The notes under the pieces are model-generated. The model saw only the letters and a program-made list of their open reading frames with translations. It made no database searches and had not been told where the DNA came from. The translations under genes were made by a program, and so were the position numbers. A stretch of DNA of 64,000 nt from assembly GCA_000092065.1 (NCBI GenBank), contig CP000581.1, one strand, 5' to 3'. How positions within the stretch are numbered: position 1 is the first letter of the stretch; each line of letters opens with the position of its first letter. The stretch comes from Ostreococcus lucimarinus. Its lineage: Eukaryota. Below, piece after piece: positions 1-64,000 of this stretch.

Positions 1-2
1 AA

Positions 3-392
3 GAGACTGGTTCGCGCGTTTGGTTACGAGGCCGCGCAAAGGAAATGATAAAATCTGGCGGCGAAAACGTCTCGCCCGAAGAAGTAGAGCGAATTCTGAA
101 CAAGCACGCGAACGTCGAGGCGTCCGTCGTGATCGGCGCGCCGCATAGGAAATGGGGTGAAGCCGTCGTGGCGATCGTGAAGCTTCGCGCGACGGCGTCG
201 GATACCGAAGCAGAGCACAGAACGGCGCTTCGCGACTGGTGCGCGAAATCGGAACTCGCGCGCTTCAAGATTCCGAAGTGTTTCGTCTTCACGGAGGACT
301 TGCGATCGAACGCCATGGGGAAGTTAATGAGAGATGCAACCTACAGGGCGAATGTCCTCGCGATTGAACACGCGGTCTCGAGAGTTAGGTAA
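3..392 (+). CDS. AMP-dependent synthetase/ligase (acyl/aryl-CoA ligase family), C-terminal fragment. The 5' end lies upstream of the window.
   Basis: Open frame from position 3 with no upstream stop. Translation ...RGRAKEMIKSGGENVSPEEVE...WGEAVVA...ARFKIPK matches the C-terminal GRxK(D/E)xIxxGGENIxPxEVE motif of adenylate-forming enzymes. Confidence 0.7.
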   Translation, partial: ETGSRVWLRGRAKEMIKSGGENVSPEEVERILNKHANVEASVVIGAPHRKWGEAVVAIVKLRATASDTEAEHRTALRDWCAKSELARFKIPKCFVFTEDLRSNAMGKLMRDATYRANVLAIEHAVSRVR

Positions 393-724
393 TAGATGGG
401 ATAGATGGAACCATAGCGAAGATAGTTGTGTAGACTTGGCAAGCGCGGCGAGGCGACGAGATGTTGTGACTGAAAACTAATTTTACACCGGCAACTCTTT
501 ACGTTATCCATTTACGTGTGTGTATGTGCGTGATGATCAGAAAGTCGGTCTCGAACCTACGAGATGACTCAATTTTTGATCGAACGATAAACGTTCGATC
601 GAACCCAACGCGTACGATCCATCCGGCGCGAGAAACGACGTGTCGAAAGACACGCGGCAATTCTCTCACGCGCTAGAGGTACGCGAACACCCTCTCGGTG
701 GCGAAAGATCGCCTAGCTCTTCCT

Positions 725-2151
725 TCAGAGTCGAAGATCGTGCGGCACCGGAAGCGAAGCTATCTTCATGAACTTCTCACTGCTATACTTCTTGTAAACA
801 GCGGTGAGCGAAGCCGTCGGCGCCTTGCGCATGAGTTCCGCCATGTCGCACGCGCACGGGTAGACTTCCGCCTCAGAAAGTCGTGTGTGCGCCTCCATGA
901 CGTGATTCCACGACCCCGTTCGAAGCCCTCTCATCGCAATGTATACACCAGCCGCGGCCAACGTGCTACCCGGATATTGCAACATGTTGTAATCAGGCAA
1001 CGCGCACTCGACGGCGTACGAGGCGTACAACTGAAACTTGCGGTCGCCCCCGGCGGCTTTGAAGAAACGGTTCATGAACTGGTACGGCGTGGGCACGGTC
1101 AAGTGGAACCCGAGCGCGTTCAACATTTGCTTTTCCATCTCCAGGATCTGCTGGCGCGTGTACGCGCGATCGCTGATGTAAACAAAGTCGCGCACCTCCG
1201 GCGCCCAGATCTCTTCATACTTGCTCGCCACCAACATCGCGGTGACGCCGACGAGTTGCAAGTTTTTGCGCGTCACGGTTTTCAACTCGAGGAATCGATC
1301 GATCAAGTTTGTGGTCAAGAACAGCGTCTCAGGCATGAGTTTAAACTTCAAGTGCACCTCGACGAGCCAATCGATGAGAATGGCGCGCATCTTGCTGTTG
1401 ATGTCGCCCTGAATGAGCATGTACGTCTCGGACACCTGCGTCTCCGGCTCGACTTTGTACCAGTATTGGTAAATGTCGTTGACGTACTCTGTCGCGCACA
1501 GCGGATTGTCGTGATCGTAAAGATCGATATCCGGCAATGCATCCGTCATGACATCCCCACTCCCCGCGCTTCGCTCGAGATAGGTGGAATACGACTCGCG
1601 CATGTCCACATCCGCGCCCGCCGTCGTCATCGACCCTCCGGTTTGGTTCCCGTCTCTCGGTTTGCCGTGGCTCGTGCGCTGCGCCGTGCGTCCCCATCGC
1701 GTAGCGACTTGCTGTGCTTTCTGCCCGAACGCGTTCAACATTCCCGCCGGCGCTTGTTCCTTCTCAGTCGTTTGACTACGGCCGCGCGTACACAATAATC
1801 ATCGTCAGTCTCTCCCTCTATTTCGCGCTCGCGAGCGCATCCGTTGCGCGCTCGCGCGCCCGCGCGTTTTTCGCATTCATCACAAACGTACCTCGCCTTG
1901 GCCGATCGCGTCTGTCTCGCGCCTTGCGCCCCATTCATCATATTCCCGATGTTCGACAGCGCCGCTCGATTCCCCGCCGGCGCCAAGCCTCCTTGCGACC
2001 GCAATCCTGTTCGCGCGCGCGTCCCGCGGTCAGTCCCAGTCGTTCCCGTGTCGACATCGCCAGCGCGTGTCCCGAGCCTTTTCCGTCGTCCTCGCGCACC
2101 TTCTTTCGCGCCATGCGGCACGTTCCGCCCGCGCGATGCGTTTTCATTCAT
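725..2151 (-). CDS. CYCB: B-type (A/B family) mitotic cyclin, two exons: complement(1892..2151) joined to complement(725..1775), intron 1776..1891.
   Basis: Cyclin box (MRAILIDWLVEVHLKFKL...LVGVTAMLVASKYEEIWAPEV) in ORF 725..1795, whose first in-frame codon is TTG. An upstream ORF in another frame (ATG at 2151) encodes a D-box, RAALSNIGN. The donor GCGAG|GTACGT (exon ends 1892, phase 2) and acceptor ...GGCCGTAG|T (exon starts 1775) join the frames to give ...SAKA-S-QTTEKEQ... Confidence 0.8.
1776..1891 (-). other. Spliceosomal intron (116 nt) in the cyclin B gene.
   Basis: GT..AG boundaries on the minus strand, donor AG|GTACGT. Required to join the D-box exon to the cyclin-box exon in frame. 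Confidence 0.65.
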
Positions 2152-2513
2152 CGTGCGCGTTTTCGCGCGGTTCGAGCCTGCGCGCGCGACGCGATCGTCC
2201 GTCGTCAGTCGCGATGTCGTGTTTCGCTAACGGCTGGCGTTCCCCTCGCGCGCGATGGTGATGATGCGGGACGCGTCGCGCCCGCGCGACGGCGCGATGG
2301 CGCGCGCGGTGAAGGGCTCGCGGCGGTACGGACCGTGCGGCGGTGCGGCGACGAGCGAGCGCGTCGGCGCGCGCGACGTGATGTGCGGCGACGCGCGGCG
2401 ATGGCGCGACGAACCGAACCGACGAAAAATTTGGTTCCCCCGACCGGGACGCGCGGAGATTTGGGAAATATAGGGGATTTAGGAGTGTTGTATGGAAATG
2501 ACGCGCGCGCGCG

Positions 2514-4801
2514 CTAGGCTTCGAAAGCGACGCGATTGGTGAGCCGGGCGACGGCGAGCGCGCACGCGGCGACGGCGAGATCGATTTTGGTGACTCGTTT
2601 CGGCGCGCGCGCGGAGGCGGCGTCGAGGTCGGCGGAGGAAGATGCGCGGGAGAGATCGGCGGCGAAACGCGCGCGCGCCGAGAGAAGACGACAAGACGCG
2701 GGGGAGAAGAGCTCGGCGGCGTCGAAAGCGCCCTCGAACAAAGGAATTGCGTCGATGATGATCGCGGTCCAAAGCTCGGGAGGCGTGGATCTCGGCGCTA
2801 AGGCGGCGATGAGGGCGTCAGCGGCGGTTTTGGCCGCGACGCGCGCGCGCTCGTCGAGCGCGACGGACGTCTTCAGGATCTTCATCGCGGCGTTGAACTT
2901 GGCGCGCGCGCGGAAAAAGTCGACCGCATTTTCATGAACGTCCACGTCGCGATTCGCATTCACGAGGACTTGGTCACCGTGTTTCTCCATGAACTTGTCC
3001 ACGCGCGCGAGCGTCGCCGCGGCGTCCCCGAGCGCGCCGACTTGCGCCAATCCTCTCGCAAGCTCGTCGCTTCCCACCGTGTTTTGTGACACTCGAAGCC
3101 AGTCAAAGGCGAGTGAGACGTACCCATTCGCTCGCGCGCGCTCGCTCGCCATCTTCGCGATGCGTGCGCTGGTGTTCGGAAGACCGACTTCCACGGCGAG
3201 CGCGTGCGCCGCCTTGGCCGGCGCGTCGTCCTCGGTTTCTCCTTCATCCTCCGTCACCGCGAGACGCATGAGCGTCGTTGCCATCATCTCTATGCCGCGC
3301 TCTGAGCAACATGCCGCTAGAATTCGCACCGCTAAGTCCCGTGTCTGCGCCGAAGTCGCTAAGGAGGAGCAGTATTCGAGCATGTACAACTCGCTCTGGC
3401 TCGCCCCGGACGCCGTCGGTCGTCTCAAGACGTCAGCTTGCGCGCCTCCAGCGCGCGACAGCAGCGTCGTTGAGTACGCCATGAACCAGGAATCTAAGTG
3501 TCTCGAGCACACCGAGATGACGCCTTGGGAGTCACCGGCGATGGCGTACATGATGAGCGAATCTAACGCCTCGCTGACCAACTTACCCTTCGATCGACAC
3601 GCCGCGCGCGCCAGGCTCTCGTGTTCACCCTGAATCTTCAAAGTCGGATGAATGTGTTGCAGCTGCGCAATCATGAGCTCCACCCAATTTCCGACGCTCG
3701 AAACGATCGTTCGCTCGTCGCCGGACAACACGAGAAGAACGTTCCGAACGCCGTCCGCCGTCGGGCCCCAGCAGTTGTTGAAAAGCCCTCCCTCCGCGAG
3801 CACGGTTTTCACTTGGCGCAACCATTCATGTCTATACGCCGCGTACTGCTGCAAATTCGCGGCGCCCTCTTCGCCACCGAGTTTCGGCAGCGTGCGTAAA
3901 AGCGCACCGGCGGCTTCCATGAGCTCCACTTGCGGCTGCACGCTCGTCTTGCGCAAACGCCACTCCGCCCACGCGCTGTGCATTTGTAACAAATCGTTCG
4001 CCGCCTCCGTCCAACCGATGGCGACCATCGTGACGATCATCTCCCAATACCCGCTCGCTTCTTCCGGTCTCGCGCTCTCCTTGAGTCGCGCCACCAACTC
4101 TCGCAATCGTCCGCTCGCGCTCGCCTCTCCGAGCGCCAGGCTCGACGCGTTGACGCGATACCAATCCACGACCGCGTCCGTGCCCACGCCTAAACCACCG
4201 CCGCGGGTGATGAAGTACACATCCAAAAGCTCCCACACCGCGCGCGCGAGCGCGACGCCGTCGCCATCGCCCTCGCTCGAACTCGACGCCTCCTCGAGCG
4301 CGTCCGCGACGGCGCGACTAAACTCGTGCGCGCTCGCGAACGCGTCTTCCACGTACGTCCCGCGCTCGAGCGACGCCGTCTGCGCGCCGCGAAATCATCC
4401 ATCGTCGTCAGTCATTCGCATCACCGCGTCACCGGCGTCCAGATTCCCGCGTCTCGCGTCACCGTCCGCGTCCGCGTCTCGCGTCTCGCGTCTCGCGTCT
4501 CGCGTTTGAAAACCAAGTCCCCCTCTGGCGAGACGAATCGCATCGCATCGCATCGCCTTCTCTCGTCGCTTTCCGCGCGTACCTCTCGCTTTCGCAGCGT
4601 CAGCAGCGCCGCGGACGTGGACGCCGCGACGCGCGCGCCGCTCGCCGTCGCGCGTCCCCACGCGCACGCGCGCGGCGCCTCGGCGCGCGCGCCGTCGTCG
4701 AGGTTGCACACCAACAGCTCGTTCCCGACGCCGAAGTGCGCCACCGCGCGACCGCGAGGCGCCGCGCGGCGCAGCGCGTCCTCGAGCGCGTCGTCGGACA
4801 T
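2514..4801 (-). CDS. NUP85: Nucleoporin Nup85/Nup75-like (Y-complex), two exons: complement(4583..4801) joined to complement(2514..4379).
   Basis: Exon 1 (ATG verified at 4801) encodes MSDD...HFGVGNELLVCN..., comparable to the human Nup85 N-terminus YFDWGPGEMLVCE. Exon 2 carries WELLDVYFI...VVDWYRVN and ...WTAIIIDAIPLFEG, matching Nup85 family blocks. The ORF-track start at 4352 is a GTG. A phase-0 donor GAG|GTACGC and acceptor GCGCAG|ACG restore the frame. Confidence 0.65.
4380..4582 (-). other. Spliceosomal intron (203 nt) in the Nup85-like gene, containing microsatellites.
   Basis: Frame change between ORF 4421..4801 and ORF 2514..4352. GT/AG sites sit at the right phase. The interval contains (GCGTCTC)n and (GCATC)n repeats. 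Confidence 0.55.
4450..4504. repeat. Microsatellite (GCGTCTC)n, followed by (GCATC)3 at about 4534..4552, inside the Nup85 intron.
   Basis: cgtctcgcgtctcgcgtctcgcgtctcgcg read directly. Confidence 0.85.
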
Positions 4802-4986
4802 CGCGCGCGGATCGACGCGCGCGCGTCGCGACGCGCGAGACGCGTTGTGACGACGGCGCGCGCGGAGGTTTGACTCGGACGCCGTCGCCGCGACGACGAA
4901 ACGAGCGACGTCGAACTCGAGACCGCGCGGACGCCGCGACGACGCATCCGAGCGACGTCGCGCGCGCGCGAAACGCCATATTTTAT

Positions 4987-5373
4987 TTACAACCTCCCGA
5001 CGTACGCCGCGAGGAGCGCTAACAACAACACCGCGACCGGCAACAGCGTCGCGCCGAGCGCGCCGAAGCCGCTCGTCGTCATCCCTCCCGTCGCGCTCTT
5101 CTTCACGCCCCCGTCCGCGCGTCCCGACGCCCCGCCCGCGTATTCACCGATGTAGAACTTCTTCAGCTGTTCGTACGCGTTCGGCGAGTGTCCGACGTCC
5201 TCGAAATCGTCCGTGCCGTCCTTTCCCGCGGCGTTCAGCATGATCTCGCCGCCGCCGGGATGGTCATCCATGAACGCCGTCACGTCGTACACCTTACCGG
5301 CGATGACGAGCCAGAGGTCATCGTACGCGACGTGCTTTTCGACCTCGGCGAGCGAGATCTCGCGAGGCGCCAT
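4987..5373 (-). CDS. CYB5: Cytochrome b5, tail-anchored.
   Basis: MAPREISLAEVEKHVAYDDLWLVIAGKVYDVTAFMDDHPGGGEIML...DFEDVGHS heme-binding domain plus a C-terminal hydrophobic anchor. First ATG at 5373; the ORF-track start at 5472 is GTG. Confidence 0.85.
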   Translation of the reverse strand: MAPREISLAEVEKHVAYDDLWLVIAGKVYDVTAFMDDHPGGGEIMLNAAGKDGTDDFEDVGHSPNAYEQLKKFYIGEYAGGASGRADGGVKKSATGGMTTSGFGALGATLLPVAVLLLALLAAYVGRL

Positions 5374-6229
5374 CGCGTCGCGGAGTGCGGCGCGAAAGCG
5401 CGACGACGTCCGATGGAAGCAGCCACCATATCCGAAACGTTCAAACGCGAGACGGGACGCGAGACCGGACACCGGACGCGAGACCGGACGCGAGGACGCG
5501 AGGACGCGAAAACGCGCGAGGAGGCGCGAAAAAGAGTGCTACGCTACGATTGTCGACAGAAGGCGAGACGATGGCTAGGGTGACGGGAGTTGACGAGCGG
5601 CGCGCGCGCGACATCGACGATAGGCGCGCGCGCCGCCGCGAACCGCCGTCTGCCCGAGGGCGTGCGCGGCGAACGCCGTCGCACCGCTCGCGCACGCGAC
5701 GTACGCGGGGGAGAAGATGAAACTCAGCGCGACGCCGAGTTTGGTGCGCTTGCGACATCTCGCGCAGTGCGCTCTGTACCAACCGCGGCGCGCGCGTCGA
5801 CGCTCGGGCGTCGACGGCGCGGCGTCGGCGTCGGCGCCGCTCGACGTCGACGCGTCCATCGAGCGGCATCGGCATCGGTTCAGCGGTTCGCGGTACGCCA
5901 GCGCGAGGGTGGTGAGCGAGCCCAGGGCGCCGACCGTGGACGCCGCGGCGACGGCGGCGCGTCGCGGGACGCCTGCGCGCGAGGTCACCGCGGTCAGTCT
6001 GAAGTCACCGACGAGGTCGCGAACGCGCGACGCGCGCGCGAGCGGGGCGGACGGCGCGCGCGGGCGACGCATCGACGTGCCTATTATCGCCGCCCCGCAC
6101 ACGACGGCGATCGCGGCCATGTTCGCGCGCGCGCGGGTGAATGCGGGCGCCGCGCGGCGGAGACGCGGGACGAGCGGGACGCGGCGACGGACGCGAACGA
6201 CGCGCGCCGATGTCTCGGATTCAAACGTC

Positions 6230-7345
6230 TCAGCTAGGCCTACGAAAAATCATGATCATATTGTGCGCGTTTTCGTCGTCTAAAGCGATGCGACCGTCCA
6301 TGTCGCCGTACGCGGCGGCGAACTCCAAGCCGGCGGCGTTCGCGAGGGCGACCATCTCCGGGGCGGTGAAAATTTTGCACGGCACGACCTCTTGCACAAT
6401 CTTGAGCACGGCTTCGGTGGAGGCGTCGACGAGGGAAAACGACACGGTGCGTTCGTAAATTTGTGACTCGATGTCAAAGTTATCGCCGTCTCGACCCCAC
6501 TCGACGTAGACTTTAACGCCTTTTTCTTCGTCGACGCGTTCCCAGGCGTCGCCCTGGCCTTGCGCGATTTCGCCGCTGAACAAATCCCAAGGATGCTCGA
6601 GCTCGACGATGAACAGACCGCCCGGTCTCAAATTCTCGCGAACAGACTTAAAACACCGCATCGCGTCGTCGTGGGTCAACAAATGCGCCGCCGTACCGAG
6701 CAACATCAGCGCGACGTCGAACCCGCCCTCGGGTTTCGTCGTCGGCGCCATCGCCACGTCTCGCATATCCCCCTCCACGATTCGTATATTCCTCGGCGCC
6801 GCGTCTCCGAGCGCCGCCAACTTATTCATCGCGTGCGCTCGCATCGCCGCGTTTTGTTCCAGCGCCACCGCCTGTATCCCTCCCTTCGCCGCCGCGACGC
6901 TGTGCCACGCCGGCCCCGCGCCGAGCTCCAGCGCGCTCGCCACCGTCCGCGTCGCGTCCATCCCAATCCCTCCCTCTCCGTAGCTCGCGTGTCGCCGCGC
7001 GCACTCTCTGACGAACTCAATCTCTTTTTCGAAATCACGAAATCCGAACGCGACGTCGTACACCTCCGGTTCGTCGTACACGCGTCCCTCCGCGTCGACG
7101 CCGCCGCCGCCGTCGTCTCGCGCGCTCGTCCCGCGAACGCGTCCCGCGTCCCGCGTCCCGCGTCCCGCGTCCCGCGCGCGTCCCGCGTCCCACGAGCGCG
7201 TCCCGCGTCCGCGTCGCGCGCCCGCGGTCCCGCGCGCGACGCCGCGCGCGCGCGTCGCCGTCCGCGCGTCCGCGATTCCGCGCGCCGTCGCGAATCCTCG
7301 CGCGCGCTCGACGCGTCGCGCGACGGCGCGCGCGACCGCGCGCAT
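6230..7345 (-). CDS. Class I SAM-dependent methyltransferase with an Arg/Ala-rich N-terminal extension that may be a transit peptide.
   Basis: YDEPEVYDVAFGFRDFEKEIEFV, motif I LELGAGPAW, DVALML...LRPGGLFIVE. The ORF-track start at 7639 is GTG. The first in-frame ATG is at 7345 (MRAVARAV...). Confidence 0.6.
   Translation of the reverse strand: MRAVARAVARRVERARGFATARGIADARTATRARGVARGTAGARRGRGTRSWDAGRARDAGRGTRDAGRVRGTSARDDGGGGVDAEGRVYDEPEVYDVAFGFRDFEKEIEFVRECARRHASYGEGGIGMDATRTVASALELGAGPAWHSVAAAKGGIQAVALEQNAAMRAHAMNKLAALGDAAPRNIRIVEGDMRDVAMAPTTKPEGGFDVALMLLGTAAHLLTHDDAMRCFKSVRENLRPGGLFIVELEHPWDLFSGEIAQGQGDAWERVDEEKGVKVYVEWGRDGDNFDIESQIYERTVSFSLVDASTEAVLKIVQEVVPCKIFTAPEMVALANAAGLEFAAAYGDMDGRIALDDENAHNMIMIFRRPS
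7127..7210. repeat. Microsatellite (GTCCCGC)n.
   Basis: gtcccgcgtcccgcgtcccgcgtcccgcgtcccgc... lies in the GC-rich 5' region of the 6230..7345 gene, upstream of its first ATG. Confidence 0.85.
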
Positions 7346-7536
7346 GCCGGCGACGCGACGCGCGTCGATCGCGTCGCGCGCGTCGACCGCGCGTCGACGA
7401 CTGGCGTCGGCGCGCGGCGCGTCTGAATGTGCCTGAAACCGTTGACGGTTCACGAATCGAGACGACCCCCCCCCGCGCCGGCGGTCGATTCGCCGCCGCC
7501 GCGCGACGCCGCACTCACCGACGCGCGGCGCTCGCG

Positions 7537-10083
7537 ATGCTCGACGCGACGGCGCGCGCGATCGCGATCGCGCCGACGTCGCGCGCGCGTCGCGCGGCGA
7601 CGCGGGCGCGCGCGACGACGACGCGCGCGGAAGGCCCACGCGCGCGACGAACCGGCGGCGGCGAAACGAATCCGCGCGACGAACGCGAGACGCGAGACGC
7701 GCGCGGAGGACTCACGCGCGCGCGAGCGACGAAGACGCGCGCGCGAACGGTGCGCCGAGCGACGGGCGAGGACGCGGACGCGCCGCAGGCGACGGAGACG
7801 ACGAACAACGAGGGATGGAGCGCGCTGGAGACGTGGCAGAACCTGGGTCTGGTGTGGAACTTCATAACGCCGAGCTCGCCCGAGGGACGAGCGGTGATAA
7901 AGCGCGCGCACGCGAGCCGTGGGAATAAATTGAAGGGGATATCTAATTGGCGGAAGGCGATGTGGGACGAAACGTCGAGGAAGGCGCCGATAACGTTTTT
8001 GGACTCGCACACGCCGTTGCCGGGGTGCAGAGGGTATCGGGTGTGCTGGGCGAGCGCGAACGATATGCCGACGGGACAGAAGCGAGCGATCGTGATGTTT
8101 TACGTCGCGTCGACGCGGAAGTTTTATTTCGAGGCGGATATCGCGAAAGGGGCGGTGAAGAAGGAGGACGTGGATGAGGCGATGTTTAAACCGACGGAGG
8201 AAATTTTTGAGGCGCAACGAAGAATTTTCAACGTCAACGAAACTTTTCGGGAGGTGTACACGAGCATGTTGAAGGTTGATAAGAAAATGACGGCGGCGAT
8301 GAGCGCGGATGATGATCTCGGCGCGCTCGGGTTGGAGTGGGAAAAGTTCGAGGATACGATGATACGTCAAACCGAAGAAATGAGTTCGCGACGAGACGAC
8401 GTCGCCGACGGCCCAGAGAGCCCCATGGAGACGTGGAGTAAAGGCCGCGGCGTCACCCCGCCCGAGCTGTACATGCAGCTCGGGGTTAATTACGACTTTC
8501 ACGGCCCCGCAGGGGTGGTGATGCAGGGCATCATCTCCACCGTAGGCGCGGCGCGAGGGATGGACATGAGCGGGGCAGACAAGTGGCGAAAGCAGAATTG
8601 GGAAGACGCCGCGGACGAGCTGTGCATCACGGTTGAGTCGACGCACGCTCCGCTGAACACCCTCGGCCGCGGTTGGAAGGTGTGCTGGATCGATGGTAAC
8701 GGTGAAAGAGATGCGCCGGCGGTGGTCGTTTGGAGTCCGGACGCCGGAGAGTACTTCAGCTTGGGCGCGGTGAAAAAGAAGGGCTCGTGCGCTGGGCAAT
8801 CCTTGGACGCCATTTTGAAAGCCATCTTAGGCGTGGCCCAGGCGCAACCGGTGCCGATTGGATTGAAAGAAGCGTTGACACGGGATTTAGACTTCCGAGA
8901 CCTCATCGGTCGCTCACCGGCTGGGTCGAAATCGACGACTGCGCCGGTATCCGTCGACGTCTATGACGATTCGGAAGAAGGGACGGTGTATGTCGAGGTC
9001 GACCAGGACGACGACGAGGATAGTGACGACGATGACGAAGAGGAGGTAGACATCGACGTGGGCGGTGGGTTTGGCAACTCGATGATGTGGCAGAACACGA
9101 TGATGAAATCGGAATTCGACGTATCGACGTCATCGTCGGACAAATTCGTCCTCGACGAAATGCTCAACCCGGATCTCGAGCCTCAGTATCCGTCGAGCTT
9201 GGACGATCACATTCCTGATGGCGTAGGTGTGCCCCCGATCTCGCGCTCCGCAGGGTACTTGTCTTTCGTGGAGGATGAATTCGATGATGATGATCTCAAG
9301 CGTGAACTCGGGATCGATCGAGACGATATGTACCGCGGACCGAAGGATTTCCCAGACTTGTCCGTCACACCGACGCCGACGCCGACGGATGGGCCGACGA
9401 CGACGGTTAATTTGCGAGAGGCGTTTCCGCAGGGCTTGCCGCGTCCCGCTGAGTCGTTCCATGTTTTAGCGCTTGACAGGGTCGATTTCCTCGTCTCCAA
9501 GACGAACGACGGTCGATTGGATCTGCGTGAAGTTTTTAGCGCCAGGCGCGACGGGTACGGTCGCTTTGTCGAAGAAGCGCAACGCGTCAATACTTCGGCG
9601 TTCGTGTCGTTGCCTCCGGCATATTATCAAGAGATTGCTTGGACCGAACTCAATGTGACAAACGAGGAAGATTTCGACGGCGGGGACGTGATTCCATCCT
9701 TCAACACGACCGAGGAGCGAACGACAAAGATTTACCTCATCTTTGCACGCAACGCGCCGAGCGCGAACAGCGCGTTCGACCGCTCGCTCGACTTCACCAA
9801 GCCCGTCGTCATGCTCACCAGCGCCGACGTCGGCATGACCTCAGTCGCGGTTTCAGGCGCAACGTCAGATCCAAACGCTTCGCTGGTGATCAAGAATGGT
9901 GAGCTTTACTGCCAAGATCACTCGCAAGTCCCGACGTTTGAGAGCATCATCGCAGAGCACGAACGCGCCAAGCGCGCCGACGCCGTGAACGCCACGCAGG
10001 AATTTTTAGCCGAGACCGACACCGACATTGAGGCCCAAGCGTTCGATGAGGAAGAAGACACTCCGGAGATTGATCAAATCTAG
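7537..10083 (+). CDS. Large hypothetical protein with an internally duplicated ~90-aa domain and an acidic low-complexity linker.
   Basis: Long ORF whose coding composition is clearly less GC-rich than its 5' flank. Two related modules: GYRVCWASANDMPTGQKRAIVMFYVASTRKFYFEADIAKGAVKKED and GRGWKVCWIDGNGERDAPAVVVWSPDAGEYFSLGAVKKKG. D/E run DQDDDEDSDDDDEEE. First ATG in frame at 7537; the ORF-track start at 7429 is GTG. Confidence 0.5.
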   Translation: MLDATARAIAIAPTSRARRAATRARATTTRAEGPRARRTGGGETNPRDERETRDARGGLTRARATKTRARTVRRATGEDADAPQATETTNNEGWSALETWQNLGLVWNFITPSSPEGRAVIKRAHASRGNKLKGISNWRKAMWDETSRKAPITFLDSHTPLPGCRGYRVCWASANDMPTGQKRAIVMFYVASTRKFYFEADIAKGAVKKEDVDEAMFKPTEEIFEAQRRIFNVNETFREVYTSMLKVDKKMTAAMSADDDLGALGLEWEKFEDTMIRQTEEMSSRRDDVADGPESPMETWSKGRGVTPPELYMQLGVNYDFHGPAGVVMQGIISTVGAARGMDMSGADKWRKQNWEDAADELCITVESTHAPLNTLGRGWKVCWIDGNGERDAPAVVVWSPDAGEYFSLGAVKKKGSCAGQSLDAILKAILGVAQAQPVPIGLKEALTRDLDFRDLIGRSPAGSKSTTAPVSVDVYDDSEEGTVYVEVDQDDDEDSDDDDEEEVDIDVGGGFGNSMMWQNTMMKSEFDVSTSSSDKFVLDEMLNPDLEPQYPSSLDDHIPDGVGVPPISRSAGYLSFVEDEFDDDDLKRELGIDRDDMYRGPKDFPDLSVTPTPTPTDGPTTTVNLREAFPQGLPRPAESFHVLALDRVDFLVSKTNDGRLDLREVFSARRDGYGRFVEEAQRVNTSAFVSLPPAYYQEIAWTELNVTNEEDFDGGDVIPSFNTTEERTTKIYLIFARNAPSANSAFDRSLDFTKPVVMLTSADVGMTSVAVSGATSDPNASLVIKNGELYCQDHSQVPTFESIIAEHERAKRADAVNATQEFLAETDTDIEAQAFDEEEDTPEIDQI

Positions 10084-10225
10084 GATTTCGCGCCGCATTC
10101 TTTTCCAAATGTAATAGAGAACGAGACAGTTAGACTTTCGACGCGTGGCGGCGCCGCCGACGCGCCCACACGCTCCGCCCGCACTTCGGGACGCGCCGTC
10201 GACGAGTCGTCGACGACGACTCGCG

Positions 10226-10987
10226 ATGTCGAGAACGAATCAATCGCGCGCGTCCATTCCGTCGTACGCCGAGCTCGTCCAAACGCACGGCGCCGACGCA
10301 TTTTTCGAGCTCGCCAACGCTCCGAAGTTTGCATTCGAGAACCTGGTGCTCGCGCAGGACGCGAACGCGCGCGAGCACTGCGGCGGCATCGTTTGGGAGA
10401 GCGCGTTTTGTCTCGCCAAGTACCTGCGCGAGCGCTCGGTCGGGCTCGTGCGGTCGTCCAAGCGCGGGAAGAAAGCCCTGGAAGTCGGCTGCGGTTGCGG
10501 ACTCCTGGGCTTGGTCTTGGCGCGGGACTTCGCGTTTGACGAGGTGGTGATGACGGATCAATCGCGCGTGTTGGAAAACGTGACGAGAGAGAACGTGGAG
10601 ATGAATCGCAAAGAAATCGGCGGCGCGGCGACGGCGCTGCACGTGATGGCGCTGGATTGGGAGGTAGAGGAGGAATTAAAAGCCGTGAGCGAACGAGGAC
10701 CGTTTGACGTCGTCGTCGGGACGGACGTGCTGTTTGGCGTACATCTAGTCGCACCGCTTTTGCGCGTCATCGAACGCACGCTGAGTGACACGCGAAAGTC
10801 TGCTGTGTGCTATATTTGCGTGCAACGGCGAAGTCCCGACGCGCACGACGAGTTTTTGCGCCTCGCGGGGGAAAAGTTTGCTGTGGTCGCCGTGGAGAAG
10901 GCGTTAGTCGCGTTTTCAGAGGACGATGAGTGCGAGATTTTCGAGCTGCGTTGGAAGCGCGCGAAGAAGAGGAAGAGTGTAGATTAG
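10226..10987 (+). CDS. Protein-lysine N-methyltransferase, Methyltransf_16 / METTL21-FAM86-like family.
   Basis: GGIVWESAFCLAKYL...GKKALEVGCGCGLLGLVLA...DVVVGTDVLF, a typical seven-beta-strand KMT signature. ATG at 10226; the ORF-track start at 10145 is GTG. Confidence 0.75.
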   Translation: MSRTNQSRASIPSYAELVQTHGADAFFELANAPKFAFENLVLAQDANAREHCGGIVWESAFCLAKYLRERSVGLVRSSKRGKKALEVGCGCGLLGLVLARDFAFDEVVMTDQSRVLENVTRENVEMNRKEIGGAATALHVMALDWEVEEELKAVSERGPFDVVVGTDVLFGVHLVAPLLRVIERTLSDTRKSAVCYICVQRRSPDAHDEFLRLAGEKFAVVAVEKALVAFSEDDECEIFELRWKRAKKRKSVD

Positions 10988-11040
10988 CCGTAGCATAGGG
11001 CGGTGTACTTTGAGTTTGTTTTAGTCAACTATCTAATTCG

Positions 11041-14000
11041 CTATTTGTCCAAAATTGTCAAACCGATCTCGCGTCCGAGTTCCAACAACCATCGGAGTTC
11101 CGTCGGGGCGAAATACTTGTGCACACCAAACTTCGGGTCGGCGGTCATTTCAATTATTTGTGTCGTTCCAGTGCGCGTGGCGGCTTCGACTTGCGCCGCT
11201 TGGATCACGAGCGAAGGCACGCAGATTGCCCGACATAACGCATGTACCAACGTCTCGCTACTGCCACCGACTGATTGTACGTCGAGCGTGACTTCTTGTC
11301 CTGGGAGATCACCCTTGACGCAGTCGGCCATCGCCAGCGAGACGTCTTGGTATAGCGACGCTCGATCTTCATCGTTGCATTCGGTGGAGATCTGCACGAC
11401 GACTTGACCGTACTCACCTTCCACGCGCGCAGGACACTCGCCGGGCGTGACGCCTACAGTCGCGCTCACCTCAACGACGCCTTGAGCGAACTTTGAGCCA
11501 AGCAACGTCTCGAGATCTCGGGCGATTTGCTCAATACTCATATTCGCCGAAGTCAATGGGTCGTCGAAAGCTTTGGCGACGGGAATCGCGACAACCCGTA
11601 GCGTCGCGTCGCCCGTTTGTTCCATGTCGTCGTACAACGCTTCGTCGTCGAGCCAATTCTCCGACCGAAGAAGCGCCACGACGGCGTCGATGGCGTCGCG
11701 TGCCTTCGCCAGCTCGTCTTCAGTCACTTCCCCCGCTGAATTTGGAGCGTACGGGCGAGTGTTTTGTGCCGCTACGTCTAGTCGTCTCGATTCGTTCACG
11801 CTCCAGACTTGCTTCCATTGCGAAATAGCCTCCGTGGCGGCGAGGTATCTCGCCCAGTCGGCAAGTTCAGCCGCAGCGGCCGCGGCTCCGTTCGCTCTCG
11901 CTTCCTCTTGCGCGACTTCTGGAAGCTCCTCGAGTAGGATGACGCGAGCACGGAGTTCACCATCCACTGGGGCGTCATTCGCAAAGACCTCGATCGACGT
12001 TCGCTGGCACATGAGTTGGCGGAGCAGCAAACACGCGTGTTTCACCGCTTCTGGGTACGTCTCACTCGTAACGCACGCCCACTGGAGCATCAAACGTCGA
12101 TACTCGGGTCCTCGGTGAACGTTCACGAGACTCGTGGAGTCGCTTAAGGCTCTCGTGACGATTTCTCGCCACCCGCCCGGGCCCTCTATTTCCATCCAAA
12201 GCGCCGCCTCGGCGTAACACAGCGTCTTGCGAGAAAGCACGGCGGGCGCCAGGAGATCCAAGAAATTGGCGTACGTTTCAATCAACAGAGGGTGTCTCAA
12301 GTGCACCACGTACGCTGGCACCAACGCGTAACGCTTGTTTGCGATCAAGTGCACAACGTACAAGTTGAGCACCTTATTCAAGTGAAAGTAAAGCTCGCCT
12401 CCGGGAGATAATCCACCACCTTCCGGCAACAACGACTCTAAAAACAGTAGCGCATGCGCGGTAAAGCGGGTGAGACCAATGTCGAGCGGCTCGGAACTTA
12501 CACGTTCGACATTTGAATCAAGCTCGTCCTCAGGGAAGATCCATCGCATCATATGGTCCAACAATAACTCCTTCATCTTACCGAGAATCAAGTGCGTCTG
12601 CACCGTTCGATGCGCGTCGGCGTCGGGAAAACGTTCGGGCATCTTGACTAGCAAAATTTCTTCCACTGTCTTTGGCGTCGCGTTGATGACGTCTCGCGTT
12701 GGCCATCGTGGTTCGCCCAAACGATCCACAGCGTCATCCGTCGTCTCTAGCTCAGTCGGATCTCGCACGACTTCGCCAGGTTCAAAGTTTGACACGTCGT
12801 CGAGCACCTTGCCCGTGTTCACGACGGCATCGACCCGAAGATCGAACAGCGCTCGGGTGTAAGCCCACGCCGTGGACTCCCAATCACCCTCGCAAACGGC
12901 GAGCATCGTTTGTAAATCACCGCATAGCGCCCCGTACACACTCGCCTCATACTTGGCCGCGGGCGTTTGCGAAAGCTTGCCGGCTTTGTCGATGTGACGT
13001 GCGGCTACCATGCAGGTCCATTTCCACAGCGCGCGACGCGCAGTGCCGATACCGTCGCACTCGGCCGCAGTAGCATCGTCGTTGAGGTCAACTTCATTTT
13101 GTGCCGCGAGCGCGTCCTCGTCGCGAAGCGCCAAGAGCTTACGAATGTCTCGCTCGAGCTCTTCGTCAGCAGTGCTGCCGACTGGAGCCGGTCCCCAGCC
13201 CGAGGCACCGCCAAGCGAGGCGGCGCGCCAGTGCTGACCGACTTTGGAGCACAAATCGCGCGCCTCTTGCACGCTCCCAGCGCGAATGAGCTTCCACAAC
13301 CGTTTACACAATCGAACCTCCGCGTCCGCGTTGGACGGGTGCAGCGCCGATTTCGTGCGCATGGGCCCGTCCGGGTCCAGCGACGTCGACAGCGGATTAC
13401 CATCCGGATCACACTTAGCCGACGCGTCGATGGCATCCGCGGTTGCGCGCCAATCGCACTCATCTCGCAAAAACCTTCCATCGTACGCCGTGCCATCCAG
13501 CTCCGCTCTGCGAAGCGCTGAAGCCGAGTTGGCCTCCAACCACGCGATTATTCTATTCAATCTAAACGTCACCGGATCTCGCTCTTCGTCTCGAGACGCG
13601 CATCGCAGTCGACTGCGAAGCGGCGGCGGAAGAAAGTCTCCTCTCGTCCCGCCCTCCTCCCTCGGCGTCGCGCGCAGCACTTCAGTTTCCTTTTCCGCGC
13701 TCTCCCGCTCCACCGTCGCCCCGTCGCCGAGCAAGTGATAAATCAACGACCACGAGTGCGCCTCCCGCTCCAGCGCCTCGGCCTCGCCCACCTCACGCTT
13801 CGCCACGCTCGGCGCTCGCCGTCTTCGCGCCTCCGCTCGCGTCCGCAGTTCCCGCGCTCGCAACCGACACGCGTCTTCGAACATCGCCGCCGCCCCCCCC
13901 GCGCCCGCGCCTTCCCGTTTCACCCGCATCAGCGCCTCCGCGAACGCGAACTCCTCCGCGCGCACGTCATCCTCCACCGTCGTCCGCGCGTCCGCGTCGC

Positions 14001-14265
14001 TCTCCCGCGTCGCGCGCGCGCTCGCGAGCGTCTCATCGTCGAGCGCGCGCAGCGGCACCAACGGATTCAACGCGTCACCGTCATCGTTCGCGATCGCTTC
14101 GGCGCGTTTCTTCGGCGCGACCGCGTCGGCGTTCTCATCGTTCGCGAGATCGCCGTCGCTCGGCATCGCGCGCGTCGCCTCGCGCGCGCGTGTGCGCGCG
14201 GAATCGCTCGCGGCCGTCCTTCCCCTCGCGTCCCGCGACCGACCGCGTGGACGTCGTATGTGCAT
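11041..14265 (-). CDS. NUP107: Nucleoporin Nup107/Nup84-like (Y-complex).
   Basis: LNRIIAWLEANS and KRLWKLIRAGSVQEARDLCSKVGQHWRAASLGG match the Nup107/Nup84 signature (human [37 protein letters not shown]). ATG verified at 14265. An alternative start is MPSDGD at 14166. Confidence 0.8.
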   Translation of the reverse strand: MHIRRPRGRSRDARGRTAASDSARTRAREATRAMPSDGDLANDENADAVAPKKRAEAIANDDGDALNPLVPLRALDDETLASARATRESDADARTTVEDDVRAEEFAFAEALMRVKREGAGAGGAAAMFEDACRLRARELRTRAEARRRRAPSVAKREVGEAEALEREAHSWSLIYHLLGDGATVERESAEKETEVLRATPREEGGTRGDFLPPPLRSRLRCASRDEERDPVTFRLNRIIAWLEANSASALRRAELDGTAYDGRFLRDECDWRATADAIDASAKCDPDGNPLSTSLDPDGPMRTKSALHPSNADAEVRLCKRLWKLIRAGSVQEARDLCSKVGQHWRAASLGGASGWGPAPVGSTADEELERDIRKLLALRDEDALAAQNEVDLNDDATAAECDGIGTARRALWKWTCMVAARHIDKAGKLSQTPAAKYEASVYGALCGDLQTMLAVCEGDWESTAWAYTRALFDLRVDAVVNTGKVLDDVSNFEPGEVVRDPTELETTDDAVDRLGEPRWPTRDVINATPKTVEEILLVKMPERFPDADAHRTVQTHLILGKMKELLLDHMMRWIFPEDELDSNVERVSSEPLDIGLTRFTAHALLFLESLLPEGGGLSPGGELYFHLNKVLNLYVVHLIANKRYALVPAYVVHLRHPLLIETYANFLDLLAPAVLSRKTLCYAEAALWMEIEGPGGWREIVTRALSDSTSLVNVHRGPEYRRLMLQWACVTSETYPEAVKHACLLLRQLMCQRTSIEVFANDAPVDGELRARVILLEELPEVAQEEARANGAAAAAAELADWARYLAATEAISQWKQVWSVNESRRLDVAAQNTRPYAPNSAGEVTEDELAKARDAIDAVVALLRSENWLDDEALYDDMEQTGDATLRVVAIPVAKAFDDPLTSANMSIEQIARDLETLLGSKFAQGVVEVSATVGVTPGECPARVEGEYGQVVVQISTECNDEDRASLYQDVSLAMADCVKGDLPGQEVTLDVQSVGGSSETLVHALCRAICVPSLVIQAAQVEAATRTGTTQIIEMTADPKFGVHKYFAPTELRWLLELGREIGLTILDK

Positions 14266-14373
14266 ACAGTGTGACGTCGTATACGACGACGCCTCGAGAC
14301 GCGCGCGCCGCGCGTCGCGCGCGCGTCGGCGTCGTCACTGCGCGACCGCGACGGCGGATTCGCGCGCGGACGG

Positions 14374-15270
14374 ATGCGGTCCGTCGCGCGCGTCGCGCGC
14401 GTCGCCGCGCGCGCGCGCGACGCGCGAGGACGCGCCGAGACGCGCGATCGCGACCGCGGTGGCGTCCGCGCGCGGTGGCGCGCGCGACGTTCCGGAAGCC
14501 GCGGCGTCGCGCGCGACGCGGTGTGGGAACCGCGCGCGCGGGAGAAACGCGGTGGCGACGCGAACGATCGCGCGGTGGCGACGCGCGGACGAGAGATGGA
14601 GACGTTCGCGCACGAGGGGGCGACGACGGCGAATTTAGGGGCGTGGCTCGCGCGGCGAGGGGTCGCCGTGGAAAAGTTTGATCGCGCGAGAGGGACGAAG
14701 AATTTAGAGGATTTGCTCATCGAGCTGAAGAGCGGCGAGAGCGTGCTCGTGAGCGAGCGCGAGCGCGCGTCGGGGGAGAACGGAGGCGAAATGAATGAAG
14801 ACGCGCGGGAGACGTGCGTGCGATACGTCGACGTGCTGACGCTGCGCGTGCGAAGGCCGGGATCGAACGCGGAGGATGGGATGTGCTTGATCGAAAAGGA
14901 ACAGATTTTTGGTAAGAATGAGTTGAAGCGAAGACGAAATCGACCGCTGAGCGAAAAGATGAACTTTGGCGAGCACTGGCGCGATTGCGTCGAGCGCGCG
15001 GTGAGGGAAGAGTTGGGAAGCGCGCTCGGCGACGATTACGTCGTGGAGACGCTCGAGGACACGTACAAACTGTGCGTGAGCGAAGAGATGAGCGCCTCGT
15101 ACCCTGGATTGCGCAGTCGATTCGCGTTACACCGCGTCGACGCCATCGTGCACGGATTACCGGACGAAGACGAGTTCCAAAGCGAGGAAACCACGCACCG
15201 CGGCGTCTTGCGCGCGACGTGGCGCTTTGAAAAGTTTCGCTGGCCCGAAACCGACCCCGGTCCCGCGTGA
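14374..15270 (+). CDS. Hypothetical protein with a transit-peptide-like N-terminus.
   Basis: ATG at 14374. MRSVARVARVAARA... is followed by moderately GC coding-like composition (METFAHEGATTANLGAW...YVVETLEDTYKLCVSEE...). No family recognised. Confidence 0.45.
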   Translation: MRSVARVARVAARARDARGRAETRDRDRGGVRARWRARRSGSRGVARDAVWEPRAREKRGGDANDRAVATRGREMETFAHEGATTANLGAWLARRGVAVEKFDRARGTKNLEDLLIELKSGESVLVSERERASGENGGEMNEDARETCVRYVDVLTLRVRRPGSNAEDGMCLIEKEQIFGKNELKRRRNRPLSEKMNFGEHWRDCVERAVREELGSALGDDYVVETLEDTYKLCVSEEMSASYPGLRSRFALHRVDAIVHGLPDEDEFQSEETTHRGVLRATWRFEKFRWPETDPGPA

Positions 15271-15331
15271 CGCGCGAGGCGTGTCGTAGGCGTGTCGTAG
15301 TGTTGTATCATATGTTTTTCTACCCCTCTCC

Positions 15332-15383
15332 GCGCGTCGTCGAAGCGCGTCGTCGAAGCGCGTCGTCGAAGCGCGTCGTCGAG
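15332..15383. repeat. Tandem repeat, 13-bp unit GCGCGTCGTCGAA x4, in the AKR2 5' flank.
   Basis: Four consecutive copies (the last with one substitution) read directly. Confidence 0.85.
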
Positions 15384-15713
15384 CGCTTATCCACAACGAG
15401 ACAAGCCCTACGCCCTCACTTTGGAACTCGCGATGGCTGGTGCGTCTCGATCGCGCCTCGGCGCGCGCCTCGGCGCGCGCGACTCGAACGATCGTCCTCG
15501 GTCGCCGGGCGACGCGCGCGCGCGCGATCGACGACGAGCGTCCGAAAAGTCGTCCCGATGATGAGTCGGCGACTCGGCGATCTGATGCGTCTTCGCGACG
15601 ACGACGCGAGCGATCGCGGTCGTTTCTGCGGTGGAAACGCGCGTCGGGCGGTCGCTTGAGATGATACCTACGGACGCGCGCGACGGGACGAACGACTGAC
15701 GGCTGATGGTGCG

Positions 15714-16772
15714 ATGATAGGCGATTTACCTCCAGGATTCGGACTGCCCCCGGGCATGGCGATGCCGACGGGCGGCGGCGGGTCGCCGTTCGATATGGCG
15801 AAACTCCGTGAAATGCTCGATGATCCCGCGATTAAGGAGATGGCGGAACAGATCAGTAGTGATCCCAACTTCAAGGTGATGGCGGAACAAATGCAGGCGA
15901 ACATGGCGAACATGCAAGCGCAAATGGGAGCACTGCCGCCGGGGATGGGCATGCCGGCGGGCGGCATGACGGGTATGATGCCGGGGATGCCGGGGATGGG
16001 CGGCATGCCGGGGATGGATCAACCGGCCGCGATGGAAGCTATGCAAGGTGTCATGCAGAACCCCGCTTTCATGCAAATGGCGCAGAAGCTCGGGGAGCAA
16101 ATGATGGAGAACCCCGAGATGAAGGCTATGATGAACACGATGAACGACCCGGAAACGGCGGAAAAGATGAAGGCGAAGATGGAAGAATTGAAGAACGACC
16201 CGGAAATGAGTGAGATTATGAAAGAGATCGAGACCGGTGGTCCGCAAGCGATGATGAAGTACTGGAACGACCCCAAGGTGTTGAAGAAGATAAACGCCGC
16301 CATGGGCGACGTTGCGCCGATGTTTGGCGGCGGCGTGCCCGCCGAAGAGGCAGACGAAGAGGAAGACGAAGAAGACGAGGAAGAGGAAGGCGAAGAGGAA
16401 GAATCCGTTCTCACGGCCGCTTCCGAGGGTGACCACGAGGCGTTGCAGGCGTTTTTGAAGGAGGGACAGGACGTCAACATGAAGGATTCAGAAGGACGCA
16501 CCGCGTTGCACTTTGCCTGCGGTTACGGCGAGATGAAGTGCGCCGAAATCCTCGTCAAGGAAGGTTCGGACGTGAACGCGACTGATAAGAACAAGAATAC
16601 TCCGTTGCACTACGCTGCGGGTTACGGTCGCGTTGATCTCGTGGAGCTTTTGGTCGAAGGCGGCGCCTCGGTCACTTTGGTAAACAACGACGGCAAGTCT
16701 CCGTTGGATGTCGCCAAGTTGAACGACCAAGACGACGTCGTCAAGGCGCTCGAGAAAGACGTTTTTCTTTAA
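15714..16772 (+). CDS. AKR2: AKR2-like ankyrin-repeat protein (cytosolic chloroplast outer-envelope protein targeting factor family) with a Met/Gly/Pro-rich N-terminal region.
   Basis: C-terminus [90 protein letters not shown] closely matches plant AKR2A. ATG verified at 15714. Confidence 0.85.
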
Positions 16773-16889
16773 AATTCCAACGACATTGATTGATGTGATT
16801 GATGACTTTAAAACTCAACACTCTACAGTACACATAAAAGGCTAAATTCTAATGTACTCGCGCTTCTACGACTTCGCGGCTGAACGCGC

Positions 16890-18077
16890 CTAAATGAATA
16901 AAGAGTGATCTGCTTCGACGCGCTCGCGTAGTTTTGTCCCTCGCCGACACAGTCTCTCGAAGACATCGCCCGGCATGATCGCTAGTGCGGTGTTTTTCAC
17001 CAACGAACGCACCGAACATCGTCTCGGGATGCGGCCTTTGAGCACCTCGTAATCTCCAAAGTAGCAACCTCGAATAAACTTTGCGACCTCAACCTCGGAC
17101 TTTTGATCCGCTCTCTTCATGTCCAGCGCGCGCTGTCGCACCGATGCCGACATGTCCGACGCGTCAGCATTCAAGTGCGCCACTTGCGTCGGGATTGGGC
17201 GCAATATCGTCATAGGGTCGTTCGCGAACTTGAGCGCCTCTCGCGTGTGCACCCGCGGATGCCGCGGGTGCACCAGCTTGGTCGCCGCGCACGCGCCTCG
17301 AATGACGAAGTACACCGAGTACCCACCGGAACGGGAATTGCGCTGCTCGTGATCCCACGCTTGGCCTTCTTTTAGCACGTACTCGCCTTCATCGTACACC
17401 ACCTGTCGCACCAAACCTCTTTTAAATATGTCCCGCTCGCGCAACCCGCCGCCGAATACGTTCTCGCCCTGACACAACTGAATCGCCCGCATGAACTCCT
17501 CCAACGCCTCCTCGCTCGCATCTGGTCCACACTCCACTTTCGTCGACGACACGTCGCCCACGCTCTCGTCGATCACGGTACTACGACCGACGAGCACGTC
17601 TTCCTCTTCGTCCTTGGCGCTCGCGTCGCTCGCCGTCGCCTGAGAATCCGTTCGGGACGTCGAGCTCGATATCCCCGACGCGACCGACGCGACCGACCCA
17701 TCGTCATCGTCAAATTCACTGCGTTCGTCGTCGTCGTCGTCGTCGTCGTTCTCTCCGTCGCGCCATCCTCGTCCGCGTCGTCGCTCGCGCGTCCCGTCGT
17801 CGTCGCGCGGCGGCGACGAACGCGAATACGACGACGATGCGTACGACGACGAATGCGACGACGTCCAGCGCTCGCCTTCGGCGCGGTGCGACTCGGTGCG
17901 CGTCCCGTCGTCGTCGCGGGAGTCGCGCGACGTCGCGTCGTCGTCGTCGTCGTCGTCGTCGAGCTCGCCGCGCGCGCGCGATGTTTTCGCGTCGCGCCCC
18001 GGCGCGCGCACGCACGGCAGGACGACGCCGACGACGCGCAGGATGCCGGCGCGCAACTCGCGACGCGTGACCGGCAT
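16890..18077 (-). CDS. Cyclic nucleotide-binding domain protein with long poly-Asp acidic tracts.
   Basis: cNMP-binding signature FGGG...YVLKEGQA...YFVIRG...[23 protein letters not shown]...[11 protein letters not shown] in the C-terminal half. The ORF-track start at 18194 is TTG. First ATG at 18077. The 5' structure is uncertain. Confidence 0.55.
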
Positions 18078-18264
18078 GACGCGCGCCGACGCGACGGGCG
18101 CGCGCGGTCGTGTGCGGCGCGTCGCGGCGAGGCGTTCGGCGCGGCGTCGACGCGGCGAGCGCGGAGACGAACGCGGAACGAATGTGATGTACAACGGCGA
18201 GTCGGCTCCGTCGCGCGCGCGCGCTCACGCGTCCGAACGCGAACGAGACGCGAACGCGAACGCG

Positions 18265-18993
18265 TCAGATTCGCTTGGCCATGAGAAGTTTGGTTCGTCC
18301 CCGCAAGACGTCGTACGGCGTCCGAAACGGCGCGCGAATCGTCTCGTATCCCGCCTTCTCGTACGCCCGCACCGCGCCTCGATTTTCTTCGTACACGTGC
18401 AACAGCGCGACGTTAAACCCCCACTCTCGCGCCACGCGCTCGCCCGCGCGCATCAACAGGCTCGCCAGCGCCCGTCGTCGATGCGCCTCGTCCACCGTCA
18501 TGCACGACAGGTACGCGTACTCCTCCGCGTCGTCCTCGCCTCGCGCCTCGCGCAGCGCCTCGATCGCCTCGAAATCGCGCTGTATCGACACCTCGCACGC
18601 GCCGACGATGACGTCGTCCACCGTCGCGACGAGCGGCGCGAACCGTCCCGCGCGCGCGTACGCGTACTTTTTCCGCAGCGTCCGCGCGACGTCCCACGCG
18701 AACGCCGCGCGCAGCGGTCCGTCGATCGCGTCGATCGTGCCCGCGCCGCGCCCGAGCGCGGGCTCGTAGAAACCTCTCGTCTGCAGCCGCGCGAGCGCGT
18801 CGAGCTCGTCGCGCTCGGCGAAGCGCGCGACGCGACCGCGCGCGTCGCGCAGCACCTCCCCGCTCGGGTCCTCGCCGCGCCGCGTCACCGCGCGTCGCCG
18901 CGCCGTCGTCCCGCGCCGCGCGCGTCGCGCGCGTCGCGACGCGTCGCAGCGCGCCCGCGCGCCCGCGCTCTGTCGCGCGCGCGCCAGCGCCAT
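18265..18993 (-). CDS. GNAT-family N-acetyltransferase with an Arg/Ala-rich presequence.
   Basis: [59 protein letters not shown] (GNAT motifs A and B). The only in-frame ATG upstream of the domain is at 18993. Confidence 0.7.
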
Positions 18994-19080
18994 GGCGGCA
19001 CTTCGATGCGCGCCGCGCTCTGTCGCGCGCGCGTCGCTTCGCCGCCTCGACGCCGTCGCGTCGTCGCGTCGCGCGCCGCG

Positions 19081-19641
19081 ATGGACGTCACGTTCGTCAC
19101 CTCGAACGCGCGCAAGCTCGCGGAGGCGCGCGCGATCCTCGGCGCGACGCCCGCGTTGACGCTGACGTCGCGCGCGCTCGACCTGCCCGAGCTCCAGGGC
19201 GAACCCGAGGACGTGGCGCGCGCCAAGGCGCGGCGCGCCGCGAGCGTCGTCAACGGTCCGGCGCTCGTCGAGGACACGTCGCTGTGCTACGACGCCCTCG
19301 GCGGGCTCCCGGGGGTGTACGTGAAGTGGTTCCTGGAGAAGACGGGACCGGAGGGACTCGTCGACGCGCTCGCGGCGTACGACGACAAGAGCGCCGAGGC
19401 GCTGTGCGTGCTCGCGTACGCGACGGGACCGACGGACGAAGCGCCGCGAACGTTCGTGGGGCGAACGCGAGGGCGAATCGTGCGCCCGAGAGGGTCGAGA
19501 GATTTCGGATGGGACTGCGTGTTCGAGCCGGAGGGACGCGCGGAGACGTACGCGGAGATGGACGCGGCGACGAAGAATTCCATCTCGCACAGGTATCGCG
19601 CGTTCGAGCTGTTTCGAGCGCACGTCGCGAACACGGCGTGA
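19081..19641 (+). CDS. ITPA: Inosine triphosphate pyrophosphatase (ITPase/HAM1).
   Basis: [16 protein letters not shown]...[11 protein letters not shown]...[32 protein letters not shown]...[10 protein letters not shown]...FGWDCVFEP...[13 protein letters not shown] at 19081, divergent from the GNAT gene, 87 bp between start codons. Confidence 0.9.
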
Positions 19642-19664
19642 TGTAATGAAACGCTCGCGATGCG

Positions 19665-20744
19665 ATGACGCGGACGACGTCGCGGACGCGTCGCGACGCG
19701 GGACGACGCGCGACGCGCGCGCGAAGCGCGGCACAACGCGCCGCGGCGGCTCGACGACGCGCCATGACCGAACTCACCCCGTACGAGCTCGAGCGCGAGC
19801 GCAGAATCGCGGTGAACCGACAGCGCATGCTCGCCCTCGGTTTGCGTCGCGACGACGTGCGCATGCACGACGCGTCGCGCGCGCGCGCGTCGGGGAAAGA
19901 TTCAAAAGCGGCCGCGACAGCTCGAGCGGTGAAATCGCCGACGAAATCGCGTCGCGCGCGCGACGCGAGCGAACGCGACGACGTCCGACGGTCGTCTCGA
20001 CGGCGTGGGATCGCGCCCGAGCGCTTCGCGTCGACGAGCGACGACGCGCGCGAGAGCGATGGAGGCGAGGGGTCGAGGCGAGGCGACGACGAGACGACGG
20101 CTGAGACGCGAGCGCTGCACGAACGCGCGGCGGAGGCGTACGCGGCGAGAAACGCGGGGAAACAGGCGCGCGCGGCGATCGTGGGGACGACGTCGTATAA
20201 TCACACGCTCATGCGCGTGAAGACGATGGACGAACGAGGGCTGGAGCGAAGGATGCACGCCATCAGAAACGCGCGCGGAAAGCACTGCGTGACGAAGATG
20301 CGGCTGTTCGCTCGAGTGTTGTTTTTGGAGGGATACGAGGACTTAGCGGGGATGTGCGTGGAGGCGCTGGAGGAATTAGTGGCGGAACTGGGCGATCCGG
20401 ACGAGGAGGACATGAAGGCGGCGGCGGTGGACATCGCGCGAGAGGAGAGAGACGGAGCGAACTTTCGTTGCGACGCCGCCACCGACTTGTCGGACCCGTC
20501 CGTGTACGCGGACGTCGTTCGCATCGAAGCCAAAGCCGTGAGCGCGATGGCGGTGGATGAAAAACCTACGAGCGCCGCGCTCGCGGGAATCCCCAACGCG
20601 AATCGCTGGCAGGTCGCCGCCGCGGCGCTCGTCGGCGCCGACGGCGCGCTCAAGCCGAGCGGCAACGTCGTGTCGTTCGACAAAAACGGCGCGTACCACG
20701 TCGCGCGCGTCACGCCCGAGATGCGTAAAAAGATGAAGAGATGA
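19665..20744 (+). CDS. Hypothetical protein.
   Basis: ATG at 19665 (alternative MTELTPYELERE at 19764). Coding-like composition in the 3' two-thirds. No family recognised. A tandem repeat lies at the stop. Confidence 0.4.
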   Translation: MTRTTSRTRRDAGRRATRARSAAQRAAAARRRAMTELTPYELERERRIAVNRQRMLALGLRRDDVRMHDASRARASGKDSKAAATARAVKSPTKSRRARDASERDDVRRSSRRRGIAPERFASTSDDARESDGGEGSRRGDDETTAETRALHERAAEAYAARNAGKQARAAIVGTTSYNHTLMRVKTMDERGLERRMHAIRNARGKHCVTKMRLFARVLFLEGYEDLAGMCVEALEELVAELGDPDEEDMKAAAVDIAREERDGANFRCDAATDLSDPSVYADVVRIEAKAVSAMAVDEKPTSAALAGIPNANRWQVAAAALVGADGALKPSGNVVSFDKNGAYHVARVTPEMRKKMKR

Positions 20745-20790
20745 TGAAATGAGATGATGAAATGAGATGATGAGATGATGATGCGTTCGA
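20738..20790. repeat. Tandem repeat (GAGATGATGAAAT-like units) overlapping the stop codon and 3' flank of the 19665..20744 gene.
   Basis: gagatgatgaaatgagatgatgaaatgagatgatgagatgatgatg. Confidence 0.8.
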
Positions 20791-20876
20791 AAAAGTAGTC
20801 GGGACGCGCGTCGCCGCGCGCGATGTGACTTTGCGTCGACGCCGACGCCGACGCCGCGACGCCACACGCCGACGCG

Positions 20877-22094
20877 ATGCGCCTCCGCGCCCCCGCGCCC
20901 TCGGTCGCGCCTCGTCCCGTCCCGAGCCGCGCGCGCGAGCGACGACGCGCGCCCTCCCGCGCGCGCGCGTCGTCGACCGCGCGAGACGACGCGCTGCGCG
21001 GTTGCACCGAGTGTTCGCTCCCGAACGAGCGCGCGCGCGCGGACGCCGTCGCGCGCGCGATGGCGCTCCCCGACACCGGACACGCGCGCGCGCTCGTCGT
21101 CGGCGTCGAGACTGGAATGCTCGCGCGAGCGCTGACGACGGACGACGGCGCGCGGTGCACGGTGCTGTGCGCGGACGCGTCGACGGCGATGCTCGAGCGC
21201 GGGGCGGAGACGGTGGGCGCGCCGCGGGCGCTGCGGGCGGGCGTGGACGTGTTAGGGAACGAGAGAGGGGCGCGATTCCTGCGCGCGGACGATGCGTTGA
21301 AAGAGTTGAAGCCGTACCACGGACCGTTCGATGCGGTGGCGTTTAACGCGCACCTGTGCGATCGAGGCGAGGCGAGGCGAACGGCGCTGACGCGAGCGAC
21401 GATGGCGCTCAAGCCGGGGGGACGGATGGTGATTTCTGAGCGTAAGGCGGGCGATGCCGAGGGCTCCGACGTCGATGGTGGGTTAGATTTCGCGGAAATC
21501 GTGCGCGATTTGCCGCTGGCGCGCGTGGACGCGAGTGGGTCGTGTTCGGGGAAGGATTTGAGCGCCGCGGCGACGGCGACGGCGATACGCGCGGACGACG
21601 ATGAGAATCCCTTGGTGCTCATGGTGCCTAAATTCTACGAGTTGGCGAATAGATTCACGCTCGAGGCGCCCGTGGTCACCGGGTTCGGTCGAGGGAGTAA
21701 ACAGATGGGGGTGCCGACGGCGAACTTGGACCCGGAGACGTGCGGCGGCGAGGCGGTTTTGAGCGCGCTTCCGCTCGGCGTGTATTTCGGTTGGGCCAAA
21801 CGCGAAGGCGAGTCAAACTGGCACGAGTGCGTGCTTAACGTCGGTAAGCGACCGACGTTTGTCGACGGCGACGGGACGACGATCGAGGTGCACGTCATGG
21901 GCGCGAGCGACGCGACGCCGGAGTACGAGGACGATTTTTACGGCGAAACCATGCGCGTCGACGTGTGCGGATTCATCCGTCCCGAGTTGCGATTCGATTC
22001 CTTGCCCGAACTCGTGGCGCGCATCAAGACCGATATCGGCCTCGCGCGTAACGCGTTGGCGTCGGGCGCGCACGCGCGACCGTCGTCTTCCTAG
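20877..22094 (+). CDS. Fusion protein: class I SAM methyltransferase-like N-terminal domain plus C-terminal riboflavin kinase (flavokinase).
   Basis: C-terminus VVTGFGRGSKQMGVPTANLDPE...LPLGVYFGWAK...VLNVGKRPTF...TIEVHVMG...DFYGETMRVDVCGFIRPELRFDSLPELVARIKTDI is a riboflavin kinase signature. N-terminus ALVVGVETGMLARAL...FDAVAFNAHL...LKPGGRMVISE resembles MTase motifs I to III. ATG at 20877. Confidence 0.75.
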   Translation: MRLRAPAPSVAPRPVPSRARERRRAPSRARASSTARDDALRGCTECSLPNERARADAVARAMALPDTGHARALVVGVETGMLARALTTDDGARCTVLCADASTAMLERGAETVGAPRALRAGVDVLGNERGARFLRADDALKELKPYHGPFDAVAFNAHLCDRGEARRTALTRATMALKPGGRMVISERKAGDAEGSDVDGGLDFAEIVRDLPLARVDASGSCSGKDLSAAATATAIRADDDENPLVLMVPKFYELANRFTLEAPVVTGFGRGSKQMGVPTANLDPETCGGEAVLSALPLGVYFGWAKREGESNWHECVLNVGKRPTFVDGDGTTIEVHVMGASDATPEYEDDFYGETMRVDVCGFIRPELRFDSLPELVARIKTDIGLARNALASGAHARPSSS

Positions 22095-22321
22095 ACTTGT
22101 TAGAGGCGGAATCGCGAGAGAAGATTTTATCGTGTATTTTCTGTTAAAATCAAAAGCCGTTCGTTCGCGCGCGTCGGCGCGGCGCGACGTCCATCGGAGT
22201 GATACGCGTCCAACGAATCATCGTTGAAATAACTTTCGAGCACCACTCGTCACCGTCATCGCGCGCGCGCCCTCGCGAACTCAACCTTTATCCACAGTCC
22301 ATCCGAGCGCGCGTCGTCCGC

Positions 22322-22642
22322 CTACGCCGCCGCCTTCATGACTTCTTCGATAAACTTACCGAGCTTCCCTTCCGGTCCACCCTTACCGTCGACCAAGTGC
22401 GAGCCATCCGCCTTCTTGGAGTACAAAAGCTCGTCGGTGTCCAATCGCAGAACCTCAAACGCCCCCTTTCTCCACAGCGCGCTCTCCCCGCCCGGAATCG
22501 GCTTCTCCGCGTTATTCTCAATGTACCACCCCTGTCCCTCCGGCACCGTCGCCCTCAGCACCTCCTCGACGTTGTACGTGAAATCAAACTTCCCCGGGCA
22601 CGCGTCGTTCGTCTTATCGATGAACATCTTCACCCGAGGCAT
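22322..22642 (-). CDS. Small hypothetical protein (106 aa), strongly coding-like.
   Basis: ATG verified at 22642. MPRVKMFIDKTNDACPGKFDFTYNVEEVLRATVPEGQGWYIENNAEKPIPGG... Codon use is typical of neighbouring genes. No family recognised. Confidence 0.6.
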   Translation of the reverse strand: MPRVKMFIDKTNDACPGKFDFTYNVEEVLRATVPEGQGWYIENNAEKPIPGGESALWRKGAFEVLRLDTDELLYSKKADGSHLVDGKGGPEGKLGKFIEEVMKAAA

Positions 22643-23391
22643 GTAGTTTCACTTTTCGCAGTACTCGATGTGGATCGGAATCCCCGCGCGCGTCTGCGCG
22701 CGTCGTCCGGTGCGTCCTCGCGTCGCGCGCGCGCGCGCTCTCGACGCCACCGTCGCGCCGCCGGTCGCGAACGCCTGCGCGCGCTGCGCGAGCATCGTCG
22801 TCGTCGTCGTCGTCGTCGACTGCCGTCGCCGCGCGCGCGTCGAGGGGGTGTCGGGTGTCGTCGCTTCGCGCAGGGGGCCATCGCGTGTGGGCAAACAGTG
22901 AGATGACGCGACGCGGGGCGACCGTTTCGTATGCGTACACAGTAAGAACACGCGGTCGGTCGGTCGCGGTCGGTCGGCGCGACCGCGACCGCGCCTCGAC
23001 GCGCGCGACGCCGCGCACGACGACGCGCGACCGCGACCGCGACGCGAACGTCGACGCGCGAGAGACGACCCGTCGGTCGGTCGCGAATCGCGAATCGCGC
23101 GCGCGTCGCGCGAATCGCGCGCGAGTAACGCGCGACGCTTGGATTCCACGCCCACGCGCCACGCGCGCGAATCCGACGCGCGCGAATCCGACGGCGCGTC
23201 GGCGAGGCGACGCGCGGCGCGGGCATAGGATCGCGCGGCGTCGTCGAGGGATCGCGCGCGGCGTCGGACTCGCGCGACGCGATCGCGCGACGCGCGGGAC
23301 CGGGCGACGACGAGCGGGCGCGTGCACATTCGTGCGGGTGCACATTTCCACGAGTCGTGACTCGTCGCATAAGGGACGCCGATCCGCCCGG

Positions 23392-24582
23392 ATGCGGGGC
23401 CGATTCGGCGCGGATTCGAGGGCGATGGCGATGGCGATGCGACGGGTGGAGTCCATGCCGGAGCTCGGCGAAGCGCGCGCGAGCGCGAGTCAAGAGACGG
23501 CGCGCGCGCTGAGATCGGCGAAAAATAGCGATGAGAGCACGGAGGATGCGTTCGCGATGGCGACGAGCGAGGCGGCGGGCGACGACGAAGACGCGAGGGC
23601 GGAGCGAGACGAAGCGACGAAGACGCGAGAGGCGACGGCGCGCGCGCGCGGCGACGAGACGACCGCGGACGAGCGCTGTTTTGTCGATCGAGAACCCACG
23701 GTGTTGATCGTGGATGATTGTTCGATGAATTTGCGCATCGTGAGCAGGGTGTTGGCGGCGATTTTTAGCGACGTACGCGTCGAGTTCGCGCACGACGGTC
23801 GGGAGGGTATCAAGCGGTACGAAGAGTTACGGAACGATGTGTCGTGTGATTTAGCGCTCATCATCGTGGATTATAACATGCCTTGGTGCGATGGGGTAAC
23901 GGCGTCCAAGTATGTGCGGGCGTTGGAGGAACGACACAACAGTCGCGCGCGCGAGCAATCCGACGTCGCCGCCCTTTGGCGGCGAGTGCCCATCGTGATG
24001 TACACAACCGAACTACACGTCATTCTGCCGGCTTTGGTAGATGGCACGATTGACGATCGGTTGCCAAAGGTGTGCACGCGAGAGATGTTTTCGAGATCAG
24101 TCGTGCGCCATCTCGCGCCTCGGCACGCTCGATGGGTGCTGCCAGAATGGCGCGGAATCGAGTCGAGGGCGGCTCGGTTTAGTTGCAACGACGTCGCCAA
24201 CGTGGAGTTGGAATTAGACATGCGCAGTCGCGCTTTCGTATCGTTCGACGATGCGATCCAAGGGAAGAGTGTGAAAAAGCGTCATCGTCAAAGAGACGAA
24301 GAACCGCCGGCAAACGGTGCCAAGTCGCTTCGAGGGCTCGACGGAGAGATTATCGTTTTAGGTTCGTCATCGGCGGAGGTGTCGAGCGATCACAACCGGG
24401 GGCTTCTGAAGCGTCTCTCGAGATCGTTTAATAAGTTGTTCAAGTCGAAAAGCTCCACGCCGACGGCGAGAGCGAAACTAAAAGAGGATAAACGCGCGGC
24501 GCTGTCGAAAAAATTTGAAACGACGGGTGCTTCCTCGTTGCATACATCCCTGGACAACGCTTTTCCTCGATATAGCATGTAG
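23392..24582 (+). CDS. Response-regulator receiver (REC) domain protein.
   Basis: TVLIVDDCSMNLRIVSRVL...VRVEFAHDGREGIKRYEEL...DLALIIVDYNMPWCDGVTASKYVRALEE (CheY-like REC with a phospho-acceptor Asp). The ORF-track start at 22855 is GTG. ATG chosen at 23392 after the GC-rich low-complexity leader. Confidence 0.6.
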   Translation: MRGRFGADSRAMAMAMRRVESMPELGEARASASQETARALRSAKNSDESTEDAFAMATSEAAGDDEDARAERDEATKTREATARARGDETTADERCFVDREPTVLIVDDCSMNLRIVSRVLAAIFSDVRVEFAHDGREGIKRYEELRNDVSCDLALIIVDYNMPWCDGVTASKYVRALEERHNSRAREQSDVAALWRRVPIVMYTTELHVILPALVDGTIDDRLPKVCTREMFSRSVVRHLAPRHARWVLPEWRGIESRAARFSCNDVANVELELDMRSRAFVSFDDAIQGKSVKKRHRQRDEEPPANGAKSLRGLDGEIIVLGSSSAEVSSDHNRGLLKRLSRSFNKLFKSKSSTPTARAKLKEDKRAALSKKFETTGASSLHTSLDNAFPRYSM

Positions 24583-24659
24583 CGAGGATGTATTTCGTTA
24601 AATAAATGTACATTCATGATATTTACAATTCACTATGGTGCGCCATCATCAACGCCTCA

Positions 24660-27600
24660 TCAACGCAACAGTTTTCTCGGCAACAAGGTCTCGTCGATGA
24701 TGTCCTTCGGCACGTCCGAAGCCTTCCCAGAAAACGCGGCGTGTATAGCGGATATTTGCGTCGCTCTGACTTTCCGAGCAAGAATGGCTTCCTCTTTAAC
24801 GTCGTGCTCGCTCGCCAACGTGATTGCCTCGGTCGTGTCGTACGAGGATCGCTTGTCCGCCGCACTGGGAGATTTGGCGGCGACTCGTTGCGCAAAGACT
24901 TCGATTTGGCCGGGGAACCTTCGATGCACGTAATCGAGTTCAGCCGTAGATTTAAACCCAAGAACGCGCGTTTCGTCGACGGGAGGGAGGGTATCGGCCT
25001 TCGATTCTTCCTTGTTTGGCCAAATCCATGTGCCAAACGTCTCGCTCGTGCCCTGATCCGCGAGGATGGAGTTCACCTTGCGCTCGCGGTTCGATTCAAT
25101 CGTCACGTGACGCTTGTGACCGGCTCCGTCGTGCATGGCGCGCACCACTCTATTCTTGAACGGTTCGAGTCGATCGATTGTGTTTTCACTTTCTGGCGGT
25201 GCGGCTACGATGCCGAATCCCTCCTTGCCTTTGATGAGCCATCTGCCCGCCGACGCCGCTTCCGTGCGGTTGACGACATACGGGAAATTTGTCTGCGAAC
25301 GGTACGATGATCGCGCGCCGAACTCAGATAACATCCTCGCAATATTGAGTCGAGTACTGATGACGCTCTGATACCGCTTTTGCGACGCCTTGAACAAATC
25401 TTCCGCGGTACCCCACAAGTAGAGCACACTGCCGTGGTGCACACGCGCATCGACGGCTCTGGGTCCATCGATCGCTTGGAGGGAGATGGACGTGGGATCA
25501 GCGCCTTCCATGAGCATGTGCTTGACAATGTCTTCACAGCCGAGCTCTCTGGCTTCGGCTCGAATGGCCGCCGTGACCGCCCACATGAGTGGATAGCTTC
25601 GCATTCCGATTGATCTCTCCGGGTCGAGTACGAAGTTGTCGTTCAAAGTTTCGTCGAGCGCCGTCTTATCGCCTTGTTCGACGTATCGCTCGCGTAGCTC
25701 TTTGTACCTCCGCATCCGATGCGCTTTGAGCTGGTTTCGCGCATTCGAATACGCTTCCGGGGCGAGCACAGAATGCAAACCAATCTTATCGACGTTGGCG
25801 CCCTTGTTGATGCAAATCTTGGCGAGCGTTATGCCGACCGCCAGTTGCTCTTGCGACTTGGCTGTGGCGGCGCCGTACAGCGCGGCAAATAGAGGCGTGA
25901 ATTCGTAAGGAACCAAACCAACGCCATAACTCTCTAGTAAAGGGTTCCTGGCGAAGGCATCGATGTTATCAGCACTGCACTTCTCTAAAAGTTTGATCGC
26001 GACGGCCAAAGTGGTCTTTTGTCGGGAAGCGTGTCGGAGTTCAAGCTCTTCCCGCGTCAATGGACGAGCCGATTCCCACTCCGCTTCGATCAGCATCTGC
26101 TCTTCCCGGTCAGCTTCGCTCGGTGCACCGATTTTATCGACGTCATCATAGAGTTTGTCCATCTCTGTTTGATCAAATTCTTCAGGGAACTCGTCATCCG
26201 AAGGCCAGTAAGCGCTCCCCTCGTTCCTTGACTCGTATGATTCACCGCCAGAGGTGAGAAGAGTAGCAGTTTCTTCTTTAACCACCGCCGCGGATATGTT
26301 TTGTCTCACCTCCATGTTCATCCTGGACGAAATCATCGTCGTCGTTTCGATTCCACTCTTAGTCACTTTGACTTGTGAATCTGACCCCGTCGCGCTTTGT
26401 CGTTTTACACCGAAATTTTGCAAGCCTTTTGGAATTATCCCATGGACCATTCGATTGAGTTCGGTCTGTCTCTTTTCTTCTTCTTCGTTGATAGCCCAAT
26501 CTAGTTCTTTAGTGTCCGCAGCTTGGAGTTGCTCTTCAAGATCATCGTCTGTTTGCGGATCCGAGTCGTACACGTTCTTATCGACCGAACTCGACCACCA
26601 CGTACTTGACCGTACTTGACCACCACGTACGGTGTTGTTTGGATTGACGAATCGCTGTCGTATCTCGTGTGCTCTTCGTTCATTCTCTTTCCGGGTTATC
26701 TCAAGAGCCCTCGTCTCGAAAGACGTATGGCCGACGACCACTGTTCGCACGAGGCCTGGAATATCTCGGCGCGCGGCGATGCTTGCTGGTCCAAATCTTG
26801 AGCCTTTTGGACGAATCACGCCCTGCACCATGCTCATTTTAGGCACAATTTTCGTGGGTACAGCTTCAGTATCAGCATTGACGTCTTCAGGCGCCTCCTC
26901 GACCGTGTACACTCGTCCATCGTCTGGACGCTCGGGACGCAACGCGTCGAGCACGGTCCGTCGCCGCAACGCACTGATATCTATGTCGTCATTTACCCCA
27001 CCGAGAATACGCGCTTCATTTCTTTTGGTAACCTTTTCGTAGAAACTCGGTTCCTCCTCGCCCTGATCATATACTCGGGTACTCTGCCTTCTGAACGCCG
27101 CGTGCTCGAGGGCATTTGAAATGGTGTTGTCGAATTTGTCTTCCTCCGTTTCCTTTGTTTTTGGTTGTTCTTGATTGGCAGCTTGATTCAAACGAAGCAA
27201 AACTTCCCCAACGTTGAGCCTTTCGAAGTTTGTTTCGTCTTCTGGTGCTGGAAGCGGCGCCGCGGCTTCGACGGCCGCTGCGATAGCCATGGCCACGAGA
27301 TTGCCTTCAATCCATGAGTGGAAATTTTTGTGCATCATCCGCCGAACCATCGCGCCAGCATCGAGAAGGCGCACGACCAACTCCACGGCTTCTTTATGGC
27401 CTTCTTTGGCCGCGGCCTCGATGGCCCAGAACAAAGGTGGATATTGGCACTCGCCTGAACGATGAGGAAGCGCTGGGAAAGGCGCGCCGAAATCAAAGTT
27501 CTTCACAGAGCCAAACATGGACGATCTGACTGATGCATCATCGTCAGTATCGCCTGACTCTTTGATTTTCTTTAGTCTTGTCACCTCTTCGAATACTTTT

Positions 27601-30416
27601 CCGAAATCCAGAGAGCTCAGTTCGCCATCGCTCAGATCTTCGTGCTCGCCGGGGTGAGGCGGAACGAGCTCCATTGATGGCTGACGCACTCGATGTACAA
27701 TGGATGCGACTTGCGCATTTTCCTCGGCACGTGCGCAAAGAAGTGTACGTTCTGGCATCATAGCGAATGTTACCGCCGGTACCTGATGATTTGTAATCTT
27801 AATCGCCTCAATGTATGCCTCTGGAATTTTCTCGCTGTAAACTTCGATGCAACACAAATTTGGATCGGCGCCACGTTCGAGTACTTGTTTAATCAATCTA
27901 AGAATTCGCTGACGATCCGACTTGCCCGCACGCAAAGCGTGAATGAGCTGTATTAGTGTTGTTCCTTTACTTCCATCCGGAAAGAGTGCCTTCAGGTCCA
28001 CGGATACGTTATACTTTAAAAGCTTCTCAAAGGCTTCTTCGGCGCCATCAACGCCGTGATAAATCGCCATCGCGAGCGTAAAGAGAGGTGGTGCGGCGAT
28101 CGGATAAGGACCTAGACCTCGTGCATTGACGTCAATGTTGGTTTCTAGTAACATTTCGAAGAGCGGGTACGCCTCTTGCATGTCTCTTGCGATGTAACCG
28201 CTAACCATACACAGAGGCGTGGTTGTCGTTTCCGCGCACGTGTGTGCGAACTCGCGGTTGAGCGTCATGCGGACGTTCGGATTCGCGCCCCGCTTCAACA
28301 GTGATTTGGCAAGATCGAGACAGTCGAGTCTCGCCTGCGTCGGTCTGTTGAAGACAACGGCCTTCTCTTCTTCTTCTCCCTGAGCTAGCGCCAATGCTGT
28401 TGTGACATCGCCGATGGCTTTTTCCGAGCTGTCAATGAGAGAAAATGTCACGTTTTTCGCCGTTTCAACAAGCAGCTCGAATCTGCCTAGACGAGCCGCT
28501 CGCGCTTTCGCACGTATTCGTTTCAACTCTTCCGGATCTTCATGGTCCAAGAACACCCCCGACTTGGATTTCATCATGTACTCTGTAAAGCCAACGACGA
28601 AGGTATTCCCATCCTCGTCTGTGTATTGCGTCGCCCCTTTTGCAGCAAGCGTCTCCTCATTATCTCCCTCAGGCTCAGATTCGGATACTTGTTGCTGCTC
28701 TTCGATAACGCTATTTTGTTGCGCTTTCTCCGCCTGTGCGATTGCGGCGGCAATTCTAGCGGCTTTTCTATCGCGCTCCGCCTCGGCGGCAATTTCCTCA
28801 TCCGTCATGATCATTTCTTTTTTCCTCTCCGTTTCAAATTCCTCGCGCCGCGCCACGGCACCTCGACCATCAAACGCGGCATCGTTAATATCAGGTATAT
28901 ATTCATCCAGTGCACTCAAATCTTCGGCGTCAACGGCCGAAAGTGCCCGCCACGACCCTTCGCCTTTGGACAACTGCGAGCCTAAAACACTTCCCATGTC
29001 TGAGACGTTCGCTTTCACGGCGGCTGATTCCCACCAAGTTCTCGTTTCTATGAAACCGAGACTATTGAACGAACACGGTGCATCTATGGCGTCTATCACC
29101 ATGGCAAGCAAAGGTAATTTTCGGCCGTGATGCGATCGGGCGCCGACGTAGTCGTCGGTGATTTTATCCAACTTTTCTAAAAGCAAATCCATCAGTGCAA
29201 TCGCGACTGTACCTACTCCTTCCGCGATGGCGCACGCTAAAATGAAAATCGCTGGCCCTCGCATTAGCGTGTGTATCTCTACCGGCGCTATACGGCGATC
29301 TGCCAATTCCTCCACGCTGAGCCGGTGCGTGAAGGTTGAATCTATGTTCAGCTTGACGTCATCGCAACCTTGTATTATCAGCCCCGCAAGCTTCGCTATC
29401 CGACATTTTCGCTCGTACTCCATCTCGTACGGAATGCTAGACTCGAGCGCAGCGCAACACACATTTAGTGGAGTGAGAAATTTTCCACAGCACGCATGCC
29501 TACCTGGTCGCTCGCACTCGGCATTTGCGCTCGCGCCTCGACTAGTCAATCGAGCCGCCAGAGACAGCACGTCGTCTCCGGCGCCCGAGATGATGGCCAG
29601 CGCACAAAAGAACAGAGGTGAGCCATATGTGCCCGGGACCCCGGCGTAGGGCGCGATGCGGTTATCTGCGATCGCACCCGTCTCCGGCTGTATTTTGTAC
29701 ATGCCGTTCGCGCTCGCGCCCGCGGCGAGCATCGCCGTCGCGAATTCCACAATCGCCCCTGAACTTTGAGCGAACGAATCTCCTCGCTCACCCACGCTCT
29801 TACGAATCGCCGCCACTTTCTCTGCGTAGAGCGCACCCTCCTCGTCAGCCTCCTCTAACGCCCGTTCGTGATGCTTGTCTCTCGTCATCTCCCGCGCGTC
29901 TCGCGTTCTCCGCTCGCTCGGCGTCAGCATCCTCGACTCCAACATCGAGCACAACAGCGCGAGCGGCGAGATCCCTTTCCCATGGTTCATTCGATTCCCC
30001 ACCGCATCTAAATCGCACTCAAACTGCACCAACGATTCGAACAATGGTCGCACTTCGCTCGCGCTCGCGCCCTCCACCATCGCGCACGTCAACAACCACG
30101 TCGCCCTTCCGCTCGTCCCATCGCTCATCACTTCGTTCTCCTCCAGCGCGGCCGCGTCCACGCCACCGTCCGCCATCGCATCCGTCTCGTGCTCCGCTTG
30201 TTGGATCGCCAACCGCACGCGCGCGAGCTTTTCGTTGCGCTTGTGTTCGGCGAGTTTGCTCGCGACGTGGACGCGCTCGGCGACCGCGCGCGCGACGCTG
30301 TCCGACGTCGTCTCGGCCGTGGAGCTCGCCCAGGCGGGGAAGGACGCGGACGTCGATCCATTCGAGCGATGACGGCGCGCCGACGACGCGTCGCTCGCGC
30401 GCGGCGGCGCGGACAT
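24660..30416 (-). CDS. Single-exon 1918-aa protein built from degenerate ankyrin-like repeats with long inserts.
   Basis: Continuous ORF. Recurring LL..GA..N-type blocks (LLDAGAMV, VLERGADPNL, LLKRGANPNV, CINKGANVDK, MLMEGADPTS, MLAAGASANG, LTSRGASANA). ATG at 30416; the ORF-track start at 30455 is GTG. Confidence 0.65.
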   Translation of the reverse strand: MSAPPRASDASSARRHRSNGSTSASFPAWASSTAETTSDSVARAVAERVHVASKLAEHKRNEKLARVRLAIQQAEHETDAMADGGVDAAALEENEVMSDGTSGRATWLLTCAMVEGASASEVRPLFESLVQFECDLDAVGNRMNHGKGISPLALLCSMLESRMLTPSERRTRDAREMTRDKHHERALEEADEEGALYAEKVAAIRKSVGERGDSFAQSSGAIVEFATAMLAAGASANGMYKIQPETGAIADNRIAPYAGVPGTYGSPLFFCALAIISGAGDDVLSLAARLTSRGASANAECERPGRHACCGKFLTPLNVCCAALESSIPYEMEYERKCRIAKLAGLIIQGCDDVKLNIDSTFTHRLSVEELADRRIAPVEIHTLMRGPAIFILACAIAEGVGTVAIALMDLLLEKLDKITDDYVGARSHHGRKLPLLAMVIDAIDAPCSFNSLGFIETRTWWESAAVKANVSDMGSVLGSQLSKGEGSWRALSAVDAEDLSALDEYIPDINDAAFDGRGAVARREEFETERKKEMIMTDEEIAAEAERDRKAARIAAAIAQAEKAQQNSVIEEQQQVSESEPEGDNEETLAAKGATQYTDEDGNTFVVGFTEYMMKSKSGVFLDHEDPEELKRIRAKARAARLGRFELLVETAKNVTFSLIDSSEKAIGDVTTALALAQGEEEEKAVVFNRPTQARLDCLDLAKSLLKRGANPNVRMTLNREFAHTCAETTTTPLCMVSGYIARDMQEAYPLFEMLLETNIDVNARGLGPYPIAAPPLFTLAMAIYHGVDGAEEAFEKLLKYNVSVDLKALFPDGSKGTTLIQLIHALRAGKSDRQRILRLIKQVLERGADPNLCCIEVYSEKIPEAYIEAIKITNHQVPAVTFAMMPERTLLCARAEENAQVASIVHRVRQPSMELVPPHPGEHEDLSDGELSSLDFGKVFEEVTRLKKIKESGDTDDDASVRSSMFGSVKNFDFGAPFPALPHRSGECQYPPLFWAIEAAAKEGHKEAVELVVRLLDAGAMVRRMMHKNFHSWIEGNLVAMAIAAAVEAAAPLPAPEDETNFERLNVGEVLLRLNQAANQEQPKTKETEEDKFDNTISNALEHAAFRRQSTRVYDQGEEEPSFYEKVTKRNEARILGGVNDDIDISALRRRTVLDALRPERPDDGRVYTVEEAPEDVNADTEAVPTKIVPKMSMVQGVIRPKGSRFGPASIAARRDIPGLVRTVVVGHTSFETRALEITRKENERRAHEIRQRFVNPNNTVRGGQVRSSTWWSSSVDKNVYDSDPQTDDDLEEQLQAADTKELDWAINEEEEKRQTELNRMVHGIIPKGLQNFGVKRQSATGSDSQVKVTKSGIETTTMISSRMNMEVRQNISAAVVKEETATLLTSGGESYESRNEGSAYWPSDDEFPEEFDQTEMDKLYDDVDKIGAPSEADREEQMLIEAEWESARPLTREELELRHASRQKTTLAVAIKLLEKCSADNIDAFARNPLLESYGVGLVPYEFTPLFAALYGAATAKSQEQLAVGITLAKICINKGANVDKIGLHSVLAPEAYSNARNQLKAHRMRRYKELRERYVEQGDKTALDETLNDNFVLDPERSIGMRSYPLMWAVTAAIRAEARELGCEDIVKHMLMEGADPTSISLQAIDGPRAVDARVHHGSVLYLWGTAEDLFKASQKRYQSVISTRLNIARMLSEFGARSSYRSQTNFPYVVNRTEAASAGRWLIKGKEGFGIVAAPPESENTIDRLEPFKNRVVRAMHDGAGHKRHVTIESNRERKVNSILADQGTSETFGTWIWPNKEESKADTLPPVDETRVLGFKSTAELDYVHRRFPGQIEVFAQRVAAKSPSAADKRSSYDTTEAITLASEHDVKEEAILARKVRATQISAIHAAFSGKASDVPKDIIDETLLPRKLLR

Positions 30417-30559
30417 CGCGCGCGCCGGGCTCTGCCGCGCGTTTAGTGTTACCACGACGCGACGTAGAGTGCGCGGGTTTTAGTCCATGTTCGAGGCGCG
30501 GTGTGCGTTCGGTAATCGGACATTCGGTGTATGCGTTTTTAGTTTGAGTATTAAAAGAA
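30417..30559. promoter_or_regulatory. Putative bidirectional promoter between the ankyrin-like gene and SMC5.
   Basis: 143-bp head-to-head interval between verified ATGs at 30416 (-) and 30560 (+), relatively AT-rich (tagtttgagtattaaaagaaATG). Confidence 0.4.
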
Positions 30560-33500
30560 ATGACATCGGCGCCGCGTTTGAAAATTCGCGTCTGTCGCGC
30601 CGCGCCATCGCCCGACGCGCGCGCGACGGTGATGGCGCTCGCGCGCGAGCGTCACGGTGACTCGAGCGATGAGGACGCGTCGCCGAGCGCGAAGCGCGCC
30701 AAGGCGAGCGATGCGCGCTACGACGCGCGTGGGTACGTCCCGGGGGCGCTCATGCGGGTCACGATGCACAACTTCATGACGCATAAACACGCGACGTTCG
30801 AGCCTGGGCCGCGGTTGAACGTCGTGCTGGGACCGAATGGGACTGGGAAGAGCGCGTTCGTGTGCGCGGTGTGCGTTGGACTCGGTGGATCGCCGAAATT
30901 GCTCGGTAGAGCGGGATCGCTTGGAGATTTCGTCAAGCGCGGCGAGGAGAGCGCGTACACGGAGATCACGCTGCGGGGACGCGACGCGGCGAAACCGATC
31001 ATCATTCGACGAGATTTCAATAATCGCGCCGGTGGGGCGTCGACGTGGAAACTGAATGGGGAAACGGTGAAGCATGAACGAATTCAACAAGAGATGAAGG
31101 CGTTGCACATGCAGTTGGACAATTTGTGCTCCTTCTTGCCGCAAGACAGAGTGGTGGCGTTTTCGATGCTCAATCCGCAGGAGTTGCTGTTAGAGACGGA
31201 GAAGGCGATCGGAAACGCAGAGATGTACGAACAGCACGAAAAGTTGAAGAAGATGAAGGATGGGATTTTAGATTTAGAGCGGTCGGTGGATCAAAAGACG
31301 ATGCGCTTGGACAAGCTCGGGCGAGACAACGAAAAGTTAGAACGCGACGTCGAACGGCTTCAAACGCGTGAGAAATTACTCGACCAGGCCAAAGATATGT
31401 CTACTAAGATTCCTTGGCTACTTTATGATCGATGCGCGGTGGAGAGGCAGCAGATTATGGCGGCGTACAAGGCGGCAAAGGAAAAGGTGCAACAAGCCAA
31501 ACTCGAGCACGCAGAGAAACTTAAGGAATATCATGAGCTAGAAACGCCGTACAACGCCATGGTGGATAAGATTAAGGAAGGTCGTGACAATTACAAGGAT
31601 ACGAAGAGCACGCTGTCGAAGATGGATGCAAAATTTAACAAACTCGCGGGCAAGCACGACGCGCTGACTCGATCTCTGAAAAAGGCGCGCGACGAAGCCA
31701 ACTCTGCTAAGAAGAAGTTACAGAAGCGCGAGGATACGATCGCTCTGCTCAAGGCACAACTTAATGATGTGCCCGAAGTGCCTAGGGATATTGATCAACA
31801 ACGAGCGGAGTTGAGAACTCGCACGCAAGCGGTTCATAACGAAGTCAGAGGCACCGACGAGGCGCTTCGTAAGGCGCAACTTGAAAAGCGCCCGCTCGAT
31901 GACGAATTCCAACGTTTGAAGCGACAACACAATGCGCTCGAATCCGTGCGCGAGCAAAAGATCATGAGATTGTCGCAGCATCGCAATTTTGGTCGCATCA
32001 AGGAGGCAGATGACTGGGTACAAAAGAATAAACCGACGTTTCACGGTGAAGTGCTCGGCCCGCTCATCGCCGAGATCGAAGTGACGAATCCCACGCATGC
32101 CACGTATATCGAACAGCATCTTGGTCCGGCTGTTTTGGCGACGTATCTCGTCACCGATCGGCGCGATGAGCGTAGTGTGAACGACGCCATGAAGAACTTT
32201 CGAATCAACGTGTGGACGCCAAAGAACAACACGCAGCACGTGCCGGGCGTAGTGAGCCAAGAATTACGAGACGCGGGCGTGGTTAACACGCTGGATAATG
32301 TGTTCAAAGCTAAATCTATCGTTAAGCGGGCGCTGAGCGAAACGCACCAAATTACCAAAGTGCACGTGGGAGGCAACACGCTCGATTCGGCGACCATCGA
32401 ACGCCTATTCAGACAAAAGATATCCAGTCACATTTACTGCCCGAAAGGCGTGTACAGAGCAAACCGGTCTCGATACGACCCCAACGCGTTTTCCATGGGT
32501 CAAAACAGTATTCGACAGGGCCAGCTCTTCGGGCGCCAGACTGATGAAAACCTCACAGAGGTGAAGAACAAACTCGCCGAAGTCCAGAGAAAGCTCGTCG
32601 CTGTGAACGAAAAAGTGAGCGAACTCCAGAAGTTGCACAACGCCAAACAAGGCCAGCTCACGGAGTTACAAAGAGAGAAGAATAATTTGAATAGACTACA
32701 GCAACAACCAGAAACGAGGAAGAGGATGATTCAGACGCAGATTGCGCAACACACCGATTTGATGGCTCAAGACAAAGCGGCGGCAGACATTGCGAACATC
32801 GAGCGCAAGACTGCGGCTGAAAAGGCAAGCATATCGAAAGAGCGAGTGATGTGCGCGAGTGAGTTGTGCGACGTCGTCCTCTCCAGTCACGAGGCGTCGA
32901 TCTCGCTCACGTTGAAGGTTTTGCAGTCGGTCGAAAAGCAAGTGCAGATGACGAAACTGCAAGAGGCGCTGCAGGGTATTGAAGACAGAGTTATCAACAC
33001 AAAAGCCAAGCGTGACGATCTCAAAGCGCGCTTTCAAGCCGAAACTGAGCGCGCCGCGGCGTTGAAACGAGACGCCCTCGCCGTCACGGGCGACCTCACC
33101 GAGGAAATCAACAAGAAGTTCGAACAATGGCCGATTACTATCGAAGAGCTGGAATTCGACATCTCGCGACTTCAAGAGCAAGCGGATGCGATCTTGTGTC
33201 ACAATCCAGCGGTTTTGGATGAGTTTAATAAGCGTAAAGCCGAAATGGCGACGCTCACCAAGACGCTCGCGAGCGAAAAAGCCGAGCTTGCGGTGGAACA
33301 CGCGGCAATCACCTCGGTGAAGAATGAATGGTTGCCCAAGCTTCGAAAGATTGTGGCGAAAATCAGTGACGACTTCTCGCGGAATTTCGCCAACATCGGG
33401 TGTGCCGGACAGATTTCTCTCGCTGGTGACGGTTCCCGCGAGCACGACGGCTTTGGCGACGATTTTGCGAGCTATGCGCTGGAAATCCGAGTCAAGTTTC

Positions 33501-33862
33501 GCCCGAACGAGGACATGCACTTGCTCGACGCACACCGTCAATCAGGCGGTGAACGTTCGGTGACGACGATGCTGTACATGATCGCGTTGCAAGCGTCCAC
33601 GAGCGCCCCTTTCCGAGTCGTTGACGAGATCAATCAAGGTATGGATGCGCGAAACGAGCGCAAAGTGTTCAAGCGCATGGTCGAGGCGGCGAGCGCGCCC
33701 GGAACACCCCAATGTTTCGTCATCACACCCAAACTGCTCACGCAACTGGAGTACAGCGAAGATTGCACTGTGATGTGCATTTTCAACGGTCCGCACGTGC
33801 ACGAGATGGCGAAGAAGTGGCGCGAGATGCAAGCCGCCTTTGACTGCGTTCGAGCGCGATAG
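30560..33862 (+). CDS. SMC5: Structural maintenance of chromosomes protein 5 (SMC5).
   Basis: Walker A [24 protein letters not shown], long coiled coils, C-terminal signature [18 protein letters not shown]...[21 protein letters not shown] matching SMC5 (human QSGGEKSVSTMLYLMALQ...[21 protein letters not shown]). ATG at 30560; an alternative start is MALARE at 30632. Confidence 0.9.
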   Translation: [1100 protein letters not shown]

Positions 33863-33979
33863 CGATAGCAAAGAAACGCGAATTGTGAATTTATACAACC
33901 GACAGACACTCGCAAGCGCCTCATTCACGCACGACGGTCGTGACGGGCGCCGGTGAATCACGCGCGCACACTCGGCGCC

Positions 33980-34846
33980 ATGAGTCGCGAAGGCGATCCG
34001 AACGGCGCCTCGCGCGCGCCCCTGCGCGCGGTTTTCTTCGACTTTGACGACACACTCGCGGAAACCACCCTGGCCGATCGCGTCGCGTATCGCGAATGCG
34101 CGATTCGCATGGAGACCGTATACGGGCTGTCGAAAAAGCGACAAGATGAAGTGATCGCTGCGTACAAGCGGCGGCTCGCGGAGCGTCCCTGGAACGACGA
34201 GTTTGCGCACGTGTGGACGCACCGCGAGCGGCTGTGGGCGGAAGCGTTCGGCGACGACGACAGAGGGCTCGCAATGCGGCACGACGTGAACAGCACATTT
34301 AGGGACTGTCGCTTGGAACAGCTACGTTTAAACAGTTCTGTGTGCGGTGGCATCGAGAAGTTGCGCGCGAAGAATGTGCACGTCGTCATCATCACGAATG
34401 GCCACCACGTCGTGCAGCGAGAGAAGCTCGCCGCGTGCGGGATATACGAAGTAGTGAAGTTGGAAAACATCCTCGTCGGTGGCGAAGAAGTTCTCGCCGG
34501 TCGCGACGAGAAACCAGAGGCGTCCATCTTTCACGAGGCGTGCAAACGCGTCGACGTGGTACCAGACGAAGTTATGCACGTAGGCGACTCGTGGACCGCC
34601 GACATGGTCGGCGCCGAAAACGCTGGTCTGCGTTGGAGAGTGTGGGTGTCCCAACGTCCCGACGACGAGAAGTGCGAGAGCGAACAGGAACTGTCATCGT
34701 CGAAGCGAGCGAAAAAGGTCGACGCCGTTCCGCGCGTAGAAAACATCAAAGAATTTTTCGAGCTCCTGGACGAGTGGTTGGACGAAGACGGCACGCTGCC
34801 CGCATCCAACATTCTCTTGAAGACGCGGAGCCGTAGCGAGCGTTAG
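33980..34846 (+). CDS. HAD-superfamily hydrolase (subfamily IA-like).
   Basis: Motif I FFDFDDTL, ITNG, KPE..IF, VGDSWTADMVGAENAG. ATG at 33980; the ORF-track start at 33953 is GTG. Confidence 0.8.
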   Translation: MSREGDPNGASRAPLRAVFFDFDDTLAETTLADRVAYRECAIRMETVYGLSKKRQDEVIAAYKRRLAERPWNDEFAHVWTHRERLWAEAFGDDDRGLAMRHDVNSTFRDCRLEQLRLNSSVCGGIEKLRAKNVHVVIITNGHHVVQREKLAACGIYEVVKLENILVGGEEVLAGRDEKPEASIFHEACKRVDVVPDEVMHVGDSWTADMVGAENAGLRWRVWVSQRPDDEKCESEQELSSSKRAKKVDAVPRVENIKEFFELLDEWLDEDGTLPASNILLKTRSRSER

Positions 34847-34993
34847 CGAACGTGTTGAATAGAAGTGTAGAGGTAAATTAGAGCGAAGTGTGTTGTGTCG
34901 TTCTTTCGATTCGATCTGATTCGATTACTACAGCGCTAAAGATTAAGTTTATAGTGTACAGAGCGTATCCTACGTCGGCGACTCAACCGTCGC

Positions 34994-35311
<318 letters not shown>

Positions 35312-35440
35312 TTATGAAATACGACGAGTCGATTTGTGACGACGCGCGCGCGCGTCGAGGCGCACAAACGCGAGTTCGCGTGAGTCGTTTTTCAGATCGC
35401 GGTCGGTCGGATTTCACACTGTTTACGCATATGGAAGTGA

Positions 35441-35551
<111 letters not shown>

Positions 35552-35875
35552 GCGTTTTTCAAACGCTCCGCGGAATCAAACTCAAAATCAAAAAACCAAA
35601 AACAACAAACAATTGGTGTTCATTTCAACACCACCACTCCAAGAAAGATTCTCAACACTAAATCCAAACACTCCACTCGCGCGTCGCTTCGACGACGACC
35701 TCGTCGTCGCTCACTTTCGCGCGTGAATCGCCGTTGCAATTCGCTCGTATGCGTAAGCAGTACGACGCCTAATAATTAGGCGAATTAGGCCCTAATTCGG
35801 GACGTACGCTGACGTGGCAACGCGTACTGGCGTAATCGTTACACGGTGACGGCGACGACGGCGACGACGGCGACG

Positions 35876-36967
35876 ATGCCGTGCGGAACGAACGCGAATG
35901 ATTTAACTCGAGATAAATTCTCGAGCGTGCGAAAGAACCAAGAGACGGCGACCAGGTTCGGTGTGTTTTTGTCCACGATCGTCGTGCCGATTCTGCTCTT
36001 GTTGTACTCGGCGCTTTGGTTCACGCAATTTTACGTCGGACTCGGCCCGGATTCGCCGCCGCTGAATAAGGTGATCACCACGGAGCAGTTGCAGTACGGC
36101 CAAAAGATCTTCCCGCTGGCGCTGACGTGTAATCACCGGGATGGATGTTACTTTCGGTTGACGGGGGCGGACGCGTGCGCGTCGGGCACGGTGGCGGGCG
36201 GCGCCGGGCCGAACAATGGATTCTGCTCTGATCCGACCTTACTACCCGTCGCCAGTGGTGGAGCATCTACGCCTGCGTCGTGCGGCGTGGGTAGCCAGTG
36301 TAACACCGCCGCAGCGGCGAACGCGTGCGGCACGGCCAACGGGCCGTGCTGTCGAAAGGCCACCTGCGACACCGAACTCTCCTCCGCGCAAGGCGTGTGC
36401 GCGTTCTCGCCGCCGGGCGCCGATCCCACCGACGCGCTCACCGTAGCGTGGGCGTATAAGTCTGGATGCTCTGGTGCGTGTAATTTCGGCGTCACACTCG
36501 TCACCGATTACATCGATTCCAACGGCGATGTTGCGCAAAAGGAAGTCAAGGTGCATCGAGGCATCGCGTTGATGAATCTCATCGAGCACGACGATCCGAA
36601 AATGTCCTGGTCCAAGAGTCATCCCAATTATGCCGCCAATAAGAAAAAAACCACCATGTACGAGTGGTCGATCACAATGGTGGACGTCGAAGGTACCGTC
36701 GACGCCGTCTCAAACCTCTGCATGAACCAGATGCGCGCCGACAATCTCGTGACGTCGGGGGGAACAGTCTACGCTCGACGCGTAAAGCTCGTTCCGGCTG
36801 CAACGTACACGAAAATGTCAACGGCGTATCCGAGTCCGGGATTGGCGTACTTATCAGCCATCGGGGGTATCTCCAGCACCATCATGGCCGTCCTCGCGTA
36901 CGTCCACGCGTTCCATCTCAAGTTTTTAAATCGCGCGGCGTCGTCCGCGCCTCAAGCAGCGCCTTAA
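35876..36967 (+). CDS. Hypothetical Cys-rich membrane protein with N- and C-terminal TM segments.
   Basis: ATG at 35876 (the ORF-track start is GTG). Hydrophobic FGVFLSTIVVPILLLLYSALWF, Cys-rich Gly/Ala ectodomain, C-terminal LAYLSAIGGISSTIMAVLAYV. Confidence 0.5.
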   Translation: MPCGTNANDLTRDKFSSVRKNQETATRFGVFLSTIVVPILLLLYSALWFTQFYVGLGPDSPPLNKVITTEQLQYGQKIFPLALTCNHRDGCYFRLTGADACASGTVAGGAGPNNGFCSDPTLLPVASGGASTPASCGVGSQCNTAAAANACGTANGPCCRKATCDTELSSAQGVCAFSPPGADPTDALTVAWAYKSGCSGACNFGVTLVTDYIDSNGDVAQKEVKVHRGIALMNLIEHDDPKMSWSKSHPNYAANKKKTTMYEWSITMVDVEGTVDAVSNLCMNQMRADNLVTSGGTVYARRVKLVPAATYTKMSTAYPSPGLAYLSAIGGISSTIMAVLAYVHAFHLKFLNRAASSAPQAAP

Positions 36968-37276
36968 AGCAGTCACGCGTTGACGTCGTGCATCATCGCG
37001 TTGTTTATAATATATCTGGACGATGTGGCCGCTCGGGTCGTCCAGCATTTACTCGTTTCGTCGCCACCCGACGCGAGCGTTGTTAACTTTCGTCGCGCGC
37101 GACCCATAACATTGCCGCGACGAAACGTTCGAAACGGGGTGCCCGTCCTTAGCCCGACGAAGGACAACGTCATGGTGTTAACGAACCGCGTCAACGAATT
37201 TTTTGCCGCGCGTGCCCGTGCGACCTCGTGACGACGAACTCGCACTCGTTCGTTCGTCGTCGACCGTCGACACACC

Positions 37277-38986
37277 ATGATGACCTCGGTTCGCGACACG
37301 GCGGCGACGACGCGACGGCTCGCGTCGTCTTTTTCGACCACCGACGTCGCGGACGCGATCAAAACGCTCGTCGCGCGCGAGGACGCGGACGAAGAGGAGG
37401 ATTTCGGGTCAATCGCGGATGTCGGTTCATCTCGCTGGCGACGACGACGACTCGCGATACATCGCCTGCGCGCGCGCGCGTTCGAGGATGCGCGCGATGA
37501 GGAGGAGCATGGAAACGGCGATGACTCGATTCGTCGTCCGTCGACGGCGACGGCGTTGGTGCGGTCGAGCGAGCTCATGGAGACGCTCGTGGTGGAGCTC
37601 GCGCGAGCGGAGACGTGGCGGGACGAGTGCGCGCCGAGGATGCGAGCGATGTCAACGCCGAGTTCGATGACGACGACGTCTTATGCGATTTATCTTGTGC
37701 GTTATCACGAATCCGTGGTGTGTAATTTGTTCGAGCTCGTGTTGAGTGGGTGCTCGACTTCGGCGTTGGACGAAGTCGAGGACGACGTCGCGGCGGAGCT
37801 CGCGGATTATTGCTTGAGACGCATCGTTTGGCTATCTGCGCGCGAGGGAGGCGAAAAGAGCGATGATGATGACGATAGTGCCTCGACGACGCCAGATTTT
37901 ACGCTCTCCATGTCCGCGTTGGCCATCGCTCGATGTCTCGCGGCGTCGCCACGGCTATTGGGTCAAACGAGGCGGGACGCGCTTGCCGAGGCGCTGGCGC
38001 CACTTCTCGACTCCAAGCCTTGGATTCAGCGAGAGCGGCACAACTCGAGCATTATCAAAGTCTACGTTGACGGTTCGTGGACGGAGGATATCTCCGAGTG
38101 GGACGCCAACACGCGAGTGCAGAAATGCGAGGCGCAGGTGTGGTTGGCGCTTCGTTCGCTCCTGTGCGACCCCGCGTTTGCGTGGGATGAAACCCGCAAG
38201 TCTTTGGCAGCGCGCGTGCGCAAACACTTGAACGAGTCGACGATTGATCAGATTCCCGTGTTGCGGGATTTAAAGCACGTGCTCGACGAAGTCATGGTGC
38301 GAAATTTGGACGGCGTCCACGTTGCGTCTCGCTTGGCCATCGAAATCGTTCCCAAGTATCGGCGCGCGCTAACGCAAAACGGATCGGCTGAGTACTACGA
38401 AAGCGTCGCGGCCATTATGCTTCGCGAACGATTCGATGCGATTTTCATGGCGTCCATCGCAGAAGACATCTTGTCCACGTGTGAGATGACGACGGACGTT
38501 GCGGCGAAGACGACGTCGGCGGCGCCTTCGTCTTCGAGCGGCGACGAAGCGCCGGTGAAGATTGACATCTTACGCGAACGCAAAACCCTCGACAGCGCTT
38601 CGACGTCGTTCGACACCGTCCACGTATTCGAGTACGACTTCGCCAAAGATCGCGCACCGAACGAAGTACGCGCGAAAACTTCGCACACTCGAGGCTTGCG
38701 CCGCGCGCTCGCCAGCCGCTCGTCAAACGACGGTGCCGAAGTCGAGTTACCGTGCGCATTCGACGGTAAGATCCGCGTCAATTTCGACGCCCGCACGATC
38801 ACCGCCCCCCTCACGCTTCGTCGAAGCGCGACGACTGAAGACAAACCGTCGGTATGGATCACCGTCGGCGCGCTCGCCGTCGACGGCTTCGCCGCGCAGC
38901 TCCGGCTCGATCGCTCTCCTCGCGGCGGCGACGCCTACGTCGTTCGCGACGTCCATCTCACCATCGCCGTCACCGCCGCGTCGTGA
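37277..38986 (+). CDS. Hypothetical protein (569 aa).
   Basis: ATG verified. Coding-like composition. No family recognised. Confidence 0.5.
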   Translation: MMTSVRDTAATTRRLASSFSTTDVADAIKTLVAREDADEEEDFGSIADVGSSRWRRRRLAIHRLRARAFEDARDEEEHGNGDDSIRRPSTATALVRSSELMETLVVELARAETWRDECAPRMRAMSTPSSMTTTSYAIYLVRYHESVVCNLFELVLSGCSTSALDEVEDDVAAELADYCLRRIVWLSAREGGEKSDDDDDSASTTPDFTLSMSALAIARCLAASPRLLGQTRRDALAEALAPLLDSKPWIQRERHNSSIIKVYVDGSWTEDISEWDANTRVQKCEAQVWLALRSLLCDPAFAWDETRKSLAARVRKHLNESTIDQIPVLRDLKHVLDEVMVRNLDGVHVASRLAIEIVPKYRRALTQNGSAEYYESVAAIMLRERFDAIFMASIAEDILSTCEMTTDVAAKTTSAAPSSSSGDEAPVKIDILRERKTLDSASTSFDTVHVFEYDFAKDRAPNEVRAKTSHTRGLRRALASRSSNDGAEVELPCAFDGKIRVNFDARTITAPLTLRRSATTEDKPSVWITVGALAVDGFAAQLRLDRSPRGGDAYVVRDVHLTIAVTAAS

Positions 38987-39169
38987 TCACCGCGCATCGC
39001 GTCCTCATTTATCGATTCTTTTAATCACACGCGCCCCCCGCGCCGCGTCTCGCGTCTTTCCGCGTCATTCGTTCGTCGCGTTCGCGCTCGCGGCTCGCCG
39101 CCGACCCGACGACCCTCCAGCGCGCGCGTCCCTCACACTCCACCTCGCGTTCGAAGCTTCAGCCTCGCG

Positions 39170-39859
39170 ATGCCGTCCAAGCGCGCGAACGCGCGACGCG
39201 CGGTCACCACCATCGCCGCGTCCATCGCCATCGCCGGTCTCGTCGCGTGCGCGGACGCCAAGCCGAGCAAACCGATCGCGCGCGCGGTGAAATCTGACGT
39301 CAAGTTCATCAAGTGTGAAGTGTGCGAACACCTCGCGGACGCCGTGACGCAGGAGTACGCCGCGCTGCGCGAGGAAACGCCGGAGAAGAAACTCACGGAG
39401 ACGATGGTGATCGAAAAGATTGAAAAAATGTGCGACCCGAGCGCGAAGGAGGGCGATTGGATCATCACGAAGGACTTGCAAGAGAAGGGCTCGAGGTTGC
39501 GCGTGGTGGACATGGGTAAAGAAAACTACGGAGAGTGCGGAAAGGAGTGTAAGACGATCGTGAAGGCGTGTGAGGACATTCTTGGACCGCGGGATACGGA
39601 CGTGGGTGAGTTTTTGTACACGTCGAACGCGGGCGACTTGAGAGGGGCGCTGCGCGAGTGGTTGTGCGAGGAGGAGACAAACTCGTGCGGAGGCAAGATA
39701 CCGCCGTTGCCGAGCGATCGGCCGAAGGGAGAGAAGTTCAAGAAGAGAGACAAGAAGGATGTCGAAATGGAGCGATTGATGGCGGGAATGAAGGGTATGC
39801 CGGGCATGGGCGGCGCGCAAATGTTCAGCCGCGATCAGATGATGGGCGGCATGGGCATG

Positions 39860-39890
<31 letters not shown>

Positions 39891-40105
39891 AGTCCCCGTT
39901 CGCTGGTGCGTTCGACAGCGGCGAGTCCAAAGGGGCTGTCGCCAACGTGGCCGAAAAACTGGGCGATTTGAAGGATAAGGCTGCGTCCACGGCGAAGAAC
40001 GCATGGAACAAGGCCAAGGGCTTCTTGTCCCGCTCTTCGCGCGCTGAGGACGAGGATTTCACCGACGATTTCACCGCCGAAGAGCTCGCTCGTGAAGAAC
40101 TTTGA
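39170..40105 (+). CDS. Secretory-pathway Cys-rich protein, saposin-like / Canopy (DUF3456)-like, with a Met/Gly-rich and poly-Asp region and a C-terminal REEL.
   Basis: Signal-peptide-like MPSKRANARRAVTTIAASIAIAGLVACADA. Paired Cys KCEVCEHL...CDPSAKEGDWI...CGKECKTIVKACED...C..C. Ends AREEL, resembling an ER-retrieval variant. ATG verified. Confidence 0.55.
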
Positions 40106-40183
40106 TGACACACGCTTAATATTACATCACGAACTATTTTTTATGCTATTTCGTTTCGTCTCGATGCGCTGCATAATGAGAGA

Positions 40184-42190
40184 TTACGCGTCGGAATCGT
40201 CATCGGAACCACTTTCGTTGTCGGAATCGGCGGCATCCAAATCTTGCTTGTACATGAGCGCTTCGTTCTCTGGGCGCGGCGGTGCCACAGAGAGTTCTTT
40301 CACCTCTTGTGGCTTGGTGCATGAACGCAAGTCACCGTTACCGAGCTGTCCCCAGTCGCCGCGTCCCCACAAGTACAAGCTACTTTCGCCCTTTTCCGCG
40401 CTCTCCACGACGGCTCCGGTGTGGTTGTGACCGGCGGAGACGGTGGTGACTGTCTTCCCACGCAACGCTTCGACGCGAGTGAAGACGTAGGTTGAGGTTT
40501 TGTCGCCGTGTCCGAGCTGACCGTACGAGTTTTCACCCGTCGTAAAGACGCCGCCGCACGAAGTGAGTACGCACGAGTGCGTCGCGCCCGCGGCGGCGAC
40601 GGCGACTCGACATCGTGTACCACACGAGCACTTCTGCACGCGATTTTCCATAATAGAACCATCGGCTCGACGAACAAAGTGGTGAATGTTCACCGCGTCG
40701 GGTGATAATCGATTCGCGCAGACCTTACGCTCTTTCGGATGAGGCCATCCGCCGGTGTACGTGGATCTACCGACACCCAGCGCGCCGTGCTTTCCGCGAC
40801 CGCAAACGTACATGCGGCCGCCAGTGGTGACAAAGATGGAATGCGCGCCGCCGGCGGACATGCTCGCCACGGGTTCATCCATGTCGTTGAGCGATTCAAC
40901 GAGACATGGCCACGGTACGCCGTTGTTCCATCCAGCCGCGGCGGCAAACGTGAGATCGCCCAAACCAAGCTGTCCGTATCTGCAATCACCCCACGACCAA
41001 ACGTTACCGTCGGAAGTGATGCAAATGCTATGCGCACCACCTGCAACTGCGCTTACCACGCGCATCCCGCGTAAGGCTGCGATGCGAGCGAACGGCGCGC
41101 CGTCGCGAAAAGTTCCGAGACCGAGTTGCCCCGAACGTCCACGGCCGCATGCAAACAAACGACCCGCGCGATCGACGGCGAGCGTGTGGTTGAACCCAGT
41201 GGCGATTTGCGTGATCTTGTCTTCAGCGCTACGCACTGTGACAAAACGCGGCACGTTTACCTCGATCGGAGTCGTTCCAACATGCCCGAGCTCGCCCGAG
41301 CTCGCGAGCCCCCACGTGACGATTGTGCCATCTCTGGACAGCACCACGTTGTGCGAGCCGCCGAGAGAGATGGAGTCGACGCCTTTGAAATCGTTCCTCG
41401 AGTCCAAGAAAAAGCCTTCTACCCGACCGATATCCAAGGCTTTATCGTTCAGATTCAATTGCGTTGGCACCGCGCGCGTTTCGAACGAACCGTCGCCAAT
41501 TTGCCCGTGGAAACCGCGCCCGAAGGTTGAAACCACCATCCCGGTGGTGTCGCTCTCGTTCCCGGTCACGCACGCGGTGTGAAACTGCCCCAGCGACACG
41601 TTCCCAGCCGCGCGTTCCGCGCGTTCGCTGAACGTACAGTGATGCCAAGCTTTTAGATACGAATCCCGTTTCGTGAGCATCAACGCCGTCGCGCGCGGCA
41701 CGAACTCCATCCTCGCCCCCGCCACGCGTTCCACGATTCCGCTCGCGTTAAAATACGTGCACGTCGACGCCACGCGCGCCAAGTCCTTCACGTCAAGATT
41801 CAACAGCACGAGCTCCAACACTTCCGTTGGCAATTTTCCCAAATTCCCAATCTCCCACTCCCCCCCCGTCGCCCGTCGTCGCTTCGCGTTTCGTTCCGTC
41901 GAAGCGACGCCCTGAAACCCCTCCCGCGCGCTCGTCATCGAGCTCAACCGTCGTTTCTCGTTCGGCGTCGGCGACATCTGGTACCTCACCGCGCTCATCG
42001 CCGTTGCCGTTTGTTCTGCATCGCGAGCGCGCGTCGTCAGTCGTTCATCGCCTCGCATCGATTCTCGTCTCCCGTCGTCGCGTCTTCGCGTCTTCGCGTC
42101 TTCGCGCACCGTGTCCATCCGTCGCCTTCCGTTCCCCCCCCGCGCCCTGAACGCTCCCTCGGCGACGTCCATCGACGCTCTCGCTTCCAT
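40184..42190 (-). CDS. F-box plus RCC1-repeat protein.
   Basis: F-box LPTEVLELVLLNLDVKDLARVASTCTYF, then seven RCC1-like repeats (GRGFHGQIGDG, SGELGH, GRGRSGQLGLG, CRYGQLGLGD, GRGKHGALGVG, NSYGQLGHGD, GDWGQLGNGD). ATG at 42190. Confidence 0.8.
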   Translation of the reverse strand: MEARASMDVAEGAFRARGGNGRRRMDTVREDAKTRRRDDGRRESMRGDERLTTRARDAEQTATAMSAVRYQMSPTPNEKRRLSSMTSAREGFQGVASTERNAKRRRATGGEWEIGNLGKLPTEVLELVLLNLDVKDLARVASTCTYFNASGIVERVAGARMEFVPRATALMLTKRDSYLKAWHHCTFSERAERAAGNVSLGQFHTACVTGNESDTTGMVVSTFGRGFHGQIGDGSFETRAVPTQLNLNDKALDIGRVEGFFLDSRNDFKGVDSISLGGSHNVVLSRDGTIVTWGLASSGELGHVGTTPIEVNVPRFVTVRSAEDKITQIATGFNHTLAVDRAGRLFACGRGRSGQLGLGTFRDGAPFARIAALRGMRVVSAVAGGAHSICITSDGNVWSWGDCRYGQLGLGDLTFAAAAGWNNGVPWPCLVESLNDMDEPVASMSAGGAHSIFVTTGGRMYVCGRGKHGALGVGRSTYTGGWPHPKERKVCANRLSPDAVNIHHFVRRADGSIMENRVQKCSCGTRCRVAVAAAGATHSCVLTSCGGVFTTGENSYGQLGHGDKTSTYVFTRVEALRGKTVTTVSAGHNHTGAVVESAEKGESSLYLWGRGDWGQLGNGDLRSCTKPQEVKELSVAPPRPENEALMYKQDLDAADSDNESGSDDDSDA

Positions 42191-42630
42191 CGCCTCGATC
42201 GATCGCGCCGTACGCGCACGTCGTCGTCGTCGTCGCGCGCGTTTGTCCCTGCCATCGCGTCGCCGTCGCGCGACGTTCCCCCGCGGCGTCGTCGGGCGCG
42301 AGCGACGCGCGCGCGGAGGACATGCGCGCCGTCGGCGACGGCTACGAACCGCGCGTCGTTCGCTCGACGCGATCGACGCGATCGACGCGCGCGACGCGCG
42401 ACCGACGACGGACGGGCGTCGCGGAATGACGCAACGGTCGCGGGGGGGAACGCGAACGGACCATTTTTAGGGAGAACGAGGAGAAGGAGCGAACGAGGCG
42501 CGCGCGACGCGGGCGACGCGGGACGACGCGGGAGTGGTGGTGCGATCATGTTGAAGCTAAATATGTCTGGGATCGTTAAAGCATCGATGCGCGCGCTCGG
42601 GAAGAGCGCGCGGGAACGAACGCGCGACGA

Positions 42631-44382
42631 CTAGTGACGGAAGTGTCGATGACCGGTGGTGACGAGGGCGACGCCGTACTTGTTGCACACGTCCACGGCG
42701 TCTTGGTCGCGCATGGAACCGCCGGGATGGGCGATGGCTTTGATGCCGGCCTGACACGCGATCTCCACGGAATCGCCCCAAGCGAAAGGGAAGAAGGCGT
42801 CCGAGGCGAGAACGGCGCCCTGCGCCTCTTCGCCCGCCTTTTCGAGGGCGATGCGAACAGAGTTCACGCGGTTGGGCTGGCCGGAGCCCATGCCGAGAAG
42901 TCGACCGGTGGTGGCGACGGTGATGGCGTTGGACTTGACGTGCTTGACCGCGCGCCAGGCAAACTTCAAGGCTTCGAGTTGCTCTGGCGTGGGTTTGACG
43001 TCAGAGACGGCTTCAAACGTAATGTCCTCGGGCACGAGAGAGTCCGAGGCTTGCTCGAGCCAGCCACCGCCGACTTGTCGCAAGCTCTTCGTTGATCCCG
43101 TGCGCGGCTTGGTTTCCAAGATGCGCAGCGTCTTGGACTTACCCTTCAACACCTCCAAACCTTCGGGAGTGTAGGACGGAGCGATGACGATTTCATAAAA
43201 CATGCGCGTCTCGTCGTCGGTGGGAGAGCGGAACTCGCGAATTTCTCGCGCCATGTCCGCATCGACCGTACAGTTGAAGGCGACGATGCCACCGAACGCG
43301 GAGATCGGATCGGCGCGAACCGCCATGCGGTAAGCTTCGAGCAAATCGCCATTGGCGCCGCTCGCGCTCGCGATGCCGCACGGGTTGGTGTGCTTGACGA
43401 TGACGCACGTCGGATCGCTCGTCGGGTAATCGCACGCGCACCCGTACGCGGCGTCGGCATCGAGATAGTTGTTGTAACTCATTTCCTTGCCGTGATGCTG
43501 GATCGATCGCGCCACGCCCTCGCCCGTAGACTCGGCGAGCGAACCATCCGCGTATACCGCGGCGGGTTGGTGCGGGTTCTCCCCGTATCGCAGCGCCGCC
43601 GTGAGCGTCATCGGCACCGAAAGCTCGGGCGCTGGGGCACCCTCGCCGATTTGACTCCACAAGTATTCCGAAACCACGGAGTCGTACGAGGCGCAGTGTT
43701 GGAACGCCTTCCACGCCAACTCGCGCTTGAACTTCAAGTCGTCCGCCGCGCTCGGCGAACTCTTCAAATGTTCAATCAACTTTTCGTAATCGTTCGGATC
43801 GACGACGACGTACACGTGCGGGTGGTTCTTCGCCGCCGCCCGAATCATCGCCGGTCCACCGATATCGATGTTCTCCACGCACTGCGCGAAATCTCCTCCG
43901 CCCGCCACGGTTTCCCGAAACGGGTACAGGTTCACCGCCACGACGTCGATGGTATCGATCCCATGCTTCGCGATCGCCTCCATGTGCGACGCGTCCTCAC
44001 GTTTCGCCAGTATACCTCCGTGCACGCCCGGATGCAGCGTCTTCACGCGTCCATCGAGCATCTCAGGGAATCCCGTCACCGCGTCCACGCTCGTCACCGC
44101 CGTCCCGCTCGCCTCGATCGCCTTCGCGCTCCCGCCCGTGGACACGATTTCGTACCCCAATCCCGCCAGCCCTCTCGCGAGTTCGTTCATCTGGCTCTTA
44201 TCGCTCACGCTCACCAGCGCTCGCTTCGCGCTCGCGCGCGGGGCCACCGCGCGCGCGCGCCGCGTCGCCGTCACCGCCGCCGCGCGCCGTCCCATCGCGC
44301 GCGTTCGCGTCTCGCTCGAGCCCATCGACGCGAACCGCGCGCCGGGCGTCACCGCGAGCGCCACGGTGGTCGTCGTCGCCAT
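42631..44382 (-). CDS. purH: Bifunctional AICAR transformylase / IMP cyclohydrolase (PurH/ATIC) with a plastid-type presequence.
   Basis: ALVSVSDKS...GLGYEIVSTGGSAKAIEASG...GRVKTLHPGVHGGILA...NLYPF...DIGGPAMIRAAAKNH... across the full length. First ATG at 44382 (MATTTTVALAVT...); the ORF-track start is GTG. Confidence 0.93.
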   Translation of the reverse strand: MATTTTVALAVTPGARFASMGSSETRTRAMGRRAAAVTATRRARAVAPRASAKRALVSVSDKSQMNELARGLAGLGYEIVSTGGSAKAIEASGTAVTSVDAVTGFPEMLDGRVKTLHPGVHGGILAKREDASHMEAIAKHGIDTIDVVAVNLYPFRETVAGGGDFAQCVENIDIGGPAMIRAAAKNHPHVYVVVDPNDYEKLIEHLKSSPSAADDLKFKRELAWKAFQHCASYDSVVSEYLWSQIGEGAPAPELSVPMTLTAALRYGENPHQPAAVYADGSLAESTGEGVARSIQHHGKEMSYNNYLDADAAYGCACDYPTSDPTCVIVKHTNPCGIASASGANGDLLEAYRMAVRADPISAFGGIVAFNCTVDADMAREIREFRSPTDDETRMFYEIVIAPSYTPEGLEVLKGKSKTLRILETKPRTGSTKSLRQVGGGWLEQASDSLVPEDITFEAVSDVKPTPEQLEALKFAWRAVKHVKSNAITVATTGRLLGMGSGQPNRVNSVRIALEKAGEEAQGAVLASDAFFPFAWGDSVEIACQAGIKAIAHPGGSMRDQDAVDVCNKYGVALVTTGHRHFRH

Positions 44383-44720
44383 CGTCCTCGTCCTCGTCGC
44401 GCCGCGCGTCCGTCGCGCGCCGTCGTCCGCCGTCGCGCGTCGTCGCCGGCGCGCGCGCCGGCGGTTTTCAAACACAATCGGACATCCGGGTATGCGTAGC
44501 AGTGTATACCCTAACGACGCGTTTATTCGCGCGCGATGACGCGCGATCACGTACGATGGGACGCTCGAACGCCATCGATGGCGCACCGATCGCGCGTCGC
44601 GCGTCGACCCGTTCGCGATTCGCGCGCGTCGCGCGACGCGCGCCGCGGAACGACGCGCGCGCGATTCGCGAGGCCGGGATCGGAGACGAACGCGAGACGA
44701 TCTCGACGCCGGCGCGCGCG

Positions 44721-45686
44721 ATGACGCGCGCCGATGGACGTCGGCGACGCGCGCGAGGCGGGCGCGCGAGGCGGGCGCGGGCGACGCGCGTCCTGGGAAC
44801 GTGCGCGGTCGCCGCCGCGCGTCTCGCGCGCGCGGTGCCGGGTGCAGTGGCGTTTAGCAATTTGACGGCACTGCAGACGCGGGTGGACGATTGCGCGTCG
44901 ACGGACCCGACGTTCGCGACGTGCGTGGACAACGGCGTCGCAATCGGTTCTTGGGACGTCAGCCTGGTGACCTCAATGAGACAACTGTTCAAGGATAAGC
45001 AGTCGTTCAACGTCGATATCTCGGCGTGGAACGTGGGTCAGGTGACGGATATGTTTAACATGTTTTCGAACGCGATCTCGTTCAATCAAAACATCGGGGG
45101 TTGGGACGTGTCCTCGGTGACGCAGATGTATCAAATGTTTCACAACGCCACAGTATTCAACCAAGACATCAGCGGTTGGACCGTCGCCCAGGTGCAGGAC
45201 ATGGCATACATGTTCTCCGAAGCCAAGGCGTTCGACAAGGACATCACCAGTTGGAGTAATTATACTGGATCCGGTTCCCCCGTTTACGTGCAGATGTTTG
45301 TTGGCGCCACGGCGTGGAACGCGGCGTGGGGTCGACCCGGCGGCTTGCAGAACTTCGACGGACCAGCGAGCGTGTGGGCGGTCGACGGCACGTACACTCC
45401 ACCGCCACCACCACCGAGCCCACCACCGCCGAGTCCGCCGCCACCACCGAGCCCACCGCCGCCGAGCCCGCCGCCGGCGGACGTGCCCACGTACGGCATA
45501 GGCATCATGATGGGCGGCGGTCTGCTGTGCGTATTTTTCGGCTACAAGTACTACCGACGACGTCAAAAAGCGCGCGCGCCCGCCGTGAGCATCAAAGATC
45601 GCATGGATGAGGACGAAGAAGCCATGACTAAGTCGACGGTGGAATTCTTCGACAAGTTGGACAGCGGCCGCATCAAGTCGCCGTAA
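44721..45686 (+). CDS. DUF285 (Mycoplasma-type 26-residue repeat, BspA-like) surface protein with a Pro-rich stalk, TM helix and short cytoplasmic tail.
   Basis: Repeats WDVSLVTSMRQLF / ISAWNVGQVTDMFNMF / IGGWDVSSVTQMYQMF / ISGWTVAQVQDMAYMF / ITSW. Then PPPPPPSPPPPSPPPPPSPPPPSPPP, TM YGIGIMMGGGLLCVFFGY and a basic tail. Signal-like N-terminus from ATG 44721. Confidence 0.75.
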   Translation: MTRADGRRRRARGGRARRARATRVLGTCAVAAARLARAVPGAVAFSNLTALQTRVDDCASTDPTFATCVDNGVAIGSWDVSLVTSMRQLFKDKQSFNVDISAWNVGQVTDMFNMFSNAISFNQNIGGWDVSSVTQMYQMFHNATVFNQDISGWTVAQVQDMAYMFSEAKAFDKDITSWSNYTGSGSPVYVQMFVGATAWNAAWGRPGGLQNFDGPASVWAVDGTYTPPPPPPSPPPPSPPPPPSPPPPSPPPADVPTYGIGIMMGGGLLCVFFGYKYYRRRQKARAPAVSIKDRMDEDEEAMTKSTVEFFDKLDSGRIKSP

Positions 45687-46450
45687 ACCTCGCCTTCGTC
45701 GCCGTCCTCCGCGACTTGACGTCGCGCGTTCGCTCGTGTAAATTATTGTACCCTTCATTGACACGCGTTCGCACGCGTACCATCGGTGCGCGCGCACAGA
45801 CCGCGCGGCTACGCGTCGCCGCGCCTCCGGCGTCGCCGCGAGACCGACCGACCGACCGCGACGGCGTCGAAAAATATCTTCGAAATCGCAACCAATCGAA
45901 TCGAGCCGCCGCGCGTGCCGCGTCAGCCGATTTTTACCACACATGGGCGAATCTTCGCTCGAATACGACAAAGGCCCCCCCCGACGCGCGTGCGGATAGG
46001 GCGTCGGTCGCGGCGCGCGCGCGGCACTTCGCGCCGACGCTTCGCGGCGTCCGTCGCGGCGCGCATGCTCCCCGCGGGCGCGCTCGCGCGCTCGATCGAA
46101 CGCGCGGATACGGACACGCGTCGATCGGCGAGCGATGCGCGCGGCGTCGACGCGAACGGCGACGGCGACGGCGACGACGCGCGCGAGGCGGTCGCCCGCG
46201 GCGGCGCGCGCGCGCGCGCGAACGGCGCGACGACGCCGCGCGCGATGGACACCGAGGTGCGTCGAGCGCGCGATCCGATGAGTATAATTACGACGCGCGA
46301 ATTTACGCGCCGCACGGGCCGCGACGGCGCGCGAGGCGCGCGAGGCGCGCGCGATTTCGCGTGCGTCTCCGCGACGGACGTTCGGCGGCGCGCCGACGCT
46401 TCGATGCGAGTGGGCGCGCGTCACGCGCGCGGCGATGGAGACGCGCGACG

Positions 46451-47353
46451 ATGGAGGCGCGCGACGATGGAGAAACGTTTCTTCGCGATGCGCGTTCGTG
46501 CGGGGACGCCGCGGCGCGCGAGACGAACGACGGGGGAGGTCGAGCGCGGGTGTGCTTGCCGCGGGTCGTTTCAAGCTTCGGCACTTTCGGGTGTGGGGAG
46601 AGGCGAAGAGGAGAAGAGAAGACGAGGAGACGCGCGAAGGCGCGCGCGAAGGCGACGGCATCGACTGACGTAAAATTATTTAAATCTTCCACGCAGGCGC
46701 TGAAGAGTCTGAATCCCGCGCACCTGAAGGCGCTGCTCGGACAAGAAGTGCTCATGACGCTGAGCGACGGGACGACGAGGCAGGGGACGGTGTACTCTCT
46801 GGATCCGGAGTCGTTCACCATCGTGCTCGCCACGGGAACGGACGGTGTGCGCGCGAATGGCTCGTTGCGAGACGATGCGTGCGTGATCGTGCCCGGGCAC
46901 GCGGTAAAGGCGGTGGAGGTTGTGGGGGGGAACGCGCTCGCGCTGGACGCGCTGAGTAAGACAAAGACAAACGGGAACGGGTGGATGACGAGCGGCGGTG
47001 AACAAGGAGACGCGATGACGAAGGCCATGAAGTCGATGAGTGCCTCGAGAACGAATTCTTGGGGGGCAAATAGCACGTACGCCGGCATGACGGCACTCCT
47101 GAAACCGAGCGCTGGGACGCAGTTGGAGAGAGTCAAGCGGTGCTTACGCGCCAACATGGTGCCTTTCACGGAACGTCCGGCGCCAGATGGGCCGGGTGAC
47201 GTCGAATTGCTCGTTCTTGGCTCGCTCGTCGTGAGTTACCCGTTCACCGCGGATTCCTGCGCGTGCCCGAACGAAATAGTTCTCGCGCGCGTGCGAGAAC
47301 TCATCACCGCCGGGTGCCCGGAAGTCGCCAACGGAGCGCAGAGCGTGGCGTAG
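46451..47353 (+). CDS. Sm-like (LSM/Gemin-type) domain protein. The 5' structure is uncertain.
   Basis: LKALLGQEVLMTLSDGTTRQGTVYSLDPESFTIVLATG has an Sm-fold signature. First in-frame ATG at 46451, preceded by a GC-rich low-complexity stretch. An upstream exon cannot be excluded. Confidence 0.5.
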   Translation: MEARDDGETFLRDARSCGDAAARETNDGGGRARVCLPRVVSSFGTFGCGERRRGEEKTRRRAKARAKATASTDVKLFKSSTQALKSLNPAHLKALLGQEVLMTLSDGTTRQGTVYSLDPESFTIVLATGTDGVRANGSLRDDACVIVPGHAVKAVEVVGGNALALDALSKTKTNGNGWMTSGGEQGDAMTKAMKSMSASRTNSWGANSTYAGMTALLKPSAGTQLERVKRCLRANMVPFTERPAPDGPGDVELLVLGSLVVSYPFTADSCACPNEIVLARVRELITAGCPEVANGAQSVA

Positions 47354-47552
47354 CCGAGACGAGAGGGAGAGACACGCACGCTTAAACACATTCAAACAGT
47401 AAGAGAGGGGAATAGAGCACATACATAGAGGATGGTTGTTTCTAGAGAGGAACAAATTCAACGTTCGATGACGAGTCCTAGCGGCGCGCAAATACATACT
47501 GCAATGCAAAATAGAAAATTTTAGAAACTGCTCTTGTTGATTGAAATAATCC

Positions 47553-48857
47553 CTAGTTGACGCCCGCTGCGACGCTCTCATCTTCGGCTCTCAAAGTATC
47601 GACGCCGCGTGCGAGTGCGGCGCCGAACTCGAGCGTTCGAGGACGTGCAGCCGGCTTTGGCGGCGCCTCTCTGTTCGCCGCGCACGCGAGAGAAAAAGCG
47701 CGATACGCATCGAGTAATCTTTGCGATGGCTTTGCCTGCGGAATGATCGGACGTTTGATCGCTCGGACGTACGTTTTCGCGAGTACCAACTCTAACTGTG
47801 CTTCCATTCTTTGCTTTCGCGCGACGGTTAACTTTCGAAGCGCGAGATCTTCCCTGGACGGCGTCTTTTCCTCCACCGGCGCGATGGCGCGCTTCTTCGT
47901 CGCGGCGGGGGTCTGGAAAGCCTTCACGACCGTCTTGGTGTCTTTTGCCACCGATTGCGCTGGCGGTGTCTTTCTCTTCTTCGCCGCCGGCGCGACCTCT
48001 GTCGGCGTCGCTTCCTTCTTCGCCGCGGCGCCGTTCGAGTCCCTGAGCACTCCGGCTCCGCTTCGCTTGACGCGTGCACCGATCTCGCGCTGCTCGATCG
48101 CTTTCTTTCTAGCGATGGGTTTGTTTTCCTTTTCAGCGACGTCGACGACCTCGATCGCCGTCGTCTGCACGGAGTTCGATCCGCGCGTCGTCCTCGCGCT
48201 CGTCCGCGTCGGTTTCTTCTCCGTCGGCGTCGCCGCGACGTCGTCCAAAGTCTTGGACAAAACGATCGGCGTCACCGCCGCCGCCTTGGAAGAACGTTCT
48301 CGACTTTTCGTCCCCGTCGTTTTCGTCACCGTCGTCGCGCTCGCTCGTTTCGTCTCCTTCTCCCGCGTCGTCTTCTCCCGCGGCTTCGTTCGCGCGTTCG
48401 CCCCCCCCTCGCCCTCTCTCGCGTCGTCCCCCCGCAGCGCCAGCGTGCGATCGAACGTCTTCATCTCAATTTTTTGCCCGCTCCCGATCGCGTTCGCCAC
48501 GCGCGCCGCGACGCCGTCCGCGACGACCTCTGAGAAATCCCGCAGCGCCGACGGCCCCGGCGCGTGTCGCCCCACGAGCGGGTCCCACGCCCACGGCGCC
48601 AGACTCGCCAGTTCCTTCTCCACCCTCGACCGTCGCTTCCCGCGCGTCGTCGACGTCGAGCTCGAATCCATCGTCGCCCGCGTCGTCGTCGTCGCGCGCG
48701 GCGCCGGCGTTCGCGGCTCCGCGTCGCGCGTCCCGCGTCGCGCGTCGCCCGTCGTCGCTCGCCCCTTCGCGTCGCGCGTCGTCGCGAGCGCGGGCGTCAT
48801 CGCGGAGCTCTCCGCCATCGCGCGCGCGAGCTGCTGTCGCTCCGTCAGTCTCGACAT
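47553..48857 (-). CDS. Basic, Lys/Ala/Thr-rich low-complexity protein (possible chromatin or microtubule-associated factor).
   Basis: ATG at 48857 (the ORF-track start is TTG). Long K/T/A-rich sequence with a conserved-looking C-terminus EDLALRKLTVARKQRMEAQLELVLAKTYVRAIKRPIIP. Confidence 0.4.
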   Translation of the reverse strand: MSRLTERQQLARAMAESSAMTPALATTRDAKGRATTGDARRGTRDAEPRTPAPRATTTTRATMDSSSTSTTRGKRRSRVEKELASLAPWAWDPLVGRHAPGPSALRDFSEVVADGVAARVANAIGSGQKIEMKTFDRTLALRGDDAREGEGGANARTKPREKTTREKETKRASATTVTKTTGTKSRERSSKAAAVTPIVLSKTLDDVAATPTEKKPTRTSARTTRGSNSVQTTAIEVVDVAEKENKPIARKKAIEQREIGARVKRSGAGVLRDSNGAAAKKEATPTEVAPAAKKRKTPPAQSVAKDTKTVVKAFQTPAATKKRAIAPVEEKTPSREDLALRKLTVARKQRMEAQLELVLAKTYVRAIKRPIIPQAKPSQRLLDAYRAFSLACAANREAPPKPAARPRTLEFGAALARGVDTLRAEDESVAAGVN

Positions 48858-49088
48858 TTCACGTTCGTCGTCGTCGTGTGCCGCGTCGTTCGCGCTCAAA
48901 TGCGCGAACGCGTCGTCCGCGTCGTCGCGCGCGTTTGAATTCGAACGCGCGCGACGTCAATCGTCGGACGACCACTGAGGGCGGACCCGAGATGGCGCTA
49001 TGACGGATCCAAATACCACTAAAGCGGACCCAAACTACTTAAAGCGGACCCAAACGAGGTTACATATTTAACATTCTTTTTACAGTAG

Positions 49089-50888
49089 ATGGACAAAAAA
49101 CAGTATTTTTTCTCAATCGTCCGAACGGCCTCGCGCGCGCGAACGGTCGCGTGCTCGAGTCGCGATCGGTCGCGTGAAACACGCGCGTCGTGCACACGCC
49201 ACCAGTCGGGTCGCGACACCACGTCGTGCACACGCCACCAGTCGGGTCGCGACACCACGACCGTCGCGGCGACGCGCGGCGCGCGCGCGCGGCGACGCGC
49301 GACGATGGCGCGCGACGACGACGACGACGACGACGACCGGGCGTCGATCGCGCGCGCGAAGGCGGCGCTCGATGCGCTCGCGCGAGGCGAGCTGCGCGCG
49401 CGCGCGACGGCGACGGCGCGAGGCGCGCGCGCGGTGGCACACTTTGCGAAGACGCGGACGCGCGGCGGCGCGACGACGAGGACGAGGGACGACGGTGCGC
49501 GCGATGGAGGCGAGGGAATCGCGCCGAGGGCGCTGGTGTGCGTGTTCGAACGACCGCGACGCGCGCGGGACGAACGGGACGGGAGCGAGAGCGAGAGCGA
49601 GAGCGAGAGCGAGACGGCGGAGACGACGGCGGGCGCGGCGTACGGGACGCGAGTGGAAATTCGACGGTGGACGCGCGATTCGAACGTCGGGGGTGACGGT
49701 GACGGTGATCGCGACGATGACGCGATGGATGGCGATGGGACGATGGATTCAGACTCCGAGGACGCGTACGGGGGGTACTCGAGCAGTTCGAGCGAGGACG
49801 TCGTCAAGCGGATGAAACGTTTGCGAACTCGACCGCTGGGAACGTGCGAGAGGATCGCGTTGACGGATGACGATAAACCACACGTGGGGAGCATCAGAGC
49901 GTTTCGCGCCAGCGCGGATGGGAAGTGGTTCATCACCGCTGGGGACGATAAGTTGGTCAAACTGTGGAGCGTGGACGGTTGGCGATGCGCGCGCACGATT
50001 TGTGGCTCCAAGAAAATTTCGTCCGCGTGCTTCACGCCAGATTCCAAGCATTTCATATTCGCAGACAAGTTCGGCGAGGTACACGCGTGTGAGATAGGTT
50101 CAGATAAAGAGCCCGTGTTGATGTTGGGACATTGTTCGACAATCATCACCGACGTCGAGTGCGTCGAGGGCGGAGACCGCGGGTACTTGCTCACGGCGGA
50201 TCGAGAACACAAGACGCGCGTCAGCGTGCTTCCAAAGCCTGAAGACCGCACTCGCTTCAGCGGTTCGGCGCCAGAGATTCAATCGTTTTGCTACGGTCAC
50301 AGTGCATACGTGTCTTGCGTTCGACCGATTGTTCAGCCCGCGCGAAAGAAGAAGACTTGGAAGTCGACGAAGGATGTCTTTCTCACCGGCGGCGGCGACG
50401 CCTCGGTGCGCATGTGGGACGCGACGACGGGGAAAGAGACGGACCCACACGGCGCGATCGAGTTCCATCGGGGTGAAATCTGCGATATCGCCACTCGCGC
50501 GGAGGGAACACACGTCGCGGTGGCGATTGAAAACAAAAAGGCGCTCGCCGTCGTGCATCTCACCGAGTTTCGAGGCGTGCCGAAACTTTTCCTCGTCGGA
50601 TTCGGACCGGAGTGGACTGAATCACCGCAATCGATTAAATTTGATAGAAACATGGTTTTGTGGGGTACGGGCGTGCGCGCGAATGAGGATGGCTCTAATA
50701 CCGCCGTAATCATGCGCGAAGGTACCGTCGTCGACGGATTGGAGTTGACGCTGAGCGCGGAGGAGAGCTCGGGGACGACGCGTAACGCGCAGCTACGCAA
50801 GAGAGAGATCACAGATCAGGAGCGACATGAACGCAAGAAGAATCGGAAAGACATGCAGTTAAAGGCGGCGAACGTAGAAAAGAAGTGA
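49089..50888 (+). CDS. WD40-repeat protein, WDR4/Trm82-like (non-catalytic subunit of tRNA m7G46 methyltransferase). The N-terminal acidic extension is uncertain.
   Basis: WD repeats (GKWFITAGDDKLVKLWSV; FADKFGEVHACEI resembling the WDR4 ADKFGDVY motif; GGGDASVRMWD). ATG at 49089; an alternative start is [11 protein letters not shown] at 49303. Confidence 0.6.
   Translation: MDKKQYFFSIVRTASRARTVACSSRDRSRETRASCTRHQSGRDTTSCTRHQSGRDTTTVAATRGARARRRATMARDDDDDDDDRASIARAKAALDALARGELRARATATARGARAVAHFAKTRTRGGATTRTRDDGARDGGEGIAPRALVCVFERPRRARDERDGSESESESESETAETTAGAAYGTRVEIRRWTRDSNVGGDGDGDRDDDAMDGDGTMDSDSEDAYGGYSSSSSEDVVKRMKRLRTRPLGTCERIALTDDDKPHVGSIRAFRASADGKWFITAGDDKLVKLWSVDGWRCARTICGSKKISSACFTPDSKHFIFADKFGEVHACEIGSDKEPVLMLGHCSTIITDVECVEGGDRGYLLTADREHKTRVSVLPKPEDRTRFSGSAPEIQSFCYGHSAYVSCVRPIVQPARKKKTWKSTKDVFLTGGGDASVRMWDATTGKETDPHGAIEFHRGEICDIATRAEGTHVAVAIENKKALAVVHLTEFRGVPKLFLVGFGPEWTESPQSIKFDRNMVLWGTGVRANEDGSNTAVIMREGTVVDGLELTLSAEESSGTTRNAQLRKREITDQERHERKKNRKDMQLKAANVEKK
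49187..49258 (+). repeat. Perfect 36-bp tandem duplication (x2) in the N-terminal region of the WDR4-like ORF, encoding SCTRHQSGRDTT twice.
   Basis: gtcgtgcacacgccaccagtcgggtcgcgacaccac repeated head-to-tail and in frame. Confidence 0.8.
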
Positions 50889-50925
50889 TGAAATAAAATA
50901 TATAATAACATCGTTTCGCGCATCT

Positions 50926-51939
50926 CTACGGAAATCGTTTAAACTTGGAAAAGTCTGGCTTGCGCCCTTCTAAGAACGCTCGTCGACCTTCGTTACCCTC
51001 TTCTGATTGATAAAATAGCAGCGTTGCGCTTCCACCGAGATCTTGAATGCCCGCTTGCCCGTCCTCGGCCGCATTCAATGCATTTTTACACAGTCGAATT
51101 GCCGTCGGCGAATTGCGCAAAATCTCTCGACACCACACCGCCGTCTCCGTCTCGAGTTCGGCTAAAGGTACCACCGTGTTCACCAATCCCATCTTCAACG
51201 CATCGCTCGCGTTGTATAAACGCGCTAAGAACCACATCTCTCTCGCCTTCTTTTGACCTATCAACCGCGCCATGTGCGTACTTCCGTAACCGGCGTCGAA
51301 CGATCCCACCTTTGGCCCCGTCTGGCCGAACACGGCGTTATCCGCGGCGATGGTCAGATCGCACACCATGTGCAGAATGTGTCCTCCTCCGACCGCGTAC
51401 CCCGCCACGCTCGCGATCACGGGTTTCGGCATCCTTCGTATCTGCATCTGTAAGTCCAACACATTCAATCTCGGCGTCTCCTCCGCTCCTCCCGCCTTGG
51501 CGTCGACGTATCCGCCGTCGCCCCTCGCGCTCTGATCGCCGCCGCTACAAAACGCCAGATCTCCCATCCCGCGCATCACCACGACCCCGATCGTCATATC
51601 ATCTCTCGCGTCGTCCATGCACCATCGCATCTCCTTCACCGTTCGCGGCGTGAACGCGTTTCTACGTTCGGGTCGATTTATGGTCACCCGCGCGATGCCC
51701 TCTGGAGACTTTTCATAAATCACGTCGCGCAATTCGTAATGCGACGCCACCGAGCGTTCATCCGCGCCCGGCGCGCACTTCACCCACGAAACGGGATCAC
51801 GACTGACGTCACCGTGCACGCGCTCGTACGAGCTCACGCGCGCGGCGTCGGCGCGGGCGTAGGTTTGTCGCGAGAAGCCGTCGTCGGCAGCCGTGACGTG
51901 ATTCGCAATTTGCGCCACGCGACGTCTCGCGTCGTCCAT
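50926..51939 (-). CDS. menB: 1,4-dihydroxy-2-naphthoyl-CoA synthase (MenB, naphthoate synthase), crotonase fold.
   Basis: [30 protein letters not shown]...[12 protein letters not shown]...[49 protein letters not shown]...[31 protein letters not shown]...[12 protein letters not shown], full-length MenB. ATG verified at 51939. Confidence 0.93.
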
Positions 51940-52073
51940 CGCGGTCGCGCGCGCGGCGTGATTTATTATCCTCTCGCGACGCGCGCGACGACTCAGCGCG
52001 CGCGCGGAGCGACGATGAGTGTGGACGGACGCGAGGCGCGAAAGTGGATAAAGCGAGCGCGCTCGCGCGTGCG

Positions 52074-53611
52074 TTACAACGACGGCTCGGGTTCACGATC
52101 CATTCGTGGTACAGGCACGGGACGATTCGTCGCGGACATCGTTTTCACCGATTGCACCGCGAGCTTGAGCATGGGCTCGACGGCGCGCTTGATCGCGGGC
52201 GTGGCGAGTATGGCGCGAGCGACGTCGCGCGTGGACGACGCGCCGACGGCGGGCGACTCCGCGCCGGGAGTTCCGAGTCCTTGACGGATCGATTCCTTGG
52301 CGCGTGCGTAAGATTTGCACGCCATCGGCGCCTCATCGACGATCTCGGCGTCGTCGTCGATGATTTTCGTCAACAGATCTTGCGCCAAGGCGTCCAGCTT
52401 CGTCTGAGCCTCGTCGATGGATTGTTTGGGAACTTCCTTCGGGAACAACGCGGCGGCGTATTTCCCGACCGCGTCCGTCACGGCCGCGCGCAAGGTAGCG
52501 TGGTAAAGAGCTATTTCCTTTGTCGCCTCTGCGCTCGGCGTCGGGCTCGGTTCTGGTTTCGCCGTGGCGACGGCTGCCGGAGGCAATTTCGGTTTTGGTC
52601 GTACCTCCACCGTCTCCATCGCCGAGCTCAAATCGCGCGTCGCCGCTTCGCGTCGCGACGCTTTCGACTGCGTCTTGATCGGTTTCCCCACGAACGCGTC
52701 CGCAGGCGGGGTCGTGTCCACGAATACGGACAGTAACATTTTGAGTAATCTGTAACCGTCGATGCGAATCACCGCCTTGGTCGCGTCCGCGCCGTCGACG
52801 TCGCTCCGCGTCGCCCAACTCGCCGTCGCATCTGCGCTGAACGCATCTTCAATCATCGCACACACAGTAGCGTATAAAAACGACGCGTCTCGCCTCTCCC
52901 CTTCGCTCGTGACGCCATAGAAAATCGAACGCACCACCGTCGTCGCTTGTTTGGCGTCCAACGACACGTCGCACGCGTGCACGCCCGCGTCGATGTGATT
53001 CGCGCGCCCTTTCTCCGCTCTCGCGCGTCCTAAATCGTCCGTTCGCATCACCCGCTCCCCTCGTCTCGCCATCAACGCGCACTCGTACTTCAACCACCTT
53101 CGACAATACAAAAAAAAGAGCAGCGCCTCGTCGTCGTACGCCCGCCGCACGAACGCGCAAAACAACTCCGCGCACTCACTCGTCTTGCTCTTCCTCGCCG
53201 CCTCCGCGTTGCACATCACTTCCCACGCGTGTTTTTCCACGAGCGATTTCACCCCTAACGTCCGCGCCCAGCGTCCGTACGCGAAATCCCCAAACGTCGT
53301 CGTCGTCTCGTCCTCCTCGTTCGCGTTCGCGTTCGCGTCCCTCCTTCCCGCCGCCCCCCCGTCCTCGCGCGTCGTCCCTCGCCGCGCCCGCGCGTCGTTC
53401 TCGTATTTCGCGTCGTACACGCGCTCGCACTCGCGCTCGAGCCACTCGATCGGGCGCTCGCGCGCGTCCCGCGCGTGTCCGTCGTCGAGGCGCTCGACGA
53501 ACGTCGTCGCGTACCGCGCGCGCATCGCCGCGCGCAGCGCCAGCGGCGGCGGCGGCGGCGTCACCGCCGCGCGCGGCGACCATTTTTCCGCGCGCGCGCT
53601 TCCCGCCAGCG

Positions 53612-53643
<32 letters not shown>

Positions 53644-53779
53644 CGCATCGTTCGTCGTCGCGCGTTTGAATGTCGCCGCGCGGCACTGCGCGGCGCGCGG
53701 AACGCGTCGAGGGATGCGCGCGACGCGCGCGATGGCGCGCGCGACGAGCGCGCGAGCGGCACCGCGCGGCGCGGGACGG

Positions 53780-53817
<38 letters not shown>

Positions 53818-53831
53818 GACGATAACGACAT
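52074..53831 (-). CDS. Hypothetical protein. Start ambiguous: ATG 53831 (poly-Thr leader) or ATG 53648 ([10 protein letters not shown]).
   Basis: Long ORF with moderate-GC coding-like body ([54 protein letters not shown]...). No family recognised. Confidence 0.45.
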
Positions 53832-54646
53832 CGGCGCGGTGGACGGGACGCGCGCGGGCCGTCGCGCGCGCGGTCCCGCGAGACGCGCTCGCGGGACGAT
53901 CGTTCGAGAGCGAACTCGCGCCGCTGCGCGCGGCGGGGATCGAGGTCCATCGGCTGGGCGCGCGCGCGCTGTCGCAGGGAGACTGCGCGCCCGAGGTGTG
54001 CGCGCTGCAGGCGATGCTGGCGAGCGAGCGACTGCTGGCGCTGCCGAACGGAGGATTGCCCACGGGATTCTTCGGCCCGAGCACGACGGAGGCGGTGAAG
54101 AAGTGGCAAAAAGTGCGAGGGATCGAACCGACGGGGGTGTTCGGGGACGCCTCGCGCGAGGCGTACCTGGCGCAGAAGAAGACGGCGCTCTTCGCGAGCG
54201 TCTTCGGGCCGCAACCGCCCTCGCGAGCGTGGCTCACCGCGGAAAAGTTTGGGAAACCGATCGCGCGCGCTGCGCGCACTGGAACGTGGACGAAGGAGGC
54301 GTATTTATCCGCCAACGACGTCTTCGCGGCGTCGTTCCTGTCGGGAGTGCTGTTTACGGTGGCGATTTTGTTTCAACACAAGGCGCGGAATCGATGGAAG
54401 GAGCTCGAGGCGGAGAATCGACGGGCCGGCGTCGCGCGCACGCGCGGCGAGCTCGTCTCGGCGATCGTGCGCGAGTGTTTGGACGACGCGTCTTCGTACT
54501 TTCGTGGGATTTTCGATCGCGCGCGCGGGAAACTCGCCACCGGCGCGGCGCTCCGAGCGCGCTCGCCGACGCCGGCGCGACGTCGATTCTTCCTCGGTGG
54601 GTTCGCGCTGCGTCTCGGGAATTGGCGCGTCGGTTCTTGGGATTAG
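53714..54646 (+). CDS. Peptidoglycan-binding (PG_binding_1) domain protein with a Ser/Arg/Ala-rich transit-peptide-like leader and one TM helix.
   Basis: GDCAPEVCALQAMLASERLLALPNGGLPTGFFGPSTTEAVKKWQKVRGIEPTGVFGDASREAYL matches the PG_binding_1 consensus. TM VFAASFLSGVLFTVAILF. First ATG at 53714; the ORF-track start is TTG. Confidence 0.7.
53785..53814. repeat. Trinucleotide repeat (GTC)10, with a second (CGT)8 run at about 53618..53643, in the head-to-head region of the 52074 and 53714 genes.
   Basis: Read directly. Encodes poly-Ser on the plus strand and poly-Asp/Thr on the minus strand. Confidence 0.9.
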
Positions 54647-54850
54647 ACTTTCGCGAGCACGACGTGTAATGTAATTATTTATCGCGACACCGGCGACGCG
54701 GTGCGCCGAACGTTCGACGTTCGACGCCGACTGACTCACTGACTCGGCGCCTCCGCGCCGCGGCGGGACATCACCGCCTCACTCGGCGTCGCGAACGCGC
54801 GGCGAACGCGCGGGCGTCGCGCGATCGCCGCGTCGTTCGCACAACGTCCG

Positions 54851-56503
54851 ATGTCGCTCTCGGCGTCGTGCGCGCGCGCCATGCGCGAGAAAACCGCTGA
54901 AGATGCGCTGGATACCGTTATAAGCTGCGTCGCGTGCGAGTGCGCGTACGACGGGGACGAACGTGCCGTGGCGCGCAGACTCGGAACGTTGGAGCGAGCC
55001 ATCGTGTTGCGCGCGCTCGACGCTTCGCGAGCGCCTCTGGCGGTTCTGCGCGATCGAATCTTGAGACGAAGCGCGAGGAGATGGTTCGTCGGCGTCGAGG
55101 CGAGCGCAAAGGGCGCGGCGAATCGAGCGGTGGTTTTGGAAACCTGCGACGCGTATTACTACGCGTTCGGGGGAACGCAGACGACGAGAGATTTGATATC
55201 CGATGCGAATTATTGGATGAGCTCGGTGGAGGACGAGGCGAAGGCGCATCGAGGATTTCTCGCGCGCGCCGAAACCGTCGCCGCAGACGTGATGTTCGCT
55301 CGCGCGCGAGCGAGAGGAAAACGATTGGTGATGTGCGGACACTCCTTAGGTGGGGCCACCGCGGCGTTGGCGACGGTCATACTGTTGTTGAGGAGACCCG
55401 AGGCGGCGGGGCGCGTGCGATGTGTCACCTTCGCCATGCCGCCCGTGGGCGACGAGAGCTTGAGTCGACTCGTCGTAGATCGGCGATGGACGTCGACGTT
55501 TACGCACATTTGCGCGCCCGAAGACCGAATATCGAGACTGCTTCTGTCGCGACCGGGATACGTACACTTTGTGCGTCCAAAATATTTGCTCGAAGATGGC
55601 CGAATCGTGATGAAGGAGTTGGACGTGGACGACGACGACGCGCTACAGCGCGTGCATCGAGACTCGGCTGGCTTTATGCGAGCACCGCGCAGCGTGGTGT
55701 ACGTGCACGCAATGAAGACTTATCGCGACCGGTTAATGCTGACGTTGCGTAGTGCGCTGTCATCTTTCGATGCCGATGCCTTCGTCGCCGAAACTCCGCG
55801 CGCGGTGCCGATGCGCTCGCACCTAGGCCCGGAGCCGACTCTCAAGAGCGCCGTTGGCGTCCTCGCGCGAGACGGTGGTGGTATTGTCGTGCTAGTACGC
55901 GGGACAAGCATCGACACGCGGACGTGTTCGCGCACGCGAGCGGAAGCAAAAGGTTGGTTGTGCTCGACGACGGCCACAGTGCTCGGGAGCGATTCTCTAA
56001 TCGTGGCCGTGTCGCCGCCCGCGTTGCACGGCGCGCCGTTGCCGAGCGACGCGGTCTGCTCGCCCGGGAATCATGCTTCCTGGATGCCGCTCGTTGTAGG
56101 AGTTGGTGGCGATTTTTCGCTCGCTTTCGTGAATGTTCGCATCATTCCTCGTGTCGTGATTTTCGTTCGAAGCGACGCGAGCGACGCGTCGTGGATTGCG
56201 CTTCAAAAGTCGTCTCTGCAGACGAAGCAAACGGGATGGATCGTAAAAGAAGTGGGACCGTTGAAACGCAAAGCCATCGACGGTTTTGTGGAATCTTCGC
56301 CCGGTTGCGTGTGCGTCATGCGCGCTGTGTCGGATGGACTCGTAGTACGAGAAGGTGGCCGCGACAAGGACGCGATAGGAATGAGCGTTCCCGCAGACGA
56401 CGTCCGAGCTGTAGAAAAGTCCATTCGCGCGGCGCTGCAATCGACGGAGATGGATGCGTTAGAACACGCGCCGCACACAGCGCTCGCGAGAGCGAAACTT
56501 TAG
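54851..56503 (+). CDS. Lipase class 3 (alpha/beta-hydrolase, fungal-lipase-like) domain protein.
   Basis: VMCGHSLGGATAALATVILL (GHSLGG nucleophile elbow) preceded by YYYAFGGTQT. ATG verified at 54851. Confidence 0.75.
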   Translation: MSLSASCARAMREKTAEDALDTVISCVACECAYDGDERAVARRLGTLERAIVLRALDASRAPLAVLRDRILRRSARRWFVGVEASAKGAANRAVVLETCDAYYYAFGGTQTTRDLISDANYWMSSVEDEAKAHRGFLARAETVAADVMFARARARGKRLVMCGHSLGGATAALATVILLLRRPEAAGRVRCVTFAMPPVGDESLSRLVVDRRWTSTFTHICAPEDRISRLLLSRPGYVHFVRPKYLLEDGRIVMKELDVDDDDALQRVHRDSAGFMRAPRSVVYVHAMKTYRDRLMLTLRSALSSFDADAFVAETPRAVPMRSHLGPEPTLKSAVGVLARDGGGIVVLVRGTSIDTRTCSRTRAEAKGWLCSTTATVLGSDSLIVAVSPPALHGAPLPSDAVCSPGNHASWMPLVVGVGGDFSLAFVNVRIIPRVVIFVRSDASDASWIALQKSSLQTKQTGWIVKEVGPLKRKAIDGFVESSPGCVCVMRAVSDGLVVREGGRDKDAIGMSVPADDVRAVEKSIRAALQSTEMDALEHAPHTALARAKL

Positions 56504-56572
56504 CGCTATAGTGACTTAGATGAATATTTGATAGAAGAATCATAGATATGCCTCGCTCGCTCGCTTGATCGA

Positions 56573-57361
56573 TCACATCCCAAGCGCCTCCAACAACACC
56601 GGCGAGGCGAAATCGTCGACGCACATGCAGCATCCGACGCGCGCCAACGTCTCCTCGCTTTGGGACGATAGGATCCCGACCGTCGGAATATTCGCCGCTA
56701 CCGCCGCCCGCGCGCCCGCCGGAGAGTCTTCAAACGCCACGCACGCCTCGGGCGCGTCGCTCACGCCACACCGCCGTAACCCTTCGAGATACGGATCTGG
56801 ATTTGGTTTCGACCGCGCGCACTCCGTCCCGATGACGAGTCGTTCGTCCCCAAAGTACTCCCTCAGCCCCAACTGCGTGAGCATCGCCTCCGCGTTCGCC
56901 CTCGGCGCATTCGTCACGACTACAGTCTTCACGCCGCGCGCATCGCACGCGTCCAACAGCGCTCGCAACCCTTTCGCCGGCTGCAACGCTTCTCGCGCCA
57001 ACGCTTCGCGAAAGCTCGCCTCTTTCGCCTCCGCCATCGCTTCGTGCTCCTCGGCGCTTTTATCCGGATACAGCCTCGCGAATATATCCGCGTTCGACCC
57101 TCCCGCGATGTTTTCTTTGAAGTATTCGTGCGTCAGCGGCGCCCGCAGCACGCCCGTGCGTCGCAAGAGTTCATCAAACACGACAAAGTGCATCGGGTCG
57201 CTGTCCGCCATCGTACCGTCTAAATCGAACAGCGCCGCGCGCAATCGCGGCGCGGGGCGTATCACCGGCGCGCTCCGCGTCGTCGGCGCCGCGCGCGCGT
57301 CGTCCGCCTCGCGCATCGCCGTCGTCCGAATCGAAACGCGCGCCGTCAGAAGGCGTCGCAT
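56573..57361 (-). CDS. HAD-like hydrolase, beta-phosphoglucomutase / sugar-phosphatase subfamily.
   Basis: ALFDLDGTMADSDP (motif I), VVTNAPRANAEA, SKPNPDPYLEGL, FEDSPAGARAAVAANIPTVGI. ATG at 57361; an alternative start is MREADD at 57316. Confidence 0.8.
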   Translation of the reverse strand: MRRLLTARVSIRTTAMREADDARAAPTTRSAPVIRPAPRLRAALFDLDGTMADSDPMHFVVFDELLRRTGVLRAPLTHEYFKENIAGGSNADIFARLYPDKSAEEHEAMAEAKEASFREALAREALQPAKGLRALLDACDARGVKTVVVTNAPRANAEAMLTQLGLREYFGDERLVIGTECARSKPNPDPYLEGLRRCGVSDAPEACVAFEDSPAGARAAVAANIPTVGILSSQSEETLARVGCCMCVDDFASPVLLEALGM

Positions 57362-57362
57362 A

Positions 57363-58226
57363 ATGCCGCCGCCGCGAAACGTTCGCCGGAAGAGAGCGTG
57401 CGATTCGGACGGCGACGACGCGCGCGACGACGACGCGCGCGACGACGACGACGACGACGCGCGCGACGACGACGGCGGCGCCCTGCGCGCGCTGCGCGAG
57501 GCGCGCGAGCGACAGCAGCGCCGGAATCGAGCGAAAGGTTTGGACGTCGGGACGCTCATCACGGGACGACGCGAGCGCGCGGTGGGAAAACGCGCGGACG
57601 ACGGCGGTGACGGTGCCGCAGACGCGCGCGCGCGCGATGGAGGTCTCGGCGTCGCGCACGGAGAGACGCGGATGCTGGGGACGAATTCGGCGTTCGCGAG
57701 CGCGGGGGTGGTGCTCGCGGGACGGGAATTGGTTCGGGACGGGGACGACGGCGATCGAGGATACGGCTTGCGAACGGCGGAAGAGGCGCGAGCGAGGGCG
57801 TACGTAGAGGAAGAGCTGAAACGACGGCGCGGGGAGGTGGTCGAGGACGACGCCGAGGCGAGCGGGGCGGCGGCCGCGGGGGGCGACGATAATCGAGGCG
57901 CAGAGTCTTGGCTCACGGCGATCGAAGAGGTCGACGTCTCGGTCGAACGAAGGATGCAAAACATAGAGGAGACGGAGCGGGCGAAGCGGGCGATGTTAGA
58001 CGGCGCGCGTCCGGGCGAACTCGGTGCGTTCGATGCGCTAAAACCGAGTCACATGGAATTGAAGGAGGCGAAGAAGCGACCGCCGCCGAGCGAAACCGCC
58101 CTCGCGCGGCGTCAATTCGTCACTGGATTCGGCGCTAAGCGTGAGCGTCAAGAGGCGAGCGAGGAGTCGAGGCGCGAGAAGGAGCGCAGGAAGAATTTCT
58201 TCAAGAAGAAGCGAAATAAGAGATGA
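57363..58226 (+). CDS. Hypothetical highly charged (Asp/Arg/Glu/Lys-rich) protein, possibly a nuclear C9orf78/HCA59-like factor.
   Basis: ATG at 57363. The 3' part is coding-like: ...WLTAIEEVDVSVERRMQNIEETERAKRAMLDGARPGELGAFDALKPSHMELKEAKKRPPPSETALARRQFVTGFGAKRERQEASEE...KNFFKKKRNKR. The family assignment is a weak guess. The real start may be downstream. Confidence 0.35.
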   Translation: MPPPRNVRRKRACDSDGDDARDDDARDDDDDDARDDDGGALRALREARERQQRRNRAKGLDVGTLITGRRERAVGKRADDGGDGAADARARDGGLGVAHGETRMLGTNSAFASAGVVLAGRELVRDGDDGDRGYGLRTAEEARARAYVEEELKRRRGEVVEDDAEASGAAAAGGDDNRGAESWLTAIEEVDVSVERRMQNIEETERAKRAMLDGARPGELGAFDALKPSHMELKEAKKRPPPSETALARRQFVTGFGAKRERQEASEESRREKERRKNFFKKKRNKR

Positions 58227-58532
58227 GTTGTAGTAAATAGAAGAGCGCCGTCTTCGCCTCTCCTGCCTCACACAGCGACGTTCGAGCCGCGCCACGCCCG
58301 CTCCTCGACGAACGCGAACGTCCGCGCGCCCGCAACCATTCGTCACGCATTCGCCCTTCGCGGCGTCGCACGCGCCGCGTTCGCCAAGCCGCCGTCGACG
58401 GATTACTTTCGACAGTCGACGTCGACACTTTTCGCGACTTCGTCGTCGATTTGCCACGGCGCACGCGCGTTCGGAGACTTGACGAGCGCGCGAGTCGTGC
58501 GAACGCTTTCGACGACGAGCGAAAGCGACGCG

Positions 58533-60188
58533 ATGGCGACTTCATCGCCTCGTACGCGGGTGATTGTTTGGTTTCGGAACGACTTGAGGTTGTTGGACAA
58601 CGCCGTCGTCGCTCGAGCGGCGGCTCTGCGCGGACAATCGGACGCCGCTGAGGTCGTCCCGGTGTACGTGTTCGATGAGACGTTTTTTAAGACATCCAAG
58701 CGCGGTCTCGCGCGCTTCGGTGCAGGGCGTGGGAAGTTTACGATTGAGTGCGTGGACGACTTGAAGCGCGCGCTTCGCGGCGTCGGCAGCGACTTGTTGG
58801 TGCGTTGCGGCAAGACGGAGGATGTCATCACCGAGCTCACGCTCACGGGTGCGAACGACAAAACGATCGTGCTCACGCAAACAGAGGTGACGAGCGAGGA
58901 GACTGATATGGATAGGGCGGTAGAGAGGGCGTCGAAGGAGCGAGCTCGAAGCGGCGGCGCGTCGGCGTCGATGGAGCGTCTGTGGGGGTCGACACTTTAC
59001 CACGCCGACGACCTCCCGTACGACTTCGCCGGAGGTCTACACGATTTACCAGATGTGTTCACGCCATTTCGGAACAAGGTAGAGTCAAAGTGCTCAGTGC
59101 GAGCGGTAGTGCCCGCGCCGACGGCGAACGCTCTGGGAAGCGTACCGGCGTCCGTGGCGGGGTTGGATTGGATGCCTGAACCGAAGGATTTGCCTTTCGC
59201 GTCGGCCGAAATCGCCCCGGCGTGCGAAAAATGGCTCAAAGATGGCGCAGACGAGCGCTCTGTGCTCGAATTCAAGGGTGGCGAATCCCAAGCCTTGGCT
59301 CGCGTCAAGTATTATTTGTGGGATAGCGATTTGCTCGCGACGTACTTTGAAACTCGCAACGGGATGCTGGGCGGCGACTACAGCACCAAGCTCGCACCGT
59401 GGCTCGCCTTAGGATGTGTGTCGCCGCGCTACGTCGTGAGCGAGATTCGACGCTACGAGAGCGCGCGCGTTGAGAACAAGAGCACGTATTGGGTAATATT
59501 TGAGTTGATATGGAGAGACTTCTTCAAGTTCTTCGCGCTGAAACACGGGAACAAAATCTTCCATCTCGACGGTACGGCTAACAGGACGGCATCTTGGAAG
59601 AGTGATGAGAAGATCTTGAAGGCATGGAAGACAGGCACGACCGGATACCCACTCATCGACGCCAACATGCGCGAACTCGCGGCGACTGGTTTCATGTCGA
59701 ATCGAGGGCGACAAAACGTCGCCTCGTGGCTCGCCCTCGACGCCGGCGTCGACTGGAGACACGGTGCCGATTGGTTCGAGCACCACTTATTGGATTACGA
59801 CACCGCTTCTAACTGGGGGAACTGGTGCGCCGCCGCCGGTATGACGGGCGGTCGCATCAACCGCTTCAACATCGCCAAGCAAACCAAGGACTACGATCCC
59901 TCTGGCGACTACGTCAAGCGTTGGATCCCGGAACTCCGCGAGATCCCCGCGGCGTACATCACCGAGCCCAACCAAGCCCCTCGCGAGCTTCGCGATCGAA
60001 TCAGTCTCGATTACCCGAACAAGCTCAATCTCCCGAGGCGTGACTTCACGGAAATGGGGTCTCCGCCCGGGCCGAAGCGCGGCGGCGGTCGCGCCGCCGG
60101 CGGCGGTCGAGGCGGTCGAGGCGGGCGTTCGAAATCTCGCGGCCCCAAGGCCCACGCCGTGAGCGTGTACGACCACGTGTACGGTTAA
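58533..60188 (+). CDS. CRYD: Cryptochrome DASH (photolyase/cryptochrome family).
   Basis: VIVWFRNDLRLLDNAVV...FRNKVESKC...YYLWDSDLLATYFETRNGMLGGDYSTKLAPWLALGCVSPRYV...WRDFFKF...GTTGYPLIDANMRELAATGFMSNRGRQNVASWL...WGNWCAAAGMTGGRINRFNIAKQTKDYDPSGDYVKRWIPEL. ATG at 58533; the ORF-track start is TTG. Confidence 0.9.
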   Translation: MATSSPRTRVIVWFRNDLRLLDNAVVARAAALRGQSDAAEVVPVYVFDETFFKTSKRGLARFGAGRGKFTIECVDDLKRALRGVGSDLLVRCGKTEDVITELTLTGANDKTIVLTQTEVTSEETDMDRAVERASKERARSGGASASMERLWGSTLYHADDLPYDFAGGLHDLPDVFTPFRNKVESKCSVRAVVPAPTANALGSVPASVAGLDWMPEPKDLPFASAEIAPACEKWLKDGADERSVLEFKGGESQALARVKYYLWDSDLLATYFETRNGMLGGDYSTKLAPWLALGCVSPRYVVSEIRRYESARVENKSTYWVIFELIWRDFFKFFALKHGNKIFHLDGTANRTASWKSDEKILKAWKTGTTGYPLIDANMRELAATGFMSNRGRQNVASWLALDAGVDWRHGADWFEHHLLDYDTASNWGNWCAAAGMTGGRINRFNIAKQTKDYDPSGDYVKRWIPELREIPAAYITEPNQAPRELRDRISLDYPNKLNLPRRDFTEMGSPPGPKRGGGRAAGGGRGGRGGRSKSRGPKAHAVSVYDHVYG

Positions 60189-61007
60189 TGTCGCGTTCGA
60201 GTCGAGTCTCGCGATCGCGTTAGTCTGTTATTCGTTCCACTCCATTCAACCTCCACCCCGAGCTCCAGCCTGTTGCCTCGTTCGACCGGGATAGACCCAG
60301 CGCCCAGAGGTTTGCGACGATCGATCTGTGATCGATCGCGACCGTTCGTGACCCGTCTGCGACCCCCCCCGTCGTTTGGACGTCTCGGGTGTGCGCGCGC
60401 CGTCCCGCACACGCCGCCGCGATCGCATCGCGCGCGAGCTCGAGATCCGTTTGCTTGATACACTCGCGGTGCGTCCTCGTCGCGGTCTCCTCGTCGTCCG
60501 CGCGCGCGCGCCGCGCGGCGTCGCGCCAGGGCCGTCGGTCGGCGGTCGGCGGAATCGTGCGCGGAATCTTTCTCTCGCGCGCGTGACGGGCGTCGAAGAC
60601 GGTCTTAGACGCGTTAAAGTCGCGCGTGTTGACGGTTACTTCCCTCGCGCGGGCTTCGACGCGCACGAACGAGCGTCGAGCGCGCGCGAGGGAAGGAATT
60701 CTCTCGAGCGGGGACGCCTCGCGCGGGAACGAGGGTCGACGCGCCCGAGCGAGCGTTCGTTCGTCGTGGTGGCGGTTTGAGACGCGCGTAAACGCGCACT
60801 GACGACGGACGTTTTGATACTTTCGCTTTCACAGGTTTCGATAGTCGTCGACGGAGTTTTCGTCGCTCGATAACGAACCGTTCGTTTAACACGAACGTTG
60901 CTCGCGCCTGTGCGAGCGCGTTCACTCCGACTTTGAACGGCGTTTACCGTTCTTATTCCGGGACAGAGGCGGCCGCCTGTCCCGATTTCGAGGTGTTGTG
61001 CGCGTGA

Positions 61008-61039
61008 CCAATCAGTGGTGCGCGACAAGTTTTATAAAT
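61008..61039 (+). promoter_or_regulatory. Core promoter of the 61075 gene: CCAAT box (about 61008..61012) and TATAAATA box (about 61032..61039).
   Basis: gtgaCCAATcagtggtgcgcgacaagtttTATAAATAacgg lies about 35 bp upstream of the ATG. A GC palindrome with an embedded GCGGCCGC lies just upstream (60959..60984). Confidence 0.5.
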
Positions 61040-61074
61040 AACGGTGTTGAAGTGATCTCACGCCGCCAAAGAAT

Positions 61075-63294
61075 ATGTTTGCCAACTCGTTGGCGCTTCG
61101 GGCGTCGAGCGCGCCTCGCGCACTCCGACAACCACAGCATGGTGCGTCGAGAAATTCTCCTCGCCATAACAGAGTTGTTCGTGTCGTTCGCGCGCAAGCC
61201 AGCGATGCATCCCGCGCCAATGTGAACGCGACGGGTACGATGCGAAGAGAAAGCCTTCGTGTGACGCGACTTCGCGATTTGGTTGAAATTTCCCCGCACG
61301 TGTGGGAAGAATATTCCGATCATTCCCCAGGTTCGGTCTCCGAACTCGGCTCCAAGCAAGGTCAAGTTTTCAAGGAGCTATTGCTCGAGTCCCCGCACTT
61401 CCGCGTGTACTCTTACAACGTCTTACCGTCGGGAGAACATTCCGTCAAGTTTTTGATGGGTTCGCCTCGCATGGACAGCCTCGACGACGTGTCACGAGTC
61501 ACCACCGTGGTCGCGAACGCTGACGAAGGATTAATCAACCTTGTCCCTGAGACGAACGGCAGCGGCTTCGTCGCCGAGATTCGATTCCCTCTGCCAGAGT
61601 TGGAGACACGAACGAAGAAGAATGAGGGCATGTCATCCACGCAAATTCGCGAGAGGCGCCTCAACGGCCTCGTTCGCGCCTTGGAGGAACAAATCATCGA
61701 CGAAAGTCTCATCTGTCTCATGGAAAAGGGCAGTGACGATCGATCAGTCTTCACCGGTGAGGCACGCTTGAACAAGTACTTCACCGGCATGCGCGCTCGC
61801 CCCAGCGAATTGCTTCATCGAGGCACGTGCACGTCGTCTTCTCCCACCGCCGGCGCGCTCCAAGCGTCTCGGGACATGCTTCTCAGACTTTGGGATCTCG
61901 AAGAAAACGCCGACGAGGCACTCTGCGAAGAAGTTCGCGAACGCGTCGAGGCGTTATTCTGCGACGGCAACGGTCGAATGGTTATCCATCCGTCTGGCAC
62001 CGACGCGGAGATGGTTCCGCTCCTTCAAGCAATCCTCGCCTCTCGCGCTCTCAAGCGCCAAGCTGGTTTGACAGACATCAAAGGTGACGTAGTCAACATC
62101 GTGTGCTGCGCCGGTGAAGTCGGAAGCGGCACCACTCAAGCAGCAGAAGGGAAATTCTTCTCGAGCACTGTCCCGTTGGGCGGTTACGGCGTCGTCAACG
62201 GCGAGGAGTTGCCAGCAATTCACAAGCTGTGCAACATGAAATCCATCGAGCTAGTTGCACGATCGTCCGTCAACGGGGATCTACTCGATGAATACGACGA
62301 TATGGTTGAAAGTACGACGCGCAAAGCTCTCGTGGAGAATCCGCACAGAGTCGTCGTCGTGCACTCAGTTGCCGGAAGTAAGACGGGTCTATGCGTCCCG
62401 TCACCAGTCGTCGCCGAGAAACTCAAATCAGAGTTTGGTGACCGCATCATCTCTGTTCTCGATGCGTGTCAAATGCGCAGTGGTCCGTCGCTGATTCCTC
62501 GCTGGCTCAATGAAATGGGTCCTGTTCTCATGACGAGCTCCAAGTTCTACGGCGGTCCGTCCTTTGGAAGTGGCGTCTTTGTGCCCCACGCGTGCTTGGC
62601 GAAGATGAACGAAGAATTGGAAGCGGAACCCGCGAGTGCGGTCGTTGACATCGCCGAGGCGTGCGCATCCTATCTCACGTCTTATGATATCGGTCCTCTC
62701 ATGCCGCGCCTTCACGACGCCATGCCGCCTGGTTTCTGTAACACGGGCTTGCTCCTTCGTTGGGCCGCCGGCTTGTACGAGATGGAATCGCTCAACGACG
62801 CCACCACCAACGCCGGTGGCACGGCAGTCGCTGAAGAAAAACTCCGTTCGTGGGTCTTTGCGATGCGCGAAGAGGCACAACGGCATGCTCCCGAGATCGA
62901 ATTCGTTCAACCGATTGACTACGAGAACGAGTGGCAGTACGGTGGCGTGAACACGATTATCTCTGTTCGCTTGCGCAATCCTGCTGGAGAATATTACTCG
63001 ACGCCCGAGTTGAAGAAAATATATGGTTTGATGCACTCTGATATCTCGGAGCATCTCGCCGACGGTAGCACCGACGAAGAACGTCGCGTTGCTTCGAAGA
63101 GATGTCTCACTGGGCAACCGGTGGACATTCCCGAAGGTCCCGTGTTGCGTGTTGTTCTGGGCGCCGCACAGCTCACCGATTTGGTTAGCGGTGCCCAAAC
63201 CTTGGAAGAGATGATGAAAGAAGATCGTGATCTCTTCAAGAAACTCGTTTTGATCAGCCGACAGTTTTTGCACCTGACGAGCTATGAGTTGTAG
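61075..63294 (+). CDS. PLP-dependent (aminotransferase class V / cysteine-desulfurase-like fold) protein with an organellar presequence and a ~250-aa N-terminal domain of unknown function.
   Basis: MFANSLALRASSAPRAL... presequence. C-terminal half has VVVVHSVAGSKTG...DACQMRSGPSLIPRWLNEMGPVLMTSSKFYGGPSFGSGVFV, which resembles the class V S-x-x-K-F-x-G-G-P fold motif. Coordinates are from the ORF track; my manual count places the ATG 1 bp earlier. Confidence 0.55.
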   Translation: MFANSLALRASSAPRALRQPQHGASRNSPRHNRVVRVVRAQASDASRANVNATGTMRRESLRVTRLRDLVEISPHVWEEYSDHSPGSVSELGSKQGQVFKELLLESPHFRVYSYNVLPSGEHSVKFLMGSPRMDSLDDVSRVTTVVANADEGLINLVPETNGSGFVAEIRFPLPELETRTKKNEGMSSTQIRERRLNGLVRALEEQIIDESLICLMEKGSDDRSVFTGEARLNKYFTGMRARPSELLHRGTCTSSSPTAGALQASRDMLLRLWDLEENADEALCEEVRERVEALFCDGNGRMVIHPSGTDAEMVPLLQAILASRALKRQAGLTDIKGDVVNIVCCAGEVGSGTTQAAEGKFFSSTVPLGGYGVVNGEELPAIHKLCNMKSIELVARSSVNGDLLDEYDDMVESTTRKALVENPHRVVVVHSVAGSKTGLCVPSPVVAEKLKSEFGDRIISVLDACQMRSGPSLIPRWLNEMGPVLMTSSKFYGGPSFGSGVFVPHACLAKMNEELEAEPASAVVDIAEACASYLTSYDIGPLMPRLHDAMPPGFCNTGLLLRWAAGLYEMESLNDATTNAGGTAVAEEKLRSWVFAMREEAQRHAPEIEFVQPIDYENEWQYGGVNTIISVRLRNPAGEYYSTPELKKIYGLMHSDISEHLADGSTDEERRVASKRCLTGQPVDIPEGPVLRVVLGAAQLTDLVSGAQTLEEMMKEDRDLFKKLVLISRQFLHLTSYEL

Positions 63295-63513
63295 CGTCGC
63301 TTCCAGCGAGAAGCCGCTCCTCCCAAAGTAGTTCGCGACTGTCCCTGGGTTGTCGTATTTTTCGAATTGCAACGTTAAAAATGAACGATTGAGCATCTCT
63401 CGAGATGACTTTATGACTTGTGTGAATTAATGGTGAATTAGTTAGAGTGTTGTAGAATTATGACCACGAATGTTCTAGTTGCCTCTGCCGTCAAATTACA
63501 AACTCGAAGTACT

Positions 63514-64000
63514 TCAAGCGATCCCGTCCTTGCTGATCAAATTTTCCTTTTCGCCGCTCTTGGCGTCATCGCTAACTATGGTGATTTCCTTCTTACTCCC
63601 CTTCCGCGCCGCCTTCAAGAACGCGTTGTAATAAAGTGCCCCGAAAACCATGCAAGTTCCGCCCCACTGAGGCAGCGTGAGTGGATGCATGAAGATGATG
63701 CAGCTCAACAGAATACTAATGAACTGACGCGTCGTCATGATGGTGGCGAAAAGAAGCGCACCAAACTCTCGAATGGTGTACAAAATGCAAAGCTGCCCGA
63801 GCATGGCCGCGGTGGAGAGGATGATGACGTCGCCCATGACCCCGGGATGTCGTCCGATGAAGTTGAACGCCTCGGTGAGAGAACTATCACTCAGGAGCCA
63901 GAACAACGAAATCGCCGCGCTGCACAAGTTGACCCAAACCATTTGATTGTATGTTTCCATATGGTATCCCTTGAAGAGCTTGTCTTGAAAAGTCGACGTG
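63514..64000 (-). CDS. Nucleotide-sugar / PAPS transporter, SLC35B (UAA) family, C-terminal part. The 5' end lies beyond the window.
   Basis: LGQLCILYTIREFGALLFATIMTTRQFISILLSCIIFMHPLTLPQWGGTCMVFGALYY plus KK-containing tail. The frame stays open upstream of 63960 to the window edge. Confidence 0.75.
   Translation of the reverse strand, partial: TSTFQDKLFKGYHMETYNQMVWVNLCSAAISLFWLLSDSSLTEAFNFIGRHPGVMGDVIILSTAAMLGQLCILYTIREFGALLFATIMTTRQFISILLSCIIFMHPLTLPQWGGTCMVFGALYYNAFLKAARKGSKKEITIVSDDAKSGEKENLISKDGIA

What the first reader, a model, noticed from the sequence alone, without database searches (positions are those of the whole stretch)
44721..45686. DUF285 (Mycoplasma-type repeat) protein on a Pro-rich stalk with a TM anchor
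There are five clear DUF285 repeats (I..WDVS.VT.M..MF....FNQDIS.W). This repeat family is best known from Mycoplasma and Listeria surface lipoproteins and is patchily distributed in eukaryotic algae. Here it is built into a eukaryotic type-I membrane architecture: signal-like N-terminus, extensin-like (SPPPP)n stalk, a single TM helix and a short basic tail. It is a candidate horizontally acquired cell-surface adhesion or recognition module, relevant to virus or bacteria interactions in picoplankton.
Basis: partly seen in the sequence, partly recalled or inferred. Interest (0 to 1): 0.55.

Follow-up and report, generated by a model that had tools for sequence, protein, structure and literature searches.

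The report
Algal surface protein with DUF285 repeats
This is an intact gene of a marine green picoalga for a small membrane-anchored surface protein that holds a leucine-rich-repeat-like DUF285 (PARCEL) head on a proline-rich stalk; proteins of this kind were described in these algae in 2010, so it is an ordinary member, though its outer face evolves unusually fast.

Summary

The kind is already published: Röske et al. 2010 reported PARCEL/DUF285 ORFs in Micromonas and Ostreococcus, membrane topologies for PARCEL ORFs generally, and an HGT hypothesis.

This copy is not a recent transfer. It is single-copy in the window, sits between PurH and a Gemin6-like gene in every relative recovered, and has host-like GC3.

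New here:
- The ectodomain has dN/dS about 1.0-1.1, against 0.01-0.33 for four annotated neighbours, yet none of 33 superfamily core positions varies.
- The stalk is encoded by a 33-nt tandem repeat, and its length varies (9, 16 or 27 aa) among orthologues.
- A giant-virus MAG contig carries a gene with the same full architecture as a GC-rich island.

Most likely function: a surface recognition or adhesion protein with an unknown partner. New member of a known kind; modest interest.

The parts
44721..45686 (+). Complete CDS (321 aa plus stop) of the DUF285/PARCEL type-I membrane protein
   Evidence: ORF listing and sequence. Pfam PF03382 E=6.5e-39. The ORF is intact and colinear in 14 orthologues.
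44721..44849 (+). N-terminal signal-like segment (aa 1-43): Arg-rich n-region, h-region VLGTCAVAAA, possible AVA|FS cleavage site
   Evidence: Hydropathy. The model has low pLDDT here. Distant orthologues carry clearer hydrophobic signals. Cleavage was not testable.
44850..44942 (+). N-terminal cap (aa 44-74) with an invariant Cys pair (C58, C68) and an indel-prone loop before repeat 1
   Evidence: Invariant columns in alignment A2. Predicted helix 48-61 with pLDDT above 90. Loop indels among orthologues: CVD-NG, SNS, SLASNS, SNSPP.
44943..45242 (+). Four canonical 25-residue DUF285/PARCEL repeats (aa 75-99, 100-124, 125-149, 150-174)
   Evidence: Repeat register. Pfam and TIGR02167 hits. pLDDT 94-98, with one beta-bridge per repeat at register position 11. 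LRR-fold matches.
45243..45395 (+). Degenerate fifth repeat plus C-terminal cap (aa 175-225: ...MFVGATAWNAAWGRPG...DGPASVW), carrying the conserved sequon N180-Y-T
   Evidence: Invariant positions include M192, F193, A196, A198, W199, D213, G214, P215, W219. The N-x-T sequon is conserved in 7 of 8 family members. Similar 'ATAW...PRPxWG' caps occur in bacterial homologues P0058 and P0092.
45396..45476 (+). Extensin-like (S/T)P3-6 stalk (aa 226-252)
   Evidence: Sequence. Low pLDDT in the model. Length varies among orthologues: 9, 16 or 27 aa.
45402..45475 (.). 33-nt DNA tandem repeat (2.2 copies, 92% matches) that encodes the stalk; the probable source of its length variation
   Evidence: Tandem Repeats Finder and the repeat finder. 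Orthologue deletions are 33 nt (L006, L020) and 54 nt (L005).
45492..45554 (+). Single transmembrane segment (about aa 258-278, YGIGIMMGGGLLCVFFGYKYY)
   Evidence: Hydropathy maximum KD 1.65. AlphaFold2 helix 260-285. RRR follows directly, in line with the positive-inside rule.
45555..45683 (+). Cytoplasmic tail (aa 279-321): RRRQKAR, then acidic cluster DEDEE and EFF..LDSGR
   Evidence: Composition of 11 K/R and 9 D/E. The motifs are conserved between clades A and B but not in distant orthologues.
44383..44720 (.). Intergenic region shared with the divergently transcribed PurH gene (42631-44382, minus strand); presumed bidirectional promoter and 5'UTR
   Evidence: Gene positions. This head-to-head arrangement is conserved in L001-L006 and L009. 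Promoter function is inferred, not tested.

Best explanation
The gene encodes a small type-I plasma-membrane glycoprotein of a Mamiellophyceae-like green picoalga. The alga is probably Micromonas, but that assignment is inference.

Proposed layout and mechanism:
- After signal-peptide-directed entry into the ER, the ectodomain folds into a short LRR-like right-handed solenoid. It consists of a Cys-bridged N-cap, four DUF285/PARCEL repeats and a degenerate fifth repeat with a C-cap.
- The head is held away from the naked cell membrane on an (S/T)P3-6 stalk, which is probably hydroxylated and O-arabinosylated and adopts a polyproline-II conformation.
- One TM helix and a 43-aa tail without a catalytic domain anchor the protein.
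- It most likely acts as a binding (recognition or adhesion) module whose ligand contacts the solvent-exposed residues of the repeat face.
- Those residues change quickly between close relatives while the hydrophobic scaffold stays fixed. The stalk length is reset by slippage in a 33-nt tandem repeat.

Shown: domain identity, architecture, predicted fold, synteny, the rate pattern and the stalk repeat. Inferred: membrane topology, glycosylation, the binding function and the partner (virus, bacterium or conspecific cell).
For: Identity and architecture
- DUF285: PF03382 132.8 bits, TIGR02167 53.4 bits.
- Repeats, TM, tail, sequons and Cys positions.
- AlphaFold2: pLDDT 93-98 over aa 41-170, one beta-bridge per repeat, a TM helix and a low-confidence stalk.

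Fold
- The Foldseek PDB hits are weak (E above 0.1) but are all LRR ectodomains.
- The best viral structural matches are 'BspA family LRR surface proteins' of Aureococcus virus and Megaviridae, E 1e-14 to 1e-10.

Real, constrained gene
- The ORF is intact in 14 orthologues at 75-100% aa identity and in three distant family members with the same architecture, two of them positional orthologues.
- Synteny with PurH and/or the Gemin6-like gene is conserved.
- 48 of 182 ectodomain positions vary, but 0 of the 33 positions nearly invariant across the superfamily do (binomial p=6.8e-5).

Fast ectodomain
- Window versus L006: ectodomain dN/dS 1.03-1.09 at dS 0.13.
- Neighbours: ECH 0.012, Gemin6-like 0.07, PurH 0.19, WD40 0.33.
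- Pooled Fisher test: odds ratio about 6, p about 1e-8.
- Within and between clades: Ps=2, Pn=23, Ds=11, Dn=48.
- Variable sites sit mainly at repeat register positions 2, 3, 5, 7, 8, 10 and 11, around the predicted beta-strand (18 of 27 in the first half of the repeat, p=0.04).

Secretory-pathway hints
- Invariant Cys pair C58/C68.
- The N180-x-T sequon is conserved in 7 of 8 family members.

Stalk
- Encoded by a 33-nt tandem repeat.
- 9, 16 or 27 aa among orthologues.
Against: - No experimental or expression evidence could be obtained. All matching contigs look genomic.
- The N-terminal signal of this copy is weak and Arg-interrupted, and no signal-peptide predictor was available.
- Ectodomain dN/dS is not significantly above 1 (binomial p 0.07 for polymorphism, 0.37 for divergence). 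Relaxed constraint on surface residues would explain the rate as well as diversifying selection would.
- Some multi-residue differences (WNVGQ to WDVSS) may be single gene-conversion events that inflate the nonsynonymous counts.
- One clade-B contig carries a frameshifted copy, P0019.
- No ligand is known for any DUF285 protein. A recent Tara Oceans diatom preprint still calls the family 'enigmatic' (10.1101/2024.06.08.598090).
- The fold assignment rests on a predicted model, and no PDB relative is detectable by sequence.
Confidence: 0.6

Rival explanations
1. It is a specific receptor, or a receptor decoy, in the arms race with prasinoviruses or other giant viruses. The virus binds the variable repeat face. 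Host alleles escape by changing surface residues and stalk length.
For: - The ectodomain evolves fast while its scaffold is conserved.
- Stalk length varies through a tandem repeat.
- DUF285 genes are abundant in giant viruses: 422 IMG/VR stretches, and 38 DUF285 proteins in Aureococcus virus (PMC10720644).
- Giant-virus MAG contig L045 carries a gene with the same signal, N-cap, repeats, C-cap, SPPPP stalk and TM layout. It forms a GC-rich island: 0.54-0.58 against 0.35-0.40 in the flanks.
- A 2017 review names no prasinovirus receptor (PMC5371798).
Against: - There is no direct link between this gene and any virus.
- No viral contig carries a close copy; the best identity is 58% or less, over the repeats only.
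- Röske et al. found no PARCEL in the one O. tauri virus genome they examined.
- Known Ostreococcus resistance maps to glycosyltransferase-rich regions of an outlier chromosome, not to core loci like this one (PMC5371798).
- The excess of nonsynonymous change is not significantly above neutral.
Confidence: 0.12
2. It is a gamete or cell-cell recognition adhesin, working like the hydroxyproline-rich sexual agglutinins of Chlamydomonas (a globular head on a polyproline shaft). Rapid ectodomain change would then reflect mate-recognition divergence between cryptic species.
For: - The head-on-(S/T)Pn-stalk design.
- Many fixed nonsynonymous differences between two closely related clades (Dn=48, Ds=11).
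- It is single-copy and stably syntenic, as expected for a species-level recognition gene.
- The comparison with Chlamydomonas agglutinins is from general knowledge, not tested here.
Against: - The gene is not in a low-GC or outlier region where Mamiellales mating-type loci are reported (general knowledge). Its neighbours are housekeeping genes.
- No homology to agglutinins was found.
- Sex has not been observed directly in these algae.
Confidence: 0.08
3. It is a structural or physico-chemical glycocalyx component, for example ice-binding or surface-hydration, as speculated for diatom DUF285 solenoids. On this view it is not a specific receptor, and its surface residues simply drift.
For: - The Tara Oceans diatom preprint reports that DUF285 transcripts are abundant at high latitudes and notes that the solenoid resembles antifreeze proteins.
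- dN/dS near 1 at non-core positions fits weak constraint on surface identity.
- The repeat has a conserved S/T ladder (WDVSxVTxM).
Against: - Four repeats give only a very small flat face.
- Position 10 is T in three repeats and Q in the fourth.
- Ice-binding proteins are usually secreted or abundant, not single-copy membrane-anchored proteins.
Confidence: 0.08
4. It is a dispensable, decaying remnant of an old transfer with no current function.
For: - Ectodomain dN/dS is about 1.
- One frameshifted copy (P0019) sits on a 40-kb clade-B contig.
- The signal peptide is weak.
Against: - The ORF is intact in 14 orthologues, and the same architecture is kept in three distant family members (P0012, P0016, P0017) across PurH dS of about 0.57.
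- 0 of 33 core positions vary (p=6.8e-5).
- Cys pair, sequon, caps and TM are all conserved.
- Against the more distant orthologues, ectodomain dN/dS falls to 0.27-0.55.
Confidence: 0.05
5. The Arg/Ala-rich N-terminus is an organelle transit peptide, so the protein is not at the cell surface.
For: - The N-terminus (MTRADGRRRRARGGRARRARATR...) resembles the Arg/Ala-rich transit peptide of the neighbouring plastid-type PurH.
Against: - Distant orthologues have short, classical hydrophobic signals.
- The Cys pair and N-x-T sequon are conserved.
- The protein has an extensin-type stalk and a C-terminal TM followed by RRR.
- These are features of the secretory pathway.
Confidence: 0.04

Closest known systems
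PARCEL / DUF285 (PF03382, TIGR02167) ORFs of Micromonas and Ostreococcus described by Röske et al. 2010 (PMC2996958)
   Same: - The same 25-residue repeat family.
- The same group of organisms: the paper counts 17 ORFs in Micromonas RCC299 and 8 in CCMP1545.
- The paper documents membrane-protein topologies, including bitopic ones, for PARCEL ORFs in a selection of taxa.
- It proposes an exogenous origin.
   Different: - The dyad-symmetric coding DNA it describes is not evident here.
- In the parts of the paper read here (term search and section 7), no N-cap/C-cap, (S/T)Pn stalk plus TM layout, synteny or rate pattern was found.
- I could not establish whether this exact gene is among their ORFs.
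Mycoplasma surface lipoproteins LppQ/LppC and the Mbov_0838 family (NF045896)
   Same: - They share the repeat (95.5 bits to NF045896 over aa 75-180).
- They are surface-exposed and sequence-variable, and their expression is shown by proteomics.
   Different: - They are anchored by an N-terminal lipobox, not a C-terminal TM.
- They have many more repeats and no Pro-rich stalk.
- The window protein scores far below the family cut-off (95.5 against 500), so it is not a member of that lipoprotein family.
DUF285 / 'BspA family LRR surface proteins' of giant viruses (Aureococcus anophagefferens virus, Megaviridae MAGs)
   Same: - They are the best structural matches in the viral library (E down to 1.7e-14, 30-43% identity).
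- Contig L045 has the same complete architecture, including stalk and TM.
   Different: - They are viral, often multi-copy, and sit in repetitive genome regions (PMC10720644).
- None is a close copy of this gene; identity is 58% or less.
Plant LRR receptor-like proteins (RLPs) and LRR-extensins (LRX); platelet GPIb-alpha
   Same: - They have a comparable design: an LRR head, a TM anchor and a short non-catalytic tail in RLPs and GPIb-alpha, with an extended O-glycosylated stalk in GPIb-alpha; and an LRR joined to an extensin domain in LRX.
   Different: - There is no sequence-level LRR match.
- The repeat consensus differs (I..WDVS.VT.M..MF..A..FNQD).
- LRX proteins lack a TM. GPIb-alpha has a mucin stalk, not an extensin stalk.
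- This is analogy of design, not family membership.
Bacterial marine DUF285 proteins with T9SS sorting domains (for example P0042 and many PF18962-bearing hits)
   Same: - The repeat region is 50-60% identical over about 100 aa.
- A similar N-cap (L..AV.....YG.I..WDVS) and C-cap (ATAW...P.WG) are present.
   Different: - They have more repeats.
- They are exported by a bacterial signal peptide plus a Por/T9SS C-terminal domain.
- They have no Cys pair in the N-cap, no Pro-rich stalk and no TM.

Membership tests
DUF285 / PARCEL repeat family (PF03382, TIGR02167) | Score above the curated Pfam gathering threshold for PF03382 | tested here: met
   132.8 bits against a cut-off of 25, E=6.5e-39, aa 65-178 matching profile positions 7-120 of 120.
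DUF285 / PARCEL repeat family (PF03382, TIGR02167) | Repeated matches to the 26-residue repeat model TIGR02167, above its cut-off | tested here: met
   53.4 bits against a cut-off of 30, with 3 stretches.
DUF285 / PARCEL repeat family (PF03382, TIGR02167) | Tandem units of 25 residues with conserved hydrophobic positions (I..W.V..V..M..MF..A..FN) | tested here: met
   Units start at aa 75, 100, 125 and 150 (exact 25-residue spacing), plus a degenerate unit at 175. The conserved positions coincide with the columns nearly invariant across 61 homologues.
DUF285 / PARCEL repeat family (PF03382, TIGR02167) | Palindromic (dyad-symmetric) coding DNA, the 'P' of PARCEL (Röske et al. 2010) | tested here: not met
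   The repeat finder on 44700-45700 gives only 12-15-nt, 80-83% complementary arms that touch the repeat-coding part (I19, I24, I25), which is chance level. TRF finds no 75-nt period. This is a descriptive feature of many members, not part of the HMM definition.
Mbov_0838 family PARCEL surface lipoproteins (NF045896) | Whole-protein score above the curated cut-off; N-terminal lipobox | tested here: not met
   95.5 bits against a cut-off of 500, with only the repeat part matching. No lipobox is visible in the N-terminus.
Leucine-rich-repeat (LRR) solenoid fold | Right-handed solenoid with one short beta-strand per repeat; structural similarity to solved LRR proteins | tested here: met
   [not shown]
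Leucine-rich-repeat (LRR) solenoid fold | Sequence match to a Pfam LRR model or to a solved LRR protein | tested here: not met
   No LRR family appears in the Pfam scan at E up to 1. phmmer against PDB finds no relative of the head.
Extensin-type hydroxyproline-rich glycoprotein module | Repeated Ser-Pro(3-5) motifs | tested here: met
   TP6-SP4-SP5-SP4-SP3 at aa 226-252.
Extensin-type hydroxyproline-rich glycoprotein module | Tyr cross-linking motifs (YXY/VYK) within the repeat block | tested here: not met
   There is no Tyr inside aa 226-252, so the sequence shows no such motifs.
Extensin-type hydroxyproline-rich glycoprotein module | Prolyl hydroxylation and Hyp-O-arabinosylation | not testable with these tools
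   Needs glycoproteomics or monosaccharide analysis.
Type-I (bitopic, N-out) membrane protein | Cleavable N-terminal signal peptide | tested here: inconclusive
   The h-region VLGTCAVAAA has KD 2.08 and lies next to two Arg, with a possible AVA|FS site. Orthologues are clearer (KD 3.0-3.1). No SignalP-type predictor was available.
Type-I (bitopic, N-out) membrane protein | Single C-proximal TM helix with positive charges on the cytoplasmic side | tested here: met
   Hydropathy peak at aa 255-273 (KD 1.65). AlphaFold2 helix 260-285, followed by RRRQKAR. This is conserved in the orthologues.
Plant LRR-RLP / LRX families | Plant-specific 24-residue LRR consensus; for LRX, no TM and a Cys-rich hinge before the extensin domain | tested here: not met
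   The repeat has a different consensus and period (25 aa) and gives no Pfam LRR hit. A TM is present. The resemblance is in design only.

The most novel reading that the evidence does not exclude
This single-copy, syntenic DUF285-stalk-TM protein is the host-side determinant of a recognition arms race. It would be, for example, the attachment receptor or a decoy for prasinoviruses or other giant viruses, or else a species-level cell-cell recognition protein. On this reading, diversifying selection acts on the LRR-like beta-face, stalk length is tuned by a 33-nt minisatellite, and giant viruses capture the same complete architecture (as in L045) to interfere with it.
Probability: 0.12. Interest if true: 0.75.

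Novelty: new member of a known kind. Interest (0 to 1): 0.3.

Why it matters
DUF285 is one of the most abundant domains of unknown function in marine plankton:
- 94,333 cluster representatives matched the family profile.
- It is the only DUF among the 100 most-transcribed Pfam families of diatoms in the Tara Oceans data.
- Giant viruses carry dozens of copies.
- No ligand or function is known for it in any alga.

This gene is a minimal representative with four repeats. It is single-copy in the window, stably placed in the genome, and belongs to a lineage where genetic tools exist (Ostreococcus and Micromonas relatives). Its rate pattern suggests which face of the repeat may matter. That makes it a reasonable handle for a first functional test of algal DUF285 proteins. 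It does not change what is known about the family's existence, distribution or likely surface role.

Tried and rejected
- **Exact-sequence look-up.** Neither the 321-aa nor the 376-aa product is in the collection, although Logan contig L001 is 100% identical over 6,383 bp.
- **Naming the organism.** The PurH homology search returned only unnamed metagenome proteins at 77-100% identity. The nearest named taxa are other green algae at about 70%. Mamiellophyceae/Micromonas therefore stays an inference from GC content, gene density, the Bathycoccus DUF285 hit and the literature.
- **PDB by sequence.** No relative of the head was found; the few weak hits cover only the Pro-rich stalk and TM region.
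- **Exhaustive profile search.** The output was swamped by giant multi-repeat proteins. It gave family size only, with no insight into architecture.
- **Test for positive selection.** A McDonald-Kreitman style count gives Pn/Ps = 23/2 and Dn/Ds = 48/11. Neither is significantly above the neutral N/S ratio (p=0.07 and 0.37). The PurH control in those short loci covers mostly the fast-evolving transit peptide, so it is a weak control. I therefore claim only an elevated rate, not proven diversifying selection.
- **Paralogues.** tblastn found no second DUF285 gene in the window, and a regex scan found no second Pro-rich stalk.
- **RNA families.** An Rfam scan of the window found nothing.
- **Recent HGT.** Rejected for this copy on synteny and GC3.
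- **The longer 376-aa gene model** from ATG 44556. Rejected as less likely because clade B lacks any upstream in-frame ATG.
- **Suspect database proteins.** P0122 (515 aa) is probably a chimeric assembly through the stalk repeat. P0004, P0121 and P0124 end in what look like translated sequencing-adapter sequence. None of these was used.
Full report
**1. What is in the sequence**

The + strand carries an open frame ending at 45686. A further in-frame ATG lies at 44556.

In a relative that is 88% identical at the DNA level (L006), the homologous MTRDDG methionine is the only in-frame ATG after the upstream stop. This supports 44721 as the start.

The protein scores 132.8 bits on Pfam DUF285 (PF03382; cut-off 25; E=6.5e-39). 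It scores 53.4 bits on NCBIfam TIGR02167, now named 'PARCEL repeat-containing surface protein', with three separate stretches.

Four canonical 25-residue units start at aa 75, 100, 125 and 150. A fifth unit at aa 175 is degenerate and merges into a conserved C-terminal cap, MFxGATAWNAAWGRPG...DGPxSxW.

In front of the repeats is an N-terminal cap with an invariant Cys pair, C58 and C68.

After the head come three parts:
- The stalk TPPPPPPSPPPPSPPPPPSPPPPSPPP (aa 226-252). It is the only such run in the whole window.
- A hydrophobic segment with its hydropathy peak at aa 255-273 (KD 1.65).
- A 43-aa tail that starts RRRQKAR and then has an acidic cluster. It has 11 K/R and 9 D/E, so it is not simply basic.

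The N-terminus has a very Arg-rich n-region and a modest h-region, VLGTCAVAAA (KD 2.08). Positional orthologues in more distant relatives have plain signal peptides, VAIAIAIAIA and VVVSGVVVAV.

**2. Fold**

No solved structure is related by sequence.

An AlphaFold2 model built on 61 homologues has these features:
- Block-mean pLDDT is 93-98 over aa 41-170.
- There is one beta-bridge per repeat, at register position 11.
- The stalk has low confidence.
- The TM region is a helix (aa 260-285).

In the viral structure library, the best matches are 'BspA family LRR surface proteins' of Aureococcus anophagefferens virus and of environmental Megaviridae, with E from 1.7e-14 to about 1e-10 and 30-43% identity.

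So the head is a short LRR-like solenoid. This agrees with a recent Tara Oceans preprint. It disagrees with the amphipathic-helix guess of the original PARCEL paper.

**3. Genomic context and relatives**

The window is GC-rich (about 0.51-0.72) and densely packed. Its genes are eukaryotic housekeeping genes: PurH with a transit peptide, an F-box/RCC1 protein, a Gemin6-like protein, a WD40 protein, enoyl-CoA hydratase, SMC and Nup107.

PurH's nearest named relatives are green algae at about 70% identity. Closer hits are unnamed marine metagenome proteins. A Mamiellophyceae (probably Micromonas) origin is inferred, not demonstrated.

The DUF285 gene lies head-to-head with PurH, with a Gemin6-like gene downstream. 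The same arrangement is found in several relatives:
- Contigs that are 100-98.9% identical to the window (L001-L005).
- An 88%-identical relative (L006).
- L009 (protein P0017), which shares PurH upstream.
- L007 (protein P0012), which shares the Gemin6-like gene downstream.

The DUF285 genes of L009 and L007 are only about 68-69% identical to the window gene at the DNA level and about 50% at the protein level.

All of these proteins keep the same architecture. There is no paralogue in the window. The gene's GC3 (0.76) lies within the range of its neighbours, 0.66-0.80.

The gene is therefore an old, vertically inherited resident of this lineage. Whether its ancestor came from bacteria cannot be decided from this copy.

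**4. How it evolves**

A metagenome scan gave eleven more orthologues. With L005 and L006 they form two clades:
- Clade A: the window plus ten loci, 91-100% aa identity.
- Clade B: three loci, about 78% aa identity.

*Rates, window against L006.* The ectodomain has dN/dS 1.03-1.09 at dS 0.13. The neighbouring genes have similar dS (0.11-0.17) but much lower dN/dS: 0.012 (ECH), 0.07 (Gemin6-like), 0.19 (PurH) and 0.33 (WD40). The pooled contrast is strong: odds ratio about 6, p about 1e-8.

*Counts over all 14 sequences.* Ps=2, Pn=23, Ds=11, Dn=48 in the ectodomain. This is not significantly above the neutral expectation (p=0.07 and 0.37). Positive selection is therefore not proven.

*Evidence against decay:*
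- 48 of 182 ectodomain positions vary. None of the 33 positions that are nearly invariant across 61 superfamily members does (p=6.8e-5).
- The caps, the Cys pair, the N180-x-T sequon and the TM are all conserved.
- Against the distant orthologues, dN/dS falls to 0.27-0.55.

*Where the variation lies.* Within the repeats, variable sites sit mainly at register positions 2, 3, 5, 7, 8, 10 and 11, around the predicted strand. In LRR proteins this is usually the ligand-binding face. That step is an inference from general LRR knowledge.

*Caveat.* Some differences, such as WNVGQ to WDVSS, may be single gene-conversion events between repeats.

*The stalk.* It is encoded by a 33-nt tandem repeat of 2.2 copies (45402-45475). 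Its length differs among orthologues: 27 aa here, in most clade-A loci and in L019; 9 aa in L005; and 16 aa in L006 and L020. The deletions are 54 nt and 33 nt.

**5. Most likely mechanism**

The most likely reading is a type-I surface glycoprotein with these properties:
- It displays a small LRR-like binding head on a rigid, probably O-glycosylated polyproline stalk.
- It has no catalytic cytoplasmic domain.
- In design it works like plant LRR receptor-like proteins, LRR-extensins or platelet GPIb-alpha.
- It is a member of none of those families. There is no sequence-level LRR match, the repeat consensus differs, and a TM is present where LRX has none.

The partner is unknown. Candidates are viruses, bacteria or conspecific cells.

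Rivals are listed separately: a specific virus receptor or decoy, a mating adhesin, a structural or ice-related glycocalyx protein, a decaying gene, and organelle targeting. The last two are largely contradicted by the conservation pattern.

**6. Comparison with what is known**

- Röske et al. 2010 (PMC2996958) defined PARCEL = DUF285 = TIGR02167. They counted 17 such ORFs in Micromonas RCC299 and 8 in CCMP1545. They described membrane topologies, including bitopic ones, for PARCEL ORFs in selected taxa, and argued for horizontal spread.
- Later work notes DUF285 as an LRR-related solenoid that is highly transcribed in diatoms.
- DUF285 is also abundant in Aureococcus virus and reported to be in flux between that virus and its host.
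- The family is very large: 94,333 cluster representatives matched the profile at E up to 1e-3.

The finding is therefore a new member of a known kind. Three details were not found in the papers read here:
- The conserved cap, stalk and TM sub-architecture with a syntenic single-copy gene.
- The rate pattern.
- The stalk minisatellite.

**7. Verdict**

Novelty is low and interest modest (0.3). The main value is as a tractable entry point to the unknown function of algal DUF285 proteins.

Noticed in passing
L045:2776-4146 (+), IMG/VR contig IMGVR_UViG_GVMAG-S-ERX556119-27_000001: A giant-virus MAG contig encodes a 456-aa protein with the same complete layout as the window protein. It has a hydrophobic N-terminus, a Cys-containing N-cap, about six DUF285 repeats (Pfam E=3.3e-57), a C-cap (MFNGATAWLGAY..DGPLSAW), a long SPPPP-type stalk, a TM and a basic tail. 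The gene is a GC-rich island (0.54-0.58) in an AT-rich contig (0.35-0.40), which suggests capture from an algal host. Its neighbours include a TET-associated glycosyltransferase-like gene and a DUF6445 gene.
   Followed up: partly
window 47556-48800 (-): A 415-aa ORF just downstream of the Gemin6-like gene has no Pfam hit. It evolves fast between the window and L006 (dN/dS 0.74, 85.5% aa identity). It could be a rapidly evolving gene or a spurious antisense ORF in GC-rich DNA.
   Followed up: partly
window 24000-36000: A lower-GC stretch (0.51-0.58, against 0.60-0.72 elsewhere in the window). It holds a 1,931-aa ORF (24660-30455, minus strand) with only a weak ankyrin hit, and an 1,100-aa SMC-like ORF (30560-33862, plus strand).
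   Followed up: no
window 60055-60148 (+): The only tRNA found is tRNA-Ala(CGC). At 94 nt it is long for a tRNA, so it probably contains an intron.
   Followed up: no
proteins P0004, P0121, P0124, P0122, P0019 (database relatives of the window gene): Several database proteins look like assembly artefacts. P0004 and P0121 end in LSLIHI and P0124 in CLLYTSPS, which look like translated sequencing-adapter sequence (recalled, not checked). P0122 (515 aa) appears to be a chimera joined through the Pro-rich stalk repeat. P0019 is a frameshifted clade-B copy on a 40-kb contig; this could be an assembly error or a real null allele.
   Followed up: partly
window 44925-44945 (aa 69-75, loop between C68 and repeat 1) and 44820-44870 (aa 34-50): These are indel hot spots among near-identical environmental orthologues. 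The loop reads CVD-NG, ANG, SNS, SLASNS or SNSPP, and there is a 3-aa indel (ARA) in the signal region of L004. The most variable parts of the protein are thus the signal/N-cap junction and the loop that leads into the first repeat.
   Followed up: partly
window 43731-44720 (+ frame of the DUF285 gene): The DUF285 reading frame stays open for about 330 codons upstream of the ATG, running antisense through the PurH gene. The same is seen in the clade-A orthologous loci. This looks like a GC-rich, stop-poor antisense frame rather than coding sequence. It explains why prokaryote-style gene callers extend the protein to 358-376 aa.
   Followed up: partly

Follow-up and report, generated by a model that had tools for sequence, protein, structure and literature searches.

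The locus described here lies in a 64,000-nucleotide stretch of contig CP000581.1 of Ostreococcus lucimarinus (the window), and it raises the question of what a peptidoglycan (PG)-binding domain of bacterial type does in a predicted membrane protein of this green alga. The occurrence of PG in green plastids outside mosses and glaucophytes is debated, and targeted gene knock-out is feasible in Ostreococcus tauri, which makes the question testable. A first-pass annotation, made from the sequence alone, had read the locus as a PG-binding membrane protein with a plastid-type presequence and had linked it to a near-complete PG synthesis pathway retained by some Mamiellophyceae. A conserved, membrane-anchored PG-binding fold in algae that keep only DDL and MurE would represent either a clean case of re-use or a handle on cryptic PG.

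Gene model and start codon

On the evidence of the sequence, the locus is a real nuclear gene of O. lucimarinus, encoding an extended form of the protein deposited as XP_001415693.1 (UniRef A4RS75). The interval from 53666 to 54646, given as the gene in the first-pass annotation, is a mechanical open reading frame (ORF) that is merely opened by a TTG at 53666, and the real start is the ATG at 53714. The complete and intron-free coding sequence thus runs from 53714 to 54646 on the plus strand and encodes 310 aa followed by a TAG stop, with in-frame ATG codons at 53714, 53732, 53816, and 54014. In the DNA alignment with the contig of a close relative (L004), the start codon of the corresponding protein (P0002) falls at most about 6 nt from 53714, and the indels located 3' of this position (36 and 6 nt) preserve the frame, whereas those located 5' of it are non-multiples of 3; the aligned start codon and the in-frame indels support the translation of the leader. 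Furthermore, GC3 reaches 0.82 in the frame of the gene versus 0.62 to 0.65 in the two other frames, and the 310-aa product is 99% identical over its full length to a metagenomic protein (P0001). No intron is required, since all orthologues align collinearly with the ORF.

The C-terminal 210 aa of the product are identical to P0032, which corresponds to the public 210-aa entry XP_001415693.1/A4RS75 of O. lucimarinus CCE9901, labeled either as a predicted protein or as a "Peptidoglycan binding-like domain-containing protein." This public model begins at Met117 (54014), omitting the leader and the pre-domain helix, and is N-terminally truncated, since its first residue falls within helix 1 of the PG_binding_1 domain. 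A practical yield of the analysis is therefore a corrected gene model for a RefSeq/UniProt entry that stands without the leader and the first domain helix.

Relatives and conserved gene order

Relatives were sought with a word index and, exhaustively, with HMMER among 1.84 billion cluster representatives, which yielded few full-length sequences, falling in three Ostreococcus-type clusters. A lineage with 60% GC is represented by P0055 on contig L005, where the gene-caller model is truncated and the full ORF presents a 71-aa leader rich in S, T, and R together with the same C-terminal motif as the window protein. An AT-richer, Bathycoccus-like lineage (44% GC; P0090 and P0099) keeps the module and the transmembrane (TM) helix, with an acidic tail and no C-terminal motif. 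A third search, seeded with the more distant matches, led to a sister subfamily in the Trebouxiophyceae (Nannochloris desiccata, Chlorella variabilis, and Trebouxia).

The gene order consisting of a divergent gene of unknown function, the PG_binding gene, Lipase_3, HAD, Hep_59, and photolyase recurs in contigs L001 to L004, L005, and L008, and in part in L007; this conservation across contigs of the Mamiellales type supports the orthology of the PG_binding gene. Two metagenomic proteins (P0009 and P0010) match the gene in patches only and are otherwise translated from other, Arg-rich frames of this locus; both result from frameshifts in the gene calling of metagenome assemblies and are no real variants.

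The alignments delineate a chlorophyte family plan, into which the window protein fits, comprising a leader, a pre-domain segment (LR..G..V...G.R.L), the PG_binding_1 domain, a helix with the R.AYL signature, and one TM helix. All members are annotated as "hypothetical" or by the domain alone. No homologue, prasinoviral or other, occurred in the viral contigs searched, a literature search on the gene identifiers returned nothing, and one on plastid proteins with PG-binding domains returned pTAC5 alone. The domain class and the automatic annotation of the protein by its domain were already known; what is new is the full-length architecture, hidden so far by the truncated reference model, the chlorophyte-wide family with an extended module and a TM helix, the C-terminal hairpin motif specific to Mamiellales, and the persistence of the family without a PG pathway.

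The PG_binding_1 module

In the conserved N-module (aa 62 to 155; 53897 to 54178, plus strand), a pre-domain helix (RSFESELAPLRAAGIEVH) comes first, then the three-helix bundle of PG_binding_1, and finally one more helix (REAYLAQKK...). The Pfam profile HMM PG_binding_1 (PF01471) matches it with 40.1 bits against a gathering threshold of 23 (E = 4.1e-10), and precomputed annotation places PF01471 on all orthologues. Moreover, the family profile matches the PG-binding domain of phage phiKZ gp144 among PDB sequences, and the N-module is confidently modeled as the three-helix bundle of a bacterial PG-binding domain, with matches to known structures. The module named by the first-pass annotation is thus accepted by both profile and fold searches. 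The motif proposed for it holds with one correction: where "DG.FG" had been written, the actual letters are TGFFG. Among 800 bacterial domains, the Asp position of this motif is occupied by T in 38% and by D in 20%, so that TGFFG is a common natural variant. The replacement of Asp with Thr in two "DG" motifs was also considered as a sign of lost PG binding and was rejected, since the same 800 domains have T no less often than D.

The algal domain holds nearly all the consensus positions of bona fide bacterial domains, and its family-specific substitutions are the replacement of F with W in the "FQ" motif and the loss of G-Y after helix 1. The NCBIfam search returned only a sub-threshold SleB match across the domain. 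As for an arrangement of the matrixin (MMP) type, neither a Peptidase_M10 catalytic domain nor a cysteine switch was found after the PG_binding_1 domain.

The N-module is under purifying selection: compared with a more distant Ostreococcus-type orthologue (L001), dN is 0.126 and dS is 1.28, with a ratio of about 0.1. In the same comparison, dN/dS is about 0.7 in the leader and about 0.7 in the C-terminal tail, and it follows that the PG_binding_1 module is the constrained, functional part of the protein. In the comparison with the closer relative L004, codons 156 to 221 (54179 to 54376) are 100% identical in DNA, and 15 of the 94 residues of the N-module differ, with dN about equal to dS (0.10 and 0.11); this pattern suggests a mosaic metagenome assembly or a recent recombination.

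Leader and probable organelle targeting

The segment of 61 aa upstream of the first conserved residue (53714 to 53896, plus strand) is presumed, from its composition and its variability among orthologues, to be a cleavable organellar presequence. It contains 16 A, 12 R, 12 S, 6 T, and one acidic residue (A 26%, R 20%, S+T 30%, D+E 2%) and no hydrophobic core of the signal-peptide type. An S/R/A-rich leader does precede the PG_binding_1 module in the frame indicated by the first reading. The leaders of the orthologues, 20 to 86 aa long and non-conserved, are likewise rich in S, T, R, and A, with 15 to 41% Ser plus Thr and long poly-S/T runs, and all precede a conserved R-S/T-F-E-S-E. Part of this composition is written in repetitive DNA: the poly-Ser run is encoded by a (TCG)10 microsatellite (53784 to 53815, plus strand; period 3, 10.7 copies, and 100% matches according to TRF), and the remaining leader is encoded by CG-rich low-complexity DNA, because of which composition alone is weak evidence. 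Members of the 90%-identity cluster span 305 to 312 aa, and we would suggest that the length of the (TCG)10 repeat varies in natural populations.

With an extension that lies outside the conserved part, is rich in S, T, A, and R, and is poor in D and E, the N terminus behaves like an organellar presequence; it would direct the protein to an organelle, most probably the plastid, and be cleaved there. Algal transit peptides resemble mitochondrial presequences, and a mitochondrial inner-membrane protein carrying the PG_binding-like module in the matrix is an alternative that we consider rather unlikely. The N terminus is indeed rich in Arg and Ala, with Arg residues spaced with roughly helical periodicity, and mitochondrial inner-membrane proteins commonly combine a presequence with one stop-transfer TM helix downstream of it. 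However, the Ser plus Thr content and the poly-S/T runs of the orthologue leaders are more typical of plastid transit peptides, and the Trebouxiophyte leaders are short and end in VKS or VRS, in the manner of chlorophyte transit peptides. Also against the mitochondrial assignment, the family was found only in green algae in these searches, and the only other organellar PG_binding_1-domain protein that we know of, pTAC5 of Arabidopsis, is plastidial.

Membrane segment, tail, and topology

Downstream of the module, a linker of 46 aa (156 to 201; 54179 to 54316, plus strand) presents a conserved S/G-P-x-P-P...W motif in the alignments and low pLDDT in the model. It leads to the single predicted TM helix, DVFAASFLSGVLFTVAILFQ (aa 202 to 221; 54317 to 54376, plus strand), recognized from its hydrophobicity and conservation. 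The corresponding hydrophobic segment, DVFAASFLSGVLFTVAILF, has a Kyte-Doolittle mean of 2.05 over 19 aa and is the only one of its kind in the protein; all orthologues, as well as the Trebouxiophyte subfamily, have an equivalent segment. The placement of one TM helix on the C-terminal side of the module, as first proposed, is borne out by these observations.

The tail that follows (aa 222 to 294; 54377 to 54595, plus strand) is basic, poorly conserved, and predicted to be helical, with low AF2 confidence. It ends in a conserved motif, GGFALRLGNWRVGSWD (54596 to 54643, plus strand), predicted to form a beta-hairpin, with strands 238 to 240 and 243 to 245 in the AF2 model. Its residues F, A, R, G, R, G, and W do not vary among the Ostreococcus-type orthologues, and the protein of the 60%-GC lineage carries it as GGFAIRVGRFRLGTW; neither the Bathycoccus-like nor the Trebouxiophyte members have the motif. 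Beyond the domain, the quality of the initial full-length AF2 model was poor, and pLDDT fell below 50 in the linker and the C terminus. The mature part contains three Cys residues and no CxxC.

Counted over 15 aa on each side of the TM helix, K and R residues number 4 in the C-flank versus 2 in the N-flank, which weakly favors the trans side for the domain and the stroma or matrix for the tail; in the Bathycoccus-like members, this bias is reversed relative to Ostreococcus. With a cleavable N-terminal presequence and no second export signal, the N-terminal domain would by default end up in the stroma or matrix.

Reduced peptidoglycan pathway and possible role of the protein

Van Baren et al. 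(2016, PMC4815162) report that the three sequenced Ostreococcus genomes and Bathycoccus retain only DDL and MURE and that chlorophytes hold just a few genes of the PG pathway; according to their study, MurA to MurD, MurF, MraY, MurG, and PBP are missing from Ostreococcus, and it is in Micromonas pusilla, CCMP2099, and further classes of prasinophytes that a complete or near-complete pathway occurs. A scan of the roughly 30 longest ORFs of the window (250 aa or more) revealed no gene of the PG pathway. The suggested check for Mur and PBP genes thus gave a negative answer among these ORFs and, from the same published survey, DDL and MURE only for the three sequenced Ostreococcus (PMC4815162), and the near-complete pathway with which the first-pass annotation had justified a dedicated PG-binding protein does not apply to Ostreococcus and Bathycoccus.

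Since only DDL and MurE are kept, a dedicated binder of a sacculus is unlikely. Purifying selection has kept the family in Ostreococcus and Bathycoccus, from which MurA to MurD, MurF, MraY, MurG, and PBP are missing, and the family also occurs in Trebouxiophytes, which we assume to be devoid of a full pathway; this too argues against a sacculus-binding role. With the pathway reduced to this extent, the domain most likely survives from the envelope toolkit of cyanobacteria and has acquired another ligand.

We lean, with modest confidence, toward an organelle-targeted single-pass membrane adaptor with a relic PG-binding fold and a ligand other than PG. The presequence of about 61 aa would deliver the precursor to an organelle of endosymbiotic origin, with the plastid as the most probable destination, and the single TM helix would hold the mature protein in a membrane of that organelle. 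On one side of this membrane would lie the module of about 95 aa built around the bacterial-type PG_binding_1 three-helix bundle, and on the opposite side the basic helical tail ending in the conserved beta-hairpin motif. The PG_binding_1 module could then act as an adaptor surface, most probably for a protein partner and less likely for a small D-amino-acid or muropeptide-like ligand; we infer both a ligand different from the PG wall and the membrane topology. The other option of the first-pass annotation, a role in protein-protein interaction as in land-plant homologues, is the one that fits better, even though the architecture of the protein is unlike that of pTAC5. Two considerations temper the adaptor hypothesis: the absence of pathway genes is no proof of the absence of the polymer (compare PMC9954125), and, with nearly all consensus positions kept, the domain bears no apparent sign of lost PG binding.

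These considerations leave some room for a genuine PG binder, anchored in the inner envelope and exposed to the plastid intermembrane space, where it would contact a cryptic layer of PG or PG-like material; we judge this improbable. The bacterial-type fold with intact consensus positions, the strong purifying selection on the N-module, and the retention of DDL and MurE in Ostreococcus (PMC4815162) are in its favor, as is, weakly, the basic C-flank of the TM helix, which would place the domain on the trans (intermembrane-space) side. In addition, PG-like labeling has been reported around the chloroplasts of Arabidopsis and Nicotiana despite a reduced set of four genes (Tran et al. 2023, PMC9954125). 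However, with MurA to MurD, MurF, MraY, MurG, and PBP missing, Ostreococcus retains fewer steps than Arabidopsis and no synthesis of lipid I/II; with no second export signal after the presequence, the N-terminal domain would, by what we infer from general import pathways, lie in the stroma or matrix; and the family occurs in both Ostreococcus-type and Bathycoccus-like lineages, neither of which has the pathway. If the protein did bind PG, Ostreococcus and Trebouxiophytes would still build or hold PG-like material from the DDL/MurE remnant, the family would be its membrane anchor, and the protein would be the first from any green plastid to be dedicated to PG binding. That such a true envelope binder of PG, or of a PG remnant, has been kept across chlorophytes thought to have lost plastid PG is something to which we assign a still smaller chance.

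Far less credible is a cell-surface or secreted protein through which a wall-less alga would sense or bind bacterial PG in the phycosphere. PG_binding_1 domains are mostly extracytoplasmic in bacteria, and, given the K/R bias, the TM helix could be a signal anchor with the domain outside; against this, the leader has no hydrophobic signal-peptide core and is instead basic, hydroxylated, hypervariable, and transit-peptide-like, and the translocation of an N-terminal segment of 200 aa without a signal peptide would be unusual. Finally, a chance frame with a spurious domain match, conceivable in a region where, at 64 to 67% GC, long mechanical ORFs abound on either strand, was ruled out for practical purposes by the Pfam score far over the cutoff, the GC3 of 0.82 in this frame only, the syntenic orthologues ranging from 99% to about 30% identity, the dN/dS of about 0.1 in the N-module, and the confident domain model with specific structural matches.

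Comparison with known PG-binding proteins

The fold class of the window protein is the one found in PF01471 domains of bacterial and phage wall enzymes, such as the N-terminal domain of SleB (6TCI), phiKZ gp144 (3BKH), and the Zn DD-peptidase (1LBU). Different from these enzymes, it presents a single copy of the domain and no catalytic domain, its gene is nuclear, the domain is preceded by an organellar-type leader and followed by a TM helix, and its host is reportedly devoid of PG synthesis (PMC4815162).

In Arabidopsis, pTAC5 (AT4G13670) is a plastid nucleoid protein that combines a PG-binding domain with a more C-terminal C4-type DnaJ zinc finger endowed with disulfide isomerase activity, and it partners with HSP21 (PMC4080259). 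Like pTAC5, the window protein is nuclear encoded and probably plastidial, belongs to the green lineage, and carries a PG-binding-type domain in what is probably a non-PG context. Unlike pTAC5, it has neither CxxC nor a zinc-finger Pfam match, and it presents instead a TM helix and the C-terminal hairpin motif; because the C4 zinc finger is missing and a TM helix is present, it is not of the pTAC5 type.

A further term of comparison is PPASP, which has an N-terminal TM helix and a C-terminal LysM domain, occurs only in streptophytes with a complete or nearly complete pathway, was not found in prasinophytes, and was proposed to be associated with plastid PG (PMC4815162). Both are small single-pass membrane proteins with one putative PG-binding domain, but the window protein has PG_binding_1 and no LysM match, its TM helix is C-terminal to the domain, and its hosts are without the pathway.

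The Trebouxiophyte proteins compared (CHLNCDRAFT_58231 of C. variabilis, Ndes2526B_g06168 of N. desiccata, and WJX82_004355 of Trebouxia), all uncharacterized, share with the window protein a short transit-peptide-like leader, the N-module (LR..G..V.EFG.R.L ... TGYFG..T.EALQAWQ ... AYL), and one TM helix. They differ in their length of 500 to 650 aa, in a long disordered tail with the motifs LRRLSDEELQRYIAP and GTYYGGRQV, and in the absence of the GFALRxGNWRxGxW end.

Neighboring genes and a second PG_binding-like protein

A second PG_binding-like protein may exist in Ostreococcus. In a deep O. tauri proteome, the quantified product of ostta01g02940 ("Peptidoglycan binding-like," 307 aa) is diel rhythmic in light:dark cycles (p = 5e-5) and not in constant light (Kay et al. 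2021, PMC8484446). This gene (chromosome 1, 467934 to 468857) adjoins a helicase gene, and the window gene has its syntenic orthologue at another place, beside a Lipase_3 gene. Its use as expression evidence for the window gene was dropped on account of the helicase neighbor and of a position unlike that of the syntenic orthologue.

The other large ORFs of the window correspond to ordinary eukaryotic genes, encoding Nup85, Nup84/107, SMC, RCC1/F-box, AICARFT/IMPCHase, and WD40 proteins, as well as an enoyl-coenzyme A hydratase, a class-3 lipase, HAD, Hep_59, and a photolyase. Upstream of the PG_binding gene, a divergent gene of 483 aa (52074 to 53525, minus strand) has no Pfam or NCBIfam match and a conserved start, MRARYATTF. 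The mechanical ORF on this strand runs from 52074 to 53831 through poly-Asp and poly-Thr stretches encoded by (GTC)n, and conservation begins only at Met103 (MRARYATTF..., 53525); it follows that about 190 nt lie between the two divergent genes, which are free of any overlap. The same head-to-head arrangement, with genes about 190 nt apart, occurs in L001, L004, and L008.

Further downstream, two long mechanical ORFs, 56565 to 58226 on the plus strand and 56573 to 57964 on the minus strand, overlap, and each encodes a different domain, Hep_59 in one case and a HAD hydrolase in the other. In the relatives, HAD (about 235 to 293 aa) and Hep_59 (about 254 to 324 aa) are adjacent, non-overlapping genes, and the overlap in the window is therefore an artefact of GC-rich open frames.
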